NCBI RefSeq assembly: GCF_000026545.1
Contig: NC_011601.1
Direction: 5' to 3' (one strand)
Origin: Escherichia coli O127:H6 str. E2348/69
GTDB lineage: Bacteria > Pseudomonadota > Gammaproteobacteria > Enterobacterales > Enterobacteriaceae
Length of the DNA: 64,000 nucleotides
Shown: piece by piece, positions 1 through 64,000 of the stretch
How the letters are laid out: each line of letters opens with the position of its first letter
Position numbering within the stretch: the stretch's first letter is position 1
Translations under genes and position numbers: made by a program
Notes under the pieces: model-generated
Told to the model about the DNA's origin: nothing
The model's database searches: none
The model's input: only the letters and a program-made list of their open reading frames with translations

Positions 1-1448
<1,448 letters not shown>

Positions 1449-1470
1449 CCCTGGCTTATGTGAGGAAGCG

Positions 1471-2013
1471 ATGATTATCTATTTGCACGGTTTTGACTCT
1501 AACAGTCCGGGTAACCACGAGAAAGTCTTACAATTGCAGTTTATTGACCCGGATGTACGGCTAATAAGCTACAGTACGAGGCATCCGAAACATGATATGC
1601 AGCATTTGCTCAAAGAAGTGGACAAAATGTTGCAACTGAACGTCGACGAGCGCCCGCTCATTTGTGGTGTTGGTCTGGGCGGTTATTGGGCTGAGCGGAT
1701 TGGTTTTCTCTGTGATATCCGCCAGGTGATCTTCAACCCTAATTTGTTCCCTTATGAGAACATGGAAGGGAAGATTGATCGCCCGGAAGAGTACGCCGAT
1801 ATTGCCACTAAGTGTGTGACCAACTTCCGTGAGAAGAATCGCGATCGTTGCCTGGTGATTTTGTCGCGTAATGATGAAGCGCTTAACAGCCAGCGGACAT
1901 CTGAAGAGTTGCATCATTATTACGAGATTGTCTGGGACGAAGAGCAGACGCACAAATTCAAGAATATCTCCCCGCATTTACAGCGCATTAAAGCGTTCAA
2001 AACCCTCGGGTAA
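1471..2013 (+). CDS. ycfP: UPF0227 family esterase YcfP
   Basis: Internal ATG of ORF 1414-2013 giving [18 protein letters not shown]... (180 aa); synteny. Confidence 0.9.
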
Positions 2014-2015
2014 AT

Positions 2016-2140
2016 GCCCTCGTCGCATCAGGTAACCTTGCCGGTACCTGATGCGCTCCGGATTCTGTGGGTTGGATAAGGCGTTCCGCCGGATCCGACA
2101 GTCGAGCATCAATGCCTGATGCGCCTCTTATCAGGCCTAC
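2016..2140. repeat. REP/BIME-type repetitive extragenic palindromes
   Basis: Tandem imperfect palindromes of the gcctgatgcg...cgcatcaggc type in the ycfP-ndh intergenic region. Confidence 0.7.
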
Positions 2141-2411
2141 CGAACGCCCTCCATACACACCTCACTCTATATCATTCTCACAAATCAGCTCAAATAATAA
2201 ACAACAAACTCTGTTTTTTGATCTCACCCGGTAAAGTCGCCTATCTTTTCAGCAACAAAACTTGATTAACATCAATTTTGGTATGACCAATGCACCATTC
2301 ATGTTATTCTCAATAGCGAAGAACATTTTCATTGCTGTAACCTGTTGTTAATTAAGAGCTATGTTAATAACCATTAATTAACAATTGGTTAATAAATTTA
2401 AGGGGGTCACG

Positions 2412-3716
2412 TTGACTACGCCATTGAAAAAAATTGTGATTGTCGGCGGCGGTGCTGGTGGGCTGGAAATGGCAACACAGCTGGGGCATAAGCTGGGACG
2501 CAAGAAAAAAGCCAAAATTACGCTGGTCGATCGTAACCACAGCCACCTGTGGAAACCGCTGCTGCACGAAGTGGCGACTGGCTCGCTTGATGAAGGCGTC
2601 GATGCGTTGAGCTATCTGGCCCATGCGCGCAATCATGGTTTCCAGTTCCAGCTGGGTTCCGTAATTGATATTGATCGTGAAGCGAAAACAATCACTATTG
2701 CAGAACTGCGCGACGAGAAAGGTGAACTGCTGGTTCCGGAACGTAAAATCGCCTATGACACCCTGGTAATGGCGCTGGGTAGCACCTCTAACGATTTCAA
2801 TACACCAGGTGTCAAAGAGAACTGCATTTTCCTCGATAACCCGCACCAGGCGCGTCGCTTCCACCAGGAGATGCTGAATCTGTTCCTGAAATACTCCGCC
2901 AACCTGGGCGCGAATGGCAAAGTAAACATTGCGATTGTCGGCGGCGGCGCGACGGGTGTAGAACTCTCCGCTGAATTGCACAACGCGGTCAAGCAACTGC
3001 ACAGTTACGGTTATAAAGGTCTGACCAACGAAGCCCTGAACGTAACGCTGGTAGAAGCGGGCGAACGTATTTTGCCTGCATTGCCGCCACGTATCTCTGC
3101 TGCGGCCCATAGTGAGTTAACGAAACTTGGCGTTCGCGTGCTGACGCAAACCATGGTCACCAGTGCTGATGAAGGCGGCCTGCACACTAAAGATGGCGAA
3201 TATATTGAGGCTGATCTGATGGTGTGGGCAGCCGGGATCAAAGCGCCAGACTTCCTGAAAGATATCGGTGGTCTTGAAACCAACCGTATCAACCAGCTGG
3301 TGGTGGAACCGACGCTGCAAACCACTCGCGATCCAGACATATACGCTATTGGCGACTGCGCGTCATGCCCGCGTCCGGAAGGGGGCTTTGTTCCGCCGCG
3401 CGCTCAGGCCGCACATCAGATGGCAACCTGCGCAATGAACAACATTCTGGCGCAGATGAACGGTAAGCAGCTGAAAAATTATCAGTATAAAGATCACGGT
3501 TCGCTGGTATCGCTGTCGAACTTTTCCACAGTCGGTAGCCTGATGGGTAACCTGACGCGCGGCTCAATGATGATTGAAGGACGAATTGCGCGCTTTGTAT
3601 ACATCTCGCTGTACCGAATGCACCAGATTGCGCTGCATGGTTACTTTAAAACCGGATTAATGATGCTGGTGGGGAGTATTAACCGCGTTATCCGTCCACG
3701 TTTGAAGTTGCATTAA
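2412..3716 (+). CDS. ndh: NADH dehydrogenase II (NDH-2)
   Basis: TTG start giving (M)[26 protein letters not shown]...; FAD/NAD GxGxxG motifs; matches Ndh as recalled. Confidence 0.93.
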
Positions 3717-3724
3717 TCGGCTTG

Positions 3725-3815
<91 letters not shown>

Positions 3816-3942
3816 ATTCCTTCAGACTCCTCCGAATCCCTAAGTATTTCCAGCCATTCCCGCGCTTTTCATCTTCTGTCTGATAGCTGCTTTTCTCCTT
3901 CGCTTGCATGATTGGCATAACAGCAAAGAAGGAGGTATTCCC

Positions 3943-4482
3943 GTGAATAAGTCAATGTTGGCGGGTATCGGGATTGGTGTCGCAGCTGCGCTGGGCGTAG
4001 CGGCAGTGGCCAGTCTGAACGTGTTTGAACGTGGCCCGCAATACGCTCAGGTTGTTTCTGCAACCCCAATCAAGGAAACGGTTAAAACACCGCGTCAGGA
4101 GTGTCGCAACGTTACAGTGACCCATCGTCGACCGGTGCAGGATGAAAATCGCATTACCGGGTCGGTGCTCGGCGCTGTTGCTGGCGGCGTGATTGGGCAT
4201 CAGTTTGGTGGTGGTCGCGGTAAAGATGTCGCCACTGTTGTGGGGGCGCTGGGGGGTGGATATGCAGGTAACCAGATCCAGGGCTCTCTCCAGGAAAGCG
4301 ATACTTACACGACTACGCAACAGCGTTGTAAAACGGTGTATGACAAGTCAGAAAAAATGCTCGGTTATGATGTGACCTATAAGATTGGCGATCAGCAGGG
4401 CAAAATCCGAATGGACCGCGATCCGGGTACGCAGATCCCGCTAGATAGCAACGGGCAGCTGATTTTGAATAACAAAGCATAA
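3943..4482 (+). CDS. ycfJ: Glycine-zipper outer-membrane protein YcfJ
   Basis: GTG start giving (M)NKSMLAGIGIGVAAALGVAAVASL...; glycine-rich repeats; synteny. Confidence 0.88.
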   Translation: MNKSMLAGIGIGVAAALGVAAVASLNVFERGPQYAQVVSATPIKETVKTPRQECRNVTVTHRRPVQDENRITGSVLGAVAGGVIGHQFGGGRGKDVATVVGALGGGYAGNQIQGSLQESDTYTTTQQRCKTVYDKSEKMLGYDVTYKIGDQQGKIRMDRDPGTQIPLDSNGQLILNNKA

Positions 4483-4504
4483 CAAGGTTGTACTCTGCAA
4501 TTTA

Positions 4505-4538
4505 GCCCCTCATTCGCTCAAGCTGAGGGGCTTTTTTT
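4505..4538 (+). terminator. Rho-independent terminator downstream of ycfJ
   Basis: GC-rich stem gcccctca...tgaggggc followed by a T-run. Confidence 0.75.
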
Positions 4539-4543
4539 GCGAC

Positions 4544-5176
4544 TTATTTCAGCAGTTCCGGCCATAAACGCAAAGTCGTTCGGGCAATCTGCATCAGTTT
4601 TTCCAGCGATGCACCTTCGCGTGCGCTGATCGACATCCCCTGAATAATACAATTAAGGAATTCTGCCAGATGCGTCACGTCACAGTGGGGCGGGATTTCC
4701 CCGCGCGCTTGTCGTTGACATAAAAACTGCTGCAAAGTGCGCTCTTGCATCGCATGGCGTGATTTCAGCGTATTGGCGATATCTCCAGAATCCGGGGAGA
4801 GGGTGGTGCAGTTGTTGATCATGAAGCAGCCAGCCGGAGTGTCTTTGCTGGTAAAGCAGTTGGCGATGGCAGCAAAATAGTCAGCCAGCGCAGACTCCAC
4901 GCTTTTCTCTTCACAAAACAGCTGTGCTTCATGCTTGGCGGCAAAACGATCGATATAGCGGTCGAGTACGGCGCGGAATAACCCCTCTTTGTTGGTAAAT
5001 TCCGCGTATAGCGTGGGCGCTTTAGCTCCGGTCGCTTCAACGAGGTCCGCAAGAGAAGTCGCTTCATAACCGTGCTGCCAGAACAATTTCATGGCCTTAT
5101 CAAGCGCGGCATCCCTGTCGAACACTTTTGGGCGGCCACGGCTTTTTTTTACACATTGTGTTGAGTCAGTTGCCAT
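4544..5176 (-). CDS. comR: TetR-family transcriptional repressor ComR (YcfQ)
   Basis: MATDSTQCVKKSRGRPKVFDRDAALDKAMKLFWQHGYEATSLADLVEATG... TetR N-terminal HTH; divergent from bhsA as in K-12. Confidence 0.88.
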   Translation of the reverse strand: MATDSTQCVKKSRGRPKVFDRDAALDKAMKLFWQHGYEATSLADLVEATGAKAPTLYAEFTNKEGLFRAVLDRYIDRFAAKHEAQLFCEEKSVESALADYFAAIANCFTSKDTPAGCFMINNCTTLSPDSGDIANTLKSRHAMQERTLQQFLCQRQARGEIPPHCDVTHLAEFLNCIIQGMSISAREGASLEKLMQIARTTLRLWPELLK

Positions 5177-5416
5177 GATGCCGTTGTACCTGGTGACTGT
5201 GAATGAAAGGTTATTATAAAAATAATCACCTCCGTTCACCAGTCCACAAACCATAAAAATAATTGCTTTCTATTTAACTGAAATTTAAAGATTTTTAAAT
5301 TAATTAATGATTGTTATAAAAAATATCTTGTATGTGATCCAGATCACATCTATCATTTAGTTATCGATCGTTAAGTAATTGCTTGCGACGTCATTCATCT
5401 GCATAAGGCCACTATT

Positions 5417-5674
5417 ATGAAAAACGTAAAAACCCTCATCGCTGCGGCGATTTTAAGCTCAATGTCATTTGCCAGCTTTGCGGCTGTCGAAGTTCAGTCA
5501 ACGCCAGAAGGCCAACAAAAAGTCGGTACTATCAGTGCTAACGCGGGGACAAATCTGGGATCGCTGGAAGAGCAGCTGGCGCAAAAAGCGGATGAGATGG
5601 GCGCAAAATCTTTCCGTATTACTTCTGTAACCGGTCCGAATACCCTCCATGGAACAGCAGTAATTTATAAATAA
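5417..5674 (+). CDS. bhsA: Multiple stress resistance protein BhsA (YcfR), secreted DUF1471-type
   Basis: 85-aa ORF with signal peptide MKNVKTLIAAAILSSMSFASFA; synteny. Confidence 0.9.
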   Translation: MKNVKTLIAAAILSSMSFASFAAVEVQSTPEGQQKVGTISANAGTNLGSLEEQLAQKADEMGAKSFRITSVTGPNTLHGTAVIYK

Positions 5675-5713
5675 GTATTAACCCTCATTAATGCCTGCTA
5701 CTGCTGATTTTTT

Positions 5714-5747
5714 CCCCGCGACATGCCGTGTCGCGGGGATTTTTTTA
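5714..5747 (+). terminator. Rho-independent terminator downstream of bhsA
   Basis: Stem ccccgcgac...gtcgcgggg followed by T7. Confidence 0.8.
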
Positions 5748-5755
5748 TCCGAGCT

Positions 5756-6715
5756 TTACAGAGTTTGTGGGCTCACTTGATGACGGCGGACATCCACCGG
5801 CATCCCGGAACGGACATCCATCACATGTTGCATCACTTCAGCGTCAGTTTGTGCTGCATCTTTAAATGATTGCATTGCGCTATTCAGCGTAATTGGCAGC
5901 AGCTGCGGATCGTCATCAATCTTCTCAGACAGCGGCTGATGTACTTCAACCAGACGCGCACCGTTTGGTTCGGCAGAGACTTTTATCGGAGTGTTGATGA
6001 TATTCACTTTGGTGCCTGGGGTGACCTGGCTAAAGAGTGTTTTGATATCGTCATCCCGCAGACGAATACAGCCAGAACTTACCCGCATGCCAATGCCGAA
6101 ATCGGCGTTCGTACCATGAAGCAAATAAACGCCGCCATAGGCCGCCAGACGAATCGCATGATGGCCCATTGGGTTATCCGGTCCTGCCGGCACTACCGCA
6201 GGCAACTCAATTCCCTGTGCCTTATACCGCGCGCGGATGTTTGCCGTTGGCGTCCAGGTTGGGTTTGCACGTTTGTCTGAAACGGTAGTCACCATCGTTG
6301 GCGTCAGCGTGTCACCACCTAACTGACCAATGCCGATGGGATACACGGTTACCGAATTTTTACCCGGCGGGTAGTAATAGAGACGCAGCTCCGCAATGTT
6401 GATCACAATGCCTTCGCGCGGCGCGTCTGGAAGTAGGGTTTGCAACGGGATCGTTAACACGCTACCCGCGCGCGGTACGTAAGGATCAACGCCGGGGTTA
6501 GCCTGTAACAGAGCGAGAAAGCCGACGTTATATTTTTTGGCGATCGCTTCCAGAGAACCACCGTCATTTTCCACCACATGAAATTTGTTTTCACCAACCA
6601 GACGACTGCCCGCTGACGGCAGCGGCCAGGTGTTGGCTTTTGCCGGTAGCGCCAGCGCCACGGCAGCGGCGAACGTAAAAAACGTTAGCCAGCGAGAAAA
6701 ACGCGTTTTGATCAT
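5756..6715 (-). CDS. ldtC: L,D-transpeptidase LdtC (YcfS)
   Basis: Internal start giving MIKTRFSRWLTFFTFAAAVALALPA...; LysM segment and YkuD catalytic region (HGT...SSGCIRL). Confidence 0.9.
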   Translation of the reverse strand: MIKTRFSRWLTFFTFAAAVALALPAKANTWPLPSAGSRLVGENKFHVVENDGGSLEAIAKKYNVGFLALLQANPGVDPYVPRAGSVLTIPLQTLLPDAPREGIVINIAELRLYYYPPGKNSVTVYPIGIGQLGGDTLTPTMVTTVSDKRANPTWTPTANIRARYKAQGIELPAVVPAGPDNPMGHHAIRLAAYGGVYLLHGTNADFGIGMRVSSGCIRLRDDDIKTLFSQVTPGTKVNIINTPIKVSAEPNGARLVEVHQPLSEKIDDDPQLLPITLNSAMQSFKDAAQTDAEVMQHVMDVRSGMPVDVRRHQVSPQTL

Positions 6716-6860
6716 CACCAAAGTCCATAATAAATATAATGTTATTGTAATAAAAAGGTAAGTCTGAATTATGGAGGGTGACAGTGTCGGATAGTGCAGG
6801 GAAGTGCAAAGAATTTGTAAATGTTGCAGATGGGGGCGCAGAGACGCCCCCGATTTACCA

Positions 6861-9800
6861 TCAAGCGATCGCGTTCTCTTCCAGTTCACGCATAAACTGG
6901 CGTACCCATTCGATACGCGTTTTCCGCTCGCTCAAATCCTGAATAAACTTCAGACGCGTCGGACCATCAAGGCGGTAATGCTGCGGCTGTTTTTGCAGCA
7001 AACCAATCAACCAGGCTGGATTAACGTGATTCTTCTCGGCAAATTCGATCACGCCGCCTTTCTCATTACCTTCCAGCTTCCTGATCCCCAGTTTCTGCGC
7101 TTGCTGGCGCAGACGGGCAATATCCAGCAGGGTACGCGCCGGATCCGGCAGCAGGCCGAAGCGATCGATAAGCTCGACTTTGATCTCTTCCAGTTCGTTT
7201 TCCGTTTTGGCGCTGGCAATACGTTTGTAGAACGACAGACGCGTGTTCACGTCAGGGATGAAATCATCTGGCAATAGCGACGGCATCCGCAGCTCGACTT
7301 CTGTTTGCTGGCTGGTGAGATCTTCCAGCGACGGCTCGCGTCCGGCTTTCAGCGCATCGACGGCGTTTTCCAGCAACTCCATATACAGCGAGAAACCGAT
7401 GGTTTCCATTGAGCCGCTTTGTTCTTCGCCAAGCAGTTCACCCGCGCCGCGGATCTCCAGATCGTGCGTTGCCAGCGCAAAACCTGCACCGAGATCTTCC
7501 AGCGAGGCAATCGCTTCAAGACGTTTTTGCGCATCGGTAGTCATCGCTTTTGGATGCGGCGTCAGCAGCCATGCATATGCCTGGTGGTGCGAACGCCCGA
7601 CGCGACCGCGCAACTGGTGCAACTGTGCCAGACCGAAGTGATCCGCACGTTCAATGATAATGGTGTTGGCGGTAGGAATGTCGATCCCGGTTTCGATAAT
7701 GGTGGTACAAACCAGCACGTTGAAACGTTGATGATGGAAATCATTCATCACCCGTTCCAGTTCGCGCTCACGCATTTGCCCGTGACCGATAGCAATCCGC
7801 GCTTCAGGTACCAGTTCTGCCAGCCGTTCGGCGGCTTTCTGGATGTTTTCCACATCATTGTAGAGATAATAAACCTGTCCTCCGCGCAAAATTTCACGCA
7901 GGATCGCCTCCCGGACCACCAGACTGTCATACTCACGGACAAAGGTTTTAACTGCCAGACGACGGGCGGGCGGCGTGGCGATAATCGACAGATCGCGCAT
8001 TCCGCTCATTGCCATATTCAGCGTACGTGGGATCGGCGTTGCGGTAAGCGTCAGAATATCCACGTTCGCGCGCATCGCTTTAATGCGCTCTTTATGACGT
8101 ACCCCGAAGCGGTGTTCTTCATCGACAATCAGCAGGCCTAAATCTTTAAACTTGACGTCACTTTGCAGCAGTTTGTGCGTACCGATCAGAATATCAATTT
8201 TCCCTTCCGCCACTTCCGCAAGGATTTGCGTCTGCTCTTTGGCGCTGCGGAAACGGGAGATCATTTCGATACGTACCGGCCAGTTGGCGAAACGGTCGCG
8301 GAAGTTGTCGTAATGCTGCTGCGCGAGAAGGGTGGTAGGCACCAGCACCGCCACCTGTTTGTGGTTATCTACCGCCAGGAAAGCGGCGCGCATCGCCACT
8401 TCTGTTTTACCAAAGCCAACATCGCCGCACACCAGACGATCCATTGCCAGCGGCTGACACATGTCGCTAAGCACCGCATTAATGGCTTGAGCCTGATCCG
8501 GCGTGGTTTCAAACGGGAAGCTGTCGCAGAATAACTGATACTGCTCACGATCGTGTTTAAACGCGAAGCCCTCTTTGGCGGCGCGTTGCGCGTAGATATC
8601 CAGCAATTCCGCCGCCACATCACGCACTTTTTCCGCCGCTTTCTGCCGTGCGCGTGACCAGGCATCGCCACCAAGTTTATGCAGTGGTGCGTTTTCTTCT
8701 GCGCCACCCGCGTAACGGCTAATCAGATGCAGTGACGACACCGGAACATACAGTTTGGCGTCGTTGGCATAGGTGAGCATCAAATACTCGCCAGTAATGC
8801 CTCCAGCTTCGAGCGTGGTCATTCCGGCATAACGACCGACGCCGTGCTCCAGATGGACCACCGGCTGACCAATATGCAGCTCCGCAAGGTTACGGATCAG
8901 TGTATCGGGGTTGATGGCGCGGCGAGAATCCTGACGACGACGGGCAACGCGTTCACCGAGCAGATCGCTTTCGCAAATCAGCGCCAGATTACGTACCGTA
9001 TCGACAAAACCATGCTCTGCAGCGCCAATCATCAGATAACGCCCACGGTCGCTGGCTTCATCAAGACGCATAATGCGTTGCGGAGCAATTTTAATTCGCG
9101 CGAGCAGTTCACCCAACGCTTCACGGCGGCCTTCACTTTCTACCGAGAACACCACCGGACCGTCGAAAGACTCGAGGAACTTACGCAGCGCATCCAGCGG
9201 CGCTTTTTGTTGTGCCTGAATGGCCAGGTCTGGCAGTTTCTGGAAACCTAAATTGGCATTCGCTGCTTTTGTCGGTAAATGTTCAGTTTTTAGCTGCACA
9301 CGGGGCCAGTTTTTCAGCTCTGAGAAGAGCTCATCCACCCGCAGCCAGAGCGATTGTGGTGGCAACAGTGGGCGCATTGGGTCGACACCGCGATTCTCAA
9401 AACGCGCGAGCGTGTCAGCCTGGAAACGTTCGGCACTGTTTTCCAGATCGCCAGTATTTACCAGCAGCGTATTGGCAGGGAAATAACTGAACAGTGGCGG
9501 CAGCGGTTCGCTGAAGAATAGTGGCTGCCAGTACTCGATCCCGGCAGGTAATGTGCCTTTACTCACTTGCTGGTAAATATGTTCCGGATCGCGCTTCACT
9601 TCGAAGGTATCACGCCACTGGCTGCGGAACAGTTCAATTGCCGCTTTATCGGTCGGAAATTCGTGCGCGGGCAGCAGATTGATCGCATCTACTTCCTCCA
9701 GCGTGCGCTGGCTATCGACGTCAAACACCCGCAGGCTGTCGATTTCATCATCAAAGAAATCAAGACGATAAGGCAGCTCACTCCCCATAGGGAAGAGATC

Positions 9801-10307
9801 CAGCAACGCGCCGCGCGTGGCGTATTCGCCGTGCTCCATCACCTGGTCAACATGGCGATAACCGGCGCTGTCCAGTTGGGTTCGTAATGCATCTCGTGAC
9901 AGGCGCTGACCTTTTTTCATCACCAGCGCATGACCGTGGAGAAAGCTGTGCGGGCAAACGCGCTGCATAAGCGTATTCACCGGAACAATCAGTACGCCAC
10001 GCTGCATGGTCGGTAGCTGGTAAAGGGTGGAAAGGCGCGAGGAGATAATGTCCTGATGAGGCGAAAAACTGTCGTAAGGGAGGGTTTCCCAGTCCGCCAG
10101 ATTCATCACCATCTGATCGGTAAACTGGCTGATTTCATCATGCAAACGCAGAGCATTTTGCATATCTGGTGCAATGAGTACCACCGGACCGGCGTGACGT
10201 TCGGCAATTTCCGCTACCAGCGTCGCGCAGGCAGCGCCGGTTAACTCGCCCAGCAGACGCTGCTCACCCGCTTTGACGGGCAGCGTATAACGATATTGTT
10301 CAGGCAT
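6861..10307 (-). CDS. mfd: Transcription-repair coupling factor Mfd
   Basis: About 1148 aa from MPEQYRYTLPVKAGEQRLLGEL...; DEAD/DEAH helicase motifs (GDVGFGKTEVAMRAAF, DEEHRFG), TRCF domain. Confidence 0.95.
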   Translation of the reverse strand: MPEQYRYTLPVKAGEQRLLGELTGAACATLVAEIAERHAGPVVLIAPDMQNALRLHDEISQFTDQMVMNLADWETLPYDSFSPHQDIISSRLSTLYQLPTMQRGVLIVPVNTLMQRVCPHSFLHGHALVMKKGQRLSRDALRTQLDSAGYRHVDQVMEHGEYATRGALLDLFPMGSELPYRLDFFDDEIDSLRVFDVDSQRTLEEVDAINLLPAHEFPTDKAAIELFRSQWRDTFEVKRDPEHIYQQVSKGTLPAGIEYWQPLFFSEPLPPLFSYFPANTLLVNTGDLENSAERFQADTLARFENRGVDPMRPLLPPQSLWLRVDELFSELKNWPRVQLKTEHLPTKAANANLGFQKLPDLAIQAQQKAPLDALRKFLESFDGPVVFSVESEGRREALGELLARIKIAPQRIMRLDEASDRGRYLMIGAAEHGFVDTVRNLALICESDLLGERVARRRQDSRRAINPDTLIRNLAELHIGQPVVHLEHGVGRYAGMTTLEAGGITGEYLMLTYANDAKLYVPVSSLHLISRYAGGAEENAPLHKLGGDAWSRARQKAAEKVRDVAAELLDIYAQRAAKEGFAFKHDREQYQLFCDSFPFETTPDQAQAINAVLSDMCQPLAMDRLVCGDVGFGKTEVAMRAAFLAVDNHKQVAVLVPTTLLAQQHYDNFRDRFANWPVRIEMISRFRSAKEQTQILAEVAEGKIDILIGTHKLLQSDVKFKDLGLLIVDEEHRFGVRHKERIKAMRANVDILTLTATPIPRTLNMAMSGMRDLSIIATPPARRLAVKTFVREYDSLVVREAILREILRGGQVYYLYNDVENIQKAAERLAELVPEARIAIGHGQMRERELERVMNDFHHQRFNVLVCTTIIETGIDIPTANTIIIERADHFGLAQLHQLRGRVGRSHHQAYAWLLTPHPKAMTTDAQKRLEAIASLEDLGAGFALATHDLEIRGAGELLGEEQSGSMETIGFSLYMELLENAVDALKAGREPSLEDLTSQQTEVELRMPSLLPDDFIPDVNTRLSFYKRIASAKTENELEEIKVELIDRFGLLPDPARTLLDIARLRQQAQKLGIRKLEGNEKGGVIEFAEKNHVNPAWLIGLLQKQPQHYRLDGPTRLKFIQDLSERKTRIEWVRQFMRELEENAIA

Positions 10308-10434
10308 AACGGTTGTCAGATTCTCGTTAGGATATGCCTCAACATATGGGGGCATATCTCTGATAAGCAATGCTGTTCATTATCCGTAATCGGCATGGTT
10401 TAGCAAATTGAATCGCCCCGGCTGGGGCGATGAC

Positions 10435-11508
10435 TTAGCGGGAGTAACTGACGGTAGCGGGCAGAGAAGGCGGGGAGAACAACAGATCGCTGAATGCGCG
10501 CTGTGAAAGTTTTCTTACCAGCAAGCCCGCAACAGTACAGATGAACAAACTAACAAAGGGGTAAACCAGCAGGAGTGTCAGTTCGACTTGTGGCGACCAG
10601 CGTGCTGCGTTCATTTGCGCAAGCAGAGTTAAGCTGAATATTTCAACCAGAATGCGATGGGTGGTGTAGATAGCAATGGTGTTGGAGCCAATCACATTCA
10701 GCAGGCTGGTGGAGCGCATGCCGAAACGCTGCTCGTACTGATAAAACAGCTTCATGATTACCACAATCGATACCAGCGACAACAGCAGCGAGATATTAAA
10801 CAACCAGGCACCGACTGCCAGAACGGTCAGCAAAGAAGCCATCAGCAGATGGCGGCGCAACGGTACCGCTTTAACACAGGTCATTAATGTTGCGCCAAAC
10901 CATGCGCCAAGGCTGTAATAAGGCAAATTGCGGATCACACTGTTCATTCCCCACCACGGTGTGGGTACGAAATTAATAGTCACACTCATCAGTACAAACA
11001 GAACAAATAACGGCAGGGCCAGGCGGTTAAAAATTTTACATATCACGAAATAGACAATTAACGCATACAGATACCACAAGCTGGTGCTGGCGGTGATCAT
11101 CCCGTGCAGGAACTCGCCGGTGGAATCGGCATAAGCAGCATTGGAGGCATTGCTTAAATTGCGCTCAGGTGCCAGCCACTGATTTAGTGCACTTAGCGCC
11201 AGCCACTGCACCACGCCCCAAAGCGCCAGCACCCAGAAGATGTTCCAGATGCGTTTATCGAGACAATTTCCCCACGGTACGCTGTCGATATAGCGGCGAA
11301 TCAAATAGCCAGAGATAAAGAAAAAAACCGGCATACGAAAGGGTGCAAGGTAAAGATTGAAATAGATCCAGCATTTGCTCAGGACTTCTGATAACGGATG
11401 CTGGAAAGTGGTCAGATGCGGATAAAAGGTAATGACCGAGTGATAAATCACCACCAGACAAATACATAACCCTTTGATCTGGTTAATCCATAGCTCTTTT
11501 TGTTTCAT
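10435..11508 (-). CDS. ycfT: Inner-membrane acyltransferase-family protein YcfT
   Basis: 357-aa polytopic membrane ORF; synteny between mfd and lolC. Confidence 0.88.
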   Translation of the reverse strand: MKQKELWINQIKGLCICLVVIYHSVITFYPHLTTFQHPLSEVLSKCWIYFNLYLAPFRMPVFFFISGYLIRRYIDSVPWGNCLDKRIWNIFWVLALWGVVQWLALSALNQWLAPERNLSNASNAAYADSTGEFLHGMITASTSLWYLYALIVYFVICKIFNRLALPLFVLFVLMSVTINFVPTPWWGMNSVIRNLPYYSLGAWFGATLMTCVKAVPLRRHLLMASLLTVLAVGAWLFNISLLLSLVSIVVIMKLFYQYEQRFGMRSTSLLNVIGSNTIAIYTTHRILVEIFSLTLLAQMNAARWSPQVELTLLLVYPFVSLFICTVAGLLVRKLSQRAFSDLLFSPPSLPATVSYSR

Positions 11509-11657
11509 CAGGTCAACACGCTCTTTTTATTTAACATGCGGTTGATCCTGCGTGGCGAGTCGCGTGGTGTAATGCGTATCTGTCTGTATTTGGTTATTTT
11601 TCAGATAAAGATCAGGCCACATGGCCGATGATAAAATGAGGCACTTTAGCCGATTGA

Positions 11658-14906
<3,249 letters not shown>

Positions 14907-14934
14907 AGGCAGTACATTAAAACAAGGAGCGGCA

Positions 14935-15846
14935 ATGTATTACGGGTTTGATATTGGTGGAACAAAAATTGCGCTAGGCGTGTTTGATAGCGGTCGGCAG
15001 TTGCAGTGGGAAAAGCGGGTGCCGACACCGCGTGACAGCTATGACGCATTTTTAGATGCAGTGTGCGAGCTGGTAGCCGAAGCTGACCGGCGTTTTGGCT
15101 GTAAAGGTTCTGTCGGCATCGGTATTCCGGGAATGCCGGAAACAGAAGATGGTACGCTGTATGCCGCCAATGTCCCTGCTGCCAGCGGTAAACCGCTGCG
15201 TGCCGACCTGAGCGCACGTCTTGATCGCGATGTACGCCTTGATAACGATGCCAACTGTTTTGCCCTTTCTGAAGCATGGGATGATGAATTTACTCAATAT
15301 TCACTGGTGATGGGGTTGATTCTCGGCACCGGCGTTGGCGGCGGGCTGATTTTCAACGGTAAACCAATTACCGGTAAAAGCTATATTACCGGCGAGTTTG
15401 GCCATATGCGTCTGCCGGTTGATGCGTTAACCATGATGGGGCTGGATTTCCCGTTACGCCGCTGCGGCTGTGGTCAGCATGGCTGCATTGAAAATTATCT
15501 GTCTGGTCGCGGTTTTGCGTGGCTGTATCAACACTATTATCATCAACCGTTGCAGGCTCCTGAGATCATTGCGTTTTATGATCAAGGCGATGAGCAGGCA
15601 AGGGCGCACGTTGAGCGTTATCTGGATTTATTAGCGGTTTGTCTGGGAAATATCCTGACCATTGTTGACCCTGACCTGGTCGTCATTGGTGGTGGCTTAT
15701 CGAATTTCCCGGCAATCACAACGCAACTGGCGGAAAGGTTGCCTCGTCATCTCTTACCTGTAGCTCGTGTTCCGCGCATTGAACGCGCGCGCCACGGTGA
15801 TGCGGGGGGAATGCGTGGTGCGGCCTTCCTACATCTAACCGATTAA
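14935..15846 (+). CDS. nagK: N-acetyl-D-glucosamine kinase NagK (ROK family)
   Basis: [18 protein letters not shown]...; ROK zinc motif [10 protein letters not shown]. Confidence 0.92.
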
Positions 15847-15861
15847 TCAACAGAGGTTGCT

Positions 15862-16683
15862 ATGCTGTCGCGTCGGGGTCATCGGTTAAGTCGTTTTCGT
15901 AAAAATAAACGCCGCCTGCGCGAGCGTTTGCGTCAGCGTATTTTTTTCAGAGATAAAGTGGTGCCGGAAGCAATGGAAAAACCAAGAGTACTCGTACTGA
16001 CAGGGGCTGGGATTTCTGCGGAATCAGGTATTCGTACCTTTCGCGCCGCAGATGGCCTGTGGGAAGAACATCGGGTTGAAGATGTGGCAACGCCGGAAGG
16101 TTTTGATCGCGATCCTGAACTGGTGCAAACGTTTTATAACGCCCGTCGTCGACAGTTGCAGCAGCCAGAAATTCAGCCTAACGCTGCACATCTTGCGCTG
16201 GCGAAACTGCAAGATGCTCTCGGCGATCGCTTTTTGCTGGTGACGCAGAATATCGACAACCTTCATGAGCGTGCCGGTAACACCAATGTTATTCATATGC
16301 ATGGGGAACTGCTGAAAGTACGTTGTTCGCAAAGTGGCCAGGTCCTCGACTGGACCGGAGACGTTACGCCAGAAGATAAATGCCATTGTTGCCAGTTCCC
16401 GGCACCCTTGCGCCCGCACGTAGTGTGGTTTGGCGAAATGCCACTCGGCATGGATGAAATTTATATGGCGTTGTCGATGGCCGATATTTTCATTGCCATT
16501 GGTACTTCGGGGCATGTTTATCCGGCGGCTGGGTTTGTTCACGAAGCGAAACTGCATGGCGCGCACACCGTGGAACTGAATCTTGAACCGAGTCAGGTTG
16601 GTAATGAATTTGCCGAGAAATATTACGGTCCGGCAAGCCAGGTGGTGCCAGAGTTTGTTGAAAAGTTGCTGAAGGGATTATAA
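15862..16683 (+). CDS. cobB: NAD-dependent protein deacylase CobB (sirtuin), long isoform
   Basis: Sirtuin motifs [14 protein letters not shown], zinc-binding Cys pairs; internal alternative start MEKPRVLVL... Confidence 0.92.
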
Positions 16684-16694
16684 AGCGGGAAAAA

Positions 16695-16800
16695 TTGCCT
16701 GATGCGCTACGCTTATCAGGCCTACAAGGGGACGCAATTAATTGAATTTGCGGGTTTTGTGGGCCAGATAAGGCGTTCGCGCCGCATCCGGCATAATAGA
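16695..16800. repeat. REP/BIME element
   Basis: gcctgatgcgctacgcttatcaggcctac and ggcgttcgcgccgcatccggc palindromes downstream of cobB. Confidence 0.7.
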
Positions 16801-16820
16801 CGCACACTTTACTGCCTCTT

Positions 16821-17609
16821 TTACCGTTTACTCGTCAATAACAACGCGGCAATAAACGTACAGACACCAATCAGCCCTGCCCAGAGCGGCGATATTCTGG
16901 TAATTGCAAAGCTATTATCGATATACAGGCATAAAGCCTGATAGCCCATATTGGCAACAGTCATCGCCACTGCAAACTTTAATGCATAATTAAGGCGCGT
17001 CGTGTAGTTAAAAAATGCCGTAAAGACGATGAATGCAACCGCCCAGGCAAAAAGGCCTAATGTCGTGGTACTGCCGGGAGGATCATTCTCCTGCTGTTGT
17101 CCGGGATGCGGATAATATGTCAGTGGCGGCGTCGGTTGTTTTAATATCTGTGCTTGTAAAACAGCCAATGCATTATTGATTCCCTGATACCAGAGATCTA
17201 CATGTAAATAAGCCAGAGTGTGATTTTCTACCAGAAGGCCGAGATGTTTATCGTCCATACTGCTTTCGACCTGGCCGTTGGTTATCATAATTAACCGTGG
17301 CTCGCGGGTAGTAAAGAGTAACAGAACACTTCCTTTTACATTACTCATTGAAGATGCCGCATGCGCCAGCATCGCTTTGCCATTTTGCCTGAGACTGGCT
17401 TCATTATTAATGTCGGGTAAAACCACAATAAACGGTACAACTCCGGTTTGTTGGCGAAAAAGTTCGGCTTTATGCGCGATCTCTTCAGCATCTGGTACAG
17501 TACCGGTAACATCTGTAAAAAGAGTCTTCATTATTGGAATTAAGGGCTTACTGATTGCCGTCAGAGGCAGGAACATCAGTAAACTGAGCAGTATCATGAT
17601 TTTTTTCAT
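16821..17609 (-). CDS. ycfZ: Inner membrane protein YcfZ
   Basis: 262-aa ORF with signal/TM segments; synteny. Confidence 0.85.
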
Positions 17610-18076
17610 GGGCGGGACTTCCGTTTCCTGCGTGTCTTTTTAGAGGAGGGCATACTGATTAATAAACCGACGGCGATAAAAATAACGCCCATAATGCCGA
17701 TAAACCCCCATTTAAAAAAATTAACCCACAGGTTATTTATCTCAGCCTTTTCAGGATGTCCTGGAGAATAATAAACATTAACTTTATCGCCTTCGCTGTC
17801 TTCATAAAAATCGCTGCCAATACTCGAATTGAAAATTAGCGTGTAATCTGGCGTCGGACGAAAGGCAACGACGGGATACCACGAACCATTTTTACCCGTA
17901 CGATGAGAATGACTGGAGTGCCAGACGGTATCAACAATGACGCCTTCAGTATGAATCGCGTCTTTGCTATAGGTGAACTGGTTATAAAAGATAACAACAG
18001 AAATGAGGATCAGTACCAGACCGATACCGAAGAATATACGAAAGAAAACTCTACTGTCCTGGCTCATTAGCCACAT
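17606..18076 (-). CDS. ymfA: Inner membrane protein YmfA
   Basis: [31 protein letters not shown]...; stop overlaps ycfZ start. Confidence 0.85.
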
Positions 18077-18084
18077 CCTTGCTA

Positions 18085-18116
18085 AATAAAAAACGGGCGG
18101 TAATACCACCGCCCGC
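18085..18116 (-). terminator. Rho-independent terminator downstream of potD
   Basis: On minus strand gcgggcggtggtattaccgcccg followed by a T-run. Confidence 0.8.
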
Positions 18117-18124
18117 TTGCTGAA

Positions 18125-19171
18125 TTAACGTCCTGCTTTCAGCTTCTGATAATACTCTTCATAAATGCTGCTGGCGGAGCCTACGTCATTTTGCCATTCA
18201 CCATTTTTAATGGTTTCAGCATCCGGGTAGAGCGTTTTATCGTTCGCCACTTCCGGACTTAACAGCTTACGCGCCGCAAGGTTTGGCGTTGGATAACCGA
18301 TAGTTTCAGCAACCTGTTTTGCCACATCCGGGCGCAGCAGGAAGTTGATCAATTTCAGCGCGCCTTCTTTGTTTTTGGCATTTGCCGGGATCGCCAGGCT
18401 GTCCATCCAGAAAATGCCGCCTTCTTTCGGCCACACCACATCAATTGGCGTACCCGCCTGGCGTGCAACGAAAGCAGAACCGTTCCAGATCATGCCGAGG
18501 TTAACTTCGCCTTCCATATACGGGTTCGCCGGGTTATCGGAGTTAAACGCCGCGACGTTTGGCATCAGCTTTTTCAGCTCGTTGTATGCAGCTTCAATCT
18601 CTTTCGGATCGGTGGTGTTACCGGAGTAGCCCAGCTTACGCAGCGCCATCTGGAACACTTCACGGGCATCGTCGGTCAGCAGCAGGCTGCCTTTGTACTC
18701 AGGTTTCCACAGATCGGCCCAGCTGGTGACAGATTTCGGATCCACCGCATCACCGTTAACGCCAATCGCCGTTGCACCCCAGATATACGGAATGGAATAG
18801 TCGTTATTCGGGTCAAACGGCTTGTTGAGCATGTCTGGATCGAGGTTGCTGAAATTGCTTAACTTCGACTTGTCGATCTTCTGGATCATCCCTTCTTTAC
18901 GCATTTTATCGACGTAATAGGTTGAAGGAACCACCAGGTCATAGGCACCGTCTTTGTACGTTTTCAGCTTCGCGTACATGGTTTCGTTCGACTCGTAAGT
19001 CGAATAGATAACCTTAATACCGGTTTCTTTGGTGAACTGTTCAAGCAGTCCTGGCGGCACGTACTCGGTCCAGTTGTAGAAATACAGCGTGTTGTTGTCA
19101 TCGGCGTGAGCGGCGCTCATGCCCAGTGCCAGAGCACCCGCCGCGAGCAGGTGGCGTGACCATTTTTTCAT
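18125..19171 (-). CDS. potD: Spermidine/putrescine ABC transporter periplasmic binding protein PotD
   Basis: 348 aa with signal peptide MKKWSRHLLAAGALALGMSAAHA; synteny. Confidence 0.95.
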   Translation of the reverse strand: MKKWSRHLLAAGALALGMSAAHADDNNTLYFYNWTEYVPPGLLEQFTKETGIKVIYSTYESNETMYAKLKTYKDGAYDLVVPSTYYVDKMRKEGMIQKIDKSKLSNFSNLDPDMLNKPFDPNNDYSIPYIWGATAIGVNGDAVDPKSVTSWADLWKPEYKGSLLLTDDAREVFQMALRKLGYSGNTTDPKEIEAAYNELKKLMPNVAAFNSDNPANPYMEGEVNLGMIWNGSAFVARQAGTPIDVVWPKEGGIFWMDSLAIPANAKNKEGALKLINFLLRPDVAKQVAETIGYPTPNLAARKLLSPEVANDKTLYPDAETIKNGEWQNDVGSASSIYEEYYQKLKAGR

Positions 19172-19962
19172 TTAACGTCCCCTGTGTTACCTTTCGTTTT
19201 ATCACGAGCAATAAGCTGGCTGGCAATAACCATCACCAGCGACAGCACCAGTAATATGGTTGCCAGCGCGTTAACTTCCGGCGATACGCCGACTTTGACC
19301 ATCGAATAAATTTTTAACGGCAGAATTTCATAACTCGGCCCGGTGACAAACGAAGAAACCACCACGTCGTCCATCGACAGGGTAAAGCTTAACACCCAGC
19401 CCGCCGCTACCGCTGGCATTGCCAGAGGCAGAATGATTTTTCGCAGAATGGTAAATTCGCTGGCACCGAGATCTTTCGCCGCTTCCAGCATTCGCACGTC
19501 AAAACCTTTCAGGCGCGAATACACTGTCACCACCACAAATGGCAGGCAGAAGGTGATATGCGAGAACAGCAGCGACCAGAAGCCAAGCTGAATACCCAGC
19601 AGCATAAACAGCACCAGCAGCGAAATCGCCATCACGATATCTGGTGACATCATCACCACAAACAGCATTCCGCTAACGAACGGCTTACCACGAAAGCGAT
19701 AACGGTACAGCGCAACTGCCGTCAGTGAACCGATAAGCGTAGCAAACGTCGCCGAAAACACCGCCATTGTTAGTGAATGCTGCGCTGCCTGTAACAGGCT
19801 GTCGTTGTTCATCAGCAGGCTATACCATTTGGTGGTAAAACCCTGCCAGTTGATGCCAAAGCGCGAGCTGTTAAAGGAGTTCACAATCAAAATAATGATT
19901 GGGATATACAGGTACGCGTAGATAGCGGTCATAAAACCGCCGCGAAGCAGTCGACCGATCAT
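19168..19962 (-). CDS. potC: Spermidine/putrescine ABC transporter permease PotC
   Basis: 264 aa MIGRLLRGGFMTAIYAYLYIPIIILIVNSF... Confidence 0.95.
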   Translation of the reverse strand: MIGRLLRGGFMTAIYAYLYIPIIILIVNSFNSSRFGINWQGFTTKWYSLLMNNDSLLQAAQHSLTMAVFSATFATLIGSLTAVALYRYRFRGKPFVSGMLFVVMMSPDIVMAISLLVLFMLLGIQLGFWSLLFSHITFCLPFVVVTVYSRLKGFDVRMLEAAKDLGASEFTILRKIILPLAMPAVAAGWVLSFTLSMDDVVVSSFVTGPSYEILPLKIYSMVKVGVSPEVNALATILLVLSLVMVIASQLIARDKTKGNTGDVK

Positions 19963-19969
19963 TCGAGTT

Positions 19970-19983
19970 CCACCTTCTTATTC
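19970..19983. repeat. attL core: 14-bp direct repeat CACCTTCTTATTCA (prophage left junction)
   Basis: Identical 14-mer recurs at 60768-60781; bacterial potB-3'-end-like sequence (…aag aag gtg gaa ctc gaa tga = NKKVELE*) lies on the potC side. Confidence 0.75.
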
Positions 19984-20128
19984 ATAAGGCGGGACACTTT
20001 CAGGATTTTGAATTTATTCAATTTTTTCCTTTCTCCAAAATCTCTCCAAAACGTTTCCCCAAAACTAGGCCACGCATTTTACAACACTTTTTTCCTGAGA
20101 TGGTGACGGATATTCCATATGGTGTTTA

Positions 20129-21247
20129 TCAAATAACCAACTTAACCCATTCCTGACCTCGAGTATCGTTATAGCGATCGGTGGTTGCCTGGACTTTATG
20201 TCCTAGTAATGTTTTTGTATCAATACCCTGTGCACGGTACAGCCGTTCTGATAGAGAGCGTTGTTCATGAAATGTTGGCGGAGTTTTTCCTGCTGGTGGA
20301 ATTATCCCAGCCAGATCCCGTGCTTTGGCAAAGTAGTCGCTCAGGTTGTCTTTACTCATCGGCTTCGGTTGTTTCTGGTGCCGACTATGGATTAGATATG
20401 GACTTAATATTCTGTCTCGGCACCCATCAATAACTTCTTTTAACGTTATCCCAATGGCATCACAGCGTAGTGTAAGCGGTAACGCCAGACGCATTCCGGT
20501 TTTTCCCTGGGTGATATGCAAGTGTTCGTTCCACACATCTGAAAAACGCATGTGGCAAATGTCATCACGGCGCTGACCAGTAACAATCGCAAGAAGCATT
20601 GCGTTACGGATAAAGTGTTTTTCAGGCGTTGCATTGTAAATTTTTTGCCAGTCTTCCATGGTGAGCCTGGCTCTGGTTACTTTAGGGATCGGTTTACGGG
20701 TAGCCTCCGGAGGATTCCATCCAGGAGGAACTTCCCCTGCATGCTGTGCTTCTTTATAAATATCAACCCATAATCCACGATTTACTCTCGCTGTGCTGAC
20801 CATGTCTTTATCCAGCCACTCATCCAGTATTAATGCAAAGTCTCTTACTTCCAGTTCTTTCAATGGGTGGTTTCCCAGACGGGAAACCAGGTATGCAGCC
20901 ATTCGGGTTTTTTCTTTGTGAGTTGTAGCTGCAATATCTCCATTTTTCAGTCGCGTGTCCTGTATTTTCAGATATCGATCAACCCATGCCTTTAATCTGA
21001 TACCCTGACGTTTTGTTGCTGACGGACTTTCATCAATTTTGCGCATGAAATATTCAGCTTCTGCTGCAGCTATTCGCTGATTGGCTGTGGAAGCGATTTT
21101 TTCTGCCTTACCTTTGTCTGTTCCGAGTCCGTGAAATTTTCCAGTCACAGGATTTTTATACTGGTAGTAAACTCTGCCAGTTCTGCGATCAAACTTTTCG
21201 TAAAGACCGGCTACGTCAGTGCTGTTTTTTCGTGGCCTCGGTGACAT
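20129..21247 (-). CDS. int: Phage integrase, lambda Int family tyrosine recombinase
   Basis: 372 aa; catalytic region with conserved R...H..R...Y context (…FHEQRSLSERLY…LLGHKVQATTDRYNDTRGQEW) resembling lambda Int. Confidence 0.9.
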   Translation of the reverse strand: MSPRPRKNSTDVAGLYEKFDRRTGRVYYQYKNPVTGKFHGLGTDKGKAEKIASTANQRIAAAEAEYFMRKIDESPSATKRQGIRLKAWVDRYLKIQDTRLKNGDIAATTHKEKTRMAAYLVSRLGNHPLKELEVRDFALILDEWLDKDMVSTARVNRGLWVDIYKEAQHAGEVPPGWNPPEATRKPIPKVTRARLTMEDWQKIYNATPEKHFIRNAMLLAIVTGQRRDDICHMRFSDVWNEHLHITQGKTGMRLALPLTLRCDAIGITLKEVIDGCRDRILSPYLIHSRHQKQPKPMSKDNLSDYFAKARDLAGIIPPAGKTPPTFHEQRSLSERLYRAQGIDTKTLLGHKVQATTDRYNDTRGQEWVKLVI

Positions 21248-21494
21248 GAGTTAAAATCTCCTTCAGTGCATCATCATCGCCAGTATGAATTTCCGGCGCA
21301 ATTCCCGTTTCACCAGGCCCAACAAATACTGCTCGGCGATCTATCAGCCAACGCCCACGAATTTTTTGTGGTCTTGGAACGATGTATCCTAGTTTTCCGT
21401 ATTTCACCAGGGTAGTGTTTGTTATTGGGAGACTGAACCGTTTTGGTTTCCACTCGTCGAGCGTTATCAGGTACTGTTCGCTCATGGCTATCAC
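21216..21494 (-). CDS. xis: Excisionase-like protein
   Basis: Small basic ORF immediately upstream of and overlapping int, typical xis position; start codon uncertain (21494 or 21485). Confidence 0.6.
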   Translation of the reverse strand: MIAMSEQYLITLDEWKPKRFSLPITNTTLVKYGKLGYIVPRPQKIRGRWLIDRRAVFVGPGETGIAPEIHTGDDDALKEILTHVTEATKKQH

Positions 21495-21546
21495 TCCGGA
21501 ACGCGCCAGTTGCAGAATATCAACGACAACTGGCGACGGTTGAACA

Positions 21547-24018
21547 TTAAAAATCAGCCTGATTCGGGATCAGTTTTTGCCAGATAGCTGAAACGTATTT
21601 TGCCTGGTGACGAGCGTCATCAAGTGCATTATGGCGCTCACCTTCGAATGGAATAGCCGTTCTGGCATCGAAGTCTATGGCTTTCCCCAGCTCAACGATT
21701 GTGCGTACATCGCGATCGTTGTAGTAACGCCACGGGCAGGGGATCCCCTGCCGTTCGTATGAACGGCGCAAAATCGTGTTGTCGAAGTTGGCTCCATTTC
21801 CCCAAACCTGAACAAAAAATTCACCGGAGTTTTCGTCGATAAATTCCCGCAATTGTAACAGTGCATCATCTAACGGGATTTCATCGGTCATAATGGCAGA
21901 TTGCGCTTCGCGTGATTGCTTAAGCCACCATTTAATGGTGTCCCGATCAATGACTCCGCCAGCAGTTTCCAGATCGATAGTCTTACTAAATTCCGGTCCC
22001 ATATCTCCGGTTTGCGGATCGAAAAATATTGCACCTATTGAGATGATCGGGGCATCAGGATTTTTTCCCATGGTTTCAAGGTCGATCATTAGATGGTCAC
22101 ACGTCCTGCTGGTGGATGTGATTTCGTGATGACCGTTCACCTTAATTGAGTGATCTGCCGTCTCGCCAGTCTCATTATCGCTATTGTGATGCTGATTGCC
22201 GCCAGTGTTCTCCTTGTGTGGATGCTCAGCGCCTTCCATTTCCTCCGGATCATCTTCCTGAACTTCAACCTGATACTCTTCATCGAATGTTTCCTGGTAT
22301 GTTGCGTCGCCCATCACCGCACCACAATCAGGGCAGTTGCCGCCGCCGGTCTGACCGCAGGCGGTGCAGACTTTTTCCACTTCCTGTTGCACTACTGGTT
22401 CAGGTAGTTTCGTTTCTGGCTCGTTTTGTTGCGTATTTGGGCTGTTTTGTTCCGCTTTCTGGTCGTTCTGTTCCGTTTCTTGCTGGTTCTGGTTCACAGA
22501 ATCGCGGGTTTCAATCCCCTTCACCCATTTCGGATCATTCGGATCGCTAATCCCTGCAACAAATTCACCACGTGATACTGCAAGCAGTTCATCGGCGTCA
22601 GGCTGGCTGATATTGGCTGCCTGCATAATTTTGTTTACTTCGTCAGCGGTAACTTTTACCGGCCCTGGTTGTGCGGTCGTGTCAGATGCACCAGTATTTT
22701 GTTGTGAACCTGAGTATGTACCGTTTTTGCGGGCGAAATATTCTTCTTTCGTGATTTCAGTAGCCCCTGCAGCCAGTGCCTTATCCAGACCAGAAAGTTT
22801 GTTTGCGCGACCGTATTTTTCGCTATCCTTGTCGGTGAAGAGGAAGTAGAACGGCCCTTCACGCTCTACAGATGGTTCGACTTCCACTTTGCATTCGGTT
22901 TTTTCGTTGTCCGGAATTGCCGTTTCCACTGCATCAGTTTCTGGTACTGGCGACGAGAGAGTATCAGTTGCGCTCTGATTTGTTCCTTCATCTTCAAACA
23001 CGCCCTTTGTAGTCAGGTATTCAGTAATGTATTTGTTCAGTGCCACAGGGTCTTTGTGAATGTCGATCGGACGTTCACGGACAAGGCCAAAAATAGTCTG
23101 GCGGTCGTAGCGAAGGGCATCAGGCTGTTTGCGCATTGATGCCGAGATACGCTTCCAGTCTTCGCGGTAGTTGTCGATAACTTCATTTTTTGCCCAGCGA
23201 TGGATGCTGCCGTCAATGTTTCCGGCATCCACATCACCAGGCCAGAGAGCGTAGGCCAGTTCGTCATCCAGTGTTTTCCATGTCTGCTTGTATTCGCGAT
23301 GAGTGGCAGCAATGACCGGGCTGATTTTTCCTGTTGAATTTTCAGTGTTCTGTTGATTGGCTCTGGCGCGGGCGAGATCAACAACAGACGTGTATTTTCC
23401 GGTTTCCTTGCGTTCACCTTCGCGACGTTTTTTCCAGATGCGCATCTCTGCCTGAATTTCGGGCCATTTGGCACCAGGCTTACATTTATGCTTAACCCAC
23501 CCGATGGCATGCAGCTTAAGCTCCGGATACATGGCGTTAACTTCTGGCATTTTCATCAACGCTTCAACGATATGTCCGTCGAATGTTGCCATGTCTTCCT
23601 GCAACAATTCCTGTGCGCTAATCACCATATCAACGGTGATGTTTTCACATGTGTCGAACTTAACCATGACAGCGTTCTGTACTTCAGGGGCCAGCTTGTC
23701 AAAAGTGACGTTCATCGGATCGGATTCAGTCTCAACCGGGACAAAAGAAGCAGAATCCTCATCCCAGCGGTTTTCCTGCATATATTCAGCATCCCATGAA
23801 TCGAGGGCAGGGCGGGGTATGCCAGGTTTATCCTCGCAGACAATAAATTTATAAGCGCAGTCCTGAGCAGCCGGATAATGTTCCAGGAATTGCCAGTGAA
23901 ATTTTGCTCGAGCACGGCGTTCGTCGCCAGCTTCAATGGCTGTGGCTACAGCCACAGCGCCTTCTTCCCTTGTTGCCAGTTCGTCAGGAATAGCGGCGCA
24001 AATAAAGACTTTACTCAT
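21547..24018 (-). CDS. RecE-like protein with C-terminal DEDDh-type 3'-5' exonuclease domain
   Basis: Segment LLAVSRGEFVAGISDPNDPKWVKGIETRDSVNQNQ resembles RecE (exonuclease VIII) as recalled; acidic linker; C-terminal DLETMG...NGANFD...HNALDDARH DnaQ-like motifs. Confidence 0.7.
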   Translation of the reverse strand: MSKVFICAAIPDELATREEGAVAVATAIEAGDERRARAKFHWQFLEHYPAAQDCAYKFIVCEDKPGIPRPALDSWDAEYMQENRWDEDSASFVPVETESDPMNVTFDKLAPEVQNAVMVKFDTCENITVDMVISAQELLQEDMATFDGHIVEALMKMPEVNAMYPELKLHAIGWVKHKCKPGAKWPEIQAEMRIWKKRREGERKETGKYTSVVDLARARANQQNTENSTGKISPVIAATHREYKQTWKTLDDELAYALWPGDVDAGNIDGSIHRWAKNEVIDNYREDWKRISASMRKQPDALRYDRQTIFGLVRERPIDIHKDPVALNKYITEYLTTKGVFEDEGTNQSATDTLSSPVPETDAVETAIPDNEKTECKVEVEPSVEREGPFYFLFTDKDSEKYGRANKLSGLDKALAAGATEITKEEYFARKNGTYSGSQQNTGASDTTAQPGPVKVTADEVNKIMQAANISQPDADELLAVSRGEFVAGISDPNDPKWVKGIETRDSVNQNQQETEQNDQKAEQNSPNTQQNEPETKLPEPVVQQEVEKVCTACGQTGGGNCPDCGAVMGDATYQETFDEEYQVEVQEDDPEEMEGAEHPHKENTGGNQHHNSDNETGETADHSIKVNGHHEITSTSRTCDHLMIDLETMGKNPDAPIISIGAIFFDPQTGDMGPEFSKTIDLETAGGVIDRDTIKWWLKQSREAQSAIMTDEIPLDDALLQLREFIDENSGEFFVQVWGNGANFDNTILRRSYERQGIPCPWRYYNDRDVRTIVELGKAIDFDARTAIPFEGERHNALDDARHQAKYVSAIWQKLIPNQADF

Positions 24019-25312
24019 TTGTTTTAACCTCATGACAGATTTAAGGATGAACAAATCCCTGCCATTGCTGGCATATAAGAATGAAACCGGATATTTATTA
24101 CGGAACTGTTTTAAAGACCTGCCGGGATTTCGATATTATCCTGGTGAATAACTTTATCGACCGGGTAACAGTTACCGGGAATTTTCTGTTCGGTTGCTGC
24201 AGTCATACACTACTGCATTGTCCTGTGAACACTGACTGCAATATCAACTGGCTCTCCGGAAACAAGAAAAACTGTCAGAACAAGCACAAATGCTGAATTC
24301 ATTGTGCACATCCTTTTGGCATCAGACGTAAACGAGCCAGCATTGAAACAATGCATATTTTATTTAATAGCTCCCGTTCTTGTTTTCTCTTGTTAATGGC
24401 ATCTTCAGTAAATACTGGGTTACTGATAGTGACACCAATTTCAAAACAACCTTCAGACGTATTAACGTTTGGTAATAACGTTTTCATTATCGCGTCCTCA
24501 ACAATGAATTTTGTGATGCAGTGCCTGGTGCCTCCAGGTGACGTTAACCAGTTAACAATTAACGCCGGATACAGAGAATCCACCCATAACACTGTTTTTG
24601 GTTTTAACTGTTCCGCGTGCGCTCAGCCGCATTCACCACATCACAAAATTCACTTTAAAAAGGGCGGCAGAGCAGTCACGGAGTAAAACTGATACCGCCA
24701 AACGTCACCAGAAAATTGATAACAGAGGGCGTTGCAGCGGGGTTGTCACTTAAGCGTATGGTCAACCTGACAACCCGGTGTCCTCAACGGGGGAAGGAAT
24801 AACCCCGCCATACTTACCGCCGCGCCATTTCGCGGATTGCCACAACCGGAAGCGCACGGTCGACGAAAATTTAACGACAGGCTATCTATGAACCAGCTAC
24901 CTCGCCGTGCGCTTTCGCGTTATGGTCTGACTTTTCAGGGAAATATCCTTTCAGTAAACTGTCAGTGCCGGATGCTCACCCGTGTCCGGCGCACGCACTC
25001 CACCTCATCCGTGGAGAACTCCTTAATTACCAACCTTAGCTTCGTTGGTTAGCTATTAACGCGGGTATGTAATCATTCTGGCAATGCTTAATGTCGCTGC
25101 TTTTTCCAGATTAGTGATATCCTGCTCCAGAGCGGACAGATTTTCAGCCTGCTTAGCCCTGGCTTCATTGGCCCATTTCAGATCCTGCGCTGCATTAATT
25201 TTCTGGCGCATCCACTCATAAAGTTCATCATCGGTATAGTCTGGCGCGATGATGACGGGTTCTCGTTTCTGCATACTGATTCCTCGCGGTGCTGTTTCGC
25301 TTATCAGCCGTT

Positions 25313-25682
25313 AGATTTTGCCGAACTGGAAAGTGCCTGTTTAAATTCGCTGAAGCTGAGAGCTTCTTCGCCTTCGGCAAGACCTTCGAAGTATTCTTCG
25401 TAAGCCTTTTCCATGATTGTGTCGAAATCCATATCACCCACCTGAATTTCTTTCCAGCCAGCGACGCGCTCCAGATTCGGTTTTAAACGTTTTGCTTTTG
25501 GTATACGTCATCGCGGTGAACGTACCGTCCTGGTTGGGGAACACGCCACATACCAGAGATTCGCTGTTGCCAAGATCGATAGTATCCATGTTGACCTCAT
25601 TTCCCCTTAACGCCGGGGTAGCGGAACTGTTTGCTGAGAACACCGTGCGGTGTCTTGATGGATCGTAATTTAGTTTTCTCAT
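25313..25682 (-). pseudogene. Phage early-region ORF apparently split by a frameshift
   Basis: Two adjacent minus-strand reading frames (25434-25682 and one ending near 25313) read coherently only if a frameshift occurs near 25490-25510. Confidence 0.4.
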
Positions 25683-25780
25683 GAATATTGATCAAGTGCT
25701 TTTGATGATAAAACTCAATATTTAATGCAAAATAAAGCCAATACATTGAAATGTAAGGCTTTAAAATTTGTGAAGGGGGG

Positions 25781-26188
25781 TTATTGATGTTTGTTACGTT
25801 TGCGAGCTTCTAGTAGCTCGGTGAATAGGCGATTAAAATTCTCAACGCGGGCACGGAGTTCGCTGATTTGTGCTTGCTGCTCTGATTTTGGAAGTGCGCG
25901 ATACAATCGCAACATCTCCAACTCATCTTCCGATAAGTCTAAGGCGCTGTTGAGTGCAACTGGTGGATCTGGTGTTTTATCCTCGTCACCAAACAGTATC
26001 CAAGTTGGTGAACATTGCAATACCTCAGCCAGGCGATGCAAATTTTGCCCGCGCGGGGCTGTATGGTCGCTTTCCCATAGTGAAATTGATGAGCCAGATA
26101 CGCCAGCAGCTTTGCTTAAATCGTTTTGACTTAAACCAACCTGTTTGCGTCTTTCTCTAATTCGTTGACCTAAAGTTTTCTCGTTCAT
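25781..26188 (-). CDS. Prophage repressor, XRE-family HTH (RacR/CI-like), no S24 peptidase domain
   Basis: 135 aa; N-terminal HTH (LGQRIRERRKQVGLSQNDLSKAAGVSGSSISLWE); divergent from the cro-like gene. Confidence 0.8.
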   Translation of the reverse strand: MNEKTLGQRIRERRKQVGLSQNDLSKAAGVSGSSISLWESDHTAPRGQNLHRLAEVLQCSPTWILFGDEDKTPDPPVALNSALDLSEDELEMLRLYRALPKSEQQAQISELRARVENFNRLFTELLEARKRNKHQ

Positions 26189-26209
26189 ATTTAGATATCT
26201 TAATAACCC

Positions 26210-26239
26210 TTGACTTGAGATTCCTTGAGTGATTACTAT
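26210..26239 (+). promoter_or_regulatory. Candidate rightward early promoter/operator region (PR-like)
   Basis: TTGACT (26210-26215), 18-bp spacer, TACTAT (26234-26239); repeated CCTTGA operator-like motifs; RBS ggagg before the ATG at 26266. Confidence 0.4.
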
Positions 26240-26265
26240 TGAGAAAACTCAACTTTGGAGGGGTG

Positions 26266-26493
26266 ATGTTTAAATCAGACGTAATTAATTTTTATGGGAC
26301 GAAAGCCAAAGTAGCGAAAGCTGCTGGTGTTGATCCATCTGCTGTTTCTCAATGGGGGGAACTGGTTCCTGAAGGTCGCGCGATGCGCCTGCAAGAGGCA
26401 TCCGGCGGGGAACTTCAGTACGACCCCAAAGTTTATGACGAATATCGTAAGGCAAAGCGGGCGGGGCGGTTGAACAATGAAAATCACCCCTGA
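26266..26493 (+). CDS. Cro/YdaS-like small DNA-binding protein
   Basis: MFKSDVINFYGTKAKVAKAAGVDPSAVSQWGELVPEG... HTH; first gene rightward of the repressor; the upstream TTG at 26239 lacks an RBS. Confidence 0.7.
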   Translation: MFKSDVINFYGTKAKVAKAAGVDPSAVSQWGELVPEGRAMRLQEASGGELQYDPKVYDEYRKAKRAGRLNNENHP

Positions 26494-27028
26494 ACAGGTT
26501 TGTGAGGCTCTGGATGCCTGGGTATGCCGACCAGGAATGACACAGGAGCAGGCGACGATATTAATCACGGAAGCATTCTGGGCTCTGAAAGAACGCCCGA
26601 ACATCGATGTTCAACGCGTCACGTTTAATGATGGCGAGGTTGATCAACGGGCGCTGTGCGTTAACCGGGTGAAGATATTCGAACGCTGGAAAGCTATCGA
26701 CACCAGGGATAAGCGGAAAAAATTCACGGCGCTGATTCCGGCAATTATGGAGGCTATCCGAATTAGTGATTTCAGGCTGTATCGTGAGATCAGTGATGGA
26801 AAAAGCATTACGTACATGATCGCCGGATTAAACAAAGAATATGGCGATGTGGTGGAGTCCGGGCTGCTTTTTGCGGATCCATCTGTTGTGGAACGTGAGA
26901 CTGACGAGCTTATAGAAAAAGCTATTGCTTTCAAGCATGCGTATCGTCAGCAATATCAATATTACTTTGCAGATAAACAAATGTCTGCCAGGGGTTCGTA
27001 TGAGTATCGATGCACTACGATGGGCTAA
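26477..27028 (+). CDS. YdaT-like protein (CII-position gene)
   Basis: 183 aa; segment ALIPAIMEAIRISDFRLY resembles Rac-prophage YdaT as recalled; follows the cro-like gene as in Rac racR-ydaS-ydaT. Confidence 0.55.
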   Translation: MKITPEQVCEALDAWVCRPGMTQEQATILITEAFWALKERPNIDVQRVTFNDGEVDQRALCVNRVKIFERWKAIDTRDKRKKFTALIPAIMEAIRISDFRLYREISDGKSITYMIAGLNKEYGDVVESGLLFADPSVVERETDELIEKAIAFKHAYRQQYQYYFADKQMSARGSYEYRCTTMG

Positions 27029-28040
27029 AAAGGTGAAAACCGGCAGTTCATCCAGTAAGTCTGTATTGACCTGGCTTGCTGATATGTGCGGTGCCGATTT
27101 GTGTGCATACCCGTCTGTATCTGCACTGGCAGAAGTAACGGAACTGAACAAAAAGACTGTGCAGGACAGCTTACGACACCTGATGGAGATTGGGTTAATT
27201 GTTGATACCGGTGAGAGAAAAGGCAGAACAAAGCAAATTGTGGTGTACCGACTTATCGGTGTAGAAGAAAGTGTTGCCGAGCCTGAATACACCCAAAAAC
27301 GGGAGTCTTTAAAGGTGGGTAAAATCGGTGCTGTTAATAAAAACAGTACCGAAAATGGTTATGTTTCAGCACAAAACAGACCCAAAAACGGAACTCTTAG
27401 CTGCATGGAAAATAACCAAAGACACCCAAATTTTCCATCAAAGACACCCAAAAACGGATCACGGAACCCAAAGGAACCCAAAGAGCTAAACCCCACACAT
27501 AACGCACGCGAGAGTGCTCCGACCAGTGAGCAGAAAGTTTTGTCGTTACAGGCTGCACCTCCTGTATTCCTGGATGGCCTGAGCGAACCCATCGAAAAAT
27601 TTCCGATGACCGATAGCTGGTATCCGTCACGGGATTTTCGACGACGGGCTGCGTTGTGGGGGATGGCTTTGCCGGAGACAGAATTCACACCTGCTGAACT
27701 TGCCGCCTTCCGGGACTACTGGGCTGCTGAGGGGAAAGTGTTTACGCAGATTCAGTGGGAGCAGAAATTCGCCCGTCACGTAAATCACGTCAGGGCGCAG
27801 GTTAAACCAGTCAGCAAGGGGGTAAACCATGCAGCAGCACCAGGTGACACCGCATCACGGGCAGTTCAGGAAATTCGGGCAGCACGTGAGCAGTGGGAAC
27901 GTGAAAACGGATTTATCAGCGACGGAAACGGCCTGGAAGCTGTGGGAACTCATGGGGGAGGTTTATTCGAACCGCTGGACCCAGAAGAACGGGGCCGCAC
28001 CTTCGAAGCTCTGGATTGCACAGATTGGTGCGATGACTGA
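27000..28040 (+). CDS. Replication initiation protein (O-like / primosomal) with N-terminal winged-helix domain
   Basis: MSIDALRWAKKV...SVSALAEVTELNKKTVQDSLRHLMEIGLIV HTH; immediately upstream of the P-like gene. Confidence 0.55.
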   Translation: MSIDALRWAKKVKTGSSSSKSVLTWLADMCGADLCAYPSVSALAEVTELNKKTVQDSLRHLMEIGLIVDTGERKGRTKQIVVYRLIGVEESVAEPEYTQKRESLKVGKIGAVNKNSTENGYVSAQNRPKNGTLSCMENNQRHPNFPSKTPKNGSRNPKEPKELNPTHNARESAPTSEQKVLSLQAAPPVFLDGLSEPIEKFPMTDSWYPSRDFRRRAALWGMALPETEFTPAELAAFRDYWAAEGKVFTQIQWEQKFARHVNHVRAQVKPVSKGVNHAAAPGDTASRAVQEIRAAREQWERENGFISDGNGLEAVGTHGGGLFEPLDPEERGRTFEALDCTDWCDD

Positions 28041-28494
28041 GCAGAAAATCCGACAGGTCTGCCGCCAGTGCATGGACCGCTGCCGGGCGGGTGAAACATG
28101 GCCTCCGGACCTGGCTGAGTTTGTGGCGCTGATTTCTGAAAGCGGAGCCAATCCATTCGGTCTGACGGTGGATGCCGTGATGGAGGAGTACCGTCGCTGG
28201 CGCAACGAGTCCTGGCGATACGACGGGAGCGATAAATACCCGTGGTCTCAGCCTGTGCTGTATCACATTTGCCTCGAGATGCGTTCAAAGGGGATTGAGC
28301 GGCAGATGACCGAAGGGGAGTTAAAACGGCTTGCAGAACGGCAGCTGACGAAATGGGCAAAGCATGTTAGTAACGGCCTGAGTGTTCCGCCAGTCCGGCG
28401 ACAACTGGCGGCACCCAAACGCCCGTCGGGGCCAACGCCAATTGAGTTGCTGAAACAGGAATATGAACGCCGGAAAGCGGCTGGGCTTGTCTGA
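27952..28494 (+). CDS. Replication protein P-like helicase loader
   Basis: Colinear similarity to lambda P C-terminal half as recalled (YPWS..., ...GELKRLAERQL..., ...KWAKHVSNGLSVPPV); start uncertain (27829, 27952 or 28033). Confidence 0.6.
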   Translation: MGEVYSNRWTQKNGAAPSKLWIAQIGAMTEQKIRQVCRQCMDRCRAGETWPPDLAEFVALISESGANPFGLTVDAVMEEYRRWRNESWRYDGSDKYPWSQPVLYHICLEMRSKGIERQMTEGELKRLAERQLTKWAKHVSNGLSVPPVRRQLAAPKRPSGPTPIELLKQEYERRKAAGLV

Positions 28495-28526
28495 GTTGAG
28501 AAGTAATTTTTACCGGGAGGAAATTT

Positions 28527-28801
28527 ATGGAGACTGTTTTTGACGCACTGAAAGCAATGGGAAAAGCCACATCCATAGAACTTGCTGCGCGCGTGAAGAA
28601 GTGCTGAACGAACTATGGGAACTGAAAAAGGCTGGTTTTGTTGATAAAAGCGCGTACACCTGGCGTGTGGCTGATAACAACGTTCAGCAGGAACAGCCAG
28701 CGCAGGCAGAACTGCCGGAAGAAACCACCACAATGAGTGAAGTTATGCAGCGCATACTGGCATTTTATCAGGGAAATGTTCGATATTTTAGACGTTACTA
28801 G
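28527..28801 (+). pseudogene. Small phage ORF apparently interrupted by frameshift/stop
   Basis: ATG at 28527 gives [26 protein letters not shown] and the sense continues in another frame (ORF 28601-28801). Confidence 0.35.
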
Positions 28802-29240
28802 ATTAAAGAGCATTAGTTCAGATGTGAATTGACATTGTGTGGCACAGGGTTGGGCTAGCGTGGGGGTTTGCTTTGTGTAAGAAACGGATGCTCTGCAAAT
28901 TACTACTAATGCTTAATGTTAGTCTGATCTGCTCCCCGATGATTAATACACCGCTATGTTAGTAATGTCTGTAGATCGCTGTGTGTTGCATCCATCGGTT
29001 GACCCCACAGTCCAAACCAGACTGTCAGCTTTGATTCGATTCTATCTACTCAACCTGTCAGGTAATGTCTGAGCTAATACACAGAGTACGGCTATCGCGA
29101 ACTTTAAGCTAGGTATCTGATACGCACCGTTCACTTGGTCGTACTTCTTGCACTGACTAGCTATCGTGCGCAGTTATTTATAGGTAATCTCCAGTGTATA
29201 ATTTTCCAACTTATGGGAGATTGTAAAACAGGAGGAATAT

Positions 29241-30083
29241 ATGAGGAAAAAATCGTTTGGACGTTGCCCGTTTGATTTCGACGAAGATGTAAAAAAAATA
29301 GCCGCGATAAATAAATATATCCATGCGAAATTTGAGAGGCATAAAAATAAAATAGATAACCTAAAGGGGGTGGAACAAAAATTGATGGTTTTACATTACT
29401 TTAATGTACTGAATGAACTTAGTAATCAGGCTATATTTTCTTTGAGTACCGGAGCCTTTTCAGCATCGGAAGTATTAACTAGAGTTATAATGGAACAGGC
29501 TGCCAATCAATTTTATATAGCAATTGATGATGGAAAAAATGCACAAGCATTACTCAAGGGTAGTAAGAAATTAGTTCATAGTAATGGGAAACGGTGGCTG
29601 GAGTGTTTAAAATCCAAAGAAATGACTAATCCAGCAGCAGATGAAAGGATTCGTATCGGAAAAGAGCTAACTGATATGTTTAATAGATTGTGGCCAAATA
29701 CACCTGAATATCCTGGAACCAAAAAGCTTTTCGAAGTAATTGGCTGGGAAACACACTATCATGCCTATTACGTCCCTCTTTGTGATTCAATACATACATT
29801 CTCTGATGATATGGCAAATATAGTATCTCTATATAATGCAATCCAAAGCGATAAAACTACTGCTATCGAACTCACTCTTGCAGTTAAACAAGAAAATAAA
29901 CGGCTGGCAATTTATAATGTCGTAATTGCTATTGGCCTGCGGTGTGAGGCCTTAGTAAATGTATTTAACTCTTTAGGTTATCGAGATATTATAACTGAAA
30001 TGGCGCCAACAATAGATGCAGTCAACCAGATTATAATTCGATATGATGATTTCGAACATTCCAGAATTTTTTATTGTCAATAA
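29241..30083 (+). CDS. Uncharacterised 280-aa protein in AT-rich accessory island
   Basis: Clean ORF with RBS aggagg 8 nt upstream; visibly AT-rich codon usage; no motif I can assign. Confidence 0.7.
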   Translation: MRKKSFGRCPFDFDEDVKKIAAINKYIHAKFERHKNKIDNLKGVEQKLMVLHYFNVLNELSNQAIFSLSTGAFSASEVLTRVIMEQAANQFYIAIDDGKNAQALLKGSKKLVHSNGKRWLECLKSKEMTNPAADERIRIGKELTDMFNRLWPNTPEYPGTKKLFEVIGWETHYHAYYVPLCDSIHTFSDDMANIVSLYNAIQSDKTTAIELTLAVKQENKRLAIYNVVIAIGLRCEALVNVFNSLGYRDIITEMAPTIDAVNQIIIRYDDFEHSRIFYCQ

Positions 30084-30140
30084 TTAATTGGCAGAATTCG
30101 TACATGCACAACAACTAGTTATAGTTGACCTATTTCGCTC

Positions 30141-30710
30141 TTGAGAGACAACCATACTCAAATCTTCCACATTGCAGGAGATTTGAGTATGAATACGTCA
30201 CCGAGGAACAAAGACAGTATCATAGGCCCAAAAAGACCACTTCAGATATCTCATATCTGGGGGCTCCAAATCCGGCTTGAACTGGAAGGTAAAACGCGTG
30301 ATTTAGCTCGGTTTCAAGCAGAGCTACGGTGCTGCAACTGAAAAACTGGCAGTCCTATCCAATTTGAGATAACCAAAGGGACAAGAGAAGCTGTTTCTGC
30401 ATTGATAAAGCTTGGCAATTTACGCAGTAAAGACTACTTGTTCCGATCTCGGGTCGGTACTAACCAACACATATCAATCCTGCAATATAACCGAATCTTT
30501 CATAGGAGGGAGAAAAGCTTGGTCTCGAAGATTCGCTTTACAGCACACATTCCATGAGAAGAACAAAACCTTGCCTTGTCTGCAAGAAAACTAAGAATCT
30601 CCGGGTGATCCAACTTCCGTTGGGCCATAAGAAAACGGAAAGCACAGTTCGTTATCTGGGTATAGAAGTTGATGATGCATTAGAGATCTCTGAATCGATC
30701 GAAGTCTAAA
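30141..30710 (+). pseudogene. Degraded tyrosine recombinase/integrase
   Basis: Three short frames with recombinase hallmarks: GPKRPLQISHIWGLQIRLELEGKTRDLA (N-terminal) and HSMRRTKPCLV...LPLGHKKTESTVRYLGIEVDDALEISE (box II His/Arg and catalytic Tyr region); interrupted by stops/frameshifts. Confidence 0.6.
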
Positions 30711-31121
30711 GCTGTCAGGGCTGCAGCAGCAGCCCTGTGCCAAGAGCGTACCAATATATGTCTCAAAAAATTGGGCACAGGTCAATATCAATACCAACAA
30801 CTCTGATTGTGCTCATGTGATTTACTCCTGTAGAAAACGCAGACAGTAAAAATATTTCACTGGCTGCTTCAGACAGGGCGTCCATCATATCATTACATAA
30901 CAATAGCGGGGCACGATATCTAGACATGCAGCAACGATGGACATAGAATGAGTACAATCAAAAGCATGTTTAACTACTTTAATTTAAAAATCTTAGAATC
31001 TTAGGTGTAGAGTTCAATACTTAGTTACATACCCTTTTGAAAGCATCACAAATCATAACTATGAGCCTGTTAAAGGCATAGGTATTCTTAATTAAGAGCA
31101 TTTTAATGAGAGAAAAATAAA

Positions 31122-32495
31122 ATGAAAAGACTATATTATACCCATCATGATAGTCGAACCTTAAAACTTGCTATAGAAGGTGATGTTTCTGATAATGCGA
31201 ATATTTTTACAGTAATTGTAGGTAAAAATGGCGTTGGAAAAAGCAGATTGTTATCTCAGATTGCTAAAGACTGTATTCAAGATATTCATTTCTTGAAAAC
31301 TTTTAATCCATTATTTGACAGAGAAATAACACCAAAGTTAATTGCCGTATCTACCAGCCCATTCGATAAATTCCCTCCAGGGCGTAGGTCATTAAATCAC
31401 CAAAGGAAAGAAAATAATTATCGCTATGTGGGTATGCGTGGAGAAGGCCCCTTCGGCGTATCAAATGCCGTATCCCTTTTATCTTCAGCAGCGAGAGGTT
31501 GGCTAGAGAAACTTGCTTATTCAGAAAATCCTGCAAATTTACTCGATGTTTTTCATTCTATTGATTTTGAGCCCCATATAGAGTTTGTATTTAAACCAAC
31601 TTACAACGGACCGGACACTCCTGACTATAACTTCATTGGTGTATATTCAGATGAGATATTAACGGAAGTTAAGGAGTTATATTTAAAATACAATATAAAA
31701 ATTGACAGGAAGAATATTGAGAGTCTCTTAAAGTTAAACTCCGAATCACGTCATGATATTTACGAAGCACTGGTTGAAATTAATCGATTTGAACCTGAAC
31801 GTAGGGCTGTAACCTTGTCAGTCGATTTTACCAATGGTGAAACATTGGTTGGCTCGACTTATGCGAATAATTATTTTTCTAGATCAATTCTTAAACTTAT
31901 GAACGCTGGCTTCATGAGATTGATGGATATGCGACTCATAAAAAAAAGCTATGGTCCCATGTCACTTAAACGTGCGAGCTCGGGAGAACAATGTTTATTA
32001 GTGATGTTGCTTGGAATTGCAGGGCATATAACTGATGGTTCTATAATACTAATTGATGAACCGGAAATAAGCTTGCATCCTCGATGGCAGGAAGAGTTTA
32101 TCATTATGTTAACAAAAGCATTTTTAACTTACTCAGGTTGTCAATTCATAATTGCAACTCATTCACCACAAATAATATCCAATTTGCCGAATAAAGGTTG
32201 TTATATAACATCTTTGTCGAAAAGTTATCTTTATAAAGCAAAATACTTTAGCAACCGGTCTGCAGACTATCAACTTGCGGAACTATTTGATGCCCCTGGC
32301 ATTATGAATGAATACATTGCCAGATTAGCTTTCAATTTACTTTCAAAAGTTAAGACTGCTAAGTTAGTAACAGATGATAATTGGCGTGAATTAAAACAAC
32401 TCCAGCTTCTCCTTGAAAACGTTAATAGTAATGACCCTATTAATGAACTCGTAAATTCCGTATCTCAGGTGTGTGAAATTTATGCCAAAAATTAA
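31122..32495 (+). CDS. ABC/AAA_21-type ATPase, Septu PtuA-like
   Basis: Walker A VIVGKNGVGKSRLL; Walker B + D-loop IILIDEPEISLHP; H-loop IIATHSPQII; 457 aa; overlaps downstream HNH gene. Confidence 0.75.
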   Translation: MKRLYYTHHDSRTLKLAIEGDVSDNANIFTVIVGKNGVGKSRLLSQIAKDCIQDIHFLKTFNPLFDREITPKLIAVSTSPFDKFPPGRRSLNHQRKENNYRYVGMRGEGPFGVSNAVSLLSSAARGWLEKLAYSENPANLLDVFHSIDFEPHIEFVFKPTYNGPDTPDYNFIGVYSDEILTEVKELYLKYNIKIDRKNIESLLKLNSESRHDIYEALVEINRFEPERRAVTLSVDFTNGETLVGSTYANNYFSRSILKLMNAGFMRLMDMRLIKKSYGPMSLKRASSGEQCLLVMLLGIAGHITDGSIILIDEPEISLHPRWQEEFIIMLTKAFLTYSGCQFIIATHSPQIISNLPNKGCYITSLSKSYLYKAKYFSNRSADYQLAELFDAPGIMNEYIARLAFNLLSKVKTAKLVTDDNWRELKQLQLLLENVNSNDPINELVNSVSQVCEIYAKN

Positions 32496-33117
32496 AAATC
32501 CAATTAGATTCAGCGCAGAGTCATTAGATATTATTGAGAAAAAATTGTCTTCTCCAGATTTTAAGCATACCAACTGGGGAGATGATGATTTGCAAGTTCT
32601 CCGTGCAGAAATTAGAAATCATTACAGAGAAGAACAAAAGCTAGAATGTGTATATTGTCATGAGCCTATTGGGGTAAGAGCTGCACAAGCTGCTCCTATA
32701 GAGCATATTGTGCCAAAATCTCAATATCTATGTTTTATTTTTGAACCTAAGAATCTATGTGTAGTATGTCCTGACTGCAATGAATTCAAAGGTAAAAATG
32801 AAGTGTTATTTGAACCCGTAATAAATGGGGGGCGGCGCAAAAACTATCCAACTGCATCTGCATCATTTCGCATCGTTCATCCACATATAGATGATTATGA
32901 GATGCATATTATAAAAGCAAATCGTGTTTATGTGGACAAAACACCTAAAGGGCACTATACCATTGGAATATGTAAACTAAATAGATTTTTTCATTATTTT
33001 GGGATGTGTGATGAATTTGTTAATGATGCAAAAATTGCTGAGGCAAATGAAAATTTTTTCAAAAAAGGTAGTATTACTACTAATGAATTATTGGATGATG
33101 ACATTCATTTGATTTAA
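32473..33117 (+). CDS. HNH endonuclease, Septu PtuB-like
   Basis: HNH/zinc motif CVYCHEP...IEHIVPKS...CVVCPDCNEFKGKN; 214 aa; start overlaps ATPase gene end by 23 nt. Confidence 0.75.
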   Translation: MKFMPKIKNPIRFSAESLDIIEKKLSSPDFKHTNWGDDDLQVLRAEIRNHYREEQKLECVYCHEPIGVRAAQAAPIEHIVPKSQYLCFIFEPKNLCVVCPDCNEFKGKNEVLFEPVINGGRRKNYPTASASFRIVHPHIDDYEMHIIKANRVYVDKTPKGHYTIGICKLNRFFHYFGMCDEFVNDAKIAEANENFFKKGSITTNELLDDDIHLI

Positions 33118-33371
33118 CTATGAATTATTATATTGTAAAGTAATCAGGTAAGATATGTTAGACAGTGAGACTATTGCCTTACAGAATTCATTATTCTTAT
33201 GGATCGCCTTTCTGACTGATTTCATATTGGCGGGGTAACGGGAGTTAAGTAGAATGGCTGCGGGTGCTTGAGGCTATCTGTCTCAGGCATGAACACCAAA
33301 GGCAGATAGAGAAAAGCCCCAGTTAACATTACGCGTCCTGCAAGACGCTTAACATTAATCTGAGGCCAATT

Positions 33372-34460
33372 TCATGCTAGACACATGTAGGTTAGCCTCT
33401 TACGTGCCGGAAGGCAAGGAGATGTATGGGTCCACCACATATTGCAATTTTTATTCTCTTTTAAAATATATTCCACGGGCGTCATTAGTGCGAGCGCCTT
33501 GTGGGGTCTTTTGCTGTTATACAGCACCAGATATTCCGCCAGCTTCTGGTTAAATAGCGCCAGATCTTCAAAGAGTAAAATCTCATTAAATTCAATAAAC
33601 TGCTCTCTTAACGTCCGGTTAAAACGTTCACAGATAGCGTTCATTTTTGGCGTGTAGGGATAGGTCCAGAGGTGTTTGATAGCGGCTTCCTGCAGCGTTT
33701 TGTCGAAGTTTCCCAGGAACTCTTTTCCGTTATCTGTGATTATCTGGCTGATACCGACCGGGAACAACCGGGCTGCGCGGCTGAAGAAGTGATTGACGAT
33801 ATCACTGTTGAGTGACGGCACAGCCAGCGCCAGCGCGTAATTGCTGCATTCGTCGATCATGGTGATGACATAGCGACGCAGTTCGCCCATTCTGAGCTCA
33901 ATGGCGTCCATCCCAATGAGCTCACCTGTCTTTACCGGGCGGTAGTGCTTTGGCCTGCGGGGTTTGGCAGACCGCTTTTTGACAAGCAGTGCCTTCCCCC
34001 GCGATCCCAGACGCACAGGTATCATCCGCATTTTATCATGTGCGGCAGCGATCATTCTGCCGATGGTGGAAACACTCGGACAGGCCAGATAGCGCTGTTC
34101 GCACCAGGGCTTCAGGCGAACAAAAATCTGCTCTTTACCGAGGTTCGGCAGCTCTGTCCTGAGGCGTCGAATCTCTTTCAGCACATCGGGATGCCAGTGT
34201 TTTTTTCGTCGCACCAGAGGTGCCTTACTGTGCGGGATTAGCCCCTCAGGTCCTTCCTTGTTCAGTAACTGACGCCACCAGTAAAGCGTGCGGCAGGACA
34301 CGCCAAAGGCTTCAGAAGCTGCAGAAATACCGTGTTTATCCCAGAAGTGCAGAGCCTTCATTCTCATTGTTGCTATATCAGCCATCACTGAAAGCCTCAA
34401 CGCATAATCGGCCGTTTGGTAGTACTTAGGATAGCCAACCATCAGATGCTGCATTTGCAT
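33372..34460 (-). CDS. IS481-family DDE transposase (integrase-core/rve domain)
   Basis: 362 aa; N-terminal HTH (...CRTLYWWRQ...), DDE core, C-terminal ...YNSKRPHKALALMTPVEY typical of rve transposases. Confidence 0.7.
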   Translation of the reverse strand: MQMQHLMVGYPKYYQTADYALRLSVMADIATMRMKALHFWDKHGISAASEAFGVSCRTLYWWRQLLNKEGPEGLIPHSKAPLVRRKKHWHPDVLKEIRRLRTELPNLGKEQIFVRLKPWCEQRYLACPSVSTIGRMIAAAHDKMRMIPVRLGSRGKALLVKKRSAKPRRPKHYRPVKTGELIGMDAIELRMGELRRYVITMIDECSNYALALAVPSLNSDIVNHFFSRAARLFPVGISQIITDNGKEFLGNFDKTLQEAAIKHLWTYPYTPKMNAICERFNRTLREQFIEFNEILLFEDLALFNQKLAEYLVLYNSKRPHKALALMTPVEYILKENKNCNMWWTHTSPCLPARKRLTYMCLA

Positions 34461-34490
34461 AGTGCAATCTCCCCTTACTTATCCGGAGGC
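33372..34490 (-). mobile_element. IS481-family insertion sequence (approximate limits)
   Basis: Single-ORF DDE transposase; imperfect terminal inverted repeats ccggaaggcaaggagat (about 33406) and revcomp of atctccccttacttatccgg (about 34467-34486); exact ends not resolved. Confidence 0.6.
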
Positions 34491-34531
34491 AATTGCAATA
34501 TCTCTGTGAACTTACACAGGAGAAGCAGGCT

Positions 34532-34687
34532 ATGAAGCAGCAAAAGGCGATGTTAATCGCCCTGATCGTCATCTGTTTAACCGTCATAGTGACGACACTG
34601 GTAACGAGGAAAGACCTCTGCGAGGTACGAATCCGAACCGGCCAGACGGAGGCCGCTGTCTTCACAGCTTACGAACCTGAGGAGTAA
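34532..34687 (+). CDS. hok: Hok/Gef-family type I toxin
   Basis: MKQQKAMLIALIVICLTVIVTTLVTRKDLCEVRIRTGQTEAAVFTAYEPEE, near-identical in pattern to Hok/Gef peptides as recalled. Confidence 0.9.
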   Translation: MKQQKAMLIALIVICLTVIVTTLVTRKDLCEVRIRTGQTEAAVFTAYEPEE

Positions 34688-34756
34688 GAGACCCGGCGAG
34701 GGAGAAATCCCTCGCCACCTCTGATGTGGCAGGCATCCTCAACGCACCCGCACTTA

Positions 34757-34777
34757 ACCCGCTTCGGCGGGTTTTTG
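34757..34777 (+). terminator. Rho-independent terminator downstream of hok
   Basis: cccgcttcggcggg stem-loop followed by a T-run. Confidence 0.7.
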
Positions 34778-34903
34778 TTTTTATTTTCAACGCGTTTGAA
34801 GTTCTGGACGGCGCCGGAATAGAATCAAAAATACTTAAGTAGCGCGCAGGGATAAGAGGGATGGTCCCTTAAAGGGGAGAGCTAATTATCCGGAAGGATT
34901 CTG

Positions 34904-35155
34904 ATGATGAACATCGAAGAACTGCGTAAAATTTTTTGTGAAGATGGCCTCTATGCTGTGTGCGTTGAAAATGGAAATCTTGTTAGTCATTACCGCATTA
35001 TGTGTTTGCGAAAGAATGGGGCTGCGTTAATTAATTTTGTGGATGGTCGAGTGACAGACGGATTTATCTTGCGCGAAGGTGAGTTTGTCACTTCATTACA
35101 GGCACTGAAAGAGATCGGAATAAAAGCAGGCTTTTCAGCTTTTGCAGAAGAATAA
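34904..35155 (+). CDS. Hypothetical phage protein (83 aa)
   Basis: ORF with plausible spacing in the nin region; no recognisable motif. Confidence 0.45.
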   Translation: MMNIEELRKIFCEDGLYAVCVENGNLVSHYRIMCLRKNGAALINFVDGRVTDGFILREGEFVTSLQALKEIGIKAGFSAFAEE

Positions 35156-35429
35156 ACTCATCTACAATCTTGCGCGGGGCTGAACTCCCGCTGAGTAACA
35201 CCGTGCCACCGGAGAAAACCGATGGCACGCAACGTAAAATATTACAATTCTGATAATTCGCCCGTTCTTGCCTGCACGCACGAGCGGTATTCTCACGCAT
35301 TCAAGTCTGAATGGTTCCAACACCCTCCATGTACTGAAGAGCAGGCTGAATGGACAATTCAGTGTTACCGCAGGCGCGGATACGAGGTTAAGAAAGCCCT
35401 CAGCCTCGATTATCGTCACTGGATAATCT

Positions 35430-36560
35430 ATGTCAGGCTCCCTTATTCCGAACGCTCACCGCGCCCATCCCGCACATACCAGCAACGGATCTGGAGGTAA
35501 CGTGCGGATATTACTTCGACCTGTTCTGGTACCGGAACTTGGGCTGGTGGTCCTTAGGCCGGGCCGTGAATCCATGCAAGTATTTCATAACCCTCGAGTG
35601 CTGGTGGAGCCTGAACCGAAAAGCATGCGCGGTCTGCCGTCCGGAGTCGTCCCTGCCGTTCGCCAGCCGCTGGCGGAGGATAAATCATTACTGCCATTTT
35701 TCAGCGATGAGCGGGTGATTCGTGCTGCTGGCGGCGCTGGGGCACTGTCTGACTGGCTGTTGCGTCATGTCAAATCCTGCCAGTGGCCTCATGGTGACTA
35801 TCATCACAGTGAAATCGTCATACATCGTTACGGTACCGGCGCGATGGTGTTGTGCTGGCACTGCGACAACCAGTTGCGTGACCAGACATCCGAATCACTC
35901 GGGCAACTTGCTCATCAAAACCTGTCAGCATGGATGATTGACGTCATACGCCATGCAGTGAATGGCACGCAGGAGCGGGAATTATCGCTGGCTGAATTGT
36001 GCTGCTGGGCTTCTGTAAATGATGTAGTGGATGCCATGACCGAAAATATGGCGCGTCGAATCCTGAAGCTTCCGGGTGAAAAAATCCGCTCAGTATACCG
36101 CGAGAGCGACATCGTACCGGGAGAGCAGACCGCCATCAGCATACTGAAGCAGCGCACAAAAAATATTGCGCCGTTGCCTCACGCCCACCAGCAACAGAAT
36201 CCACCACAGGAAAAGACGGTGGTCAGCATTGCCGTTGATCCGGAGTCACCGGCTCAGTATCTCCAGCGCCAGAAACCACAACGGGAAGAGATGCCTGTAT
36301 ACACGCGCTGGGTAAAAACGCAGAAATGCATGACGTGTGGCAATCAGGCAGATGATCCGCATCACATCATTGGTCATGGACTGGGAGGGATGGGAACAAA
36401 GGCTGATGATTTGTTTGTTATTCCGCTGTGCCGTAAATGCCATAGCGAACTACACGCCGGGGTAAAAGATTTTGAAGAAAAACACGGCAGCCAGCTGTTG
36501 TTGCTGATTCGTTTTTTAATGCACGCGAGAAATTCGGGTGTCCTGAAGTGGAAAGCATGA
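35430..36560 (+). CDS. nin-region protein with C-terminal Cys/His cluster (DUF968-like)
   Basis: C-terminal CMTCGNQADDPHHIIGH...LCRKCHSELH zinc-finger/HNH-like motif; precedes rusA; start uncertain. Confidence 0.6.
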   Translation: MSGSLIPNAHRAHPAHTSNGSGGNVRILLRPVLVPELGLVVLRPGRESMQVFHNPRVLVEPEPKSMRGLPSGVVPAVRQPLAEDKSLLPFFSDERVIRAAGGAGALSDWLLRHVKSCQWPHGDYHHSEIVIHRYGTGAMVLCWHCDNQLRDQTSESLGQLAHQNLSAWMIDVIRHAVNGTQERELSLAELCCWASVNDVVDAMTENMARRILKLPGEKIRSVYRESDIVPGEQTAISILKQRTKNIAPLPHAHQQQNPPQEKTVVSIAVDPESPAQYLQRQKPQREEMPVYTRWVKTQKCMTCGNQADDPHHIIGHGLGGMGTKADDLFVIPLCRKCHSELHAGVKDFEEKHGSQLLLLIRFLMHARNSGVLKWKA

Positions 36561-36926
36561 ATGACTGAACGCATAGAATTTGTTTTGCCTTACCCGCCAA
36601 CGGTGAACACTTACTGGCGACGTCGTGGCAGCACATATTTTGTATCAAAAGCCGGTGAGCGTTATCGCCGTGATGTGGCGCTTATTGTTCGCCAGCAGCG
36701 GCTGAAATTAAACCTGTCCGGAAGGCTGGCGATAAAGATTATTGCAGAGCCACCGGATAAACGTCGTCGTGACCTGGACAATATCCTGAAAGCACCACTG
36801 GATGCGCTGACGCATGCCGGACTTCTCATAGACGACGAGCAGTTTGATGAAATCAATATTGTGCGCGGTCAGCGCGTTCCTGGGGGGCGGCTGGGCGTGA
36901 AGATTTACAAAATTGAGAGTGAGTGA
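36561..36926 (+). CDS. rusA: Holliday-junction resolvase RusA
   Basis: 121 aa; ...PPDKRRRDLDNILKAPLDALTHAGLLIDDEQ... matches the RusA catalytic core (RRDLDN) as recalled. Confidence 0.88.
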   Translation: MTERIEFVLPYPPTVNTYWRRRGSTYFVSKAGERYRRDVALIVRQQRLKLNLSGRLAIKIIAEPPDKRRRDLDNILKAPLDALTHAGLLIDDEQFDEINIVRGQRVPGGRLGVKIYKIESE

Positions 36927-37477
36927 TCGTAAATATGATATATCCGGAAATTACAGGCAAAAGCGGCGAGCATTTACGTCTAAAAACGCTGGAAGCCGTC
37001 TGGATCCAGGGGAAATTACGGATGTGGGGGCGTTGGTCGTATATAGGTGGTGGCAAACCAGGAAATATGTTCAATCAGTTGCTGGCATCCAAAAAACTGA
37101 CAAAAACCGCGGTCAATGAAGCCCTGCGTAGAATCAGGGAGTCAGGGATTGATAAACCAGAGCTGGAAGCATTCTTGCGAGAGATGATCGCTGGCAGACA
37201 GAAGAGCTGGTTGTCTCACTGTACTGATGCAGAGGCGTTACGCATTGATGGGGTGATAAGTAAAGCGCTTGCACGTTATCCTGGATTGATTGATATCCTG
37301 CGGCAAAGGTACGAAGGGCGGGGGATGAGTAAACGCAAAATGGCTGAATTGTTGAATGAGGTTCACCCTGAGTGGTGCTATGCAACATGCCGCAATCGTA
37401 TAGATATGTGGCTGAGAATAGCTGAGTTTATTCTGTATCCACTGATGCGAGATGCATTTTCTTTTACTGACGCTTAG
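36923..37477 (+). CDS. Putative late-gene antiterminator (Q-like)
   Basis: 184-aa ORF overlapping the rusA stop, last gene before a strong terminator, as for Q/pR'/tR'; family assignment from position plus loose similarity. Confidence 0.5.
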   Translation: MIVNMIYPEITGKSGEHLRLKTLEAVWIQGKLRMWGRWSYIGGGKPGNMFNQLLASKKLTKTAVNEALRRIRESGIDKPELEAFLREMIAGRQKSWLSHCTDAEALRIDGVISKALARYPGLIDILRQRYEGRGMSKRKMAELLNEVHPEWCYATCRNRIDMWLRIAEFILYPLMRDAFSFTDA

Positions 37478-37643
37478 AATCTGGAGGGCGTTTGTTGTTG
37501 CACGAAGAGGATTTTTGGCTGGTAGTAAGGTTTGTGCAGTTTTAGAAAAAAAGCTTGTATTTTTAGCCATAAACTGTTTCAATCCAGCTACGCTTCGCAA
37601 AGCTGTACCGCGAGGCGAATAGCAGACATGGACACCTGAAAGA

Positions 37644-37668
37644 ACCCGCTTTATGCGGGTTTTTTTTA
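37644..37668 (+). terminator. Rho-independent terminator, candidate tR'
   Basis: acccgctttatgcgggt stem-loop followed by T9, about 170 bp downstream of the Q-like gene. Confidence 0.7.
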
Positions 37669-37790
37669 TGCCTGAAAAACGGCACAGAACATTAAACGCG
37701 CTGGTTGTTGTGAATACTGGTCTTTCAGCTTGCTGGCTTTTTCGACAAGAGGTATTGGTATGTCACGTTAACCGGAAAAGGGAAAAAGGC

Positions 37791-37988
37791 ATGCTAAAAC
37801 AGCTGGATATGACCGAAACCGCCAGAGTGGTGTTTAATGAATTAAGCGTCACCGAACCGGCGACCGTCGGGGAAATTGCGCAGAATACTTACCTTTCACG
37901 CGAACGCTGCCAGTTAATACTGACTCAGCTTGTTATGGCGGGTCTGGCAGATTATCAGTTCGGTTGTTACAGACGCCTTCCGCAGTGA
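37791..37988 (+). CDS. Small hypothetical protein
   Basis: 65-aa ORF MLKQLDMTETARVVFNELSVTEPATVGEIAQ... with possible winged-helix character. Confidence 0.35.
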   Translation: MLKQLDMTETARVVFNELSVTEPATVGEIAQNTYLSRERCQLILTQLVMAGLADYQFGCYRRLPQ

Positions 37989-38138
37989 AGGCTTTTTAAT
38001 TTGTGGTAATGGGCGGCTGGTGGGTGTTAGCGGCACCTGCCAGCCATCTGCTCATGCGTTGGGGTCACAAGCAAACCTCAGGCCCATCTGCTTTGCGCAA
38101 AAGCGGTATGAGCCTATCAGAGAAGTGCTTATTGATCT

Positions 38139-39188
38139 ATGATTAATACTGTAAAAATATCCAGTTGTGAGTTAATCAACGCTGATTGCCTGGAATTTAT
38201 CCAGACCTTACCGGAAAACTCTGTCGATCTGATAGTCACAGACCCGCCATACTTTAAAGTGAAGCCCGAGGGCTGGGATAACCAGTGGGAGGGCGACGAT
38301 GATTACCTGAAATGGCTGGACCAGTGTCTGGCGCAGTTCTGGCGGGTACTGAAGCCTGCCGGAAGTCTTTACCTGTTCTGTGGTCATCGCCTGGCATCTG
38401 ACACCGAAATCATGATGCGTGAGCGCTTTAATGTGCTGAACCACATTATCTGGGCGAAGCCGTCCGGACGCTGGAACGGGTGCAATAAGGAAAGTCTGCG
38501 GGCGTATTTTCCGGCAACAGAGCGCATTCTGTTTGCAGAACATTATCAGGGACCGTATCGCCCGAAAGATGATGGCTATGTGGCACAGGGGCGCGAGCTA
38601 AAACAGCACGTCATGGCCCCGCTGATTTCTTACTTTCGTGATGCGCGTAAATCACTGGGAATAACGTCAAAACAGATAGCGGAAGCCACCGGAAAGAAAA
38701 ACATGGCTTCGCACTGGTTTGGTACCAGTCAGTGGCAGTTACCGAACGAGGGTAATTACAACAAATTGCAGGCGTTGTTTGCGCGTGTTGCGGCAGAAAA
38801 ACATCAGCGCGGGGAACTGGAAAAGCCACACCACCAGCTGGTCAGCACATACAGTGAGCTGAACCGGCAGTATACGGAACTGCTGAGTGAATATAAAAAT
38901 TTGCGGCGGTATTTCGGTGTGACGGCGCAGGTTCCGTACACCGATGTCTGGACGCATAAACCGGTGCAGTACTATCCAGGGAAACATCCGTGCGAAAAAC
39001 CGGCAGAAATGCTGCAGCAGATAATCAACGCGAGCAGTCGTCCGGGAGACCTGGTTGCAGATTTTTTTATGGGTTCAGGTTCAACGGTAAAAGCGGCGAT
39101 GGCACTGGGGCGTTGTGCGATTGGTGTTGAGCTGGAGACAGGACGTTTTGAACAGACAGTCAGGGAAGTTCAGGATTTAATCGTTTGA
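38139..39188 (+). CDS. Orphan DNA methyltransferase (N6-adenine/N4-cytosine, beta class)
   Basis: Motif IV TDPPY (LIVTDPPYF) near N-terminus and AdoMet-binding FxGSGST (FFMGSGSTV) near C-terminus; no adjacent restriction gene. Confidence 0.85.
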   Translation: MINTVKISSCELINADCLEFIQTLPENSVDLIVTDPPYFKVKPEGWDNQWEGDDDYLKWLDQCLAQFWRVLKPAGSLYLFCGHRLASDTEIMMRERFNVLNHIIWAKPSGRWNGCNKESLRAYFPATERILFAEHYQGPYRPKDDGYVAQGRELKQHVMAPLISYFRDARKSLGITSKQIAEATGKKNMASHWFGTSQWQLPNEGNYNKLQALFARVAAEKHQRGELEKPHHQLVSTYSELNRQYTELLSEYKNLRRYFGVTAQVPYTDVWTHKPVQYYPGKHPCEKPAEMLQQIINASSRPGDLVADFFMGSGSTVKAAMALGRCAIGVELETGRFEQTVREVQDLIV

Positions 39189-39237
39189 AACGGATGGGAT
39201 TGCAGAATTAATTACGCACCATTATTATTCTGCTACC

Positions 39238-39313
39238 GGCCCTTTAGCTCAGTGGTGAGAGCGAGCGACTCATAATCGCCAGGTCGCTGGTTCAAATCCA
39301 GCAAGGGCCACCA
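39238..39313 (+). tRNA. ileZ: tRNA with CAU anticodon, Ile2-like (ileZ-type of lambdoid phages)
   Basis: Hand-folded cloverleaf: acceptor GGCCCTT/AAGGGCC, D-arm GCTC..GAGC, anticodon loop CTCATAA, T-arm GCTGG TTCAAAT CCAGC, CCA end; resembles E. coli tRNA-Ile2 as recalled. Confidence 0.85.
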
Positions 39314-39320
39314 TCACATA

Positions 39321-39397
39321 CCGCCATTAGCTCATCGGCAGAGAGCGTCAGCTTTCGAAACTGGCTGTGTGGGGCCCGGGTCCCCGATGGCAATCCA
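39321..39397 (+). ncRNA. Degenerate tRNA-like element (possible pseudo-tRNA, argN-like position)
   Basis: U8A9 + D-arm GCTCATCGGCAGAGAGC and CCA end, but mismatched acceptor, 9-nt anticodon loop and atypical T-loop. Confidence 0.3.
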
Positions 39398-39410
39398 TTA
39401 TTTGCATTAT

Positions 39411-39487
39411 GCGTTGTTAGCTCAGCCGGACAGAGCAATTGCCTTCTAAGCAATCGGTCACTGGTTCGAATCCAGTACAACGCGCCA
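39411..39487 (+). tRNA. argO: tRNA-Arg (anticodon UCU)
   Basis: Cloverleaf: acceptor GCGTTGT/ACAACGC, anticodon stem ATTGC/GCAAT with loop CTTCTAA, T-arm ACTGG TTCGAAT CCAGT, CCA end. Confidence 0.9.
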
Positions 39488-39597
39488 TATTCATTCTTCC
39501 AGATTTCTTCCGGCAGAGCCTTATACTGGAATATACCTGGCTCAGGATATTGTTGAAAATATTATATGTTTGTCAAAAATAAAAGTTCTGTTAAGTA

Positions 39598-39951
39598 TTG
39601 ATTGAGTGTTTGTTATACGGTCTAATGGTTTTTTCAGTATTAAATATTTATCATTCATATGGTGTGGGTAGAGTGAATATTGATGAGGCGTCGGGGTGTT
39701 TCATCCTTAGGCAGCGTATTGATATAGTCAATGCAGCACGAGCAAAGGCCTTCAGCCGTTTGACAGTTTTGTTCTGTACTCCTGATCGTCTTTCGGGAAG
39801 AGACGTTATTCTTCTGAATAGTGATGCTATACAGAGGGTTTGCGATGAGTTCATGGTTGCTAATTCAGAATTATTTGCTCTTGTTCAGGAGTACAACAGA
39901 ATAGCCAGGACCTGTGGTATGGATGAACTTCGGATTACTCATCTGGGGTAG
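39598..39951 (+). CDS. Hypothetical protein (117 aa) at the position occupied by stx in Stx phages
   Basis: ORF directly downstream of the tRNA cluster; hydrophobic N-terminus; no recognisable family. Confidence 0.45.
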   Translation: MIECLLYGLMVFSVLNIYHSYGVGRVNIDEASGCFILRQRIDIVNAARAKAFSRLTVLFCTPDRLSGRDVILLNSDAIQRVCDEFMVANSELFALVQEYNRIARTCGMDELRITHLG

Positions 39952-40979
39952 ATACATATCTGGATTATCACCTGTTACGGTAAAAAGTGATTGCTTACTG
40001 TTTTTGTGAATGGCATTGCAGCAGCCGGATAATGTCAGTGCTGGCTGACTGTGTACTGGTGGCGGGTGTGGTGGTTGTTGCTTTCCCGTTGCTGAAAAAG
40101 AAAACGCCAGACTGTTAGCCGGAGAAATTTTTAAATACTTCACAATTCAGGCGGTTGACTGTTGTCTGGTTTGCGGGGAGTTTGTTAAAAGAAACTGGCA
40201 TGGTGAATCCACCTGTGCGGAGGGGCAATCAGCGAGTAGGTATATGGGATAATCGCGGATTCAGGTGCTGGTACTGAATTCACCGGGAGGCACCCGGCAC
40301 CATGCAATGGCACATAGCGCCACTCTCCAGCCCCTCTCCGGAGGGGCTGTTTATATTGATTTTGTCAGATGTGAGTAAACTCCTTATGGACTTTGTTGTT
40401 TTAGTCCATAAGGACATATTTGCAGAGTGCAACGGTTATTAAAGCATTCATTCAATACGTTATCTGTATTTGTAGGGCATTCCTGGCTGTTTTTGATTAA
40501 ATTCCAGAATGTTTTATTGAATGGTACTACGTTGTAAATGGTTACAGGTAGCACTTTGTTATTGAGCATGATACCTGTGTGAGTCAGTGTAAATATACTT
40601 TCAGGAGGTAAGAAAGCATCCGATTGATACCAGATTATTAATTTTATTTTACTCCATATGACTGAAAAAGATATTCCGCATGATGGCTGGATAACTGTAT
40701 CAATCACAATCCACTTCATTTAGTTTCCTTGTTTATGCCTTGCTGGTGATGTTCTGAAAAGTATAAATGATATTTTTGATTGTAAACCATAGAGCAGAAT
40801 TATTTTTCTGATGTTGTTTATTGTTTATTTAAATGCAGGGTGGTTTATATCTCGTCTTGTAGTTTATCCATGCATATCTGCTTGATGATGAGGTTTTTAT
40901 TTAAGGTATGGTTTTGTGTTTTTTCTGTATTACATGTCAGGTATTTTAAAGAATTATTTTTCAGATGGTGGAAAGAACC

Positions 40980-42830
40980 ATGGCATTTAAACACTATGAT
41001 GTTGTCAGGGCGGCGTCGCCGTCAGATCTTGCGGAAAAGCTGACACATAAACTGAAAGAGGGCTGGCAGCCGTTTGGTAGTCCGGTGGCCATAACCCCTT
41101 ATACCCTGATGCAGGCGATTGCAGCAGAAGGTGATGTGGTCGTCAGTGGTGCAACTGAGCCAGAGTGGTACTACGTCATCGTACTGGCCGGGCAATCCAA
41201 TGCCATGGCTTACGGTGAAGGGCTTCCGCTTCCGGATTCATACGATGCGCCCCATCCGCGCATTAAGCAACTGGCCCGTCGTAACACAGTGACTCCCGGT
41301 GGTGAAGTATGCGTATTTAACGACATCATTCCTGCTGACCATTGTCTGCATGATGTTCAGGATATGAGTACGATTAACCATCCCCGGGCTGACCTGAGCA
41401 AAGGGCAGTACGGCTGTGTCGGACAGGGCTTACATATTGCCAAAAAACTGCTTCCGTATATCCCTAATAATGCGGGGATCCTGCTGGTACCATGCTGTCG
41501 TGGTGGTTCGGCATTCACCCAGGGCACGGAGGGGACATTCAGCGAGTCCACGGGGGCCAGTCAGGATTCGGCTCGCTGGGGAGTGGGTAAGCCGTTATAT
41601 CAGGATCTGCTTTTCCGCACGAAGGCAGCATTGCAGAAAAACCCGAAAAACGTTTTGCTGGCGATATGCTGGATGCAGGGGGAATTCGATATGACGAATG
41701 CCAGTTACGCCCAGCAGCCAGCAGCATTTCTTGCAATGGTACAGCAGTTCCGTGCTGACTTTGCCGGGCTGGCGGCGCAGTGTCACGGTGGAAGTCCGGC
41801 ATCAGTCCCCTGGATTTGTGGCGACACGACATACGCGTGGAAACAAGAACACGGTACGCAATATGAAGTGGTATATGGTGCATATAAAGGTAAAGAATCC
41901 CAGCAGATTTATTTTGTTCCCTTTATGACCGATGGTAGCGGAGTTAATACACCGACAAACAACCCGTCAGAAGATCCTGATATTGCCGGGTCTGGTTATT
42001 ACGGTTCGGCATCCCGAACGAACAAAAACTGGGTATCATCAAATCGCCCGACGCATTTCAGCTCATGGGCGCGTCGTGGCATTATTCCCGATCGTATGGC
42101 AACTGCTATTCTGAACGTAGCCGGTCGCACCTTAGCCTTCATTAGTGGTAAGGCACCGGAAATCAAACCCTCGCCCGGCGGCGACACGCCATCGGGGCCG
42201 TCTGAAGATGCATCCGTACGCACAATCTCCCTGTTGCCGACAGCCGGAGATGCTGCTGCGCAGGGCTGGAGCATTAAGAATGGCGGAATTCAGTTGTCAG
42301 ATGGTGTATTTAAGATCACCAAGCAGAGCAATAAAACCTGGTCCCTGATGCATCCGGTGGATGACGCAATTACCCTGCTGACACAGGGCGGCAGACTGAC
42401 CTGTAAGTTCCGCCTCTCAGGCGCACTGACCAACAATCAGTTCGGGCTGGGGATTTATCTGTATACGGACGCTCCCGTTCCTGATGATGTGGCGATGACG
42501 GGTACTGGTAATCCGTTCCTGATGTCTTACTTCACTCAGACCACTGACGGCAGAGTGAATCTGATGCATCACAGGAAAGCCGGAAACACGAAGCTGGGGG
42601 AGTTCGGCGATTACGGTAACGACTGGCAGACGCTGGAGCTGGTGTTCACCGCCGGCAGTGCCACGGTTACTCCGAAACTGAATGGAGTGGCTGGCCCGGC
42701 ATTCCAGGTTATAAAAGACAGTCTGACACTGGGACTGAATGCGCTGACGCTGACGGATGTTACAAAAAATGCAGCGTATGGCGTTGAGATAGAAAGTCTG
42801 GTGCTGGAGATAAATGCACCGGCAGCATAA
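40980..42830 (+). CDS. NanS-p-type sialate O-acetylesterase (DUF1737 + SASA domains)
   Basis: N-terminus MAFKHYDVVRAASPSDLAEKLTHKLKEGWQPFGSP and GQSNAMAY esterase motif match the Stx-phage nanS-p/yjhS-like protein family as recalled. Confidence 0.85.
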   Translation: MAFKHYDVVRAASPSDLAEKLTHKLKEGWQPFGSPVAITPYTLMQAIAAEGDVVVSGATEPEWYYVIVLAGQSNAMAYGEGLPLPDSYDAPHPRIKQLARRNTVTPGGEVCVFNDIIPADHCLHDVQDMSTINHPRADLSKGQYGCVGQGLHIAKKLLPYIPNNAGILLVPCCRGGSAFTQGTEGTFSESTGASQDSARWGVGKPLYQDLLFRTKAALQKNPKNVLLAICWMQGEFDMTNASYAQQPAAFLAMVQQFRADFAGLAAQCHGGSPASVPWICGDTTYAWKQEHGTQYEVVYGAYKGKESQQIYFVPFMTDGSGVNTPTNNPSEDPDIAGSGYYGSASRTNKNWVSSNRPTHFSSWARRGIIPDRMATAILNVAGRTLAFISGKAPEIKPSPGGDTPSGPSEDASVRTISLLPTAGDAAAQGWSIKNGGIQLSDGVFKITKQSNKTWSLMHPVDDAITLLTQGGRLTCKFRLSGALTNNQFGLGIYLYTDAPVPDDVAMTGTGNPFLMSYFTQTTDGRVNLMHHRKAGNTKLGEFGDYGNDWQTLELVFTAGSATVTPKLNGVAGPAFQVIKDSLTLGLNALTLTDVTKNAAYGVEIESLVLEINAPAA

Positions 42831-43042
42831 TAAAAAAAGCCAGCGCCCACTCTGAAGGACGCTGGCTAAAACGGGTAGATGTACTTCACATGATACTTAT
42901 ACTTGGCAGTACATTTTCTGACAGACAGTGACGGATGTTGTCAAGATATTGTGTCATTTATAACCTGAATCAGGGGTTGGCCGGAATGTTATCTGGCATT
43001 TTTAGCAGAGCCTGAATGCCATAATCACGGCTCCCGGCGTTG

Positions 43043-43073
43043 GCCGTCAGTGGGTGACACTGGCGGCTTTTTT
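43043..43073 (+). terminator. Rho-independent terminator
   Basis: gccgtcagtg...cactggcggc stem followed by T6. Confidence 0.6.
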
Positions 43074-43085
43074 GTGCACAGAAAA

Positions 43086-44663
43086 CCCCCAGCTAGGCTC
43101 TGTCTCTTATACACAAATCCCCACCCGGGGATTTGTGATGTCTGTCAGTCTGCTTTAGGGGGACTCTTTCCATCCGGTAGTTTCCTTCCTCCCCGGCAGC
43201 GATTTTTTGAACTTTTTCCTCACCCGTTGATCTTCTCTTATATTTCATTTTCTTCGGGTCTGTTATGGTACTTTCTGATTGTTATTCATGGGCTAACGAG
43301 CAGTTTGGACATGCCCGTCTCGGTGATCCGCGTCGTACACGACGCCTTGTGTCACTGGCCTCTTCTCTCGCTCAGCATGCAGGTCTTTCTATTGTGAAAT
43401 CATCCCAGTCCACTGCTCAGGTTGAAGGTGCGTACCGCCTGATACGTAACCCGTCTGTGTCCCCGCAAGCCATTGCCGAAGCCGGATTTACCGCCACTGT
43501 AAGGGCATGTGAGGCTCATCCGCTGCTCCTCGCGCTGGAAGACACCACCACCATTAACTTCAGTCACAGTACGGCATCTGATGACCTGGGGAATACCACC
43601 ACTAACCCGAAGACGCGCGGGCTGCTGGCTCACTCTGTCCTGATGTACGCCCCCGACAGCGCCCTGCCAGTCGGTCTTATCGAACAGCAGCGCTGGAGTC
43701 GTGCCACGGACACCTACGGTGTTAAGCACCAGCGAAAAGAACGTCCCTATGAAGAAAAAGAAAGTTACCGCTGGCAGCAGGCTTCGGAGCGCATGGCCGA
43801 ACGGCTGGGGGAGATACAGAAACGGGTAATCACTGTCTGTGACCGGGAAGCGGATATCTGGCATTACCTGCATTATAAAGTCAGCCACGGGCAGCGCTTC
43901 GTGGTGCGTGCAGCACAGAATCGCCGGCTGGAAGAAGCACCCGGCAAGCTCTTCGAACTGCCGGAAGTCCTGGCAACCGCGGGAAGCCACACGCTGAATG
44001 TGATGCAAAAAGGCGGGCGGGCAGCCCGCCAGGCCCGGATGTTCATCAGTTACAGCGAAGTCAGCATAAAAAATCCCGACAACAGCGGCCAGGCGCTCCC
44101 GCTCACGTATGTCTGTTGCCGGGAGCAGGCAGAGGACGGCGCCTGCTGGCATCTGCTGACGTCAGAAAAAGTGGCGAGTGCCGCCGATGCGCGACGTATC
44201 GTCAGCCATTACGAGCGACGCTGGCTGATAGAGGAATACCACAAGGCGTGGAAAAGTGGTGGTACATGTGTGGAATCGCTGCGAATGCAGACCCGGGATA
44301 ACCTCGAGCGCATGGTGGTTATCAAGGCGTTTATCGCGGTGCGGGTGCTGGGCCTGCGGCAGGGCGGTATCAGTGAAGAAACACAAAATGACAGCTGTGA
44401 GAAAATACTGACGCCGACAGAGTGGAAACTGCTGTGGGTTAAGCTGGAAGGAAAACCGCTTCCGTCACAGATGCCGACACTGAAATGGGCCTGTCTGAAA
44501 CTGGCGAAACTGGGGCGATGGCATGACAGCAAACGCACCGGTCGCCCCGGTTGGGTAGTCATGTGGGATGGCTGGTTCAGACTTCAGGATATGGTTGAGG
44601 GTTACCTGGTGATGAAGTCTCTTGATCAGGAGATCTGATCAAGAGACAGAGCTAGGCTGGGGG
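43086..44663 (+). mobile_element. IS4-family (IS50-like) insertion sequence
   Basis: Imperfect terminal inverted repeats CCCCCAGCTAGGCTCTGTCTCTT (43086) and revcomp of aagagacagagctaggctggggg (44639-44663), containing the CTGTCTCTT motif of IS50 ends; Tn5-Tnp-like transposase inside. Confidence 0.8.
43265..44638 (+). CDS. IS50-like DDE transposase
   Basis: 457 aa, colinear with Tn5 transposase as recalled (LGDPRRTRRLV..., ...YERRWLIEEYHKAWKSG..., ...NLERMV...). Confidence 0.85.
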   Translation: MVLSDCYSWANEQFGHARLGDPRRTRRLVSLASSLAQHAGLSIVKSSQSTAQVEGAYRLIRNPSVSPQAIAEAGFTATVRACEAHPLLLALEDTTTINFSHSTASDDLGNTTTNPKTRGLLAHSVLMYAPDSALPVGLIEQQRWSRATDTYGVKHQRKERPYEEKESYRWQQASERMAERLGEIQKRVITVCDREADIWHYLHYKVSHGQRFVVRAAQNRRLEEAPGKLFELPEVLATAGSHTLNVMQKGGRAARQARMFISYSEVSIKNPDNSGQALPLTYVCCREQAEDGACWHLLTSEKVASAADARRIVSHYERRWLIEEYHKAWKSGGTCVESLRMQTRDNLERMVVIKAFIAVRVLGLRQGGISEETQNDSCEKILTPTEWKLLWVKLEGKPLPSQMPTLKWACLKLAKLGRWHDSKRTGRPGWVVMWDGWFRLQDMVEGYLVMKSLDQEI

Positions 44664-53842: not shown

Positions 53843-56800
53843 ATGGGTAAAGGCAGCAGTAAGGGGCATACCCCGCGCGAAGCGAAGGACAACCTGAAAT
53901 CCACGCAGTTGCTGAGTGTGATTGATGCCATCAGCGAAGGGCCGATTGAAGGTCCGGTGGATGGATTAAAAAGCGTGCTGCTGAACAGTACGCCGGTGCT
54001 GGACAGTGAAGGTAATACCAACATCTCCGGTGTCACGGTGGTGTTCCGGGCCGGTGAGCAGGAGCAGACACCGCCGGAGGGATTTGAATCCTCCGGCTCT
54101 GAGACGGTGCTGGGTACGGAAGTGAAATACGACACGCCGATCACCCGCACCATCACGTCGGCAAACATCGATCGTCTGCGCTTTACTTTCGGTGTGCAGG
54201 CACTGGTGGAAACCACCTCAAAGGGGGACCGGAATCCGTCGGAAGTCCGCCTGCTGGTTCAGATACAGCGTAACGGTGGCTGGGTGACGGAAAAAGACAT
54301 CACCATTAAGGGTAAAACCACCTCGCAGTATCTGGCCTCGGTGGTGGTGGATAACCTGCCGCCGCGCCCGTTTAATATCCGGATGCGCAGGATGACGCCG
54401 GACAGCACCACAGACCAGCTGCAGAACAAAACGCTCTGGTCGTCATACACCGAAATCATCGATGTGAAACAGTGCTACCCGAACACGGCACTGGTCGGCG
54501 TGCAGGTGGACTCGGAGCAGTTCGGCAGCCAGCAGGTGAGCCGTAATTATCATCTGCGCGGGCGTATTCTGCAGGTGCCGTCGAACTATAACCCGCAGAC
54601 GCGGCAATACAGCGGTATCTGGGACGGAACGTTTAAGCCAGCATACAGCAACAACATGGCCTGGTGTCTGTGGGATATGCTGACCCATCCGCGCTACGGC
54701 ATGGGGAAACGTCTTGGTGCGGCGGATGTGGACAAATGGGCGCTGTATGTCATCGGCCAGCATTGCGATCAGTCGGTGCCGGACGGTTTTGGCGGCACGG
54801 AGCCGCGCATCACCTGTAATGCGTACCTGACCACACAGCGTAAGGCGTGGGATGTGCTCAGTGATTTCTGCTCTGCGATGCGCTGTATGCCGGTATGGAA
54901 CGGGCAGACGCTGACGTTCGTGCAGGACCGGCCATCGGATAAGGTGTGGACCTATAACCGCAGTAATGTGGTGATGCCGGATGATGGCGCGCCGTTCCGC
55001 TACAGCTTCAGCGCCCTGAAAGACCGCCATAATGCCGTTGAGGTGAACTGGACTGACCCGGATAACGGCTGGGAGACGGCGACAGAGCTTGTTGAAGATA
55101 CGCAGGCCATTCTCCGTTACGGTCGTAACGTCACGAAGATGGATGCCTTTGGCTGTACCAGCCGGGGGCAGGCGCACCGCGCCGGGCTGTGGCTGATTAA
55201 AACAGAACTGCTGGAAACGCAGACCGTGGACTTCAGCGTGGGTGCCGAAGGGCTTCGCCATGTACCGGGCGATGTCATTGAAATCTGCGATGATGACTAT
55301 GCCGGTATCAGCACCGGTGGTCGTGTGCTGGCGGTGAACAGCCAGACCCGGACGCTGACGCTCGACCGTGAAATCACGCTGCCATCCTCCGGTACCACGC
55401 TGATAAGCCTGGTTGACGGAAGTGGCAATCCGGTCAGCGTGGAGGTTCAGTCCGTCACCGACGGCGTGAAGGTAAAAGTGAGCCGTGTTCCTGACGGTGT
55501 TGCTGAATACAGCGTATGGGGGCTGAAGCTGCCGACGCTGCGCCAGCGACTGTTCCGCTGCGTGAGTATCCGTGAGAACGACGACGGCACGTATGCCATC
55601 ACCGCCGTGCAGCATGTGCCGGAAAAAGAGGCCATCGTGGATAACGGGGCGCACTTTGACGGCGAACAGAGTGGCACGGTGAACGGTGTCACGCCGCCAG
55701 CGGTGCAGCACCTGACTGCCGAAGTCACTGCAGACAGCGGGGAGTATCAGGTGCTGGCTCGATGGGACACGCCGAAGGTGGTGAAGGGCGTGAGCTTCCT
55801 GCTCCGTCTGACCGTGACAGCGGATGACGGCAGTGAGCGGCTGGTCAGCACGGCCCGGACGACGGAAACCACATACCGCTTCACGCAACTGGCGCTGGGG
55901 AACTACAGGCTGACGGTCCGGGCGGTAAATGCGTGGGGGCAGCAGGGCGATCCGGCATCGGTATCGTTCCGGATTGCGGCACCGGCAGCGCCTGTCACTA
56001 TTGAACTGATACCAGGGTATTTTCAGATAACAGCGGTCCCGAAACTGGCTGTATATGACCCGACGGTGCAGTTTGAGTTCTGGTTCTCGGAAAAGCGGAT
56101 TATCGATATCAGGCAGGTTGAAACCAGCGCGCGTTATCTTGGTACGGCGCTGTACTGGATAGCCGCCAGTAGCAATATTAAGCCGGGTTATGATTATTAC
56201 TTTTATATCCGCAGCGTGAACACCGTAGGTAAATCGGCATTTGTGGAGGCCGTCGGTCGGGCGAGCGATGATGCGGAAGGTTATCTGAATTTTTATAAAG
56301 GGTTGATCAATAAAACGCATCTCGGCAAGGAACTGCTGGAAAACTTTGAGCTGACGGAAGATAACGCCAGCAAACTGGAGGAGTTTTCGAAAGAGTGGAA
56401 GGACGCTAACGATAAATGGAATGCCATGTGGGGCGTCAAACTTGAGCAGACCAAAGACGGCAAACATTATGTCGCGGGTATTGGCCTCAGCATGGAGGAC
56501 ACGGAGGAAGGCAAGCTGAGCCAGTTTCTGGTTGCCGCTAACCGTATCGCGTTTATTGACCCGGCAAACGGGAATGAAACGCCGATGTTTGTGGCGCAGG
56601 GCAACCAGATATTCATGAATGACGTGTTCCTGAAACGCCTGACGGCCCCCACCATTACCAGCGGTGGCAATCCACCGGCATTTTCCCTGACACCGGACGG
56701 AAAGCTGACTGCTAAAAATGCGGATATCAGTGGCAGTGTGAATGCGAACGCCGGGACGCTCAACAACGTCACGGTAAATGAAAACTGTACGATTAAGGGC

Positions 56801-57256
56801 ATGCTGGAGGCGACTCAGGTCAGAGGTGACTTCGTTAAAGCTGTATCCAAATCATTTCCGAAACAGGCTGGTACGTGGGGTAACACGGAAACACCAAACG
56901 GGACGGTTACAGTCACCATCAGCGATGATCATAACTTTGACCGTCAAATCATTATTCCGCCCATTATCTTTAACGGAATAGCGTATAGCTATCCGGGAAG
57001 TGGTAATAACCCGGGAGGTACAAGTTACACGGGTTATGGTTTTGAAGTTCGCAAAAACGGTGTATTAATCGCATCCAGAGAAACTAAAGGGGCCATTCCC
57101 GGTAGTTACAGTGCAGTTATTGATATGCCTAGTGGTGGTGGTAGCGTCACTCTGGAGTTTAAGATTTTCCAGAAAGGCAATCAGGGGGCAGGCAATATCA
57201 CCGACTGTACGGTGATTGTGACCAAAAAAGCGGCTTCCGGCATCAGTATTCGTTGA
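53843..57256 (+). CDS. J: Host-specificity/tail tip protein gpJ-like
   Basis: 1137 aa, lambda J-like size and position, fibronectin-type repeats. Confidence 0.9.
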
Positions 57257-57275
57257 AATTGTTATAACCCATATA

Positions 57276-57303
57276 AGGGCACCAGAAATGGTGCCTTTTT
57301 TAT
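57276..57303 (+). terminator. Rho-independent terminator downstream of J
   Basis: agggcacc...ggtgcct stem followed by T-run. Confidence 0.75.
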
Positions 57304-57325
57304 TGCAGAAAAGCGAGAGGTAATT

Positions 57326-57925
57326 ATGCGTAAAGTTTGTGCAGCCATTTTGTCCGCAGCCATCTGTCTGTCCGTATCCGGTGCGCCTGCATGGGCGTCT
57401 GAACATCAGTCCACACTGAGCGCGGGGTATCTTCATGCCCGGACGAACGCTCCCGGTAGCGATAATCTTAACGGGATTAACGTGAAATACCGTTATGAAT
57501 TTACGGACACGCTGGGGCTGGTGACGTCATTCAGCTATGCAGGAGACAAGAATCGCCAGCTTACCCGTTACAGCGATACCCGCTGGCATGAAGATTCCGT
57601 GCGTAACCGCTGGTTCAGCGTAATGGCGGGGCCGTCTGTGCGCGTGAATGAATGGTTCAGCGCGTATGCGATGGCGGGTGTGGCTTACAGCCGTGTGTCG
57701 ACTTTCTCCGGGGATTATCTTCGCGTAACTGACAACAAGGGGAAAACGCACGATGTGCTGACCGGAAGTGATGACGGTCGCCACAGCGACACCTCTCTGG
57801 CGTGGGGAGCTGGCGTGCAGTTTAACCCGACCGAATCCGTGGCCATTGATATTGCTTATGAAGGCTCCGGCAGTGGCGACTGGCGCACTGACGGTTTCAT
57901 CGTGGGTGTCGGTTATAAATTCTGA
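57326..57925 (+). CDS. lom: Outer-membrane protein Lom (Ail/Lom family beta-barrel)
   Basis: Signal peptide, beta-barrel pattern ending ...[10 protein letters not shown]; position after J as in lambda. Confidence 0.88.
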
Positions 57926-57951
57926 TTAGCCAGGTAACACAGTGTTATGAC

Positions 57952-57978
57952 AGCCCGCCGGTTCAGGCGGGCTTTTTT
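57952..57978 (+). terminator. Rho-independent terminator downstream of lom
   Basis: gcccgccggttcaggcgggc stem-loop followed by T6. Confidence 0.75.
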
Positions 57979-57983
57979 GTGAG

Positions 57984-59303
57984 GTGAATATGGCAGTAAA
58001 GATTTCAGGTGTACTGAAAGACGGCACAGGAAAACCGGTACAGAACTGCACAATCCAGCTGAAAGCAAAACGTAACAGTACCACGGTGGTGGTGAACACG
58101 GTGGCCTCAGAAAATCCGGATGAAGCCGGGCGTTACAGCATGGATGTTGAGTATGGCCAGTACAGCGTCACCCTGCTGGTTGAAGGTTTTCCTCCTTCGC
58201 ATGCCGGGACCATCACCGTGTATGAAGATTCTCAGCCGGGTACGCTGAATGATTTTCTCGGTGCCATGTCGGAGGATGACGTCCGTCCGGAGGCACTGCG
58301 TCGCTTTGAACAAATGGTGGAAGAGGCAGCGCGTCACGCCGGGGAGGCGAAGAAGAATGCCGGAGAGGCGGAGACGTCAGCGAGGAATGCCGGCATATCA
58401 GCCAGTCAGGCAGAAGAGAGCGCGGCAAATGCTGACACTTCAGCAGGGGAGGCATCGGAGTCAGCCCGGCAGGCGGCAGAAAGTGCAGCCGCTGCAAAGA
58501 AGTCAGAGGAAGCGTCCTCGTCCTCGGCCTCTGAGGCCGCTCAAAAAGCCAGTGAGTCATTACAAAGTGCAGCAGATGCTGAGTTGTCAAAAAAGACGGC
58601 AGAAAGTGCAGCCGGTAATGCAGCCAGGGATGCAACGACCGCAGCAGAAAAAGCCCGGGAGTCAGCAGAAAGCGCACAGTCAGCGGAACAAAGCAGGATA
58701 GCGGCGGAAGACGCCGTAAACCGAATCCCCACCGTGGTGGGACCTCCCGGGCCAAAGGGAGAACCGGGGCCCGCGGGTCCTCAGGGGCCGAAGGGAGATA
58801 AAGGAGAGCGTGGCGACACCGGTCCTGTCGGGGCAACCGGTGAGCGGGGACCGGCAGGTGATGCTGGTCCGGCAGGCCCGCAGGGGCCGAAAGGCGACAG
58901 GGGAGAGCGGGGAGAGACCGGTCTGACGGGAAATGCAGGTCCACAGGGTCCAAAGGGAGATACCGGTGCGGCAGGTCCGGCAGGCCCACAGGGACCGAAA
59001 GGAGAAACAGGTGCGGCTGGCCCGGTGGGGGCAACCGGACCTCAGGGACCAAAGGGCGACCCGGGGGAGACACAAATCCGTTTTCGTCTGGGGCCGGCGA
59101 GCATTATTGAGACAAACAGCAATGGCTGGTTCCCGGGTACAGATGGTGCGCTCATCACCGGACTGACCTTTCTTGACCCCAAAGATGCCACACAGGTTCA
59201 GGGGCTGTTTCAGCATTTGCAGGTCAGGTTTGGTGACGGGCCGTGGCAGGATGTTAAGGGGCTGGATGAAGTGGGCAGTGATACAGGCAGAACAGGAGAA
59301 TGA
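57984..59303 (+). CDS. stf: Side tail fibre protein (Stf-like) with collagen-like Gly-X-Y repeats
   Basis: N-terminus [26 protein letters not shown]... matches lambda Stf; central [26 protein letters not shown]... collagen-like tract. Confidence 0.88.
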
Positions 59304-59304
59304 C

Positions 59305-59574
59305 ATGAACGTACTAAAAAAACTTATGCAGCGTCTGTGCGGGTACGGAAAGCATGATGACCGTGAACACGGGGAGTTACTTACAGCACAACTGCGTCTG
59401 GGGCCGGCAGACATCCTGGAGTCAGATGAGAATGGTATTATTCCGGAGCAGGCCAGGGTAATCACGCAGGTGGTGATACTGGATACAGATAAAAAGCAGA
59501 TACAGTGTGTGGTAAGACCGCTGCAAATCCTGCGTGCTGACGGGACGTGGGAAAATATTGGCGGGATGAAGTAA
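59305..59574 (+). CDS. Hypothetical tail-fibre-associated protein
   Basis: 89-aa ORF starting 2 nt after the stf stop; central segment resembles the Stf C-terminal segment (LRLGPADILESDENG vs [15 protein letters not shown]). Confidence 0.5.
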   Translation: MNVLKKLMQRLCGYGKHDDREHGELLTAQLRLGPADILESDENGIIPEQARVITQVVILDTDKKQIQCVVRPLQILRADGTWENIGGMK

Positions 59575-59590
59575 CCCGACGGGTTCACAA

Positions 59591-59616
59591 AAACCGGAGT
59601 CCGGCTCCGGTTTTTG
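59591..59616 (+). terminator. Rho-independent terminator
   Basis: ccggagtccggctccgg stem-loop followed by T5. Confidence 0.7.
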
Positions 59617-59617
59617 T

Positions 59618-59952
59618 TGTCATGTCCGGTGGATGTTTGTTATGACTCCCTATATTTCCAGACATCTGTTATCACTTAACCCATTACAAGCCCGCTGCCG
59701 CAGATATTCCCGTGGCGAGCGATAACCCAGCGCACTATGCGGATGCCATTCGTTATAATGCTCGAACGCCTCTGCAAGGTTCTTTGCTGCCGTTAACCCG
59801 TCTGGTTTAGGCATGATACTGATGTAGTCACGCTTTATCGTTTTCACGAAGCTCTCTGCTATGCCGTTACTCTCCGGACTCCGCACCGCCGTGTTCTTCG
59901 GTTCAAGCCCCAACATCCGGGCAAACTGCCGTGTTTCATTAGCCCGGTAGCA
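59618..59952 (-). mobile_element. IS2 remnant (3' end of the insD/orfB transposase gene and right end only)
   Basis: Minus-strand translation ...[43 protein letters not shown]...[29 protein letters not shown] equals the IS2 InsD C-terminus as recalled; no upstream part of the IS present. Confidence 0.75.
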
Positions 59953-60507
59953 CGGACCATAACAATTTATAATCTGCTGGCCGGAACTAATGAATTTATT
60001 GGTGAAGGTGACGCATATATTCCGCCTCATACAGGTCTGCCAGCAAACAGTACCGATATTGCACCACCAGATATTCCTGCTGGCTTTGTGGCTGTTTTCA
60101 ACAGTGATGAGGCATCGTGGCATCTCGTTGAAGACCATCGGGGTAAAACGGTTTATGACGTAGCGTCAGGGGACGAGTTATTTATTTCTGAACTCGGTCC
60201 GTTACCGGAAAATGTTACCTGGTTATCGCCGGAAGGGGAGTTTCAGAAGTGGAACGGCACAGCCTGGGTGAAAGATGCAGAAGCAGAAAAACTGTTCCGG
60301 ATCCGGGAGGCGGAAGAAACAAAAAACAACCTGATGCAGGTAGCCAGTGAGCATATTGCGCCACTTCAGGATGCGGTAGATCTGGAAATCGCAACGGAGG
60401 AAGAAAACTCGTTGCTGGAAGCCTGGAAGAAGTATCGGGTGTTGCTGAACCGTGTTGATACATCAACTGCACCTGATATTGAGTGGCCGACTTCACCTGC
60501 AGAGTAA
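59953..60507 (+). pseudogene. tfa: Tail fibre assembly protein (tfa) lacking its first codons and start
   Basis: [87 protein letters not shown]... colinear with lambda Tfa from about residue 10; homology ends abruptly at the IS2 remnant. Confidence 0.8.
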
Positions 60508-60739
60508 TCAACGGCGCAGGGATGATATTTTGTGCTTGAAGTGCCTCCCCGACCATTCAGATAGTCGGGGAGGGGGTATTGGGATTATACGCAATCAGTT
60601 TTAGTAAAAGACCGAAGCTCTCGAAAAATCTTTCTCCAAAACCAGAATGCAATTGATTGATTTTGATAGGATCTATAACGCCGTTACCTTAAACGGCAAA
60701 ACCACTCAAAAACAAACCTAATGTATTGAATATAAAGGA

Positions 60740-61603
60740 TTAATCATCTAATTCGCTCACCTTCTTATTCAGCAGACGAGAAGCGCGCCAGTAAACCAGC
60801 AACATCAGGCCCATTACGATAGTCAGCGTAATGCTGGTGGCTGCACCAAACGGCCAGTCACGAATATTGAGGAACTGTACCTTGATGACGTTACCGATCA
60901 GCAGGTTTTTCGCACCGCCCATCAGGTCGGACACATAGAACAGGCCCATCGCTGGCAGCATCACCAGCAGACATCCGGCAATAATTCCCGGCATCGTTAG
61001 TGGGATAATGATGCGGATAAAGGTCTGCAACTTGCTGGCACCGAGATCGCGCGCCGCCTCAAGCAACGGCTTATCCAGTTTTTCGATACTGGAGTACAGC
61101 GGCATCACCATAAACGGCAGCAGAATGTAAACCAGACCGATAATCACCGCACTAGGCGTGAACATGATGCGAATTGGTGTATCGATAACGCCCAGCCAGA
61201 GCAAAAACTCGTTGAGATAGCCTTTGGTGCTGAGGAAAATTTTCAGCCCGTAAATACGAATCAATGAGTTGGTCCAGAACGGAACAATCAGCAGAAACAG
61301 CAGCAGCGGACGCACCTTGTGTGGCAGCTTCGCCAGAAACCAGGCAAAAGGATAGCCCAGCACCAGGCAGGCGAGGGTGGCGATCAGCGCCATATTCAGC
61401 GAGTGCAATAGCACTTCAAAATAGAGCGGATCGAGCAGACGCGTGTAGTTATCCAGCGTAAAGACCATTTTGACGAAACTGGCGTCGTCGCGGGTCAAAA
61501 AGCTGGTGCCAATGATCATCAGGTTGGGCAGAAAGACAAACAACACAAGCCAACCGACAATAGTGACAATCACTACATTCTGGAACTTACTTGTGTTCTT
61601 CAT
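60740..61603 (-). CDS. potB: Spermidine/putrescine ABC transporter permease PotB (3' end remodelled by prophage junction)
   Basis: 287-aa ORF ...[17 protein letters not shown]; the terminal codons derive from phage-side sequence while the ancestral-type ending NKKVELE* is found next to potC at attL; N-terminal start uncertain. Confidence 0.9.
60768..60781. repeat. attR core: 14-bp direct repeat CACCTTCTTATTCA (prophage right junction)
   Basis: Identical to 19970-19983; lies inside the 3' end of potB. Confidence 0.75.
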
Positions 61604-62723
61604 CAGCCAGTACGACCTCCCAGCTTTCTACCCAATTAATGGCCATTTTTTGGTCGAGAGAGTGGTCAAAGTCAGGATCGTCTTCATTGAAGAATTCGCT
61701 GACCATCACCATCTTGCCATTTTCCAGCTCAACAACCGACTCCAGCGTCATGCCTTTGTAGTTACGCTCGCGAACGTAACCAATCAGCCCTTCGGCGTGG
61801 TTGTCGTCGTTAATCTCTTCAACACGTAAGTCTTCCGGGCGCAGCAGAACATGCAGTTTTTGCCCCGGTTCAACGGCGAAGTTAACGTAGATATTACATT
61901 CGCGGCCTTCAACGTTGGCGCGTACGCGCTGCTCGTCGAGACGTTCGATGACAGTGGCGTTAAACATATTGATTTCGCCAATAAACCCGGCAACAAACAG
62001 GTTTTTCGGCTCTTCGTAGATTTCACGCGGCGTGCCGTCTTGCTCAATGCGACCATCGCGCATCACCACAATCCTGTCCGACATGGTGAGTGCTTCTTCC
62101 TGGTCGTGAGTTACGAACACGAATGTAATGCCAAGCTTACGCTGTAATGCTTTCAGCTCGTTCTGCATTTGCTTGCGCAGTTTGTAATCCAGCGCTGAGA
62201 GCGACTCATCCAGCAACAACAGACGAGGCTTGTTAACCACCGCGCGAGCAATGGCGACGCGTTGCTGTTGACCACCAGAGAGCTGATGCGGTTTGCGTTG
62301 AGCGAAGGTTTCCAGCTGCACCATCCGCAGGGCTTCCATCACGCGGGGCGTAATTTCAGCAGCGGGGGTTTTTTGCATGCGCAACCCAAAGGCCACATTT
62401 TCGAATACGGTCATGTGGGGGAAAAGTGCGTAGCTTTGGAAAACAGTGTTCACATAGCGGTTTTCCGCCGGAACGTGGGTGATGTCCTCGTTATCCAGCA
62501 TGATGCGTCCGGAATCAACAGTTTCCAGACCTGCAATCAGGCGAAGAACGGTTGTTTTACCGCAGCCAGAAGGGCCAAGCAGCGTGAGGAACTCGCCATT
62601 GTTGATAGTCAGATCCAGCTGGGGAATGACCTCTTTACCATCAAAGCATTTGCGAATTCCCGCCAATTGCACCAGCGGTGAAAGCGAACTCGGTTGTTTA
62701 TTCAATTTTTTACTCTGTCCCAT
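61587..62723 (-). CDS. potA: Spermidine/putrescine ABC transporter ATPase PotA
   Basis: 378 aa; Walker [10 protein letters not shown], signature LSGGQQQRV, Walker [13 protein letters not shown]. Confidence 0.95.
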
Positions 62724-62972
62724 GTAAACGCAACGGATGGCTTACCGATGCGGGGTTTGTGGTTAACCACCTTGGTGACTCTTAATGAGGGCGGTAATTC
62801 TACGGCAAACTGCTTGAATCGCCAATCTTTGTTGTGAATTACTGGCTTAGCTTTATATTCATTAAGGTAATGCTGATAAATATTCCCGCTTGCAGGGCTA
62901 AAAGTGACCTGACGCAATATTTGTCTTTTCTTGCTTCTTAATAATGTTGTCACAAAAAGTGAGGGTGACTAC

Positions 62973-64000
62973 ATGGATAAACTACTTGAGCGATTTTTGA
63001 ACTACGTGTCTCTGGATACCCAATCAAAGGCAGGGGTGAGACAGGTTCCCAGCACGGAAGGCCAATGGAAGTTATTGCATCTGCTGAAAGAGCAGCTCGA
63101 AGAGATGGGGCTTATCAATGTGACCTTAAGTGAGAAGGGCACTTTGATGGCGACGTTACCGGCTAACGTCCCTGGCGATATCCCGGCGATTGGCTTTATT
63201 TCTCATGTGGATACCTCACCGGATTGCAGCGGCAAAAATGTGAATCCGCAAATTGTTGAAAACTATCGCGGTGGCGATATTGCGCTGGGTATCGGCGATG
63301 AAGTTTTATCACCGGTTATGTTCCCGGTGCTGCATCAGCTACTGGGTCAGACGCTGATTACCACCGATGGTAAAACATTGTTAGGTGCCGATGACAAAGC
63401 AGGTATTGCAGAAATCATGACCGCGCTGGCGGTATTGCAACAAAAAAACATTCCGCATGGTGATATTCGCGTCGCCTTTACCCCGGATGAAGAAGTGGGC
63501 AAAGGGGCGAAGCATTTTGATGTTGACGCCTTCGATGCCCGCTGGGCTTACACCGTTGATGGTGGTGGCGTCGGCGAACTGGAGTTTGAAAACTTCAACG
63601 CCGCGTCGGTCAATATCAAAATTGTCGGTAACAATGTTCACCCGGGCACGGCGAAAGGAGTGATGGTAAATGCGCTGTCGCTGGCGGCACGTATTCATGC
63701 GGAAGTTCCGGCGGATGAAAGCCCGGAAATGACAGAAGGCTATGAAGGTTTCTATCACCTGGCGAGCATGAAAGGCACCGTTGAACGGGCCGATATGCAC
63801 TACATCATCCGTGATTTCGACCGTAAACAGTTTGAAGCGCGTAAACGTAAAATGATGGAGATCGCCAAAAAAGTGGGCAAAGGGTTACATCCTGATTGCT
63901 ACATTGAACTGGTGATTGAAGACAGTTACTACAATATGCGCGAGAAAGTGGTTGAGCATCCGCATATTCTCGATATCGCCCAGCAGGCGATGCGTGACTG
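62973..64000 (+). CDS. pepT: Peptidase T (tripeptide aminopeptidase), 5' portion; continues beyond window
   Basis: [47 protein letters not shown]...; M20 family motifs; no stop within window. Confidence 0.92.

What the first reader, a model, noticed from the sequence alone, without database searches (positions are those of the whole stretch)
29241..30083. Orphan 280-aa ORF with no recognisable motifs heading the AT-rich island
A clean, RBS-preceded ORF in the same AT-rich block as the ATPase/HNH pair, with codon usage unlike the flanking phage genes. I cannot place it in any family from sequence inspection (no nucleotide-binding, nuclease, HTH or membrane signatures). It is preceded by about 440 bp of non-coding AT-rich DNA with a TATAAT hexamer near 29196. 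Its position (cargo slot of a lambdoid prophage, adjacent to a defence pair and a recombinase remnant) makes it a candidate single-gene abortive-infection or anti-phage factor, or an additional component of the neighbouring system. This is the least-explained coding sequence in the window.
Basis: inference. Interest (0 to 1): 0.65.

Follow-up and report, generated by a model that had tools for sequence, protein, structure and literature searches.

The report
HEPN-fold DUF5677 prophage cargo gene
The 280-codon ORF is a real, conserved gene of the uncharacterised DUF5677 family whose predicted structure has the fold of HEPN RNA-cutting toxins and which moves between prophages as a single-gene cassette, so it is a plausible but untested anti-phage or toxin gene, not a part of the neighbouring Septu system.

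Summary
The window is E. coli E2348/69 (Rac-like lambdoid prophage). The ORF at 29241-30083 is real: strong RBS, GC3 27% against 47-66% in flanking phage genes, dN/dS 0.36 between two alleles, AlphaFold pLDDT 94.8. It is not an orphan. It matches Pfam DUF5677 (E 8.9e-9) and PHROG 4167 over its full length, and RefSeq already names it so. No function is known for the family.

The gene and 317 nt of leader travel with a small tyrosine recombinase. About 38 genomes carry this cassette in P2-like prophages without Septu. A Vibrio relative is a single integron cassette, and other relatives are solitary. The link to PtuAB is one recent module found in 18 genomes.

The best reading is a stand-alone HEPN-type conflict effector. 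Defence is circumstantial: there are no PADLOC hits, and a distant DUF5677 gene gave no protection in Enterococcus.

The parts
28924..29240 (+). Conserved non-coding leader of the cassette, with TATAAT at 29197-29202 and RBS AGGAGG at 29229-29234.
   Evidence: About 90% identical, with one 19-nt indel, to the sequence upstream of the P2-prophage allele. The shared homology starts at 28924. No ORF of 50 codons or more. The promoter is not confirmed.
29241..30083 (+). DUF5677-family gene (WP_001227887.1), 280 aa, all-alpha with a predicted HEPN-type fold. Invariant residues are R81, E85, F164, Y173 and H185.
30135..30742 (+). Pseudogene of a small (about 200 aa) catalytic-domain-only tyrosine recombinase that travels with the DUF5677 gene. 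A perfect 13-nt palindrome at 30153-30165 / 30179-30191 overlaps its start codon.
   Evidence: RefSeq marks it 'frameshifted; internal stop'. Intact 194-aa copy in P2 prophages: Pfam Phage_integrase 5e-17 and XerC/XerA-like C-terminal half. Homology limits 30135-30742 against L003 and L004. Palindrome.
31122..32495 (+). PtuA (Septu ATPase). It is a neighbour in the same AT-rich island, not part of the DUF5677 unit.
   Evidence: PADLOC PDLC00283, E 1.9e-165. Present only in the 18 genomes with the lambdoid island.
32473..33117 (+). PtuB (Septu HNH nuclease). It is a neighbour, not part of the DUF5677 unit.
   Evidence: PADLOC PDLC00325, E 1.1e-83.

Best explanation
The ORF encodes a stand-alone, all-helical protein of the uncharacterised DUF5677 family, and its core has a HEPN-superfamily fold. 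It is autonomous cargo: the gene and its 317-nt leader move as a cassette with a small tyrosine recombinase. That recombinase has decayed in this window.

I infer that it is a conflict effector of the abortive-infection or toxin type, which binds or cuts RNA through a non-canonical HEPN-like site. That site would be built from the invariant R81 (within E77-x3-R81, which fits the HEPN Ex3[KR] pattern), E85 and N89 on one helix. The other helix junction would supply the invariant H185 with S183, D190 and N193. The protein would stay latent until phage infection.

Shown: the gene is real and under purifying selection, it belongs to the family, the predicted fold is HEPN-like, the cassette is mobile, and it occurs without Septu. 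Inferred: RNase or RNA-binding activity, the trigger, and the anti-phage role.
For: Gene and family.

Selection: dN/dS is 0.36 between the 87.5%-identical alleles, and every invariant residue is kept. The gene stays intact while the adjacent recombinase is a pseudogene in the lambdoid copies examined.

Motifs: R81-x4-H86 is the canonical HEPN motif in 17 of 44 family representatives. R81, E85 and H185 are invariant. PMC3710099 describes HEPN families, including AF0298/2hsb and AbiV, that lack the motif His and keep an alternative conserved His. It also describes the Ex3[KR] motif.

Mobility and context:
- The same cassette sits in P2-like prophages between gpG and FI.
- A Vibrio parahaemolyticus homologue is a single integron cassette.
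- An Aliarcobacter homologue lies at the edge of an integrated inovirus, and another lies beside ParDE.
- Paralogous copies of the small recombinase are flanked by HEC-08, HNH, GIY-YIG and restriction-endonuclease genes.
- DUF5677 was statistically enriched next to serine recombinases in Bacillota defence contigs.
Against: No sequence-level link to any HEPN family was found. Pfam gives only DUF5677 for all 44 members. A PDB profile search gives nothing. hhalign against a DUF3644/HEC-08 HEPN alignment gives probability 0.5%.

This protein has Q86 where the catalytic His of Rx4-6H would be. I could not inspect model coordinates, so the proximity of R81 and H185 is an assumption.

There are no PADLOC hits. 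The one DUF5677 ORF tested in E. faecalis against six phages was not among the five protective ORFs.

Several homologues sit alone among metabolic and regulatory genes, not in defence islands. Of six other P2 gpG-FI slots sampled, none held a recognised defence gene.
Confidence: 0.45

Rival explanations
1. It is a third component or accessory of the adjacent Septu (PtuA/PtuB) system, for example a sensor or regulator.
For: It lies in the same AT-rich island, on the same strand, with similar GC3. In E. coli this PtuAB allele is never seen without it.
Against: The linkage is one recent module, at least 99.8% identical in 18 genomes. About 38 genomes carry the cassette in P2 prophages with no PtuAB. 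No distant homologue locus has an ATPase/HNH pair. A recombinase pseudogene and about 1 kb separate the genes, and PtuA has its own promoter-like site at 30921-30949. By my recollection of PADLOC's system definitions (not checked here), Septu is a two-gene system; here PtuA and PtuB each match their PADLOC models strongly.
Confidence: 0.05
2. It is a catalytically inactive HEPN-like protein that acts as a regulator or adaptor (MtlR-like RNA or protein binder). Alternatively, it is an accessory factor for the small tyrosine recombinase, for example controlling cassette excision or integration.
For: The canonical His is replaced by Q86. PMC3710099 notes non-catalytic HEPN proteins. The gene sits about 50-100 nt upstream of the recombinase on the same strand in both E. 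coli contexts. DUF5677 is enriched next to serine recombinases.
Against: Most homologues have no recombinase nearby. The gene is kept intact where the recombinase is dead. Eight or more invariant or nearly invariant polar residues on two helices look more like a catalytic or ligand site than a scaffold. Other copies of the same recombinase carry unrelated genes in that position.
Confidence: 0.17
3. It is a selfish toxin or addiction-type stabiliser of the cassette, or a stress-responsive RNase, with no anti-phage role.
For: HEPN proteins are frequent toxins (PMC3710099). The gene occurs in an integron array and beside ParDE, both typical toxin-antitoxin settings. It shares its island with hok/sok.
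Against: There is no conserved small partner gene. The upstream 78-aa and 82-aa ORFs in two loci show no evident similarity to each other on inspection, and none exists in the window. An unopposed toxin would not persist as a solitary gene.
Confidence: 0.15
4. It benefits the prophage in another way, for example as an anti-defence factor, in superinfection exclusion, or as a lysogenic-conversion factor.
For: It sits in moron slots of two unrelated temperate phage types. In the lambdoid prophage it is co-oriented with the early-right operon.
Against: It is absent from sequenced phage genomes (INPHARED tblastn, no match) and from viral structure predictions (BFVD, no hit). Relatives occur in non-phage chromosomal sites and in an integron.
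Confidence: 0.1

Closest known systems
LA2681-like, Apea-like and AbiU2-like HEPN families (Anantharaman et al. 2013; about 250-300 aa stand-alone HEPN proteins)
   Same: Similar size, all-helical, and similar over the full length by Foldseek (E 1.6e-7 to 2e-3, TM 0.55-0.65). They are sporadically distributed, often solitary or on mobile elements. AbiU2 belongs to a lactococcal abortive-infection system.
   Different: No detectable sequence similarity. Those families keep Rx4-6H, whereas this protein has R81-x4-Q86 and an invariant His about 100 residues downstream.
AF0298-type HEPN-T (PDB 2hsb) and AbiV
   Different: In those families the alternative His lies N-terminal to the motif. Here H185 lies C-terminal to R81. 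This protein is twice as long, with extra helices, and has no MNT partner.
HEC-08 / DUF3644 (EC042_2821-type HEPN), a PADLOC defence candidate
   Same: It occupies the same position next to the same small tyrosine recombinase in other E. coli islands. It is also a HEPN-family protein.
   Different: It has canonical E-x3-K and R-N-x3-H motifs plus a Cys-rich C-terminal half. It has no profile similarity to DUF5677.
Integron-cassette HEPN (PDB 3jrt family)
   Same: These are HEPN proteins carried as single integron cassettes in Gammaproteobacteria. A DUF5677 homologue is a single cassette in a V. parahaemolyticus array.
Septu (PtuA/PtuB)
   Same: It is the physical neighbour in the same island.
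   Different: There is no homology and no independent co-occurrence.

Membership tests
Pfam DUF5677 (PF18928) | Significant match to the family HMM | tested here: met
   E 8.9e-9 over residues 49-195. All 44 aligned relatives match, best 3.4e-20. RefSeq uses the same name.
PHROG phrog_4167 | Full-length match to the profile | tested here: met
   E 9.7e-177 over positions 1-280 of 280. The family has no known function.
HEPN superfamily | Core of about 100-120 residues forming an up-and-down four-helix bundle | tested here: met
HEPN superfamily | Rx4-6H catalytic motif | tested here: not met
   This protein has R81-V-I-M-E-Q86. The motif R81-x4-H86 is present in 17 of 44 family representatives. 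H185 is invariant but about 100 residues away.
HEPN superfamily | Upstream conserved acidic residue, typically Ex3[KR] | tested here: inconclusive
   E77-x3-R81 fits the pattern (E in 41 of 44, R in 44 of 44). I could not verify its register against the HEPN core because no coordinates or structural alignment were available.
HEPN superfamily | Sequence-profile similarity to a recognised HEPN family | tested here: not met
   Pfam returns no HEPN family. PDB hmmsearch gives nothing. hhalign against DUF3644 gives probability 0.5%.
HEPN superfamily | Metal-independent RNase activity | not testable with these tools
   Needs biochemistry.
Septu system (as an extra component) | Conserved co-occurrence with PtuA/PtuB across independent loci | tested here: not met
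   Co-occurrence is limited to one near-identical module in 18 genomes. PtuAB is absent from about 38 P2-borne copies and from the distant homologue loci sampled.
Known anti-phage defence systems (PADLOC-DB v2) | Match to a defence or candidate-defence protein model | tested here: not met
   0 families at E up to 0.1.
Anti-phage defence gene (functional class) | Recurrent location in variable, defence-rich or mobile slots | tested here: inconclusive
   For: the lambdoid slot with Septu, the P2 tail-gene accessory slot, an integron cassette, an inovirus edge, ParDE, and a recombinase whose other copies flank HEC-08 and nuclease genes. Against: solitary copies among housekeeping genes. Other P2 slots sampled held invertases or unknown genes.
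Anti-phage defence gene (functional class) | Protection against phage when expressed | not testable with these tools
   The only published test I found was of a distant Bacillota DUF5677 ORF, which was not among the protective ones in E. faecalis against six phages.
Type II toxin-antitoxin module | Conserved adjacent small partner gene | tested here: not met
   There is no conserved neighbour. Small upstream ORFs in L010 and L024 show no evident similarity to each other, and none exists in the window.

The most novel reading that the evidence does not exclude
DUF5677 is an unrecognised clade of the HEPN superfamily in which the catalytic His has moved to another helix (H185), working with the invariant R81. 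It would act as a single-gene abortive-infection RNase. It would be shuttled among P2-like and lambdoid prophages by a small catalytic-domain-only tyrosine recombinase. That recombinase would mark a widespread exchange point for defence cassettes, present in more than 1500 of 5426 complete E. coli genomes, as a tyrosine-recombinase counterpart of the serine-recombinase 'RADS' markers.
Probability: 0.2. Interest if true: 0.6.

Novelty: new member of a known kind. Interest (0 to 1): 0.4.

Why it matters
E2348/69 is the prototype EPEC strain, and its prophage carries a validated type of defence (Septu) next to this gene. If the DUF5677 protein is an active HEPN-type effector, it would add a single-gene defence or toxin family to the E. 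coli repertoire. It would also give a function to a Pfam DUF and provide another case of HEPN active-site rewiring.

The recombinase-plus-variable-cargo pattern seen alongside could be a practical marker for finding further defence cassettes in Enterobacteria. If the gene proves inert in phage assays, it remains an ordinary uncharacterised moron.

Tried and rejected
- PADLOC and NCBIfam on the protein gave no hits.
- tblastn against 50,697 phage genomes gave no match. The BFVD viral fold search gave no hit. The gene is therefore not a common phage gene.
- A PDB sequence-profile search gave only chance hits.
- A profile search of the 5.8-billion-protein set with alignment A1 returned only family members and no bridge to HEPN families.
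- hhalign of A1 against HEC-08/DUF3644 alignments gave probabilities of 0.3% and 0.5%.
With the single protein it returned 11 loci, all of them the same lambdoid island.
- I considered an invertible promoter switch, FimB/E-style, for the 317-nt leader. Of the 60 records listed, 55 align to at least 80% of the leader plus gene (28924-30100) as a single co-linear piece, so there are no inversion variants. I rejected this idea.
- The 35-nt imperfect inverted repeat at 29154-29188 / 30892-30926 (77% complementary) is absent from the P2 cassette and only marginally above chance by my rough estimate. I did not use it.
- Rfam on 28400-33400 found nothing in the leader or the gene.
- A survey of six other P2 gpG-FI slots found serine invertases with alternative tail-fibre segments, or unknown cargo, and no recognised defence genes. 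This did not strengthen the 'defence hotspot' argument.
- Literature searches for DUF5677, PF18928 and the protein accession found no functional study.

Full report
**Where the window comes from and what surrounds the ORF.** The 4.4-kb stretch around the finding is 100% identical to E. coli E2348/69 (NZ_CP059840.2). RefSeq annotation places it in a Rac-like lambdoid prophage next to potC. The gene order is: integrase, excisionase, exonuclease, dicB/ydfABC, repressor, dicC/cro-like, ydaT, O-like, P, a truncated DUF1627 gene, then the AT-rich island, then hokD, rem, DUF968, RusA.

The island holds the ORF in question, a tyrosine-recombinase pseudogene and an ATPase/HNH pair. PADLOC identifies the pair as Septu: PtuA matches PDLC00283 at E 1.9e-165 and PtuB matches PDLC00325 at E 1.1e-83.

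**Checking the observation.** The ORF is at 29241-30083 (+) and is 280 aa long. AGGAGG lies 6 nt before the ATG. The ORF has GC 34.9% and GC3 27%. Flanking phage genes have GC 50-58% and GC3 47-66%, while PtuA and PtuB are 28% and 21% at GC3. An open run of that length at this composition has a chance probability of about 8e-10.

The 439 nt upstream hold no ORF of 50 codons or more and contain TATAAT at 29197-29202. That stretch is only mildly AT-rich (GC 42.6%), and the consensus promoter scan did not call a promoter there.

The word 'orphan' does not hold. The protein matches Pfam DUF5677 (E 8.9e-9) and PHROG 4167 end to end (E 1e-176), and RefSeq already names it 'DUF5677 domain-containing protein'. 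PADLOC and NCBIfam give nothing.

**Is it a functional gene?** A full HMMER scan of 1.84 billion cluster representatives finds 53 relatives at E up to 1e-3. The full-length ones are 260-330 aa (most about 270-300), and the rest are shorter fragments. An alignment of 44 of them shows five invariant residues: R81, E85, F164, Y173 and H185. Nine more are conserved in at least 90% of sequences: E77, L79, N89, W119, P158, S183, D190, N193 and Y225.

E. coli has two alleles, 87.5% identical in protein. Between them dN/dS is 0.36 (dS 0.167), and every conserved residue is retained. The gene stays intact in the lambdoid copies, whereas the adjacent recombinase is a pseudogene in every lambdoid copy I examined.

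Further down come Csm6, a HEPN toxin, nucleotidyltransferase C-terminal domains, AbiA, AbiV and LsoA. Foldseek against AFDB50 returns DUF5677 proteins first. It then returns full-length matches annotated 'LA2681-like HEPN' (E 1.6e-7, TM 0.65), 'Apea-like HEPN' and 'HEPN AbiU2-like'.

No viral structure matches and no sequenced phage genome encodes the protein. It is therefore accessory cargo, not a phage core gene.

**Active-site question.** The HEPN hallmark is Rx4-6H, usually with an upstream Ex3[KR] (PMC3710099). In DUF5677 the invariant R81 sits in E77-x3-R81-x3-E85. Position 86 is His in 17 of 44 representatives, which gives a canonical R-x4-H. In this protein and its closest relatives it is Gln. 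H185 is invariant in all sequences.

The same paper notes that AF0298 (my best structural hit) and AbiV lack the motif His but keep an alternative conserved His that could rebuild the site. It also notes that other families keep the His and recruit a basic residue from elsewhere. Either scheme could apply here.

I could not settle it because the tools give no coordinates. The register of R81 and H185 relative to the HEPN core, and their proximity, remain inference.

Sequence-level links to HEPN families were sought and not found. Pfam gives only DUF5677. The PDB profile search gives nothing. hhalign against a DUF3644/HEC-08 HEPN alignment gives probability 0.5%. Membership of the HEPN superfamily therefore rests on predicted structure only.

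**Mobility and neighbourhoods.** About 57 of 5426 complete E. coli genomes carry the gene, in two contexts.
- Allele A is at least 99.6% identical in 18 genomes. It always lies in the lambdoid slot, in the order DUF5677, recombinase pseudogene, PtuA, PtuB, hokD.
- Allele B is about 90% identical at DNA level and occurs in about 38 genomes, including S88, IHE3034 and ATCC 11775. It lies in P2-like prophages between the tail-fibre assembly gene and the sheath gene, with an intact 194-aa tyrosine recombinase and a 124-aa unknown gene. These copies have no Septu.

The shared DNA runs from 28924 to about 30673, which covers 317 nt of leader, the gene and the recombinase. The PtuAB allele occurs in exactly the 18 allele-A genomes at 99.8% identity or more. 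The association with Septu is therefore one recent event, not independent co-occurrence. IMG/VR holds only this same island.

More distant homologues have no conserved partner and no ATPase/HNH pair:
- A Vibrio parahaemolyticus copy is a single cassette between attC-like repeats in a 16-repeat integron array.
- An Aliarcobacter copy abuts an integrated inovirus.
- One copy sits beside ParDE.
- Pseudomonas-sized genomes, Aeromonas and other loci hold solitary copies among metabolic and regulatory genes.

**Literature.** I found no functional study of DUF5677. One preprint found the domain statistically enriched next to serine recombinases in Bacillota defence contigs. It tested one DUF5677 ORF in E. 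faecalis against six phages, and that ORF was not among the five protective ORFs. A 2026 preprint reports a P2 accessory-gene hotspot within the tail genes that holds 16% of P2 defence systems. In my own sample of six other gpG-FI slots, four held a serine invertase with alternative tail-fibre segments and two held unknown single genes. None matched PADLOC.

**Verdict.** The ORF is a real, selected, mobile single-gene module that encodes a HEPN-fold DUF5677 protein. The most likely mechanism is a latent HEPN-type RNA-targeting effector used in phage-host or element-host conflict, working through R81 and H185 rather than the canonical motif. I put this at about 0.45.

The rivals are:
- a non-catalytic regulator or recombinase accessory (0.17)
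- a toxin or stabiliser without an anti-phage role (0.15)
- another prophage-benefit function (0.10)
- a Septu component (0.05)

Because the family is already catalogued and the fold class is known, I rate it a new member of a known kind. It is of moderate interest and easy to test.

Noticed in passing
window 30135-30742; loci L003, L004, L016, L031-L034: A catalytic-domain-only tyrosine recombinase of about 200 aa is a pseudogene in the window but matched, at least in part, in more than 1500 of 5426 complete E. coli genomes, and is annotated intact in most copies sampled. In every context sampled, different and mostly nuclease-like cargo flanks it on both sides: HEC-08/DUF3644, HNH, GIY-YIG, 'restriction endonuclease', a CBS protein, Septu and DUF5677. 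Homology breaks right at the edges of the recombinase module. It looks like a recombinase-marked exchange point for defence cassettes.
   Followed up: partly
window 30153-30165 / 30179-30191: A perfect 13-nt inverted repeat with a 13-nt spacer overlaps the recombinase start codon. It is conserved in the P2 cassette and in the L003 and L004 copies, about 18 nt inside the point where upstream cargo begins to differ. It could be a recombination site or a translational hairpin.
   Followed up: no
window 33262-34687: An IS481-family element at 33423-34517 (6-bp target duplication) is inserted between the hok leader/sok region (Rfam sok, 112 bits, 33262-33428) and the hokD coding sequence (34532-34687). 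IS-free relatives have hokD directly after PtuB. The insertion probably uncouples hokD from its leader. The transposase ORF (33372-34460, minus strand) reads 51 nt beyond the IS end into flanking DNA.
   Followed up: partly
NZ_CP148379.1 (locus L046): An 8461-bp record deposited as a circular plasmid consists only of the repressor, cro-like gene, ydaT, O, P, the DUF5677-Septu island, hokD and rem from this prophage. It is either a lambda-dv-like replicon or an assembly artefact.
   Followed up: no
window 29154-29188 and 30892-30926: A 35-nt imperfect inverted repeat (77% complementary) brackets the DUF5677 gene and the recombinase remnant. The right arm overlaps a promoter-like site upstream of PtuA. 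It is not present in the P2 version of the cassette and its significance is marginal.
   Followed up: partly
locus L017 (Vibrio parahaemolyticus contig), 1-10141: This is a chromosomal integron array with 16 attC-like repeats of about 120 nt. A DUF5677 homologue at 1290-2141 is one cassette among many small unknown genes.
   Followed up: partly
loci L025-L030 (P2-like prophages, slot between gpG and FI): The slot that holds the DUF5677 cassette in S88-type prophages usually holds a serine invertase with alternative tail-fibre and assembly segments. In two other prophages it holds single unknown genes (phrog_13435, 471 aa; phrog_7729, 258 aa) with no PADLOC match.
   Followed up: partly
window 28601-28801: A truncated DUF1627/DUF977-like gene marks the left edge of the island. 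Homology to island-free prophages stops near 28886.
   Followed up: no

What the first reader, a model, noticed from the sequence alone, without database searches (positions are those of the whole stretch)
30141..30710. Decayed tyrosine recombinase between the orphan ORF and the ATPase/HNH pair
Three short frames carry unmistakable tyrosine-recombinase pieces (N-terminal KRPL...GLQIRLELEGKTRDLA core-binding-like segment; C-terminal HSMRRTK...LGHKKTESTVRYLG...). They are interrupted by stops and frame changes, followed by a GC-rich hairpin (gggctgcagcagcagccc, 30718-30736). This is a fossil of a site-specific recombinase distinct from the prophage lambda-type Int.
Basis: seen in the sequence. 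Interest (0 to 1): 0.45.

Follow-up and report, generated by a model that had tools for sequence, protein, structure and literature searches.

The report
Dead recombinase in a gene-cassette array
This is a broken copy of a small DNA-recombinase gene, ordinary in itself, but intact copies always sit at one fixed place in arrays of swappable gene cassettes bounded by two kinds of 24-base palindromic sites, which may explain how prophage "defence hotspots" exchange their cargo.

Summary
Window 30189-30709 is a pseudogene of a 200-aa tyrosine recombinase that has only the catalytic domain. NCBI's PGAP pipeline already annotates it as frameshifted in E. coli E2348/69.

Three indels kill it:
- an 82-bp deletion between 10-bp direct repeats, which removes the first catalytic arginine
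- a +1 insertion
- a -1 deletion

The same lesions occur in 17 complete genomes and 10 viral contigs, so it is not an assembly error.

Intact copies occur within the 801 of 5426 E. coli genomes that match this sequence. In every context examined, only the gene plus about 60 bp upstream and 45 bp downstream is conserved. Those ends are variants of two site types, both GTCCGCT-N10-AGCGGAC, with centre TCGCTC (A) or TGTGCCA (B).

These sites delimit cassettes in the order B-cassette-A, many of them anti-phage genes, in lambdoid and P2 hotspots (including P2 fun(Z)), islands and plasmids. Identical cassettes occur in unrelated backbones, with identity ending exactly at the sites.

I infer, but have not shown, that this recombinase family exchanges cassettes at these sites. 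The window holds a fossil array with degenerate sites, carrying a DUF5677 gene and a Septu system. I found no description of this system in the searchable literature.

The parts
30189..30709 (+). Pseudogene of a 200-aa tyrosine recombinase that has only the catalytic domain ('short int'). It was read in four frame segments.
   Evidence: It is 91.5% identical over 520 nt to the intact gene L002:6054-6656. PGAP annotates it as a pseudogene. The intact protein matches Pfam PF00589.
30304..30313 (+). The single remaining copy (TAGCTCGGTT) of the 10-bp direct repeat at the 82-bp deletion. The deletion removed codons 39-66, including the first catalytic arginine (R51 of the intact protein).
   Evidence: Intact alleles carry TAGCTCTGTT at nt 116 and nt 198, 82 bp apart.
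30338..30340 (+). Approximate position of the +1 nt insertion (codon 78, next to the catalytic Lys79 codon).
   Evidence: Pairwise alignments to four intact alleles agree on this position.
30509..30512 (+). Approximate position of the -1 nt deletion (codon 135).
   Evidence: Pairwise alignments to four intact alleles agree on this position.
30126..30149 (+). Degenerate A'-type site (TGACCTA TTTCGCTCTT GAGAGAC). It marks the left end of the conserved int module.
   Evidence: It is positionally homologous to the A-type site that starts 63 nt before the ATG in intact loci. It cannot be recognised by pattern match alone.
30153..30191 (+). 13-bp perfect inverted repeat CATACTCAAATCT/AGATTTGAGTATG with a 13-nt gap. 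It covers the Shine-Dalgarno sequence and the ATG.
   Evidence: Detected (I25). It is conserved in all E. coli contexts. Moellerella and Providencia keep it through two compensatory changes.
30717..30736 (+). GC-rich hairpin (8-bp stem, 4-nt loop) after the stop codon, with no T-run.
   Evidence: Seen. It is conserved in E. coli, Moellerella, Providencia, Idiomarina and marine contigs. The scan did not call it a terminator.
30728..30751 (+). Degenerate B'-type site (AGCAGCC CTGTGCCAAG AGCGTAC; 5 of 21 specified bases differ). It marks the right end of the conserved int module.
   Evidence: Homology to all other contexts stops at 30742-30751.
28866..28889 (+). Degenerate B-type site (GTTTGCT TTGTGTAAGA AACGGAT) at the left border of the prophage hotspot.
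   Evidence: It aligns with intact B sites at the same backbone position, L011:3835 and L007:5126.
28890..33189 (.). Variable 'hotspot' of the Qin-like lambdoid prophage, between the replication genes and sok/hokD. Here it is a fossil two-cassette array.
   Evidence: Backbone homology to L007 and L011 stops near 28899 and resumes at 33190. The terminal A site and about 250 bp of backbone present in L007 and L011 are missing here.
29241..30083 (+). DUF5677 gene, the cargo of the left cassette. The same cassette together with int sits in a P2-like prophage hotspot (L008).
   Evidence: Pfam PF18928. Window 28924-30673 matches L008:5805-7657. It has no PADLOC match.
31122..32495 (+). PtuA (Septu ATPase), cargo of the right cassette.
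   Evidence: PADLOC PtuA, E = 2e-165.
32482..33117 (+). PtuB (Septu HNH nuclease), cargo of the right cassette.
   Evidence: PADLOC PtuB, E = 1e-83.
33423..34517 (-). IS481-family insertion next to sok and hokD. It is a later event and not part of the array.
   Evidence: It is absent from L004, L165, L168 and L171, with a 6-bp overlap at the empty site.

Best explanation
What is shown. Window 30189-30709 is a dead copy of a 200-aa tyrosine recombinase that has only a catalytic domain. An 82-bp slippage deletion removed the first catalytic arginine, and two 1-nt frameshifts followed. Amino-acid constraint on the remaining sequence is relaxed.

Intact copies of this gene are never conserved together with their neighbours. 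The conserved unit is the gene plus about 60 bp upstream and 45 bp downstream. Its two ends are variants (A' and B') of two 24-bp palindromic site types that share the arms GTCCGCT/AGCGGAC and differ in the centre: A has TCGCTC and B has TGTGCCA.

These sites lie between genes and delimit cassettes in the fixed order B-cassette-A. Neighbouring cassettes are joined by A-18 bp-B doublets. The recombinase gene occupies the spacer of one such doublet. Identical cassettes occur in unrelated phage backbones, with identity starting at the B site and ending at the A site.

What is inferred. The recombinase binds the shared arms and recombines B with B and A with A. Because the two centres differ, the pair behaves like heterospecific lox sites. 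Two crossovers would swap a cassette between two replicons. One crossover would integrate or excise a circular cassette, which would produce the doublets.

In this window the system is a fossil. The gene is dead, E2348/69 has no second copy, all three sites are degenerate, and the terminal A site is deleted. The DUF5677 cassette and the Septu (PtuAB) cassette are therefore frozen in the Qin-like prophage hotspot.
For: Pseudogene. The same lesions occur in 17 genomes and 10 viral contigs. Changed codons are 18 non-synonymous to 23 synonymous, against 6-9 to 17-32 between pairs of intact alleles L002, L007 and L011.

Catalytic-domain-only architecture. H148, R151, H174 and Y183 line up with XerD's catalytic residues.

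Sharp, identical module ends in 8 unrelated contexts.

Sites and their order:
- Sites were found.
- In 183 viral loci there are 180 B and 131 A sites. About 0.1 A sites are expected by chance.
- Consecutive sites run B>A 110 times and A>B 32 times. Of the A>B cases, 31 are doublets spaced 36-43 nt, with a mode of 42. Only 2 strand switches were seen.
- None of 311 sites lies inside an ORF of 150 aa or more, against 66% of random positions.

Cassette mobility:
- 110 cassettes fall into 59 clusters, and two backbones each hold 10 or more different cassettes.
- Three cassettes (1.4, 1.4 and 3.7 kb; 97.8-99.5% identical) sit in unrelated backbones, with identity bounded exactly by the B and A sites.
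- L002 differs from L005 by two extra cassettes inserted exactly at a B site.

Link between gene and sites:
- Full-length int is always preceded by an A-type site starting 63 nt before the ATG and followed by a B-type site or remnant.
- The same outer arms bracket int homologues at 53-88% protein identity in Providencia, Idiomarina, Agrobacterium and Roseomonas.
- Exact 21-base B sites occur in at least 120 loci of many genera of Alpha-, Beta- and Gammaproteobacteria, where fewer than 1 is expected by chance.

Cargo is rich in defence genes: Old, PD-T7-1, PD-T7-5, RT-nuclease, PtuA, AriA, GajA, HEPN, TIR, AbiH. Phage P2 fun(Z) lies between a B site and an A site.
Against: No recombination product was observed directly. 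I have no circular junction, no excision polymorphism in isogenic strains and no biochemistry.

Most site arrays have no int nearby: only 7 of 120 viral B-site loci and 4 of 120 genome B-site loci hold one. Action in trans has to be assumed.

The inner arms of A' and B' next to the gene are degenerate, so it is unclear whether these two sites are active.

P2-like 'empty' G-FI junctions carry no site at all. A pure site-by-site exchange model does not explain how the first platform was acquired.

Arrays in Alpha- and Betaproteobacteria show mostly B-type sites in tandem, not B/A alternation.

A 2004 paper on P2-like phages (Nilsson et al., Mol Biol Evol 21:1), whose title invokes site-specific recombination, could not be read. 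It may already describe the sites.
Confidence: 0.7

Rival explanations
1. The recombinase is a passenger, or a selfish gene lodged between two sites. Cassettes are exchanged by another agent: phage Red/RecET or host RecA using the 24-bp sites and doublets as short homology patches, or an unidentified recombinase.
For: Most arrays lack int nearby. Lambdoid phages carry their own recombination genes; an exonuclease gene lies in this prophage. The sites plus doublets give 24-66 bp of identity.
Against: Homology patches need no particular sequence. Yet 21 specified bases are kept exactly across three classes of Proteobacteria, and two centre classes are kept apart. The int gene is bracketed by the same arms at 53-100% protein identity. 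P2-like phages, which have the hotspot, are not known to encode a Red-like system (my own knowledge, not tested here).
Confidence: 0.2
2. The family are FimB/FimE-like invertases that flip a promoter or gene segment to phase-vary the neighbouring genes.
For: They have the same size (about 200 aa, catalytic domain only). There is a weak NCBIfam hit to tyrosine-type DNA invertase, 25.5 bits. A and B are near-inverted copies of each other flanking each cassette.
Against: The invertase score is far below the cut-off of 222 bits. In 183 viral loci only 2 of 166 consecutive site pairs change strand. No cassette was seen in both orientations between the same flanks. The A and B centres differ at 4 of 10 positions when A is read in reverse.
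Confidence: 0.05
3. The A and B sites are transcriptional or RNA elements (terminators, insulators, stabilisers) that travel with cassettes. The sharp boundaries would then reflect selection, not recombination.
For: Each site can form a 7-bp hairpin. The sites are strictly intergenic.
Against: There is no T-run, and the scan did not call them terminators. No Rfam family matches. Folding z-scores are modest, -1.2 to -2.9. This view does not explain why identity between unrelated backbones stops exactly at the outer arms, nor why a recombinase gene sits inside a doublet.
Confidence: 0.04
4. The gene is functional after all, through programmed frameshifting or because the lesions are sequencing errors.
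For: None beyond the presence of recognisable motifs.
Against: The 82-bp deletion removes catalytic Arg51 and cannot be bypassed by frameshifting. Identical lesions occur in 27 independent assemblies.
Confidence: 0.01

Closest known systems
Integrons (IntI integrase, attI, attC gene-cassette arrays)
   Same: A tyrosine recombinase is associated with arrays of mostly promoter-poor, one-to-few-gene cassettes separated by imperfect palindromic sites. The cargo is rich in defence and resistance genes. Many arrays lack the recombinase nearby, like the attC clusters that lack an integron integrase (CALINs).
   Different: The protein is 200 aa with no core-binding domain and does not match the IntI model (TIGR02249, 15.9 bits against a cut-off of 265). 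The sites are unrelated to attC (no RYYYAAC/GTTRRRY boxes). There are two site classes with the same arms and different centres flanking each cassette. The gene sits inside the array between an A and a B site, not at one end next to an attI. Single-strand folding gives two small hairpins rather than one attC-like hairpin.
Acinetobacter pdif modules (XerC/XerD sites flanking resistance, toxin-antitoxin and other modules on plasmids)
   Same: Discrete modules are bounded by short recombinase sites in roughly inverted orientation and are found in many plasmid contexts. Movement has been inferred from comparative genomics. This description comes from my own knowledge of the literature (Blackwell and Hall).
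   Different: pdif modules use the host XerCD and dif-like 11-6-11 sites, with one shared site between modules. Here a dedicated short recombinase gene is embedded in the arrays, the sites are GTCCGCT-N10-AGCGGAC, and neighbouring cassettes are separated by an A-18 bp-B doublet.
Recombinase-mediated cassette exchange with heterospecific lox/FRT sites (engineered Cre/Flp systems)
   Same: Two sites share the same protein-binding arms but have incompatible central regions and flank a cassette. That geometry permits precise swapping between two DNA molecules.
   Different: That system is a laboratory design. Here the arrangement is natural and its activity is only inferred.
FimB/FimE-type tyrosine DNA invertases
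   Same: They are about 200-aa tyrosine recombinases without an N-terminal core-binding domain.
   Different: Sequence similarity is far below the family cut-off, and there is no evidence of inversion.
P2-like and lambdoid prophage 'hotspots of antiviral systems' (Rousset et al. 2022, PMC9122126; P2 Z/fun locus)
   Same: These are the same loci. The P2 G-FI (fun(Z)) position and the lambdoid position before hokD carry highly variable defence cargo.
   Different: That paper leaves the exchange mechanism open and speculates on cos-proximal recombination. It contains none of the words 'flanked', 'boundar-', 'palindrom-', 'stem-loop' or 'recombinase'. The sites and the recombinase described here would supply a mechanism.

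Membership tests
Tyrosine recombinase superfamily (Pfam PF00589 catalytic domain) | Match to the catalytic-domain model above the curated cut-off. | tested here: met
   The intact homologue scores 69.1 bits against a cut-off of 27.1, over residues 35-184. The 194-aa allele in L008 scores 65 bits.
Tyrosine recombinase superfamily (Pfam PF00589 catalytic domain) | Catalytic residues R-K-H-R-H/W-Y are present. | tested here: not met
   Intact alleles have R51, K79, H148, R151, H174 and Y183. H148, R151, H174 and Y183 align with the catalytic residues of XerD. R51 and K79 were assigned by motif. In the window's copy, R51 is deleted and K79 is out of frame. The window's gene is therefore a member by descent, not a functional member.
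Lambda-type phage integrases (arm-binding + core-binding + catalytic domains) | N-terminal arm-binding and core-binding domains, about 350-400 aa in total. | tested here: not met
   The protein is 200 aa, with only 34 residues before the catalytic domain. It shows no significant similarity to the prophage's own 372-aa Int.
Xer recombinases (XerC/XerD/XerA/XerS) | NCBIfam equivalog score above the cut-off; two-domain architecture. | tested here: not met
   The best score is XerA at 58 bits against a cut-off of 220. XerC scores 50 against 335 and XerD 32 against 330.
FimB/FimE-type tyrosine DNA invertases | NCBIfam NF007371/NF007370 score above the cut-off; an invertible segment bounded by inverted repeats. 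| tested here: not met
   Scores are 25.5 and 18.2 bits against cut-offs of 222 and 221. Site orientation is uniform in the arrays.
Integron integrases (IntI) | TIGR02249 match (including the IntI-specific insertion); an adjacent attI site and attC cassettes. | tested here: not met
   The score is 15.9 bits against a cut-off of 265. The flanking sites have no attC or attI core boxes.
Proposed short-recombinase / A-B-site cassette arrays (defined in this report) | The int gene is bracketed by an A-type site starting 63 nt before the ATG and a B-type site after a hairpin. | tested here: met
   The window has positional homologues at 30126-30149 and 30728-30751. Both are degenerate.
Proposed short-recombinase / A-B-site cassette arrays (defined in this report) | The recombinase catalyses recombination at A and B sites. 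| not testable with these tools
   Only comparative evidence is available.
Septu defence system (neighbouring cargo) | PtuA ATPase and PtuB HNH nuclease in one operon. | tested here: met
   PADLOC gives PtuA E = 2e-165 and PtuB E = 1e-83, and the two genes overlap.

The most novel reading that the evidence does not exclude
A widespread system that I could not find described. A family of about 200-aa catalytic-domain-only tyrosine recombinases (at least 7988 clusters at 90% identity) drives site-specific capture and exchange of gene cassettes. The sites are 24-bp palindromes with common arms (GTCCGCT/AGCGGAC) and several mutually incompatible centres.

If real, this system builds and reshuffles:
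- the classical P2 Z/fun hotspot
- the lambdoid pre-hokD hotspot
- defence islands in E. coli
- resistance and metabolic modules on plasmids and chromosomes across Alpha-, Beta- and Gammaproteobacteria

It would be a natural counterpart of heterospecific-site cassette exchange and a second integron-like platform.
Probability: 0.45. Interest if true: 0.85.

Novelty: new variant of a known kind. Interest (0 to 1): 0.6.

Why it matters
The pseudogene itself is ordinary and already annotated. Its value is as an entry point to a larger pattern.

How defence systems and other cargo are swapped so precisely at prophage hotspots and 'integrase-only' islands is an acknowledged open question. Rousset et al. 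2022 and Hochhauser et al. 2023 both leave the mechanism open.

The evidence here consists of conserved A and B sites at every cassette boundary, identical cassettes in unrelated phages bounded exactly by those sites, and a recombinase gene embedded in a site doublet. Together these turn the question into a directly testable hypothesis.

Convenient int+ laboratory strains exist (Nissle 1917 and ATCC 25922), and so does a classical phage carrying a B-fun(Z)-A cassette (P2).

If confirmed, the system would:
- give a search rule for finding new defence genes, namely anything between a B site and an A site
- explain the mobility of some resistance modules, such as a phoPQ-eptA cassette in Idiomarina
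- offer a compact recombinase with natural heterospecific sites as a tool

Tried and rejected
- **IntKX subgroup and K-12 intK/ydfW.** I recalled that this might be the 'IntKX' subgroup or the K-12 Qin 'intK/ydfW' integrase fragment. IntKX comprises integrases of integrative conjugative elements (ICEs), and the ydfW product is unrelated. Rejected.
- **35-nt imperfect inverted repeat.** The pair 29154-29188 / 30892-30926 flanks DUF5677 and int (I1). The right arm lies in Septu-specific DNA that is not shared with the P2 copy, so the pair is not conserved. Treated as chance.
- **attC-like folding of the A-18-B doublet.** Single-strand folding gives two separate small hairpins with modest z-scores. 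Not supported.
- **PADLOC on the short int and DUF5677.** No match. A DUF5677 ORF from a Gram-positive was among nine ORFs tested against phages in a 2025 preprint, and it is not among the five reported to protect.
- **Rfam over 28000-35500.** Only sok was found.
- **Empty site for this int module.** A 2.46-kb query found the DUF5677 and PtuA flanks only together with int, so there is no evidence that the 0.7-kb int module transposes on its own.
- **Literature.** Searches for the site sequences, for DUF5677, and for combinations of tyrosine recombinase, cassette, hotspot and P2 found no description. Nilsson et al. 2004 (Mol Biol Evol 21:1) is not held, and the papers that cite it did not summarise its content.
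- **Structure prediction.** Not run. Length and Pfam coverage already settle the domain architecture.

Full report
**Origin and observation**

The window is the E. coli E2348/69 chromosome (NZ_CP059840.2, reverse strand). Window 30100-30760 matches it at 100% identity. It spans a lambdoid, Qin-like prophage inserted between potB and potC.

NCBI's PGAP pipeline already annotates window 30189-30709 as a 'tyrosine-type recombinase/integrase' pseudogene, 'frameshifted; internal stop'.

**Reconstruction of the pseudogene**

The closest intact gene is a 603-bp 'site-specific integrase', WP_001305361.1, found for example in ATCC 25922 and Nissle 1917.

Alignments to four intact alleles agree on three lesions:
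- An 82-bp deletion after 30303, lying exactly between two copies of TAGCTCTGTT (nt 116 and 198 of the intact gene).
- A +1 nt insertion near 30339.
- A -1 nt deletion near 30510.

With the frame restored there is no nonsense codon.

The deletion removes codons 39-66, which include Arg51 of the catalytic set. In the intact protein that set is R51, K79, H148, R151, H174 and Y183. H148, R151, H174 and Y183 align with XerD's catalytic residues. R51 and K79 were assigned by motif.

Changed codons are 18 non-synonymous to 23 synonymous. Pairs among the intact alleles L002, L007 and L011 show 6-9 to 17-32, which indicates relaxed constraint on the window's copy.

The same allele is present in 17 complete genomes and 10 IMG/VR contigs. 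It is a real pseudogene, not an assembly error. E2348/69 has no second copy.

**What kind of recombinase it is**

The intact protein is 200 aa. Pfam's catalytic-domain model covers residues 35-184, so there is no room for a core-binding domain.

The protein fails the curated cut-offs for XerA, XerC, XerD, XerS, the FimB/E-type invertases and IntI by wide margins. It is unrelated to the prophage's own 372-aa arm-binding Int at window 20129-21247.

The family is very large. At least 7988 clusters at 90% identity have E <= 1e-20. Nearly all are about 200 aa and carry only generic names.

**The unexpected part: the module and its ends**

Sequence matching the gene is present in 801 of 5426 complete E. 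coli genomes. I examined eight unrelated contexts:
- two Qin-like prophages
- a P2-like prophage
- three chromosomal islands
- an integrated resistance region
- a plasmid

Both flanks differ completely between contexts. Homology begins and ends at the same nucleotides every time, about 60 bp before the ATG and about 45 bp after the stop.

The right end reads ...CCCTGTGCCAGGAGCGGAC. The left end reads (G/T)TCCGCT-CCTCGCTCAT-AAGGGAC.

The same motifs recur between genes in these loci as two site types, both GTCCGCT-N10-AGCGGAC. Type B has the centre TGTGCCA and type A has the centre TCGCTC.

**Grammar of the arrays**

I collected 120 viral contigs with an exact B site and 63 more with an int relative, 1.9 Mb in total. 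They hold 180 B and 131 A sites at 3 or fewer mismatches. About 0.1 A sites are expected by chance.

Consecutive sites follow a fixed pattern:
- B>A 110 times.
- A>B 32 times. Of these, 31 are doublets spaced 36-43 nt, with a mode of 42.
- Only 2 strand switches.

None of the 311 sites lies within an ORF of 150 aa or more, against 66% of random positions.

The arrays therefore read B-cassette-A, and neighbouring cassettes are joined by A-18 bp-B doublets.

Full-length int is always preceded by an A-type site starting 63 nt before its ATG and followed by a B-type site or remnant. In other words, it occupies the spacer of a doublet.

Int remnants are common, for example fragments covering residues 25-103 or 162-200, and a second partial copy in L007. 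Decay of this gene is the rule rather than the exception.

**Evidence that cassettes move at the sites**

The 110 cassettes form 59 clusters. Two backbones each carry 10 or more different cassettes between the same flanks.

Three cassettes (1.4, 1.4 and 3.7 kb; 97.8-99.5% identical) occur in two unrelated backbones. In each case identity starts at the left arm of B and stops at the right arm of A.

L002 differs from L005 by two extra cassettes inserted precisely at a B site.

Phage P2 itself has a B site (1 mismatch) after gene G and an A site (4 mismatches) before the FI promoter. These bracket fun(Z), the classical T5-exclusion gene.

Some P2-like prophages have an empty G-FI junction with no site at all. 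The site-bearing platform is therefore itself an acquisition.

Cassette cargo is highly diverse and rich in known defence proteins: Old, PD-T7-1, PD-T7-5, RT-nucleases, PtuA, AriA, GajA, HEPN, TIR and AbiH. Some metabolic and resistance genes are also present.

**Link between the recombinase family and the sites**

The link is circumstantial but consistent.
- In Providencia (88% protein identity), a marine element (84%) and Idiomarina (82%), the gene has the same hairpin-plus-B' right end. In Idiomarina a 6.9-kb phoPQ-eptA module runs from B' to a perfect A site.
- In Agrobacterium (53%) and Roseomonas (58%), the gene is still bracketed by an outer GTCCGCT-type arm upstream and a hairpin followed by AGCGG(A/T)C downstream.
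- In Pseudomonas (60%) the gene lies between 49-nt inverted repeats, and a palindrome with GTCCGCT/AGCGGAC arms closes the adjacent 5.5-kb module. In Marinobacter, four direct copies of a TTCGCT-centred site separate gene groups.
Several occur per genome, and fewer than 1 is expected by chance. Additional centre classes also appear.

Such conservation of a DNA word across classes argues for recognition by a conserved protein.

**Mechanism proposed (inferred)**

The recombinase binds the shared arms. Identity of the central region decides which sites can pair, so A and B behave like heterospecific sites.
- B x B together with A x A would exchange a cassette between two replicons.
- A single crossover would integrate or excise a circle carrying one A and one B, which would generate the A-18-B doublets.

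The 13-bp (15-bp in intact alleles) inverted repeat covering the Shine-Dalgarno sequence and the ATG is kept by compensatory changes in Moellerella and Providencia. It may keep read-through transcripts from being translated, as described for some insertion sequences. This point is speculative.

**Weak points**
- No product of the reaction was seen directly.
- Most arrays lack int nearby.
- The inner arms of A' and B' are degenerate.
- The empty P2 junctions show that site-by-site exchange cannot be the whole story.
- Homology-based exchange at the sites is not excluded.

**The window itself**

The hotspot spans about 28890-33189. It holds:
- a degenerate B site (28866-28889)
- the DUF5677 cassette, shared with a P2 hotspot in L008 (window 28924-30673)
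- a degenerate A' site (30126-30149)
- the dead int
- the hairpin and a degenerate B' site (30728-30751)
- a Septu PtuA/PtuB cassette

The terminal A site and about 250 bp of backbone present in relatives are deleted.

None of the window's sites is within 4 mismatches of the consensus. They are recognised by positional homology only.

This is a fossilised array. The IS481-family element at 33423-34517 is a later insertion specific to E2348/69.

**Comparison with known systems, and novelty**

Functionally the nearest analogues are integrons, Acinetobacter pdif modules and engineered heterospecific-site cassette exchange. The protein fails membership of IntI, Xer and FimB/E, and the sites are unrelated to attC or dif.

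The loci coincide with the P2 and lambdoid 'hotspots of antiviral systems', whose exchange mechanism was left open.

I found no paper containing the site sequences or describing this arrangement. However, a 2004 paper on P2-like phages whose title invokes site-specific recombination could not be read.

**Verdict**
- The finding as written is correct and, in itself, ordinary and already annotated.
- The system it belongs to appears to be an undescribed variant of a known kind of platform, and it is directly testable.

Noticed in passing
L004 (NZ_CP148379.1, whole record): An 8461-bp circular 'plasmid' in strain Z1323HEC0067 consists of exactly this prophage segment: repressor/cro, ydaT, replication genes, DUF5677, the same pseudo-int, PtuAB, hokD and rem. 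It lacks the IS481 element. It is either an assembly artefact or an excised, self-replicating mini-circle.
   Followed up: partly
window 33262-34687: An IS481-family element (33423-34517; 6-bp overlap at the empty site) is inserted at the end of the sok antisense RNA (Rfam RF01794, 33262-33428). This separates sok from the hokD coding sequence (34532-34687). The transposase ORF (33372-34460, - strand) runs 51 nt beyond the IS end into sok.
   Followed up: partly
L200 (phage P2) 15335-17455: P2's classical lysogenic-conversion gene fun(Z) lies between a B-type site (15335) and an A-type site (17432). Some P2-like prophages (L201-L203) have an empty G-FI junction with no sites. The tin/old region of P2 has no such sites.
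   Followed up: yes
L212 8001-15534 (Idiomarina sp. X4 chromosome): A 6.9-kb module lies between the short int's B' site (8631) and a perfect A site (15511), next to gcvTHP. It carries phoQ, phoP, a phosphoethanolamine-transferase (eptA-type) gene, a PAP2 gene, dgkA and a sulfatase gene. It looks like a potentially mobile cassette of polymyxin-resistance type.
   Followed up: no
L231, L232 (Nitrosospira MAG); L238, L240, L328 (L238 and L240 are Hyphomicrobiales MAGs): Up to five direct B-type sites occur within 3-5 kb, separated in L231 by small ORFs. The palindromic arms are extended (GAAYGTCCGCT / AGCGGACRTTC). Further centre classes appear (TTACCCCCGAA, TTGGGTCATT). No A-type sites were detected with the E. 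coli pattern.
   Followed up: partly
L007 8965-9254: A second, partial int copy (equivalent to about nt 310-650 of the gene plus its B' end) lies between two cargo genes of a Qin-like hotspot. This suggests tandem accretion of int-plus-cargo units.
   Followed up: partly
window 29241-30083; L008 6142-6984: The DUF5677 gene travels with the short int in both a lambdoid and a P2 hotspot, and in E. coli it was never found without int at megablast sensitivity. Its function is unknown. A Gram-positive DUF5677 ORF was among nine tested against phages in a 2025 preprint and is not among the five reported to protect.
   Followed up: partly
L003 (K-12 Qin prophage) 5982-6996: K-12 has a B site and an A site flanking flxA, with no int. 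The B...A unit is in the opposite orientation relative to the phage backbone compared with L007 and L011. The B site lies inside the annotated ydfV ORF.
   Followed up: partly
window 28527-28729 and about 24111-24302: There are other decayed prophage genes: a DUF1627 fragment (frameshifted, truncated) just before the hotspot, and ydfD with an internal stop.
   Followed up: no
L338 (Roseomonas mucosa plasmid) 2991-9591: Two copies of the short int are each preceded by a RelE/ParE-family toxin gene paired with a small upstream ORF, and each is followed by different cargo. A catB chloramphenicol acetyltransferase gene, a gene type typical of integron cassettes, lies nearby.
   Followed up: no

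What the first reader, a model, noticed from the sequence alone, without database searches (positions are those of the whole stretch)
31122..33117. Overlapping ABC-type ATPase + HNH nuclease pair (Septu-like PtuA/PtuB) inside the prophage
Two co-directional genes with a 23-nt overlap. Gene 1 (457 aa) has Walker A GKNGVGKS, Walker B/D-loop LIDEPEISLHP and H-loop ATHSPQ of the AAA_21/ABC ATPase class. Gene 2 (214 aa) has a complete HNH zinc-finger nuclease motif (CxxCH...H...CxxC..N). This two-gene architecture is the defining layout of Septu anti-phage systems. It sits in a visibly AT-rich insert between the replication genes and the nin region of a lambdoid prophage, a position known to be a hotspot for defence cargo. 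The same ATPase+HNH pair also occurs as the effector module of some retrons, but I see no reverse transcriptase or msr/msd-like structured RNA nearby.
Basis: partly seen in the sequence, partly recalled or inferred. Interest (0 to 1): 0.78.

Follow-up and report, generated by a model that had tools for sequence, protein, structure and literature searches.

The report
Stand-alone Septu (PtuA/PtuB) defence pair
This is an intact copy of the known two-gene Septu anti-phage system (an ATPase plus an HNH nuclease), carried as AT-rich cargo in a lambdoid prophage of E. coli E2348/69; standard defence-gene databases recognise it, so it is ordinary.

Summary
Window 31122-32495 encodes a 457-aa ABC/SMC-type ATPase. 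It overlaps a downstream HNH nuclease gene.

One correction: the nuclease starts at the conserved ATG at 32482, giving 211 aa and a 14-nt overlap. It does not start at GTG 32473, which would give 214 aa and a 23-nt overlap.

- **Family:** both proteins match PADLOC Septu type I profiles over their full length (PtuA E=1.9e-165, PtuB E=1.1e-83).
- **Fold:** the AlphaFold models find solved PtuA and PtuB chains as their best PDB matches.
- **Conservation:** the catalytic residues are invariant across about 37 homologues each. The overlapping pair recurs in Klebsiella, Dickeya, Pseudomonas and Vibrio with unrelated neighbours. dN/dS is 0.13-0.22.
- **Not a retron:** no reverse transcriptase is annotated within about 12 kb either side, and the retron-specific NCBIfam cut-offs are missed by a wide margin.
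- **Origin and context:** the window is 100% identical to E. coli E2348/69. The pair lies in a mosaic island of about 35% GC at a variable cargo site between the replication gene P and hokD.
- **Frequency:** only 18 of 5,426 complete E. coli genomes carry it.
- **What is untested:** this clade is distant from the three studied E. coli PtuAB systems (29% identity over 139 aa to EcB88). Its trigger and its nucleic-acid target (tRNA-Tyr or DNA) are therefore unknown.

Verdict: a known kind of system, of low interest.

The parts
30915..31121 (+). Conserved upstream leader of the ptuAB cassette, likely holding the native promoter and the ribosome-binding site
   Evidence: Nucleotide homology (85%) to the Klebsiella variicola ptuAB locus begins at 30915, 207 nt upstream of the ptuA ATG, and ends at 33130. 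Sigma-70-like hexamers lie at 30921-30949 and 30970-30999, but the number of such sites in the region is no higher than in shuffled sequence. Promoter function is therefore inferred, not shown.
31122..32495 (+). ptuA: 457-aa ABC/SMC-type ATPase of a type I Septu system (RefSeq WP_000827088.1, annotated 'AAA family ATPase')
   Evidence: PADLOC PtuA1 PDLC00283 E=1.9e-165, protein residues 2-455 on profile positions 3-447 of 448. Pfam AAA_21 and AAA_15. Walker A K40, signature S286-Q290, Walker B D312/E313 and H-loop H347 are invariant in 37 homologues of 42-90% identity. The AF2 model (pLDDT 82) has PtuA chains as its best PDB matches: the retron I-A/Eco7/Ec83 PtuA chains rank first, and E. coli Septu 8eea appears from rank 31. 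dN/dS is 0.13.
32482..33117 (+). ptuB: 211-aa HNH nuclease of the Septu system (RefSeq WP_001124204.1); its start overlaps the end of ptuA by 14 nt
   Evidence: PADLOC PtuB1 PDLC00325 E=1.1e-83, full length. Pfam HNH. Invariant residues are C56, C59, E74, H75, N91, C93, C96, C99, N100 and K103, plus the C-terminal H133-P-H135-x-D137 and C164-x-L-N-R168. The AF2 model (pLDDT 82) has PtuB chains as its top 8 PDB hits over about 215 aligned columns. A profile of the family reaches solved PtuB sequences: 9n69_F at 1.5e-5 and 8ee7_C at 0.009, the latter aligned over positions 50-188. dN/dS is 0.15-0.22.

Best explanation
The locus is an intact, stand-alone type I Septu anti-phage system, ptuA-ptuB. 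It is a 2.2-kb AT-rich cassette (window 30915-33130) inside a mosaic cargo island of a lambdoid prophage in E. coli E2348/69.

**Shown here**
- There are two translationally coupled genes with a conserved 14-17-nt overlap.
- They encode a PtuA-family ABC ATPase and a PtuB-family HNH nuclease.
- All catalytic motifs are intact and conserved.
- Both genes are under purifying selection.
- The pair moves as a unit between unrelated genomic contexts.

**Inferred from characterised relatives**
- PtuA oligomerises, and pairs of its C-terminal three-helix extensions (residues about 381-456 in the model) clamp the helical C-terminal domain of PtuB. This holds the nuclease in an inactive complex.
- Phage infection releases or activates the nuclease. 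The sensed trigger is unknown for this clade.
- PtuB then cleaves a nucleic acid. The target is either host and phage tRNA-Tyr in the variable loop, as for Septu EcB88 and retron-Eco7, or nicked/supercoiled DNA, as reported for Septu of ATCC 25922.
- The result is arrest of phage production, at a cost in growth to the infected cell.

This PtuA keeps the canonical signature-motif Gln (Q290) and the Walker B Glu (E313). I therefore expect ATP binding and hydrolysis to be needed for defence, as in EcB88. The ATCC 25922 PtuA, in contrast, is reported to be ATPase-dead.
For: - **Profiles:** full-length PADLOC PtuA1/PtuB1 matches at E=1.9e-165 and 1.1e-83. Pfam finds AAA_21/AAA_15 and HNH.
- **Fold:** the best PDB fold matches of both AF2 models are PtuA and PtuB chains of Septu and type I-A retrons. 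Profile-to-PDB sequence hits reach PtuB chains, including 8ee7_C across positions 50-188.
- **Motifs:** catalytic residues are invariant.
- **Conserved pair:** Dickeya, Klebsiella, P. aeruginosa and Vibrio all have the overlapping pair. The flanks are unrelated, and there is no conserved third gene and no reverse transcriptase.
- **Selection:** dN/dS is 0.13-0.22.
- **Cassette limits:** boundaries are 30915-33130 by comparison with Klebsiella.
- **Mechanistic precedents:**
  - PMC13096335: EcB88 cleaves tRNA-Tyr, and Walker A/B and H75/N91 mutants lose defence.
  - PMC12819146: hexameric stand-alone PtuAB, clamping of the PtuB C-terminal domain by the PtuA C-terminal extension, DNA nicking, and Leu in place of the signature Gln in the ATPase-dead ATCC 25922 PtuA.
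  - PMC11555353: the target differs between PtuAB systems.
Against: - No phenotype was tested here or found in the literature for this clade. No held paper mentions both E2348/69 and Septu.
- Sequence similarity to the characterised E. coli PtuAB systems is confined to the ATPase core. It is 29% over 139 aa to EcB88 PtuA and E=3e-7 over about 54 residues to 8ee4 PtuA. Trigger, stoichiometry and target may therefore differ.
- Fold-search TM-scores are modest: about 0.2-0.37 for PtuA and about 0.5 for PtuB.
- The island has about 35% GC, so it may be silenced in its native host. Promoter-like sites are no more frequent than in shuffled sequence.
- One of the 18 carrier genomes has a frameshifted ptuA.
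Confidence: 0.85

Rival explanations
1. The pair is an orphaned effector module of a type I-A retron (RT + ncRNA + PtuA + PtuB) that has lost its reverse transcriptase and ncRNA. It would then be either constitutively toxic or inert.
For: Retron I-A effectors are homologous to Septu PtuAB. Weak partial hits are found to NCBIfam retron-Ec78 PtuA and PtuB and to PADLOC ATPase_I-A and HNH_I-A. The highest-ranked PDB fold hits of the PtuA model are retron PtuA chains.
Against: - NCBIfam retron equivalogs score far below their cut-offs: 65.8 against 500 bits, and 30.5 against 150 bits.
- No reverse transcriptase is annotated within about 12 kb on either side.
- Rfam finds no structured RNA other than sok.
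- PtuA is 457 aa with its Walker A at residues 34-41, so it lacks the N-terminal extension that retron PtuA (550 aa) uses to bind RT-ncRNA (PMC12819146).
- None of the homologous loci in four other genera has a reverse transcriptase.
Confidence: 0.03
2. The pair belongs to a different ABC-ATPase-plus-nuclease system rather than Septu. Candidates are a PARIS-like, AbiL-like or PDC-M01-like system, or a restriction-associated ATPase/HNH pair.
For: PtuA has partial hits to AriA, PDC-M01A, AbiLi and restriction-associated AAA (TIGR04435) profiles. AriA is its best PDB sequence hit, at 1.5e-12.
Against: - Those hits cover only the shared signature/Walker B region, about 60-120 residues. The PtuA1 and PtuB1 profiles match end to end with far higher scores.
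- The partner is an HNH protein of PtuB fold, not a Toprim AriB or an AbiLii.
- No methyltransferase or restriction gene is adjacent.
Confidence: 0.04
3. The genes are intact, but in this host they are silent cargo or serve only as a selfish addiction module of a decaying prophage. They would then give no meaningful phage defence in E2348/69.
For: - The island has about 35% GC, which is typical of xenogeneically silenced DNA in E. coli. That link is my own knowledge and was not tested.
- The prophage is degraded: pseudogenes and IS481, ISEc13 and IS200C insertions are present.
- The neighbouring recombinase is frameshifted.
- ptuA is frameshifted in one carrier genome.
- The island is rare, present in 18 of 5,426 genomes.
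Against: - Both genes are under purifying selection and are intact in 17 of 18 carrier genomes.
- The cassette carries its own conserved 207-nt upstream region.
- The exact PtuB sequence is recorded on at least 1,000 contigs.
- Silence in one host would not change what the system is.
Confidence: 0.08

Closest known systems
Septu type I (PtuA1/PtuB1) as defined in PADLOC, clade PDLC00283/PDLC00325
   Same: Both proteins give full-length profile matches. The layout is the same: two overlapping co-directional genes, with no further conserved partner.
   Different: Nothing that I could detect. This is the clade the locus belongs to. I found no experimentally characterised member of this clade in the held literature.
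Septu of E. coli ATCC 25922 (PDB 8EE4/8EE7/8EEA/8SUX; PtuA 465 aa, PtuB 243 aa)
   Same: - It is a stand-alone ATPase + HNH pair.
- Fold-level matches to both proteins are found.
- The PtuB profile aligns to 8ee7_C over positions 50-188, including the HxH..D region.
- PtuA has a C-terminal helical extension and PtuB a helical C-terminal domain.
   Different: - Sequence similarity is very low: PtuA E=3e-7 over about 54 residues, and 12-20% identity in fold alignments.
- The ATCC 25922 PtuA has Leu in place of the signature-motif Gln and lacks ATPase activity (PMC12819146). This PtuA has an invariant Q290.
- The reported activity of that system is DNA nicking inhibited by ATP. That has not been tested for this locus.
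Septu EcB88 of E. coli JBBDAGI-19-0041 (PtuA WP_000981116.1, 452 aa; PtuB 219 aa)
   Same: It is a stand-alone PtuAB of nearly the same size, with canonical Walker A/B and H-N motifs. By coincidence the catalytic PtuB residues have the same numbers (H75, N91). Defence by EcB88 needs both the ATPase and the HNH residues (PMC13096335).
   Different: - It belongs to a different PADLOC clade: EcB88 PtuA matches PDLC00271 and is close to retron ATPase_I-A.
- Identity is only 29% over 139 aa of the ATPase core.
- EcB88 cleaves the tRNA-Tyr variable loop and mainly blocks T5-like and some T-even phages. The target and phage range of this locus are unknown.
Type I-A retron effectors (retron-Eco7/Ec78, Ec83 PtuAB)
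   Same: They have a homologous ATPase/HNH pair. The highest-ranked PDB fold hits of the PtuA model are retron PtuA chains.
   Different: There is no RT and no ncRNA. The N-terminal extension is absent; whether the msDNA-binding flap is present was not examined (457 aa against about 550). The NCBIfam equivalog cut-offs are not met.
PARIS (AriA/AriB)
   Same: AriA is a related ABC ATPase and is the best PDB sequence hit of PtuA, at 1.5e-12 in the signature/Walker B region.
   Different: The partner here is an HNH PtuB, not a Toprim AriB. The AriA profiles match only partially.

Membership tests
Septu (type I, stand-alone PtuAB) | PtuA: an ABC/SMC-like (AAA_15/AAA_21) ATPase that matches a PtuA profile over its full length | tested here: met
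   PADLOC PDLC00283 E=1.9e-165, residues 2-455 on profile positions 3-447 of 448. Pfam AAA_21 and AAA_15.
Septu (type I, stand-alone PtuAB) | PtuB: an HNH nuclease that matches a PtuB profile over its full length | tested here: met
   PADLOC PDLC00325 E=1.1e-83, residues 7-212 on profile positions 2-205 of 213. Pfam HNH.
Septu (type I, stand-alone PtuAB) | The two genes are adjacent and co-directional in one operon, and the pairing is conserved across genomes | tested here: met
   The overlap is 14 nt here. The same overlapping pair (14-17 nt) occurs in Dickeya, Klebsiella, P. aeruginosa and Vibrio, with unrelated flanks.
Septu (type I, stand-alone PtuAB) | Intact catalytic motifs: Walker A and B, signature and H-loop in PtuA; the H-N motif and the zinc-binding cysteines in PtuB | tested here: met
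   All are present and invariant in 37-39 homologues.
Septu (type I, stand-alone PtuAB) | Folds like the solved PtuA and PtuB structures, including the PtuA C-terminal helical extension and the PtuB helical C-terminal domain that form the interface | tested here: met
   The top PDB fold hits of both models are PtuA and PtuB chains. Probability is about 1.0 and TM-scores are modest, 0.2-0.5. C-terminal helices are predicted in both proteins. The interface itself was not modelled.
Septu (type I, stand-alone PtuAB) | PtuA oligomer bound to PtuB (a PtuA6:PtuB2 'inflammasome-like' complex) | not testable with these tools
   This needs multimer modelling or cryo-EM/SEC. Only monomer predictions were available.
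Septu (type I, stand-alone PtuAB) | Confers phage resistance that depends on the ATPase and HNH residues | not testable with these tools
   This needs an experiment. I found no published test of this clade.
Type I-A retron (RT + ncRNA + PtuAB) | A reverse transcriptase gene next to ptuA | tested here: not met
   No reverse transcriptase is among the 40 annotated features within about 12 kb on either side. The upstream ORFs are a DUF5677 protein and a frameshifted tyrosine recombinase. There is no reverse transcriptase in four homologous loci.
Type I-A retron (RT + ncRNA + PtuAB) | An msr/msd structured ncRNA upstream | tested here: inconclusive
   Rfam finds only sok in 28500-34800, even at E<=1. 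I cannot confirm that Rfam holds a model for this type of retron ncRNA.
Type I-A retron (RT + ncRNA + PtuAB) | Retron-type PtuA and PtuB: NCBIfam equivalogs NF041760 and NF041761 above their cut-offs, and a PtuA N-terminal extension | tested here: not met
   Scores are 65.8 bits against a cut-off of 500, and 30.5 against 150. Walker A begins at residue 34 of a 457-aa protein.
PARIS (AriA/AriB) | An ABC ATPase AriA paired with a Toprim-domain AriB | tested here: not met
   The partner is an HNH protein. AriA profiles match only about 80 residues.

The most novel reading that the evidence does not exclude
This clade (PADLOC PDLC00283/PDLC00325) is widespread in Enterobacterales, Pseudomonas, Vibrio and Stenotrophomonas, and has no characterised member. 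It may differ from the studied PtuAB systems in trigger or target.

Two features make this plausible. Its PtuA keeps a fully canonical ABC active site, with Q290 and E313 invariant. Its PtuB has an invariant HPHxD and CxLNR C-terminal region. The system could therefore use ATP hydrolysis for activation, and could cleave a substrate other than tRNA-Tyr or nicked DNA.
Probability: 0.25. Interest if true: 0.4.

Novelty: already known. Interest (0 to 1): 0.2.

Why it matters
It adds little. It records that the prototype EPEC strain E2348/69 carries a prophage-borne Septu system that RefSeq labels only 'AAA family ATPase' and 'HNH endonuclease'. This could affect the strain's phage susceptibility and any phage-therapy or typing work on it.

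A modest scientific point remains. Published PtuAB systems disagree on the target (tRNA-Tyr or DNA) and on the role of ATP. This clade is divergent, appears ATPase-competent and is easy to clone. It would make a useful fourth comparison for deciding whether the target varies by clade.

Tried and rejected
- **GTG 32473 as the ptuB start.** Rejected in favour of ATG 32482.
- **Retron origin.** Rejected: there is no reverse transcriptase and no ncRNA, and the NCBIfam cut-offs are missed.
- **Identity with the characterised Septu EcB88.** The matching H75/N91 numbering suggested it. It is rejected: the sequence from the paper's supplement shows a different clade, with only 29% identity over 139 aa.
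- **The upstream DUF5677 protein and tyrosine recombinase as a third component.** Rejected for four reasons:
  - They form a separate module that occurs without ptuAB in a P2-like prophage.
  - They are absent from ptuAB loci in other genera.
  - The unannotated 287-aa protein upstream of the Vibrio ptuA is unrelated to them.
  - They have no PADLOC hit.
- **Flanking att-like or cassette repeats.** Only short two-copy matches were found, consistent with chance.
- **Promoter and terminator scan.** No enrichment over shuffled sequence, so no promoter is claimed.
- **Sequenced phages carrying the pair.** None was found. The only hit was a 250-nt, 69%-identity match in a Vibrio phage.
- **Published tests of this clade, or of Septu in E2348/69.** Literature searches found none.
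Full report
**1. Observation**

All the quoted motifs are present:
- PtuA: GKNGVGKS at residues 34-41, SSGEQ at 286-290, LIDEPE at 310-315, THSP at 346-349.
- PtuB (214-aa numbering): CVYC at 59-62, EH at 77-78, N94, CVVCPDCN at 96-103.

GC falls to 0.33-0.36 between about 29,000 and 33,250, against 0.45-0.58 on either side.

The window is 100% identical to the E. coli E2348/69 chromosome. RefSeq annotation there shows a lambdoid prophage next to potC. Its gene order is int, xis, exonuclease, dicB, repressor/cro-like, YdaT, DnaT-like, P and a truncated DUF1627 gene. Then comes the island: DUF5677, a frameshifted tyrosine recombinase, an 'AAA family ATPase', an 'HNH endonuclease' and an IS481 transposase. 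After the island come hokD, rem, DUF968 and RusA.

One correction is needed. The nuclease starts at ATG 32482, giving 211 aa and a 14-nt overlap. The evidence:
- Nearly all of the 38 aligned homologues start Met-Pro, and M1 is at least 90% conserved.
- The ATG lies in a TATGCC junction conserved in E. coli, Klebsiella, Dickeya, Pseudomonas and Vibrio, whereas the upstream GTG is GTA in Klebsiella.
- phrog_36683 matches residues 1-211 of 211.
- RefSeq uses the same start.

**2. What it is**

*Profile matches.* PADLOC gives full-length matches: PtuA1 PDLC00283 at E=1.9e-165 (residues 2-455 on profile positions 3-447 of 448) and PtuB1 PDLC00325 at E=1.1e-83. Matches to AriA, PDC-M01A, AbiLi and ATPase_I-A cover only the shared signature/Walker B stretch. 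Pfam finds AAA_21/AAA_15 and HNH. The NCBIfam retron-Ec78 PtuA and PtuB equivalogs score 65.8 and 30.5 bits, against cut-offs of 500 and 150.

*Homologues.*
- About 1,500 PtuA homologues reach E<=1e-10. They come from Klebsiella (86% identity), Dickeya (70%), Cronobacter, many Pseudomonas, Vibrio, Stenotrophomonas and others.
- PtuB homologues have a parallel distribution.
- In four other genera the pair is again overlapping (14-17 nt). The flanks are unrelated, and there is no reverse transcriptase and no conserved third gene.

*Conservation.*
- Invariant in PtuA: the Walker A motif including K40, S286-Q290, D312-E315, H347, and a C-terminal ...S380-x-D-x-QLAELF...PG..NEY motif.
- Invariant in PtuB: C56, C59, E74, H75, N91, C93, C96, C99, N100, K103, H133-P-H135-x-D137 and C164-x-L-N-R168.
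- dN/dS against Klebsiella and Dickeya is 0.13 for ptuA and 0.15-0.22 for ptuB.

*Structure.* Both AF2 models have pLDDT 82.
- The PtuB model's top eight PDB hits are all PtuB chains: E. coli Septu 8eea_G and retron Ec78/Ec83/I-A. They align over about 215 columns with TM about 0.5. Bare HNH domains of Cas9 follow, with only 64-100 columns.
- The PtuA model's best matches are PtuA chains. The retron I-A/Eco7/Ec83 chains rank first, E. coli Septu 8eea appears from rank 31, and AriA of PARIS from rank 39.
- A profile of the PtuB family reaches solved PtuB sequences: 9n69_F at 1.5e-5, Ec83 at 3e-5 and 8ee7_C at 0.009. The 8ee7_C alignment runs over positions 50-188 and includes the HxH..D region.

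*No retron.* No reverse transcriptase is annotated within about 12 kb on either side. Rfam finds only sok near the pair, even at E<=1. PtuA lacks the N-terminal extension of retron PtuA, since its Walker A starts at residue 34 of a 457-aa protein (PMC12819146).

**3. Context**

The AT-rich island is a mosaic of two modules.
- Window 28924-30673 (DUF5677 plus recombinase) is 86-90% identical to cargo between the tail-fibre assembly and tail-sheath genes of a P2-like prophage in strain MS7163. There the recombinase is intact, and ptuAB is absent.
- Window 30915-33130 (ptuAB plus 207 nt upstream) is 85% identical to a Klebsiella variicola locus that is flanked by phage lysozyme-like and tail genes.

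In related prophages, the interval between the DUF1627 gene and hokD or DUF968 holds other cargo:
- RM6927: Paa adhesin and a fimbrial pseudogene.
- EC571: RelE/ParD and a small HNH gene.
- MS10858: ead/Ea22-like genes.

The site is therefore a variable cargo site, but it is not exclusively a defence site.

The pair is present in 18 of 5,426 complete E. coli genomes, at 99.8-100% identity. ptuA is frameshifted in one of them, and another has an IS3 insertion in the island upstream of the pair. The exact PtuB sequence is recorded on at least 1,000 contigs.

**4. How it most likely works**

*Shown:* an intact, selected, mobile two-gene unit that encodes a PtuA-type ATPase and a PtuB-type HNH nuclease.

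*Inferred from characterised relatives:*
- PtuA oligomers clamp PtuB through the PtuA C-terminal helical extension and the PtuB helical C-terminal domain (PMC12819146). Both elements are predicted here.
- Infection activates the nuclease.
- The target is either the tRNA-Tyr variable loop (Septu EcB88, PMC13096335; retron-Eco7, PMC11555353) or nicked/supercoiled DNA (Septu of ATCC 25922, as cited in PMC11555353 and PMC12819146).
- The ATCC 25922 PtuA has Leu at the signature Gln position and lacks ATPase activity (PMC12819146). This clade has an invariant Q290 and E313. I therefore expect defence to depend on ATP hydrolysis, as in EcB88, where K43A and D316A abolish defence (PMC13096335).

The trigger and the target for this clade are unknown.

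**5. Comparison and novelty**

The locus meets every Septu criterion I could test. It fails the defining retron I-A criteria (no reverse transcriptase, equivalog cut-offs missed, no N-terminal extension; the ncRNA test was inconclusive) and the PARIS criterion.

It is distant from the three studied E. coli PtuAB systems:
- EcB88 PtuA belongs to PADLOC clade PDLC00271 and shares only 29% identity over 139 aa.
- 8ee4 PtuA matches at E=3e-7 over about 54 residues.
- PtuB has no PDB hit by single-sequence search.

However, PADLOC already holds a near-identical profile, so the kind of system is known and the call is automatic. No held paper mentions both E2348/69 and Septu.

**6. Verdict**

This is an already known kind of system. 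Interest is 0.2, because the only open point is which target and trigger this uncharacterised clade uses.

Noticed in passing
window 33423-34517 (IS), 33262-33428 (sok/hok leader), 34532-34687 (hokD): A 1,095-bp IS481-family element with a 6-bp target duplication (AGGAGA) is inserted exactly at the hokD Shine-Dalgarno sequence. It separates the hokD coding sequence from the sok/hok-leader region, which matches Rfam RF01794 at 112 bits. The empty site is seen in strain FORC 064. The transposase ORF (33372-34460, minus strand) runs 51 nt past the IS end into flanking DNA.
   Followed up: partly
window 29241-30083 (DUF5677 protein) and ~30189-30709 (frameshifted tyrosine recombinase): This is a separate two-gene cargo module. 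It is 86-90% identical to one in the tail-fibre/tail-sheath hotspot of a P2-like prophage in strain MS7163, where the 194-aa recombinase is intact.

It has no PADLOC hit, and its only PHROG match is phrog_4167, of unknown function. A DUF5677 protein tested in Enterococcus faecalis was not among the candidates reported to give defence (bioRxiv 10.1101/2025.10.07.681051). The function of the module is unknown, but its recurrence at cargo hotspots is suggestive.
   Followed up: partly
window ~28527-28729 (truncated DUF1627 gene) to 34532 (hokD): In related lambdoid prophages the same interval holds quite different cargo: Paa adhesin and a fimbrial pseudogene, RelE/ParD plus a small HNH gene, or ead/Ea22-like genes. 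In E2348/69 the DUF1627 gene is cut short at the island's left edge.
   Followed up: partly
NZ_CP148379.1 (hit H3, 8,461-bp record labelled as a plasmid of strain Z1323HEC0067): The whole 4.6-kb island appears on an 8.5-kb record deposited as a plasmid. This is probably an assembly fragment of the prophage rather than a real replicon.
   Followed up: no
window 24662-24713 (DicF), 39238-39310 and 39411-39484 (tRNAs), 40169-40358 (STnc100), 44643-44766 (STnc490), 60269-60467 (IS009): Other Rfam matches above the gathering score in the window. They include DicF in the prophage immunity region and two prophage tRNA genes, annotated tRNA-Ile and tRNA-Arg. There is no tRNA-Tyr, the known Septu target and evasion factor.
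   Followed up: no
L005 1-4895 (Dickeya dadantii contig upstream of its ptuAB): The Dickeya ptuAB orthologue sits directly downstream of DO-GTPase1/2, GAP1-N1 and DUF4238 genes. These are domains typical of conflict or defence islands, which suggests that locus is a defence island.
   Followed up: no

What the first reader, a model, noticed from the sequence alone, without database searches (positions are those of the whole stretch)
33372..34790. hok-family toxin locus with an IS481-family element abutting its leader region
A canonical Hok/Gef toxin ORF (34532-34687) with downstream terminator sits within about 50 bp of the inferred right end of an IS481-family element. Chromosomal hok loci are known to be frequently inactivated by IS insertions in their regulatory 5' regions in E. 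coli K-12. Here the IS occupies the place where the hok mRNA 5' leader and antisense sok promoter would be expected, so the type I toxin-antitoxin may be deregulated or silenced.
Basis: partly seen in the sequence, partly recalled or inferred. Interest (0 to 1): 0.5.

Follow-up and report, generated by a model that had tools for sequence, protein, structure and literature searches.

The report
Promoter-seeking insertion element splits hok toxin locus
A complete hok/sok toxin-antitoxin locus in a prophage of E. coli E2348/69 has been cut in two by a 1.1-kb insertion element that, here and at dozens of other sites, lands exactly five bases upstream of a bacterial promoter (here the promoter of the antitoxin RNA), a targeting habit I could not find described for any bacterial insertion element.

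Summary
The IS spans 33423-34518 (1096 bp) with a 5-bp target duplication, GGAGA, which is the hok Shine-Dalgarno. The hok promoter, leader (tac, mok start, Sok target) and the Sok gene are not missing. They lie intact on the far side of the IS at 33227-33422 (Rfam sok model, 112 bits). Removing the IS and one GGAGA restores a locus found uninterrupted in thousands of E. coli genomes. hok is therefore cut off from its promoter and from mok, and is probably silent, while Sok is probably still made.

The position is not accidental. Across 34 distinct insertion sites, 18 read TTG-N20-TA-N3-T in one fixed register after the duplication (chance 0.001 per site; P=1e-45). The conserved bases are the ones sigma-70 contacts. 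Targets include Sok, Rdl and AgrB-like antitoxin promoters, plus sthA, cvi and sites inside genes. The IS thus inserts just upstream of the -35 hexamer in one orientation. Whether RNA polymerase directs this is inferred, not shown. No precedent was found in the searchable literature.

The parts
33227..33255 (+). hok mRNA promoter (-35 TTGGCG, 17-bp spacer, -10 TAGAAT)
   Evidence: Promoter scan. It lies 6 nt before the first base of the Rfam leader match at 33262. The sequence is identical in the empty-site strain.
33262..33422 (+). hok mRNA 5' leader, intact: tac (33262-33273), stem-loops, mok Shine-Dalgarno and start, and the Sok target, up to the insertion point
   Evidence: Rfam RF01794, 112 bits against a gathering score of 59, model positions 1-157. 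100% identical to the uninterrupted FORC 064 locus. In the restored 420-nt mRNA, nt 1-12 pair with the fbi element.
33374..33553 (+). mok reading frame, now truncated. It starts at ATG 33374, runs into the IS and stops at 33551-33553. In the restored locus it is in frame with hok (MLDTCRLASYVPEGKEKQA-MKQQK...).
   Evidence: ORF list; translation of the restored sequence.
33389..33417 (-). Sok (antitoxin RNA) promoter: -35 TTGCCT (33417-33412), 17-bp spacer, -10 TAACCT (33394-33389). This is the feature the IS is positioned against.
   Evidence: Read directly from the sequence. The same register holds at every hok, ldr and other target. The assignment to Sok rests on the R1-type plasmid locus showing TTGCGC-17-TATCCT at the same place (L084) and on my own knowledge of R1.
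33308..33382 (-). Predicted Sok RNA. The start is predicted at G 33382 (+36 from the first T of the -35). A long hairpin followed by CUUUUCUCU serves as the terminator.
   Evidence: Fold -30.5 kcal/mol, z = -6.1 against shuffles. The start position is inferred from the promoter register, which is validated on rdlA. Not measured here.
33418..33422 (.). Left copy of the 5-bp target duplication GGAGA
33423..34518 (-). IS481-family insertion sequence, 1096 bp. Terminal repeats are 33423-33449 and 34491-34518 (20 of 28 aligned positions match). The transposase gene is on the minus strand.
   Evidence: Matches end to end, at 93-100% identity, in 1,146 records from 1,072 E. coli genomes in many contexts. 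Empty site. 5-bp duplications at 19 sites.
33372..34460 (-). Transposase ORF (362 aa here). It has no stop codon inside the IS. It reads out through the left end, the duplication and the Sok promoter, and stops at TGA 33374-33372.
   Evidence: ORF list; NCBIfam IS481; Pfam HTH_28/HTH_32/rve/rve_3; C-terminal tails compared across contexts.
34519..34523 (+). Right copy of the duplication GGAGA, which is the hok Shine-Dalgarno still at its native distance from the ATG
34532..34687 (+). hok toxin ORF (HokD type, 51 aa), intact but separated from its promoter and from mok
34737..34749 (+). fbi element (CCTCAACGCACCC), the 3' partner of tac
   Evidence: In the MFE fold of the restored mRNA, nt 1-12 pair with nt 375-387. 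Duplex energy -21.5 kcal/mol.
34756..34782 (+). Intrinsic terminator of the hok mRNA
   Evidence: Terminator scan.

Best explanation
[quoted passage not shown] An active 1096-bp IS481-family insertion sequence has recently split it.

Shown:
- The IS is a simple insertion with a 5-bp duplication of GGAGA, the hok Shine-Dalgarno.
- To its left lie the hok promoter, the tac element, the mok start, the Sok target and the whole Sok gene with its promoter.
- To its right lie the Shine-Dalgarno, the hok ORF, fbi and the terminator.
- The same element, at 99-100% identity, sits at the equivalent point of at least eight other hok loci, two ldr/Rdl loci and a dinQ/AgrB-like locus, and also at unrelated promoters.
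- Reading outward from the transposase-distal end, the sequence after the duplication is TTGnnn-N17-TAnnnT in a single fixed register and a single orientation.

Inferred consequences:
- hok can no longer be translated by its native route, because mok translation up to the hok Shine-Dalgarno is required and mok now ends inside the IS.
- The 5'-3' tac/fbi clamp is stretched by 1.1 kb.
- Sok should still be made. The toxin is therefore silenced and the antitoxin is left orphaned.

Inferred mechanism:
- The element chooses its target by recognising a sigma-70 promoter, most likely one occupied by RNA polymerase holoenzyme. It cuts at about -40 to -36.
- The strong constitutive promoters of type I antitoxin RNAs lie opposite the toxin's translation start, and insertions there are tolerated. 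The result is repeated 'IS in the toxin's Shine-Dalgarno' events.
For: Anatomy:
- Rfam leader match left of the IS.
- hok promoter and terminator.
- Gapless 600/600 alignment to the empty site in the same prophage context, and 3,849 genomes with the uninterrupted locus.
- The restored mok is in frame with hok.
- The restored mRNA pairs tac with fbi, and Sok has a terminator hairpin.
- The requirement for mok translation up to the hok Shine-Dalgarno is from PMC9841398.

Mobility and recency:
- Copies 100% identical are found at different loci, including two more in E2348/69 itself.
- At hokD-type sites the IS copies are 98.9-100% identical while the flanks are only 84-98% identical.

Target rule:
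- 19 sites have verified 5-bp duplications.
- 18 of 34 distinct left flanks meet the strict pattern, against a background of 0.00097 (P=1e-45).
- In the logo of 16 independent sites, the positions at or above 1 bit are -35 TTG, G at -14, T-12, A-11, T-7 and T at -1.
- Controls: 0 of 36 outward from the other end, and 0-1 matches at every other register.

The targets are real promoters:
- The annotated 5' end of K-12 rdlA is at exactly +36 of the promoter that abuts the duplication in the ldrA insertion.
- In E2348/69 the dinQ-region copy abuts TTGAAT-17-TATAAT, which drives a terminator-ended sRNA 154 nt from the toxin ORF. So the antitoxin promoter, not the toxin's Shine-Dalgarno, sets the position.
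- Targets unrelated to toxin-antitoxin systems include the region upstream of sthA, the cvi promoter with its Fur box, a plasmid intergenic TTGCCA-17-GATAAT, and sites inside an Ig-like gene and a rha gene.
Against: - No expression data. Silencing of hok and persistence of Sok are inferences. Read-through from the hok promoter across the IS could give a long transcript, since no + strand terminator is predicted inside the IS. The right-hand GGAGA keeps a Shine-Dalgarno in front of hok, so some uncoupled translation cannot be excluded.
- 16 of 34 left flanks fail the strict pattern. About seven of these are near-misses (18-bp spacer, GTGACA, TTTACT-17-TATAAT). The rest are old copies (93-96% identity) or junctions without a duplication. 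Their exclusion is reasonable but was decided after the fact.
- Sites were gathered from end-pattern scans and best BLAST places, not from an exhaustive census.
- A role for RNA polymerase rests only on which bases are conserved. Direct recognition by the transposase would give a similar logo.
- Survivorship must also shape the observed set.
Confidence: 0.8

Rival explanations
1. One reading: the IS has replaced or deleted the hok leader and the sok promoter. On this view only a bare hok ORF remains and the antitoxin may be lost, so the system is deregulated.
For: The IS right end is 13 nt from the hok ATG and no regulatory element lies between them. K-12 hokD really is truncated at this very point.
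Against: The whole leader, the Sok promoter and the Sok terminator are present and identical to the uninterrupted allele on the other side of the IS. The insertion has a clean 5-bp duplication and nothing is deleted.
Confidence: 0.02
2. There is no targeting. The element inserts more or less at random, and copies next to type I toxins are enriched only because knocking out a toxin is neutral or beneficial to the cell.
For: Chromosomal hok loci are known to collect IS elements: IS186 at K-12 hokC (PMC3562002), and IS150/IS186 at hokA and hokE (my own knowledge of Pedersen and Gerdes 1999). Survivorship certainly filters which insertions are seen.
Against: - Selection for inactivation would scatter insertions over promoter, leader and ORF in both orientations. 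Instead every toxin-linked insertion is at one register and one orientation relative to the antitoxin promoter.
- At the dinQ-type locus the IS is 154 nt from the toxin ORF but still exactly 5 bp from an sRNA promoter.
- Seven sites unrelated to toxins show the same motif at the same register. The chance of that is about 1e-21.
- The register and orientation controls are clean.
Confidence: 0.04
3. Sequence-directed targeting without RNA polymerase. The transposase, or a synaptic complex using its helix-turn-helix domains, itself reads a bipartite DNA motif (TTG, then TAnnnT 20 bp later) that happens to coincide with the sigma-70 consensus.
For: The motif is seen at sites inside coding genes, where promoter activity is unproven (L080, L081). 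The transposase has two HTH-type domains. Both terminal repeats carry TTGCAAT. Elements of the IS3 and IS30 families are known to choose targets that resemble their own ends (my own knowledge).
Against: The informative positions are precisely the sigma-70 contact set, including G at -14 and the T/G at -1/+1 around the start site. That would be a remarkable coincidence for an unrelated protein. Most strict-match sites are genuine transcription-unit promoters (Sok, Rdl, AgrB-like, STnc100, sthA, cvi) rather than random motif matches, which would mostly be inside genes. Counter-selection of insertions within genes could explain part of that.
Confidence: 0.25
4. One old insertion into a hokD-type locus has since spread to other alleles and prophages by homologous recombination through the conserved flanks, rather than by repeated transposition to the same spot.
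For: 54 genomes share the occupied hokD-type site. Lambdoid prophages recombine freely. The duplication GGAGA is the same in all of them.
Against: IS copies are 98.9-100% identical while the flanks immediately next to them are as low as 84-88% identical. This model cannot account for the same element in unrelated loci (cysH-iap hok, hokA, plasmid hok, ldr, dinQ region, sthA, cvi), which share no flanking homology.
Confidence: 0.1

Closest known systems
IS-disrupted chromosomal hok loci of E. coli K-12 (hokA with IS150; hokC/gef and hokE with IS186; truncated hokD/relF). Source: Pedersen and Gerdes 1999, from my own knowledge. The IS186 case at hokC is described in PMC3562002.
   Same: A chromosomal or prophage hok/sok locus put out of action by an insertion element close to, but not inside, the toxin ORF. 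The toxin here is 49/51 identical to K-12 HokD.
   Different: A different IS family and a different position. Here the IS sits in the hok Shine-Dalgarno, at a fixed distance from the Sok promoter, and the position recurs at many hok, ldr and dinQ-type loci. In K-12 hokC the IS186 is downstream and disrupts fbi. K-12 hokD has no IS, but its homology to the intact locus starts at exactly this insertion point.
hok/sok (parB) of plasmid R1, the reference type I toxin-antitoxin system
   Same: The same parts list: hok promoter, tac, mok, Sok target, antisense Sok with its promoter inside the mok-hok junction, hok, fbi and terminator. The regulation is as described in PMC9841398.
   Different: mok is in frame with hok, as in MokC/HokC, rather than in a +1 frame. 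The locus is in a prophage and is physically split, so it cannot work as a post-segregational killer in its present state.
ISKpn28 and the IS481 family of insertion sequences
   Same: A single DDE transposase with N-terminal HTH domains, TGT...ACA termini, short terminal repeats and a small target duplication. ISKpn28 has the same length (1096 bp) and nearly the same termini. Copies about 76% identical in nucleotide sequence (about 80% in protein) follow the same promoter rule (L058 and L094 groups).
   Different: Only about 75% nucleotide identity to ISKpn28, so it is not an isoform. NCBI gives it no element name. IS481 itself is known for the target NCTAGN with a 6-bp duplication (my own knowledge). 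I found no report of promoter-register targeting for this family.
Polymerase-directed integration in eukaryotes (Ty3 at Pol III start sites via TFIIIB; Ty1 upstream of Pol III genes; Tf1 at Pol II promoters), and factor-directed bacterial elements (Tn7 with TnsD or TnsE). All from my own knowledge.
   Same: The integration position is set by a fixed distance from a transcription landmark rather than by the duplicated sequence itself. The result is insertion upstream of a transcription unit without destroying it.
   Different: Those systems have demonstrated protein-protein tethers. Here a tether to RNA polymerase is only inferred from the logo. The element is a minimal one-gene bacterial IS.
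Bacterial IS elements with structured or repeated targets (IS1397 and ISKpn1 in BIME/REP palindromes; IS200/IS605 at hairpin-associated tetranucleotides). From my own knowledge.
   Same: Strong, orientation-specific preference for a recurrent, mostly non-coding genomic feature that serves as a safe haven.
   Different: The feature here is a functional promoter architecture with two hexamers at a 17-bp spacing, not a palindromic repeat.

Membership tests
[quoted passage not shown] | A Hok/Gef-family toxin ORF of about 50 aa (transmembrane helix, LCE motif) | tested here: met
   51-aa ORF at 34532-34687, 49/51 identical to K-12 HokD. NCBIfam Hok family E=7e-13, though its 48 bits is below the curated subfamily cut-off of 73. 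RefSeq names it hokD.
[quoted passage not shown] | A conserved structured 5' leader carrying the Sok target | tested here: met
   Rfam RF01794, 112 bits (gathering score 59), full model, at 33262-33428 on the + strand. It lies 1.1 kb from hok because of the IS.
[quoted passage not shown] | A mok reading frame that starts in the leader and overlaps the hok start (translational coupling) | tested here: not met
   In the window, mok (ATG 33374) runs into the IS and stops at 33553. It overlaps hok only in the restored sequence, and there it is in frame. The family architecture is ancestral here, not current.
[quoted passage not shown] | Long-range tac/fbi pairing between the mRNA 5' and 3' ends | tested here: met
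   In the MFE fold of the restored 420-nt mRNA, nt 1-12 pair with nt 375-387. Duplex energy -21.5 kcal/mol. Both elements are present in the window, 1.5 kb apart.
[quoted passage not shown] | An antisense Sok RNA with its own promoter and terminator | tested here: inconclusive
   TTGCCT-17-TAACCT on the minus strand and a terminator-like hairpin (z = -6.1), at the position expected from R1. No transcript data.
[quoted passage not shown] | Toxicity and post-segregational killing | not testable with these tools
   Needs expression and plasmid-loss experiments.
IS481 family insertion sequence | A DDE (rve) transposase most similar to the IS481-family profile | tested here: inconclusive
   NCBIfam transpos_IS481 scores 221.4 bits against a curated cut-off of 224. 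It is far ahead of IS3 at 98 bits. Pfam finds rve, rve_3, HTH_32 and HTH_28, and a weak LZ_Tnp_IS481. PGAP calls it an IS481 family transposase.
IS481 family insertion sequence | Terminal inverted repeats and a short target-site duplication | tested here: met
   Terminal repeats 33423-33449 and 34491-34518, with TGT...ACA tips. 5-bp duplications at 19 sites.
IS481 family insertion sequence | Mobility: the same element in different places, and empty sites exist | tested here: met
   1,927 places in 1,419 of 5,426 genomes. Copies 100% identical at unrelated loci. Empty site.
ISKpn28 (named element) | Near-identity to the reference element (an isoform needs roughly 90% or more nucleotide identity) | tested here: not met
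   75.3% nucleotide identity over 1096 bp to a copy annotated as ISKpn28 (H59).
sigma-70 promoter as the insertion target | -35 and -10 hexamers at a 17-bp spacing in a fixed register next to the duplication | tested here: met
   18 of 34 sites meet the strict pattern against a background of 0.00097. Logo. Register and orientation controls.
sigma-70 promoter as the insertion target | The target is a functional promoter with a mapped transcription start | tested here: met
   The annotated 5' end of K-12 rdlA is at +36 of TTGTAA-17-TATTCT, the promoter that abuts the IS duplication in strain D1. For the Sok promoter in the window, the start is inferred, not mapped.
sigma-70 promoter as the insertion target | RNA polymerase holoenzyme is required for target choice | not testable with these tools
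   Needs in vivo or in vitro transposition assays.

The most novel reading that the evidence does not exclude
This one-gene IS481-family element, and its relatives about 76% identical in nucleotide sequence (about 80% in protein), use a promoter-bound RNA polymerase sigma-70 holoenzyme as the landmark for integration. They cut at about -40 to -36 in one orientation. That would be a bacterial counterpart of polymerase-tethered retrotransposon integration. The element is adapted to this niche: it carries no stop codon of its own, and a consensus -35 (TTGA..) supplies the TGA. Because antitoxin sRNA promoters are strong, constitutive and face the toxin's translation start, the element acts as a recurrent, selective silencer of type I toxins (hok, ldr, dinQ types) that spares the antitoxin. 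It may also lie behind truncated loci such as K-12 hokD.
Probability: 0.45. Interest if true: 0.9.

Novelty: new variant of a known kind. Interest (0 to 1): 0.8.

Why it matters
For the locus itself, the result is a corrected map. E2348/69 carries a hok gene that annotation presents as an ordinary hokD. In fact it is cut off from its promoter and from mok, and an orphan Sok gene sits 1.1 kb away that no annotation shows.

More broadly, the position of the IS follows a rule that appears to be undescribed: insertion 5 bp upstream of the -35 hexamer of sigma-70 promoters, in one orientation.

If that holds experimentally, it would have several consequences:
- It gives transposon biology a minimal bacterial system for transcription-machinery-guided integration.
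- It explains why type I toxin-antitoxin loci are repeatedly found disrupted at the same nucleotide.
- It offers a natural reporter of promoter occupancy.
- It suggests a compact tool for placing DNA at defined positions upstream of promoters without destroying them.
- It warns annotators that the 362-aa 'IS481 family transposase' reference protein contains 16 residues encoded by the antisense strand of the hok leader.

Tried and rejected
- IS-end remnants. Short matches to the IS ends (H60, H64, H65, H70) were fetched to see whether solo ends mark old events at hok loci. All lie in IS-rich islands with no hok nearby.
- Similarity between the IS and its target. A 22-nt stretch inside the IS right end (34471-34492) matches 16/22 to the hok leader just left of the insertion (33396-33417) (D3). 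I considered capture of leader sequence or recognition of an end-like target. The left end has no counterpart, and similar chance repeats occur in the same scan, so it is left unexplained.
- K-12 hokD. I looked for an IS remnant at the relE-hokD junction. Only the last 3 nt (ACA) match the IS tip. The relBE module ends at the same base on plasmid pTB402, where it is joined to unrelated DNA. The coincidence of breakpoints stands, but no mechanism is shown.
- Weak Rfam hits on the hok 3' region (isrK at 25.7 bits, rsmX at 21.5 bits) and on the leader and IS (ceN48, sR19) are all far below gathering scores. I treat them as chance or as hairpin similarity.
- An outward promoter from the IS toward hok: none was found on the + strand between 33255 and 34796.
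- The genome-contig scan gave only one locus, in E. albertii and also at a hok start codon. The protein-based scan of viral contigs returned only relatives with at least 77% amino-acid identity. Whether more distant IS481-family members share the rule could not be tested.
- Literature searches combining IS481 with hok, ldr, type I toxins or promoter targeting found nothing relevant. One search failed on syntax.
Full report
SOURCE AND CONTEXT. The window is 100% identical to the chromosome of enteropathogenic E. coli E2348/69 (NZ_CP059840.2, around 2.88 Mb, reverse strand). The region lies in a lambdoid, Qin-like prophage. The gene order is dicB, ydfABC, dicC, ydaT-like, replication genes, a two-gene Septu defence module, the hok locus, rem, a DUF968 gene, rusA and a Q-like gene.

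CHECKING THE OBSERVATION. The Hok ORF at 34532-34687 is real. It encodes 51 aa, is 49/51 identical to K-12 HokD, hits the NCBIfam Hok family at E=7e-13, and is annotated hokD in RefSeq. An intrinsic terminator follows at 34756-34782. The minus-strand ORF at 33372-34460 encodes an IS481-family transposase. NCBIfam gives 221 bits, just under the 224 cut-off and far ahead of any other IS family. Pfam finds HTH_28/HTH_32 plus rve/rve_3.

Comparing the junctions of copies in five different contexts shows that the element is TGTATGGG...CTTACACA, at 33423-34518 (1096 bp), flanked by a 5-bp direct repeat GGAGA (33418-33422 and 34519-34523). The proof is an empty site. Strain FORC 064 has the same PtuA, PtuB, hokD and rem genes without the IS. 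The window with the IS and one GGAGA removed aligns to it 600/600 without a gap, with 598 identities. The 500-nt restored sequence is found at 80% coverage or more in 3,849 of 5,426 complete E. coli genomes and in lambdoid phages, where the ORF is annotated MokW or HokD.

WHAT IS REALLY THERE. The Rfam model RF01794 is named sok, but it covers the hok mRNA leader from its 5' end to the hok AUG. It matches 33262-33428 on the + strand at 112 bits, on the far side of the IS from hok. Upstream of that match is a promoter, TTGGCG-17-TAGAAT, at 33227-33255. So nothing has been deleted.

- Left of the IS: the hok promoter, tac, the mok Shine-Dalgarno and ATG (33374), the Sok target, and on the minus strand a promoter TTGCCT-17-TAACCT (33417-33389). 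That promoter is followed by a hairpin and a U-run that fold far better than shuffles (z = -6.1), which is the predicted Sok RNA.
- Right of the IS: the second GGAGA (the hok Shine-Dalgarno at its native 8-nt distance from the ATG), hok, fbi (34737-34749) and the terminator.

In the restored 420-nt mRNA, the minimum-energy fold pairs nt 1-12 with nt 375-387. This is the tac/fbi clamp typical of the family. The restored mok reads MLDTCRLASYVPEGKEKQA and continues in frame into MKQQK... of Hok, as I recall for MokC/HokC. In the window, mok instead runs into the IS and stops at 33553.

LIKELY CONSEQUENCE FOR THE LOCUS. In R1 hok/sok, translation of mok at least up to the hok Shine-Dalgarno is mandatory for Hok synthesis, and the tac/fbi and tac/ucb switches control it (PMC9841398). 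Here the hok ORF is 1.1 kb from its promoter and from mok. No outward promoter is predicted in the IS end. I therefore infer that hok is silent.

The Sok promoter core is untouched and begins immediately after the duplicated 5 bp, so Sok is probably still made. This is inference, because there are no expression data. A long read-through transcript from the hok promoter is possible, since no + strand terminator is predicted within the IS.

The insertion is recent. The flanks differ from the empty allele at 2 of 600 positions, and the IS is 100% identical to copies elsewhere.

WHY THE IS IS THERE. A copy fetched from the BLAST list without regard to its flanks (strain MB06101) turned out to sit in a different hok locus, between cysH and cas3. 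It has the duplication GACAT across the hok start codon and the same orientation.

I then scanned metagenome, genome and viral collections for the IS ends and fetched 100%-identical copies from complete genomes.

Among 22 distinct right flanks in the first pool, 7 had a Hok ORF starting 3-15 nt after the IS, and these were seven different Hok proteins. In viral contigs, 12 of 14 hits were at hok. Further copies sit 12-15 nt before ldr toxin genes at two loci, before hokA, and before an IncF plasmid hok.

At hokD-type sites the IS copies are 98.9-100% identical, while the adjoining flanks are only 84-98% identical. This argues for repeated insertion rather than one inherited event.

THE COMMON DENOMINATOR IS THE ANTITOXIN PROMOTER, NOT THE TOXIN. 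Every left flank ends in ...CAA before the duplication. Read outward from the IS, the sequence after the duplication is TTGnnn-N17-TAnnnT. Examples:

- Sok: TTGCCT-17-TAACCT
- R1-type plasmid Sok: TTGCGC-17-TATCCT
- hokA: TTGATT-17-TAACCT
- ldr: TTGTAA-17-TATTCT

In K-12, the annotated 5' end of rdlA lies at exactly +36 from the first T of that ldr hexamer, so the target is a real, mapped promoter.

The third E2348/69 copy (mnmH-ybbP region) has the duplication ACAGC followed by TTGAAT-17-TATAAT. That promoter drives a short terminator-ended RNA complementary to the leader of a DinQ-family toxin gene, and the toxin ORF is 154 nt away on the other side. This separates 'placed by the antitoxin promoter' from 'placed by the toxin's Shine-Dalgarno'.

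The rule also holds away from toxin-antitoxin systems:

- upstream of sthA: TTGGCT-17-TACCAT
- upstream of the colicin V immunity gene, with its Fur box: TTGACT-17-TATCGT
- a plasmid intergenic site: TTGCCA-17-GATAAT
- inside an Ig-like gene: TTGACT-17-TAACAT
- inside a rha gene: TTGATT-17-TACACT

STATISTICS AND CONTROLS. Of 34 distinct left flanks, 18 meet a strict test (TTG at +1 to +3, A at +25, T at +29). The background frequency on both strands of the window is 0.00097, giving P=1e-45. About seven more are near-misses (18-bp spacer, GTGACA, TTTACT-17-TATAAT). The clear failures are old copies (93-96% identity, for example the widespread yegH-galF and ColV iroB-iss copies) or junctions without a duplication, meaning they were rearranged.

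A logo from 16 independent sites with verified duplications has at least 1 bit of information only at -35 TTG, G at -14, T-12, A-11, T-7 and T at -1, with G frequent at +1. These are the positions sigma-70 holoenzyme reads. The duplicated bases themselves carry no information.

Outward from the other IS end the pattern occurs 0 times in 36 flanks. On the left side, sliding the register by -5 to +6 gives 0 or 1 matches everywhere except register 0.

Relatives about 76% identical in nucleotide sequence (about 80% in protein), with nearly the same termini, obey the same rule. One of their targets is next to the STnc100 sRNA gene.

AN ADAPTATION TO THE TARGET. The transposase frame is open to the very end of the element. 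With a -35 of the form TTGA.., the frame reads ACA-NNN-NNT-TGA and stops two codons beyond the IS. With TTGC.. (Sok promoters), it runs on for 11-16 codons or more. In the window it stops at TGA 33374-33372, overlapping the mok ATG. This is why the ORF, and the RefSeq reference protein, extend 51 nt into the hok leader.

MECHANISM: SHOWN VERSUS INFERRED. Shown: a simple insertion, its exact ends, the intact displaced leader and Sok gene, the recurrence at one register and one orientation next to promoter-like sequences, and the identity of several targets as real promoters. Inferred: that hok is silenced and Sok persists, and that a promoter-bound RNA polymerase, rather than the transposase reading DNA directly, defines the target.

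The main argument for polymerase is the match of the logo to sigma-70 contact positions together with the predominance of real, strong, constitutive promoters among the targets. The transposase has only the usual HTH and rve domains.

Survivorship surely contributes. Insertions upstream of essential promoters or inside genes would be lost. An insertion that spares the antitoxin promoter and disconnects the toxin is harmless.

COMPARISON WITH WHAT IS KNOWN. IS-disrupted chromosomal hok loci are classical: K-12 hokC with IS186 (PMC3562002), and hokA and hokE from my own knowledge of Pedersen and Gerdes 1999. So the locus as such is a new member of a known kind.

The element is an unnamed relative of ISKpn28, at 75% nucleotide identity. 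I found no report that links IS481-family elements to hok or ldr loci, or that describes a bacterial IS inserting at a fixed register upstream of -35 hexamers. This includes a 2026 survey of Hok diversity, which notes only that IS-related genes are frequent near hok. The searchable library is incomplete and ISfinder notes could not be consulted, so prior description cannot be excluded.

VERDICT. The locus is an intact hok/sok system split by a recent simple insertion, not a toxin ORF stripped of its regulators. The position of the insertion reflects a strong and apparently undescribed target rule of the element. I rate this a new variant of a known kind, with interest 0.8. Confidence is about 0.97 for the anatomy, about 0.9 for the promoter-register rule as an empirical pattern, and about 0.45-0.5 for RNA polymerase as the guide.

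Noticed in passing
window 31122-33117 (+): A two-gene Septu anti-phage defence module lies immediately upstream of the hok promoter: PtuA at 31122-32495 (PADLOC 549 bits) and the PtuB HNH nuclease at 32473-33117 (278 bits). RefSeq calls them only 'AAA family ATPase' and 'HNH endonuclease'. The same pair sits next to the uninterrupted hok locus in strain FORC 064.
   Followed up: partly
L006 (K-12 MG1655 Qin prophage, relE-hokD junction, record 1645275-1645345); corresponds to window 34519: K-12's truncated hokD becomes homologous to the intact locus at exactly the IS insertion point...GCGTTGACA|GGAGAAGC in K-12 against ...GGCAA|GGAGAAGC in the intact locus. Only the 3 nt ACA before the junction match the IS tip. 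The relBE module ends at the same base on plasmid pTB402 (L086), where it is joined to unrelated DNA. The coincidence is unexplained.
   Followed up: partly
window 33372-33422 (-) and all other copies: The transposase ORF has no stop codon inside the IS. A -35 hexamer of the form TTGA.. supplies TGA two codons past the end. At Sok promoters (TTGC..) the tail is 11-16 residues or more. RefSeq's 362-aa 'IS481 family transposase' WP_001178383.1 therefore includes 16 residues encoded by hok-leader antisense DNA. Copies in other contexts are flagged as pseudogenes 'missing C-terminus'.
   Followed up: yes
L074 (E2348/69 record 1067148-1068243) and L156 (E2348/69 variety 2 record 486808-487903): E2348/69 carries at least two more 100%-identical copies. 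One lies across the start codon of a HokE-like gene between cysH and iap (duplication GACAT). The other lies 5 bp upstream of TTGAAT-17-TATAAT, which drives an AgrB-like sRNA next to a DinQ-family toxin gene. All three copies examined in this strain sit at type I antitoxin promoters.
   Followed up: yes
L075 (strain 2015C-3163) and L078 (strain D1, chaA-kdsA region): The same IS sits 12-13 nt upstream of Ldr-family toxin ORFs (duplications CACAG and CAAGG), directly against the Rdl promoter. This is a second, unrelated type I toxin family hit in the same way.
   Followed up: yes
window 34471-34492 versus 33396-33417: A 22-nt stretch just inside the IS right terminal repeat (CCCCTTACTTATCCGGAGGCAA) matches 16/22 to the hok leader segment that abuts the insertion (CCTCTTACGTGCCGGAAGGCAA). 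Both end in GGCAA. This may be chance. No counterpart exists at the left end (D3).
   Followed up: partly
L058 5021-5222 and related viral contigs (L087, L088, L093-L096, L100, L103-L105 and others): An IS relative about 76% identical in nucleotide sequence (about 80% in protein) is inserted 5 bp upstream of TTGAAA-17-TAAATT at two related phage sites. One is next to an Rfam STnc100 sRNA match (108 bits). The promoter rule therefore extends beyond this one element.
   Followed up: partly
window 34532-34687: The Hok protein here differs from K-12 HokD at two residues (A22T and V41A). The empty-site allele in FORC 064 has V at 41. No frameshift or stop, so the ORF is not decayed.
   Followed up: no
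window about 28500-30710, 39238-39487 and 43265 onward (from L001 annotation, offset +24149): RefSeq annotates several features around the locus: a frameshifted DUF1627 gene, a DUF5677 gene and a frameshifted tyrosine recombinase upstream of the Septu genes; prophage tRNA-Ile and tRNA-Arg genes downstream; and an ISEc13 (IS4-like) copy further on. This suggests a mosaic accessory region in the prophage.
   Followed up: no

Follow-up and report, generated by a model that had tools for sequence, protein, structure and literature searches.

An M.EcoGII-family adenine methyltransferase gene behind a Q-like antiterminator in a defective lambdoid prophage of Escherichia coli E2348/69

The late region of a defective lambdoid prophage in Escherichia coli O127:H6 str. 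E2348/69 encodes a DNA methyltransferase of the M.EcoGII family. We analyzed the gene within a window of 64,000 nucleotides of contig NC_011601.1, and all coordinates below are positions in that window. The gene is intact, its family is under purifying selection, it lies in a conserved block of genes, and the methylome published for this strain carries no signal from it. The best overall explanation, which we consider probable, is a methylase that acts on adenine in any sequence context, is expressed as a Q-dependent late gene, is silent in the lysogen and serves the phage against restriction. M.EcoGII itself (GenBank EGT69837.1, 349 aa, beta class) comes from E. coli O104:H4 C227-11; together with its paralogue M.EcoGI, which is identical to it at 333 of 349 residues and behaves in the same way, it methylates N6 of adenine in any context in DNA and RNA (Murray et al. 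2018, PMC5778455). Similar enzymes were noted in that paper for phage 1720a-02 and other enterobacterial phages (PMC5778455). The E2348/69 gene is an uncharacterized allele within this well-known phage family, and an ordinary member of it.

The gene is real and intact. The window agrees with the E2348/69 chromosome at every one of 41,050 bases compared (0 mismatches). The gene product is WP_000611208.1 of E2348/69 (100% identity), and it matches Pfam PF01555 (N6_N4_Mtase) over residues 29–340 with E = 2.1e-44 and 152.6 bits (cutoff 26.7), which is far above chance level. Motif IV is N-terminal and motif I is C-terminal, with an insert of about 125 residues separating them, as in the beta class. 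DNA methyltransferase models from PHROG and PADLOC matched with E values of about 1e-104 to 1e-159, and phmmer aligned M.BceJIV, M.RsrI, CcrM and M.MboIIA to the catalytic halves of the protein (E down to 2e-24). The original prediction, which had reported a 349-aa protein with DPPY near its N-terminus, FxGSGST near its C-terminus and the beta-class order of motifs, was correct in each of these respects.

AlphaFold2, run on an alignment of 86 sequences, produced a model of the methyltransferase with a pLDDT of 93.8, low values being confined to about residues 135–150. The predicted fold is a Rossmann-type core broken by a helical insert, with helices at residues 147–158, 160–173, 177–184, 190–194, 204–223 and 238–255. 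The best PDB matches found by Foldseek were CcrM, M.BceJIV, M.MboIIA, a rotifer N4-cytosine methyltransferase, M.RsrI, M1.HpyAVI and M.PvuII, and the top matches to beta-class methyltransferases had E values of about 1e-17 to 1e-11. A published model of M.EcoGII also combines a Rossmann core with a helical TRD, described as a four-helix bundle with HTH (approximately residues 160–237) and long charged linkers (PMC11551740). Together, the PF01555 match and the structural matches of the model support assignment as a beta-class amino-(N6-adenine) DNA methyltransferase.

Table 1. Features of the methyltransferase locus and its prophage, in window coordinates.
Feature	Position	Strand	Details
Septu pair	31122-33117	+	PtuA, 457-aa AAA ATPase (PADLOC E=2e-165); PtuB, 211-aa HNH (E=1e-83)
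IS481-family transposase	33372-34460	-	immediately downstream of the Septu pair
Q-like antiterminator gene	36935-37477	+	DUF1133 / PHROG 753; upstream of the methyltransferase
Candidate late promoter pR'	37555-37583	+	-35 TTGTAT, 17-nt spacer, extended -10 TGtTTCAAT
Intrinsic terminator, tR'-like	37643-37667	+	stem CCCGC/GCGGG, loop TTTAT, T8
65-aa ORF, predicted winged helix	37791-37988	+	WP_000917691.1; RefSeq CDS; PHROG 331 (phrog_331 E=3e-36)
Second terminator-like hairpin	37975-37992	+	GCCTTC/GAAGGC, then T-run; at the stop of the 65-aa ORF
Methyltransferase leader	37989-38138	+	150 nt
Hairpin within leader	38009-38057	+	about 20 pairs including G-U; no T-run after it
Methyltransferase gene	38139-39188	+	M.EcoGII family, beta-class N6-adenine; ATG start, 349 aa
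Methyltransferase motifs	aa 35-38; aa 309-316; ~aa 136-259		DPPY; FFMGSGST; helical linker/TRD insert
ileZ-like tRNA	39238-39313	+	anticodon CAT; RefSeq tRNA-Ile
Degenerate tRNA remnant	39321-39394	+	Rfam tRNA 22.2 bits, threshold 29
argO-like tRNA	39411-39487	+	Arg-TCT
ORF in the stx slot	39598-39951	+	108-117 aa; PHROG 2873 E=2e-69; followed by a DUF3927 gene
iraM	40384-40719	-	after the DUF3927 gene
ISEc13	43265-44638		between esterase and lysis genes
IS200C	~44776-45234		between esterase and lysis genes

The family is widespread: of 5,426 complete E. coli genomes, 1,939 have at least one copy, and a single genome may have as many as five. The exact protein occurs in at least three complete genomes, and 165 records hold versions at 99% identity or higher. 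When a library of 1.84 billion proteins was searched, 300 cluster representatives matched at E ≤ 1e-30, and many of the top-scoring ones were full-length matches at 33–65% identity. Among 84 copies of the gene, 82 are full length and 83 retain both DPPY and FxGSG. The dN/dS ratio calculated over 67 distinct nucleotide alleles is 0.11 overall, 0.06–0.07 in the catalytic halves and 0.13–0.19 in the TRD. The family is under strong purifying selection.

Comparison with 80 related IMG/VR loci showed that the gene belongs to a stable arrangement. A terminator, the 65-aa ORF, the leader, the methyltransferase and tRNAs follow one another in this order in 75–80 of about 80 loci, including that of M.EcoGII. 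A hairpin with a T-run lies approximately 470 nt 5′ of the methyltransferase start in 75 of 78 loci, the 65-aa ORF approximately 150 nt 5′ of the gene in all 78, and tRNA genes directly 3′ in 80 of 81. The gene upstream of the block varies among the 80 loci and may be any of several Q types or assorted morons. For phages phiP27, 1720a-02, a Stx2c phage and Stx2a_1447, all of which have different Q genes, alignment with our locus begins exactly at the terminator and continues through the methyltransferase; the block common to related phages has its left edge at the terminator. Terminator stems differ among loci yet stay self-complementary (CCCGC/GCGGG, GGCTGCC/GGCGGTC, CCACC/GGTGG and others). 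The locus in E2348/69 and that of M.EcoGII thus occupy a common slot in the lambdoid late region, with the 65-aa ORF leading to the methyltransferase and then to ileZ/arg tRNAs. They differ in the type of Q gene upstream and in the 65-aa ORF, whose type is A in E2348/69 and B beside M.EcoGII. The placement between a Q-like gene and tRNAs that was originally predicted therefore stands, with the refinement that the interval between the Q-like gene and the methyltransferase also contains the 65-aa ORF and two terminator-like hairpins.

The Q-like gene matched PHROG 753 ("anti-termination protein Q-like") with E = 3e-78 and Pfam DUF1133, and its score against Pfam Phage_antitermQ was 27.9 bits, just over the cutoff of 26. 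By direct reading of the sequence we found a candidate pR′ downstream of it, a weak match that agrees with the consensus at 8 of 12 positions and has an extended -10. The same pattern (TTGnnn, 17 nt, TGnTTCAAT) is kept in other loci with DUF1133-type Q genes, despite different Q C-termini. The 14 loci having this exact Q allele offer only three near-identical variants for such a comparison. A consensus scan of the + strand from 36800 to 39552, covering the Q-like gene through the methyltransferase, returned no sigma-70-like promoter and did not report the candidate pR′. The scan also missed the terminator, which we read directly and confirmed by folding: the 91 nt around it (37585–37675) fold at -36.3 kcal/mol with z = -5.1. 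We infer from the organization of lambdoid phages that these two elements are pR′ and tR′. An Rfam search of 36900–40200 gave only tRNAs above gathering scores; matches to isrK (21.6 bits) and AgrB (26.5 bits) over the pR′–tR′ segment (37563–37668) fell below gathering scores and are probably due to chance. Short RNAs terminated downstream of pR′ are known regulators in Stx phages (StxS). The comparative paper on pR′ regions does not mention a methyltransferase (PMC6266700).

Because the methyltransferase has no promoter of its own and is positioned behind tR′, it would be transcribed only when Q allows read-through from pR′. From this architecture we think it moderately likely that Q-modified polymerase passing through tR′ is the only source of its transcript, and that the tRNAs are transcribed along with it. 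In Stx phages, where stx comes next after the methyltransferase–tRNA segment, the same polymerase would go on to transcribe the toxin genes. Expression of the methyltransferase probably begins only at a late stage of phage induction.

The 65-aa ORF occurs as two sequence types, which are conserved at both ends, at the N-terminus and in the recognition helix. AlphaFold2 modeled the protein with a pLDDT of 89.7 and an H-H-H-beta-beta topology, and the best structural matches were IclR/MarR wHTH domains, the N-terminal winged-helix domains of methyltransferases, and Z-alpha. On this model, it is predicted to be a stand-alone winged helix. A longer, 111-aa reading of the ORF (37653–37988) was rejected: its N-terminal extension begins within the loop of the terminator, and the frame would break in one homologue with a 10-nt deletion in the extension. 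In the hairpin at the end of the ORF, the two types differ at both partners of two stem pairs.

The leader is near-invariant among alleles whose coding regions differ by 10–18%, and it is more conserved than the winged-helix ORF. It folds at -61.4 kcal/mol with z = -2.7. Among 16 distinct leaders, nearly all of the variation preserves pairing, but it does so through one-sided changes only. There is no clear Shine-Dalgarno sequence ahead of the methyltransferase ATG. The winged-helix ORF and the structured leader, situated between tR′ and the methyltransferase, look to be unreported in the M.EcoGII papers that we consulted. On the 3′ side, the degenerate tRNA is probably a decayed argN, since most related loci have three tRNAs (CAT, TCG, TCT). 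At one related locus (L085), the tRNAs are followed by a 311-aa protein (5435–6370, + strand) with an NPPF motif (VIMNPPF); it seems to be another adenine methyltransferase, unrelated to the first, in the same late region.

The prophage is approximately 40 kb long and is inserted between potB and potC. Its late region is lambdoid, with the Q-like gene 5′ of the methyltransferase and tRNAs, an esterase gene and lysis genes 3′ of it. Directly after the portal gene come a truncated S49 protease fragment and a truncated NlpC/P60 fragment (52789–53237), from which it follows that the genes for the major capsid, tail tube and tape measure have been deleted and that particles cannot be made. Three IS elements (IS481, ISEc13 and IS200C) and several pseudogenes are present, and the Septu genes, IS481 and pseudogenes sit between the early region (early/nin) and Q. 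The prophage is defective. With these defects, the IS elements and the Septu genes that separate Q from the early region, it is doubtful that the prophage can still be induced, or Q expressed, in E2348/69.

The annotation of the whole prophage contains no restriction endonuclease. The conserved neighbors of the methyltransferase are the winged-helix ORF and tRNAs, with no endonuclease among them, so the gene does not form part of a type II restriction–modification system. An AAA-ATPase and HNH gene pair 5 kb upstream belongs to the Septu anti-phage defense system, the HNH protein being its PtuB. The methyltransferase is a phage-borne orphan, as had been proposed at the outset, and a non-specific methylase could have no cognate endonuclease in any case.

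The methylome of E2348/69, determined by PacBio and ONT sequencing, contains only GATC, the two type I motifs YTCAN6GTNG and CYYAN7RTGA, and CCWGG, with neither a non-specific m6A signal nor an unassigned short motif (PMC8495745). Since it lacks any signal from the enzyme, the gene is silent in the E2348/69 lysogen (PMC8495745). [quoted passage not shown] The homologue in EC958, M.EcoMV, is another prophage-borne orphan, from a different strain and 99% identical to M.EcoGI; it was not transcribed by RT-PCR and was undetectable in the SMRT methylome under laboratory growth. M.Eco95JB1I and M.Eco95JB1II of O111:H-, also prophage-borne orphans and also different alleles (approximately 92–93% similar to M.EcoGI/GII), were not detected in the SMRT methylome under laboratory growth either. 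The latter two are listed as "nonspecific". Constitutive expression of M.EcoGII is deleterious and the clones are sick. Silence in the lysogen fits a gene locked behind tR′ with Q required to release it.

These observations leave two parts of the original prediction unsupported. It had said that phage-borne orphan methylases can alter host methylation when expressed from prophages, which for this gene disagrees with the four motifs of the E2348/69 methylome (PMC8495745), with the untranscribed or undetected homologues of EC958 and O111, and with the harm caused by constitutive M.EcoGII. It had also implied that the enzyme has a motif that methylome analysis would discover, whereas the 91.4% identical M.EcoGII and its paralogue M.EcoGI methylate adenine in any context (PMC5778455). 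Comparing methylomes with and without the gene would yield no motif, because the family has none and is off in lysogens.

The silence could also mean that the methyltransferase of E2348/69 is carried along without function in a decaying prophage, never expressed and still intact only because decay has yet to reach it. The loss of most head and tail genes, the three IS elements, the pseudogenes and a strain methylome with nothing attributable to the enzyme (PMC8495745) all speak for this. It is harder to reconcile with the state of the locus, where the methyltransferase ORF, Q-like gene, terminator, winged-helix ORF and leader are all intact, with the recurrence of identical or nearly identical copies in other genomes and records, and with the strong purifying selection on the family. 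We regard passenger status as plausible, though less likely than not. This reading bears only on what the gene does in E2348/69 and leaves the biochemical assignment untouched. Even under the explanation we prefer, a Q-dependent anti-restriction methylase, that role may be vestigial in this defective prophage.

It is also conceivable, but improbable, that tR′, the winged-helix protein, the leader and the methyltransferase form a dedicated module for the control or targeting of a toxic blanket methylase. The part of the winged-helix protein in such a module might be to hold back, time or steer the methyltransferase, or to read m6A, and the leader hairpin might keep translation low. Where the prophage is cryptic, as it is in E2348/69, Q supplied by a superinfecting phage of the same type might set off the module in trans.

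Our preferred assignment of any-context activity depends on the comparison with M.EcoGII. As a reference for M.EcoGII we used the allele of IMG/VR locus L047 (accessions AFS73976.1/AKE83937.1, O104:H4), which is the M.EcoGII sequence given in the supplement of PMC11551740 apart from three machine-reading garbles in the latter. The E2348/69 protein is identical to this reference at 319 of 349 residues (91.4%) without a gap, and the TRD is alignable throughout; against the machine-read copy itself, the count is 316 of 350 (PMC11551740). The 30 differences are distributed unevenly, with 6 in the N-terminal catalytic half, 20 in the linker/TRD (residues 135–259) and 4 in the C-terminal half. All 30 fall in columns that are variable among 86 family members spanning 31–91% identity. 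N206 is found in this allele alone, the residue there being D in 51 of 52 alleles. The linker/TRD, which holds 20 of the differences, is the part that would set specificity, and this counts against extending non-specificity from M.EcoGII to the E2348/69 allele.

More divergent variants are also active. The reconstructed ancestors Anc291 and SUPREM act on DNA, Anc291 being reported as 2.4-fold more active than M.EcoGII, and they methylate RNA without a discernible motif, while their non-specificity on DNA rests on bulk activity. The E2348/69 protein is at least 84% identical to Anc291 and at least 71% identical to SUPREM. At the 30 sites that separate it from M.EcoGII, Anc291 agrees with the E2348/69 protein at 15 and with M.EcoGII at 9. 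On the strength of the 91% identity and these active relatives, the E2348/69 allele probably methylates adenine without sequence preference.

The alternative would be a conventional, sequence-specific orphan type II adenine methyltransferase with a short motif of its own, and we consider this very unlikely. NCBI names in the protein's cluster read "site-specific DNA-methyltransferase", the linker/TRD holds two thirds of the differences from M.EcoGII, and M.PflMI, which the literature cites as the nearest site-specific relative, is a member of this superfamily too. However, M.PflMI is only 27% identical to M.EcoGII, whereas the E2348/69 protein matches M.EcoGII over its full length with no indels and differs from it only in variable columns. 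No motif is discernible for M.EcoGI, M.EcoGII or the far more divergent Anc291 and SUPREM, and the strain's methylome has no unassigned short motif that such an enzyme could account for (PMC8495745). The enzymes of solved structure CcrM (GANTC), M.BceJIV (GTWWAC), M.RsrI, M.MboIIA and M1.HpyAVI do read defined motifs and have the catalytic fold and motifs in common with the E2348/69 protein, but they are only about 20% identical to it, and their TRDs are not alignable with its 125-aa helical insert.

Least likely of all is RNA as the physiological substrate, whether rRNA, mRNA or the phage tRNAs next to the gene, by analogy with a Stx-prophage 16S rRNA methyltransferase that tunes induction: M.EcoGII does act on ssRNA and DNA:RNA hybrids in vitro, the gene regularly adjoins tRNA genes, and STEC has a reported prophage rRNA methyltransferase that regulates virulence (PMC10810198), but M.EcoGII is more active on DNA and its authors hold the RNA activity to be promiscuous, the strong structural matches to our model are all DNA methyltransferases with METTL3-14 only a weak one, and the STEC enzyme is a different gene. 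[quoted passage not shown] Although M.EcoGII also methylates RNA in vitro, the E2348/69 protein does not class with RNA or protein methyltransferases, which was the outcome named in advance as one that would refute the original prediction.

For the any-context methylase that we favor, the following course of events can be proposed. The enzyme would transfer the methyl group of S-adenosylmethionine to N6 of adenine in essentially any context. In the lysogen it would be off, a state that matters because constitutive blanket methylation is harmful. Once the prophage was induced, Q-modified RNA polymerase starting at pR′ would transcribe the methyltransferase together with the phage tRNAs, and replicating phage DNA would become hypermethylated before packaging. 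Adenine-methylation-sensitive restriction in the next host, which includes most type I and III and many type II systems, would then be unable to cut the DNA. We infer that progeny phage DNA gains blanket protection from such systems, as the M.EcoGII authors also proposed; in the papers that we consulted we found no in vivo demonstration of this benefit for M.EcoGII-type methylation. The earlier proposal of an orphan methylase that protects phage DNA is thus right about its being phage-borne and plausible about protection from restriction.

Phage Mu Mom offers a parallel. Its product is N6-carbamoylmethyl-adenine, and both the protein and the chemistry are unrelated to those of the methyltransferase; its regulation is different as well. 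Like the M.EcoGII family, however, Mom and other modification functions confined to induction are silent in the lysogen and toxic if expressed artificially, and they are presumed to give broad anti-restriction cover to progeny DNA (PMC12707154).

Our finding matters mostly as a correction of the expectation that a search of the methylome would reveal a motif for this enzyme. The family is very common in E. coli, and in Stx phages it shares its late transcription unit with the toxin genes. This makes it worthwhile to learn how the family is regulated in nature and how much it really helps phages to spread past restriction barriers. For the question of how a toxic enzyme stays silent, the invariant winged-helix ORF and the structured leader are a tangible starting point.

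Follow-up and report, generated by a model that had tools for sequence, protein, structure and literature searches.

Prophage PP5 of Escherichia coli E2348/69 holds a probable cargo stretch with a sequence-assigned iraL gene in a late region of the Stx-phage type

Introduction

The anti-adaptor IraL of Escherichia coli CFT073, which has the same accession as the protein discussed below, binds RssB and stabilises RpoS in log phase (PMC4045071). Its gene, c1429, is induced at 37 °C (PMC12890032), and the protein was reported to be 58.9% identical to IraM (PMC4045071). Stx2 phages carry STnc100/EcOnc27 at the position where an element of this family lies in the present locus (PMC12370729, PMC12711010).

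We analysed a window of 64,000 nucleotides from the E. coli strain E2348/69 (NC_011601.1, 1,248,001-1,312,000). Positions below are those of this whole stretch and are converted to genome coordinates by adding 1,248,000, an offset read from the supplementary GFF of PMC8550237. The interval under study lies within PP5, a defective lambdoid prophage beside potC of this EPEC strain. Its integration site is that of the potB island of CFT073, and window positions 17002-22659 are 98.8% identical between the two strains across potD, potC and the integrase gene.

Results

The following genes frame the interval:

36923-37477, plus strand: Q-like late antiterminator of the DUF1133 type, bounding the late region on its left (phrog_753 'anti-termination protein Q-like', E 3.5e-78; PGAP DUF1133 family)
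38139-39188, plus strand: DNA adenine methyltransferase (NCBIfam and PHROG methyltransferase matches), no restriction enzyme being annotated beside it
39238-39313, plus strand: ileZ-type tRNA with anticodon CAT, start of the tRNA cluster (ARAGORN; Rfam tRNA, 72.5 bits; PGAP tRNA-Ile)
39321-39397, plus strand: argN (tRNA-Arg UCG), read here as a pseudogene (called neither by ARAGORN nor by PGAP; Rfam 22.2 bits against a gathering threshold of 29)
39411-39487, plus strand: tRNA-Arg (UCU) of the argO type, anticodon TCT (ARAGORN; Rfam 70.1 bits)
40965-42830, plus strand: nanS-p-type esterase with DUF1737 and SASA domains, right boundary of the interval (PGAP 'SASA family carbohydrate esterase'; phrog_143, E 0; aligns with the NanS genes of PA28 and phi296)
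42832-42909, minus strand: PasC sRNA, just past nanS-p (published 1290832-1290909 minus 1,248,000)

An earlier note made from the letters of this DNA had proposed a late layout like that of Stx phages, and this is borne out. The Q gene, a methylase without a restriction partner, the tRNAs and nanS-p were all located, and the order Q, tRNAs, cargo, STnc100, nanS-p, lysis genes was recovered by blastn synteny with the phages PA28 and phi296, the holin and lysozyme genes being annotated by PGAP further downstream in the window. Over 409 nt comprising the methylase 3' end and the tRNAs, identity to the Stx2a phage PA28 is 89%; nanS-p and the STnc100 element can likewise be aligned with this phage. 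In both PA28 and phi296 a remnant of the methylase, its last 100 nt or so, still precedes the tRNAs. The Northern probe for PasC (PMC8550237) matches exactly at 42860-42884, and the PasC terminator lies at 42867-42838. CFT073 carries the block 39199-41206 at 96.8% identity, and at least 80% of 39200-41000 was found in 862 of the 5,426 complete E. coli genomes. Since PP5 looks defective and IS elements separate nanS-p from the holin gene (PGAP annotation), late transcription driven by Q may no longer occur.

Within the ileZ-argN-argO trio, both ileZ and argO passed the detectors ARAGORN and Rfam, while argN failed them. Set against the argN genes of CFT073, PA28 and phi296, which are functional, its T-loop has changed from TTCGAGT to CCCGGGT and the 3' strand of its acceptor from GGCGG to GGCAA, which breaks two pairs of the acceptor stem. 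Judged by these changes argN is a pseudogene; the annotation of 2009 had carried it as tRNA25.

Between argO and nanS-p the plus strand holds the following features:

39496-40130, no strand assigned: insert A, the DNA at the stx2AB position, from argO to the STnc100 element (blastn against PA28 and phi296)
39598-39951, plus strand: ORF of 117 codons with a TTG start (phrog_2873, E 1.8e-69); its conserved core, 39673-39951, encodes 92 aa from a GTG start
39598-39672, plus strand: non-conserved upstream extension or possible leader ORF preceding the 92-aa core
39987-40118, plus strand: small hydrophobic protein of the DUF3927/TciB-like type, 43 aa from GTG 39987 (PGAP: 28 aa from ATG 40032)
40169-40358, plus strand: STnc100-family sRNA gene, assigned by its Rfam match (RF02076, 123.6 bits, gathering threshold 47, model positions 1-206 of 206)

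Homology to PA28 and phi296 is lost at 39495, 8 nt past argO, and regained at 40131/40140. The slot thus bounded measures 635 nt here, 1,369 nt in PA28, where it holds stx2A and stx2B, and 57 nt in the stx-free phi296. Since insert A fills exactly the interval of stx2AB, its borders coinciding with those of the toxin genes in PA28, the idea of an alternative cargo in the stx slot was correct. The absence of StxA/StxB similarity from the interval also stands: tblastn with Stx2A and Stx2B gave a best E value of 3.9 in the interval and of 0.27 across the whole window, so that carriage of stxA and stxB, which marks an Stx-converting phage, was not detected in the window.

The same borders could be taken as the trace of a toxin-gene replacement, as the earlier note had considered: a Shiga-toxin phage would have lost stxAB here, and the DNA now seen would have filled the space. 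The left and right borders of the insert are indeed those of stx2AB in PA28, and the methylase remnant in Stx2 phages points to a common ancestry of the two backbones. Common borders, however, indicate a shared exchange site and not the direction of an exchange, and an 'empty' allele free of stx is known from phi296. Moreover, tblastn detected no Stx2A/B remnant, the same cassette recurs with 98.7% identity in the non-Stx phage mEp460_ev081 and is also present in the UPEC strain CFT073, and the 92-aa family occupies this slot in several other prophage backbones, beside AraC-like and TerB-like genes. A toxin-replacement scar is thus very unlikely.

PGAP/RefSeq leave the gene in insert A unannotated in E2348/69 and in CFT073, and the annotation of 2009 omits it too. 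This omission, a start codon (TTG or GTG) behind a weak Shine-Dalgarno sequence and the lack of any Pfam match, even at E 10, or NCBIfam match for the 92-aa protein would suit a chance ORF in a non-coding spacer that the annotations rightly left out. We regard this as highly improbable, since the ORF frame shows a dN/dS of 0.26 over 92 codons against a homologue of 62% protein identity, while the two alternative frames give 1.2 and 0.9. Full-length homologues reach down to about 30% identity and keep the motifs ER..AFS.LTV.Y.TPDR and AN.EL..LV.EYN, intact members number in the hundreds, and AlphaFold2 gives a confident model of the core (pLDDT 88.7). By these measures of conservation the ORF is a real gene, and RefSeq thus omits a small gene under purifying selection.

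The predicted structure of the core is a helical hairpin, with long helices at residues 3-34 and 50-81 of the AlphaFold2 model, and AFDB entries with the same predicted hairpin come from E. coli, Citrobacter and Salmonella. Likenesses to characterised proteins did not emerge from the PDB sequence search (noise, E 0.29), from Foldseek against the PDB (generic helical hairpins, best E 0.17) or from fold matches in AFDB50 (uncharacterised proteins). An HMM search of 1.84 billion representatives returned 20 matches in all for the 92-aa family; the weakest of these, in a Mu-like baseplate region, is a doubtful member. By the earlier note, its reading would be contradicted if the ORF were already known as a conserved phage protein with no relation to cargo. 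The ORF does belong to a conserved phage family, PHROG 2873, but in the four loci inspected (L010, L006, L013 and L016) this family is found downstream of Q and, on contigs long enough to show it, upstream of nanS-p or holin; therefore it is not unrelated to cargo.

Three starts are available to the ORF, TTG 39598 (117 aa), ATG 39625 (108 aa) and GTG 39673 (92 aa). The long form with its hydrophobic N-terminus invites a reading as a secreted or membrane-anchored toxin-like cargo of 117 aa, for which the N-terminus would serve as signal or anchor. The long frame is open in the E2348/69 lineage, gene callers often give forms of 108-118 aa, and the first 20 upstream codons of the two closest lineages differ by five synonymous changes, including a TCA/AGC serine switch, with a dN/dS of 0.52 on very few sites. 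Against this, the distant homologues are all 91-95 aa long and begin at the equivalent of 39673. In L010 and L011 the sequence before the core lies in a different frame and stops at a TGA overlapping the GTG start; in L006 an IS takes its place, and in L013 unrelated sequence stands there. In addition, the extension has no basic n-region. A signal or anchor function is thus unlikely, and by this comparison the conserved protein lacks the hydrophobic N-terminus: the ORF of the earlier note stands as a gene at 39598-39951, while its N-terminus falls outside the 92-aa core. A conserved leader peptide upstream of the core is suggested by the two lineages and is missing in the third.

We tentatively consider a further reading, possible though on balance doubtful, in which the 92-aa gene is a genuine cargo allelic to stxAB and expressed from the Q-dependent late transcript. 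Its role could be directed at the host or at the exclusion of phages, perhaps in concert with the AraC-like regulators and the TerB/TciB module found alongside it in other prophages, and the 20-25 upstream codons might serve as a translationally coupled leader ORF.

The 43-aa form of the mini-protein matches Pfam PF13064 (E 8.6e-26, model positions 7-53 of 53) and phrog_1470 'TciB-like' (E 6.4e-12). In L016 the order is the 92-aa family, a TerB-like gene and then the DUF3927 family. The STnc100 element aligns to the element that directly follows stx2B in PA28 and argO in phi296. A terminator scan placed an intrinsic terminator at 40328-40349, followed by TTTAT, and the single-sequence fold has a z-score of only -1.75. 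On the strength of the Rfam match we assign 40169-40358 as an STnc100-family sRNA gene. A promoter scan found 8 sites against 8.2 expected in shuffled sequence, and we claim no promoter for the ORF or for STnc100. Among the entries covered from the tables of PMC8550237, those of RIL-seq showed no sRNA between tRNA26 and E2348C_1245, and STnc100 was likewise not found among those of RNA-seq. Identity of this copy with PasD was rejected, the probes for PasA, PasB and PasD having no match in the window, where PasC alone matches. The RIL-seq candidate 'E2348C_ncR36.E2348C_2757' was likewise rejected as this locus; its coordinates fall in PP10.

The DNA in front of nanS-p had been described as about 1 kb of AT-rich sequence (39960-40960) with only weak ORFs. 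The AT-rich part is restricted to the 606 nt of 40359-40964 (32.2% GC), while 39960-40358, at 49.9%, has the average GC content of the window (49.7%). Nor are its ORFs weak: apart from the DUF3927 ORF and the STnc100 sRNA gene, a gene of 111 aa lies on the minus strand:

40384-40719, minus strand: iraL (E2348C_1245), RssB anti-adaptor of the IraM/IraL family by its match to NF007393 (162 bits, cut-off 121, residues 1-110 of 111)
40720-40964, minus strand: upstream region of iraL, 29% GC, 239/245 nt identical to the iraL upstream region of CFT073
40786-40781, 40765-40760 and 40730-40725, minus strand: candidate iraL promoter with putative -35 (TTTACA) and -10 (TATACT) elements, and putative Shine-Dalgarno sequence (AAGGAA)

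The accession of the encoded protein, WP_000871291.1, is that of the single IraM-family gene in the potB island of CFT073. Both levels of identity that PMC4045071 applied to iraL were exceeded, with 335/336 nt of the coding sequence (at least 95%) and 239/245 nt, or 97.6%, of the upstream region (at least 96%). Transcription starting some 34 nt ahead of the ATG would agree with the '-100 to +33' fragment used as promoter in PMC4045071. The RNA-seq tables of PMC8550237 give E2348C_1245 a low base mean of about 12. Chimeras of Spot 42 with iraL mRNA have been seen by RIL-seq.

NCBIfam and PGAP label this protein 'anti-adapter protein IraM', and its N-terminal 78 residues align with the solved IraM chain 8twd_A (E 9e-32), as would be expected of an IraM orthologue controlled by PhoPQ and low Mg2+ as in K-12. 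Such an assignment is scarcely credible, since identity to K-12 IraM is only 59.5%, whereas the accession is that of CFT073 IraL and the upstream region is shared with it. Furthermore, iraL and iraM matches do not overlap, and their regulation and RssB contacts differ (PMC4045071). By sequence identity the minus-strand gene is iraL, and by analogy its product would have the same function in E2348/69 as in CFT073. The earlier note had considered the 117-aa ORF in the slot as a possible alternative moron; the best-established cargo gene is instead iraL, on the opposite strand and in the AT-rich DNA that the note had dismissed.

Discussion

We consider it highly probable that the interval is a cargo ('moron') stretch of the PP5 late region, in which an Stx-phage backbone carries two inserts, A and B, the latter with iraL. 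The backbone would consist of Q, the methylase, ileZ-argN-argO, the STnc100 sRNA, nanS-p and the lysis genes, with both inserts sitting on it. Insert A would contribute the gene for the 92-aa helical hairpin and the DUF3927/TciB-like mini-protein in the orientation of the late operon and, like stx2, would be read mainly off the Q-antiterminated late transcript, while the STnc100 element with its terminator would form the 3' end of transcripts leaving the slot. The AT-rich insert B (40359-40964) would express iraL on the opposite strand from a promoter of its own. The conserved tRNA and STnc100 flanks probably act as recombination anchors between which cargoes are swapped, be it stx2AB, nothing or the 92-aa cassette. 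Three alleles of a single exchange site thereby come into clean view: stx2AB, empty, and the 92-aa gene with DUF3927.

The main outcome is a corrected reading of the interval, in which a previously known prophage sRNA also borders the slot. The locus itself is ordinary and largely known, having been published for CFT073, E2348/69 and Stx phages except for the 92-aa gene.

The closest described counterpart is the iraL locus of CFT073 (c1429, potB island; PMC4045071, Hryckowian et al. 2014), which has the same neighbours, namely the tRNAs, the 117-aa ORF, DUF3927, the STnc100 region and the 5' end of nanS, in a prophage integrated at the same site beside potC. CFT073 is a UPEC strain with a truncated nanS-p and a functional argN, whereas E2348/69, an EPEC strain, has an intact nanS-p and a degenerate argN.

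Stx2 phages of the PA28 and 933W type have their tRNAs, STnc100 element and nanS-p arranged and oriented as in PP5, and their slot has the same borders. In PP5, in contrast, the slot holds the 92-aa gene and DUF3927 in place of stxAB, and the minus-strand iraL insert lies as an extra element between STnc100 and nanS-p. Compared to PA28, the methylase is of full length, and Q is of the DUF1133 type, unlike that of PA28. EcOnc27/sRNA103 of EHEC, an STnc100 sRNA (RF02076), is placed with respect to the cargo slot and nanS-p as the copy here is (PMC12711010; Zhu et al. 2026 preprint). The copy here ends in a hairpin with a U-run, and its sequence identity to the Stx2-phage copy is only about 70%. 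The validated sRNAs of E2348/69 are PasA-D; the STnc100 copy stands outside this set, though the PasD sRNAs are related.

The core of the ORF is a member of PHROG 2873, whose relatives are uncharacterised proteins of about 92-95 aa from enterobacterial prophages. Compared to other loci of this family, the gene here has an in-frame upstream extension; compared to other prophages, it stands without the AraC-like regulator (phrog_1450) upstream and without the TerB-like gene downstream. Finally, the e14-adjacent IraM of K-12 (PDB 8TWD), 59.5% identical to IraL, shares with it both the family and the target pathway, RssB/RpoS.

A late region with two inserts

Comparison of 37000-43500 by blastn with the Stx2a phage PA28 and the stx-free Traversvirus phi296 showed that the gene order in PP5, a defective lambda-like prophage, matches a Stx-phage late region, as an earlier note on this DNA had claimed; the Q-like gene, methyltransferase and NanS-type esterase that it described were recovered by annotation and family profile matches. 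As far as 39495, 8 nt beyond argO, the methylase 3' end and the tRNAs are 89% identical, and homology to both phages is regained at 40131/40140, at an STnc100 element.

DNA between the shared borders
PP5: 39496-40130, 635 nt (insert A)
PA28: 1,369 nt, with stx2A and stx2B inside
phi296: 57 nt

The proposed stx slot can thus be defined precisely, as the blastn borders of insert A coincide with those of stx2AB in PA28. A second insert (insert B, 40359-40964) reaches from STnc100 to the nanS-p start and carries iraL, while this interval measures 232 nt in phi296 and is IS-interrupted in PA28. One shared backbone thus bears two separate inserts, the first exactly at the toxin-gene position. No Stx similarity was detectable by tblastn of Stx2A/B against the interval and the whole window, which bears out the earlier observation.

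tRNA cluster upstream of insert A
39238-39313, tRNA(CAT), ARAGORN and Rfam
39321-39397, argN-position element, 22 bits (threshold 29), no ARAGORN or PGAP call
39411-39487, tRNA-Arg(TCT) (argO), ARAGORN and Rfam

The outer two members of the expected tRNA cluster were confirmed, but the middle element is a pseudogene: set against the functional argN copies in CFT073, PA28 and phi296, its T-loop is gone (TTCGAGT became CCCGGGT), as are two pairs of the acceptor stem. Upstream of the tRNAs, the methyltransferase gene is complete in PP5 (349 aa), whereas PA28 (L003 5846-5998) and phi296 (L004 4900-4998) hold only a short 3' remnant, and the PP5 arrangement may therefore be the older one. Just 3' of the Q-like gene, weak and sub-threshold isrK/AgrB-like Rfam matches (37563-37668, +) and a terminator-like hairpin after a small ORF (37975-37992, +) were observed, which could represent the short phage late promoter (pR') transcript and the terminator (tR') of PP5.

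A conserved small protein at the toxin position

The 117-aa ORF reported for this position is present (39598-39951, TTG start), but its hydrophobic N-terminus is not conserved. The ORF belongs to PHROG 2873 (E 1.8e-69; 108-aa profile) and has no Pfam or NCBIfam match; besides close copies, searches found a second homologous lineage at 57-62% identity. When 1.84 billion representatives were searched by HMM, only 20 hits emerged, of which the useful ones (91-95 aa, 30-39% identity) all begin at the equivalent of GTG 39673. In the homologous loci L010 and L011 the upstream 25 codons stand in another reading frame, where they make up a 23-codon ORF of their own (L010 about 4714-4786), whose closing TGA overlaps the GTG start (GTGA); in L006 they are replaced by an IS, and in L013, of a more distant lineage, the sequence upstream of the core is unrelated. 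In the first 20 upstream codons (within 39598-39675) the two closest lineages differ by several synonymous changes, one of them a serine switch (TCA/AGC), so these codons could form a translationally coupled leader ORF.

For the 92-codon core, comparison with the L010 homologue gave a dN/dS of 0.26 (pS 0.58, pN 0.24), versus 1.2 and 0.9 in the other two frames of the same DNA, which demonstrates that selection acts on the 92-aa protein. The gene (39673-39951) is unannotated in RefSeq/PGAP for E2348/69 and CFT073 (copy at L012 about 32640-32990) and in the 2009 E2348/69 annotation; what RefSeq/PGAP omits is a gene under clear purifying selection. AlphaFold2 with the family alignment predicted a pair of long helices (residues 3-34, 50-81; pLDDT 88.7), and fold searches found only generic hairpins in the PDB (best E 0.17) and only uncharacterised enterobacterial proteins in AFDB50.

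In all four loci inspected (L010, L006, L013, L016) Q lies upstream of the family, and nanS-p or holin follows it wherever the contig extends that far. An AraC-like regulator precedes it in three of the four.

AraC-type regulator genes (phrog_1450) before the 92-aa family
L010 3969-4694, directly before
L016 3142-3870, directly before
L006 2933-3658, IS element in between

Downstream of the family, L016 has a TerB-like gene and, after it, a DUF3927 gene. In PP5 a 43-aa DUF3927 ORF (39987-40118, +; Pfam E 8.6e-26; 'TciB-like' PHROG) directly follows the 92-aa gene, and the intervening TerB-like gene would have been lost in the PP5 lineage. These neighbours suggest a larger cargo module in other prophages, of which PP5 retains two pieces only.

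STnc100 and iraL

Features between insert A and nanS-p
40169-40358, +, STnc100 sRNA gene (full-length Rfam match, 123.6 bits; gathering score 47)
40384-40719 (NC_011601 1288353-1288689), -, iraL, E2348C_1245, 111 aa (NF007393; same accession as CFT073 iraL)

A terminator scan placed a GC-rich hairpin of 9 bp (40328-40349), with TTTAT after it, at the end of STnc100. In Stx2 phages it lies directly 3' of stx2B and partly overlaps EcOnc27, named sRNA103 in EDL933 (PMC12370729, PMC12711010). According to a Storz laboratory preprint of 2026, STnc100 is related to the EPEC PasD sRNAs and has matches near PasC. The PGAP pseudogene 'incomplete hypothetical protein' (40188-40313, -) lies wholly within STnc100 on the opposite strand, probably as an artefact of annotation.

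The supposed 1 kb of AT-rich DNA shrinks to 40359-40964 (606 nt, 32.2% GC), the sole AT-rich part of 39960-40964, whereas 39960-40358 has 49.9% GC, the same as the window mean. Nor does this DNA hold only weak ORFs, since the 111-aa ORF scores 162 bits against NCBIfam NF007393 (anti-adapter IraM family; cut-off 121). Its RefSeq protein, WP_000871291.1, is also the single IraM-family gene product of the CFT073 potB island, known as iraL (c1429) (PMC4045071, PMC12890032). Compared to CFT073, 335/336 nt of the CDS and 239/245 nt upstream are identical; both values exceed the minimum identities set for iraL in PMC4045071 (95% across the CDS, 96% across the promoter). The protein is 59.5% identical to K-12 IraM, with 58.9% published for IraL (PMC4045071). 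We infer that TTTACA (40786-40781) and TATACT (40765-40760) form the iraL promoter; the start codon lies ~34 nt past the inferred transcription start, compatible with the '-100 to +33' promoter fragment of PMC4045071. In the tables of PMC8550237, E2348C_1245 has low RNA-seq counts, and the RIL-seq table there lists 11 Hfq-dependent chimeras of its mRNA with the core sRNA Spot 42 (spf), which hints that Spot 42 targets iraL.

Prophage context and distribution

The stretch 39200-41000 matches E. coli E2348/69 at 100% (megablast). tRNA24 (NC_011601 1287238-1287313; GFF, PMC8550237 supplement) equals 39238-39313, so the window corresponds to NC_011601.1 1,248,001-1,312,000. The Northern probe for PasC, a published sRNA assigned to PP5 (PMC8550237), matches exactly at 42860-42884, and 17002-22659 (potD, potC, integrase) shares 98.8% identity with the 'potB island' of CFT073; together they place the locus, on sequence grounds, in PP5 at the potB island site. 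PasC (42832-42909, -) is encoded just past the nanS-p 3' end, on the strand opposite to that gene, and has a strong terminator (42867-42838). The RIL-seq table in PMC8550237 counts 668 chimeras of PasA with a plus-strand fragment assigned to E2348C_1246, which corresponds to 42785-42960, the nanS-p end and DNA just beyond.

ISEc13 (IS4-like) and IS200C lie between nanS-p and the holin gene (43265-45234), with an STnc490 (IS200 leader) Rfam match at 44643-44766. That PP5 is defective shows, among other things, in these insertions. Other elements are a hokD/sok toxin-antitoxin pair (Rfam sok, 33262-33428), an IS481-family transposase immediately left of it (33372-34460, -; pair and transposase together 33262-34460), a DicF sRNA in the early region of the prophage (24662-24713, -) and an IS009 RNA-family match near the window's right end (60269-60467, +; 225 bits).

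Of 5,426 complete E. coli genomes, 862 contain at least 80% of 39200-41000, many O26, O111 and other EHEC strains among them. In a set of 50,697 phage records, insert A is essentially complete only in mEp460_ev081; the iraL insert appears in four vB_EcoS records, and no Stx-converting phage carries it.

The layout was thus described correctly, but the interval is not unknown DNA. The AT-rich part corresponds to iraL, a gene already characterised, an sRNA listed in catalogues makes up the middle, and both genomes that hold the locus have been studied heavily. The position where Stx2 phages carry their toxin genes is occupied by the gene for the small predicted helical-hairpin protein, with its DUF3927 neighbour.
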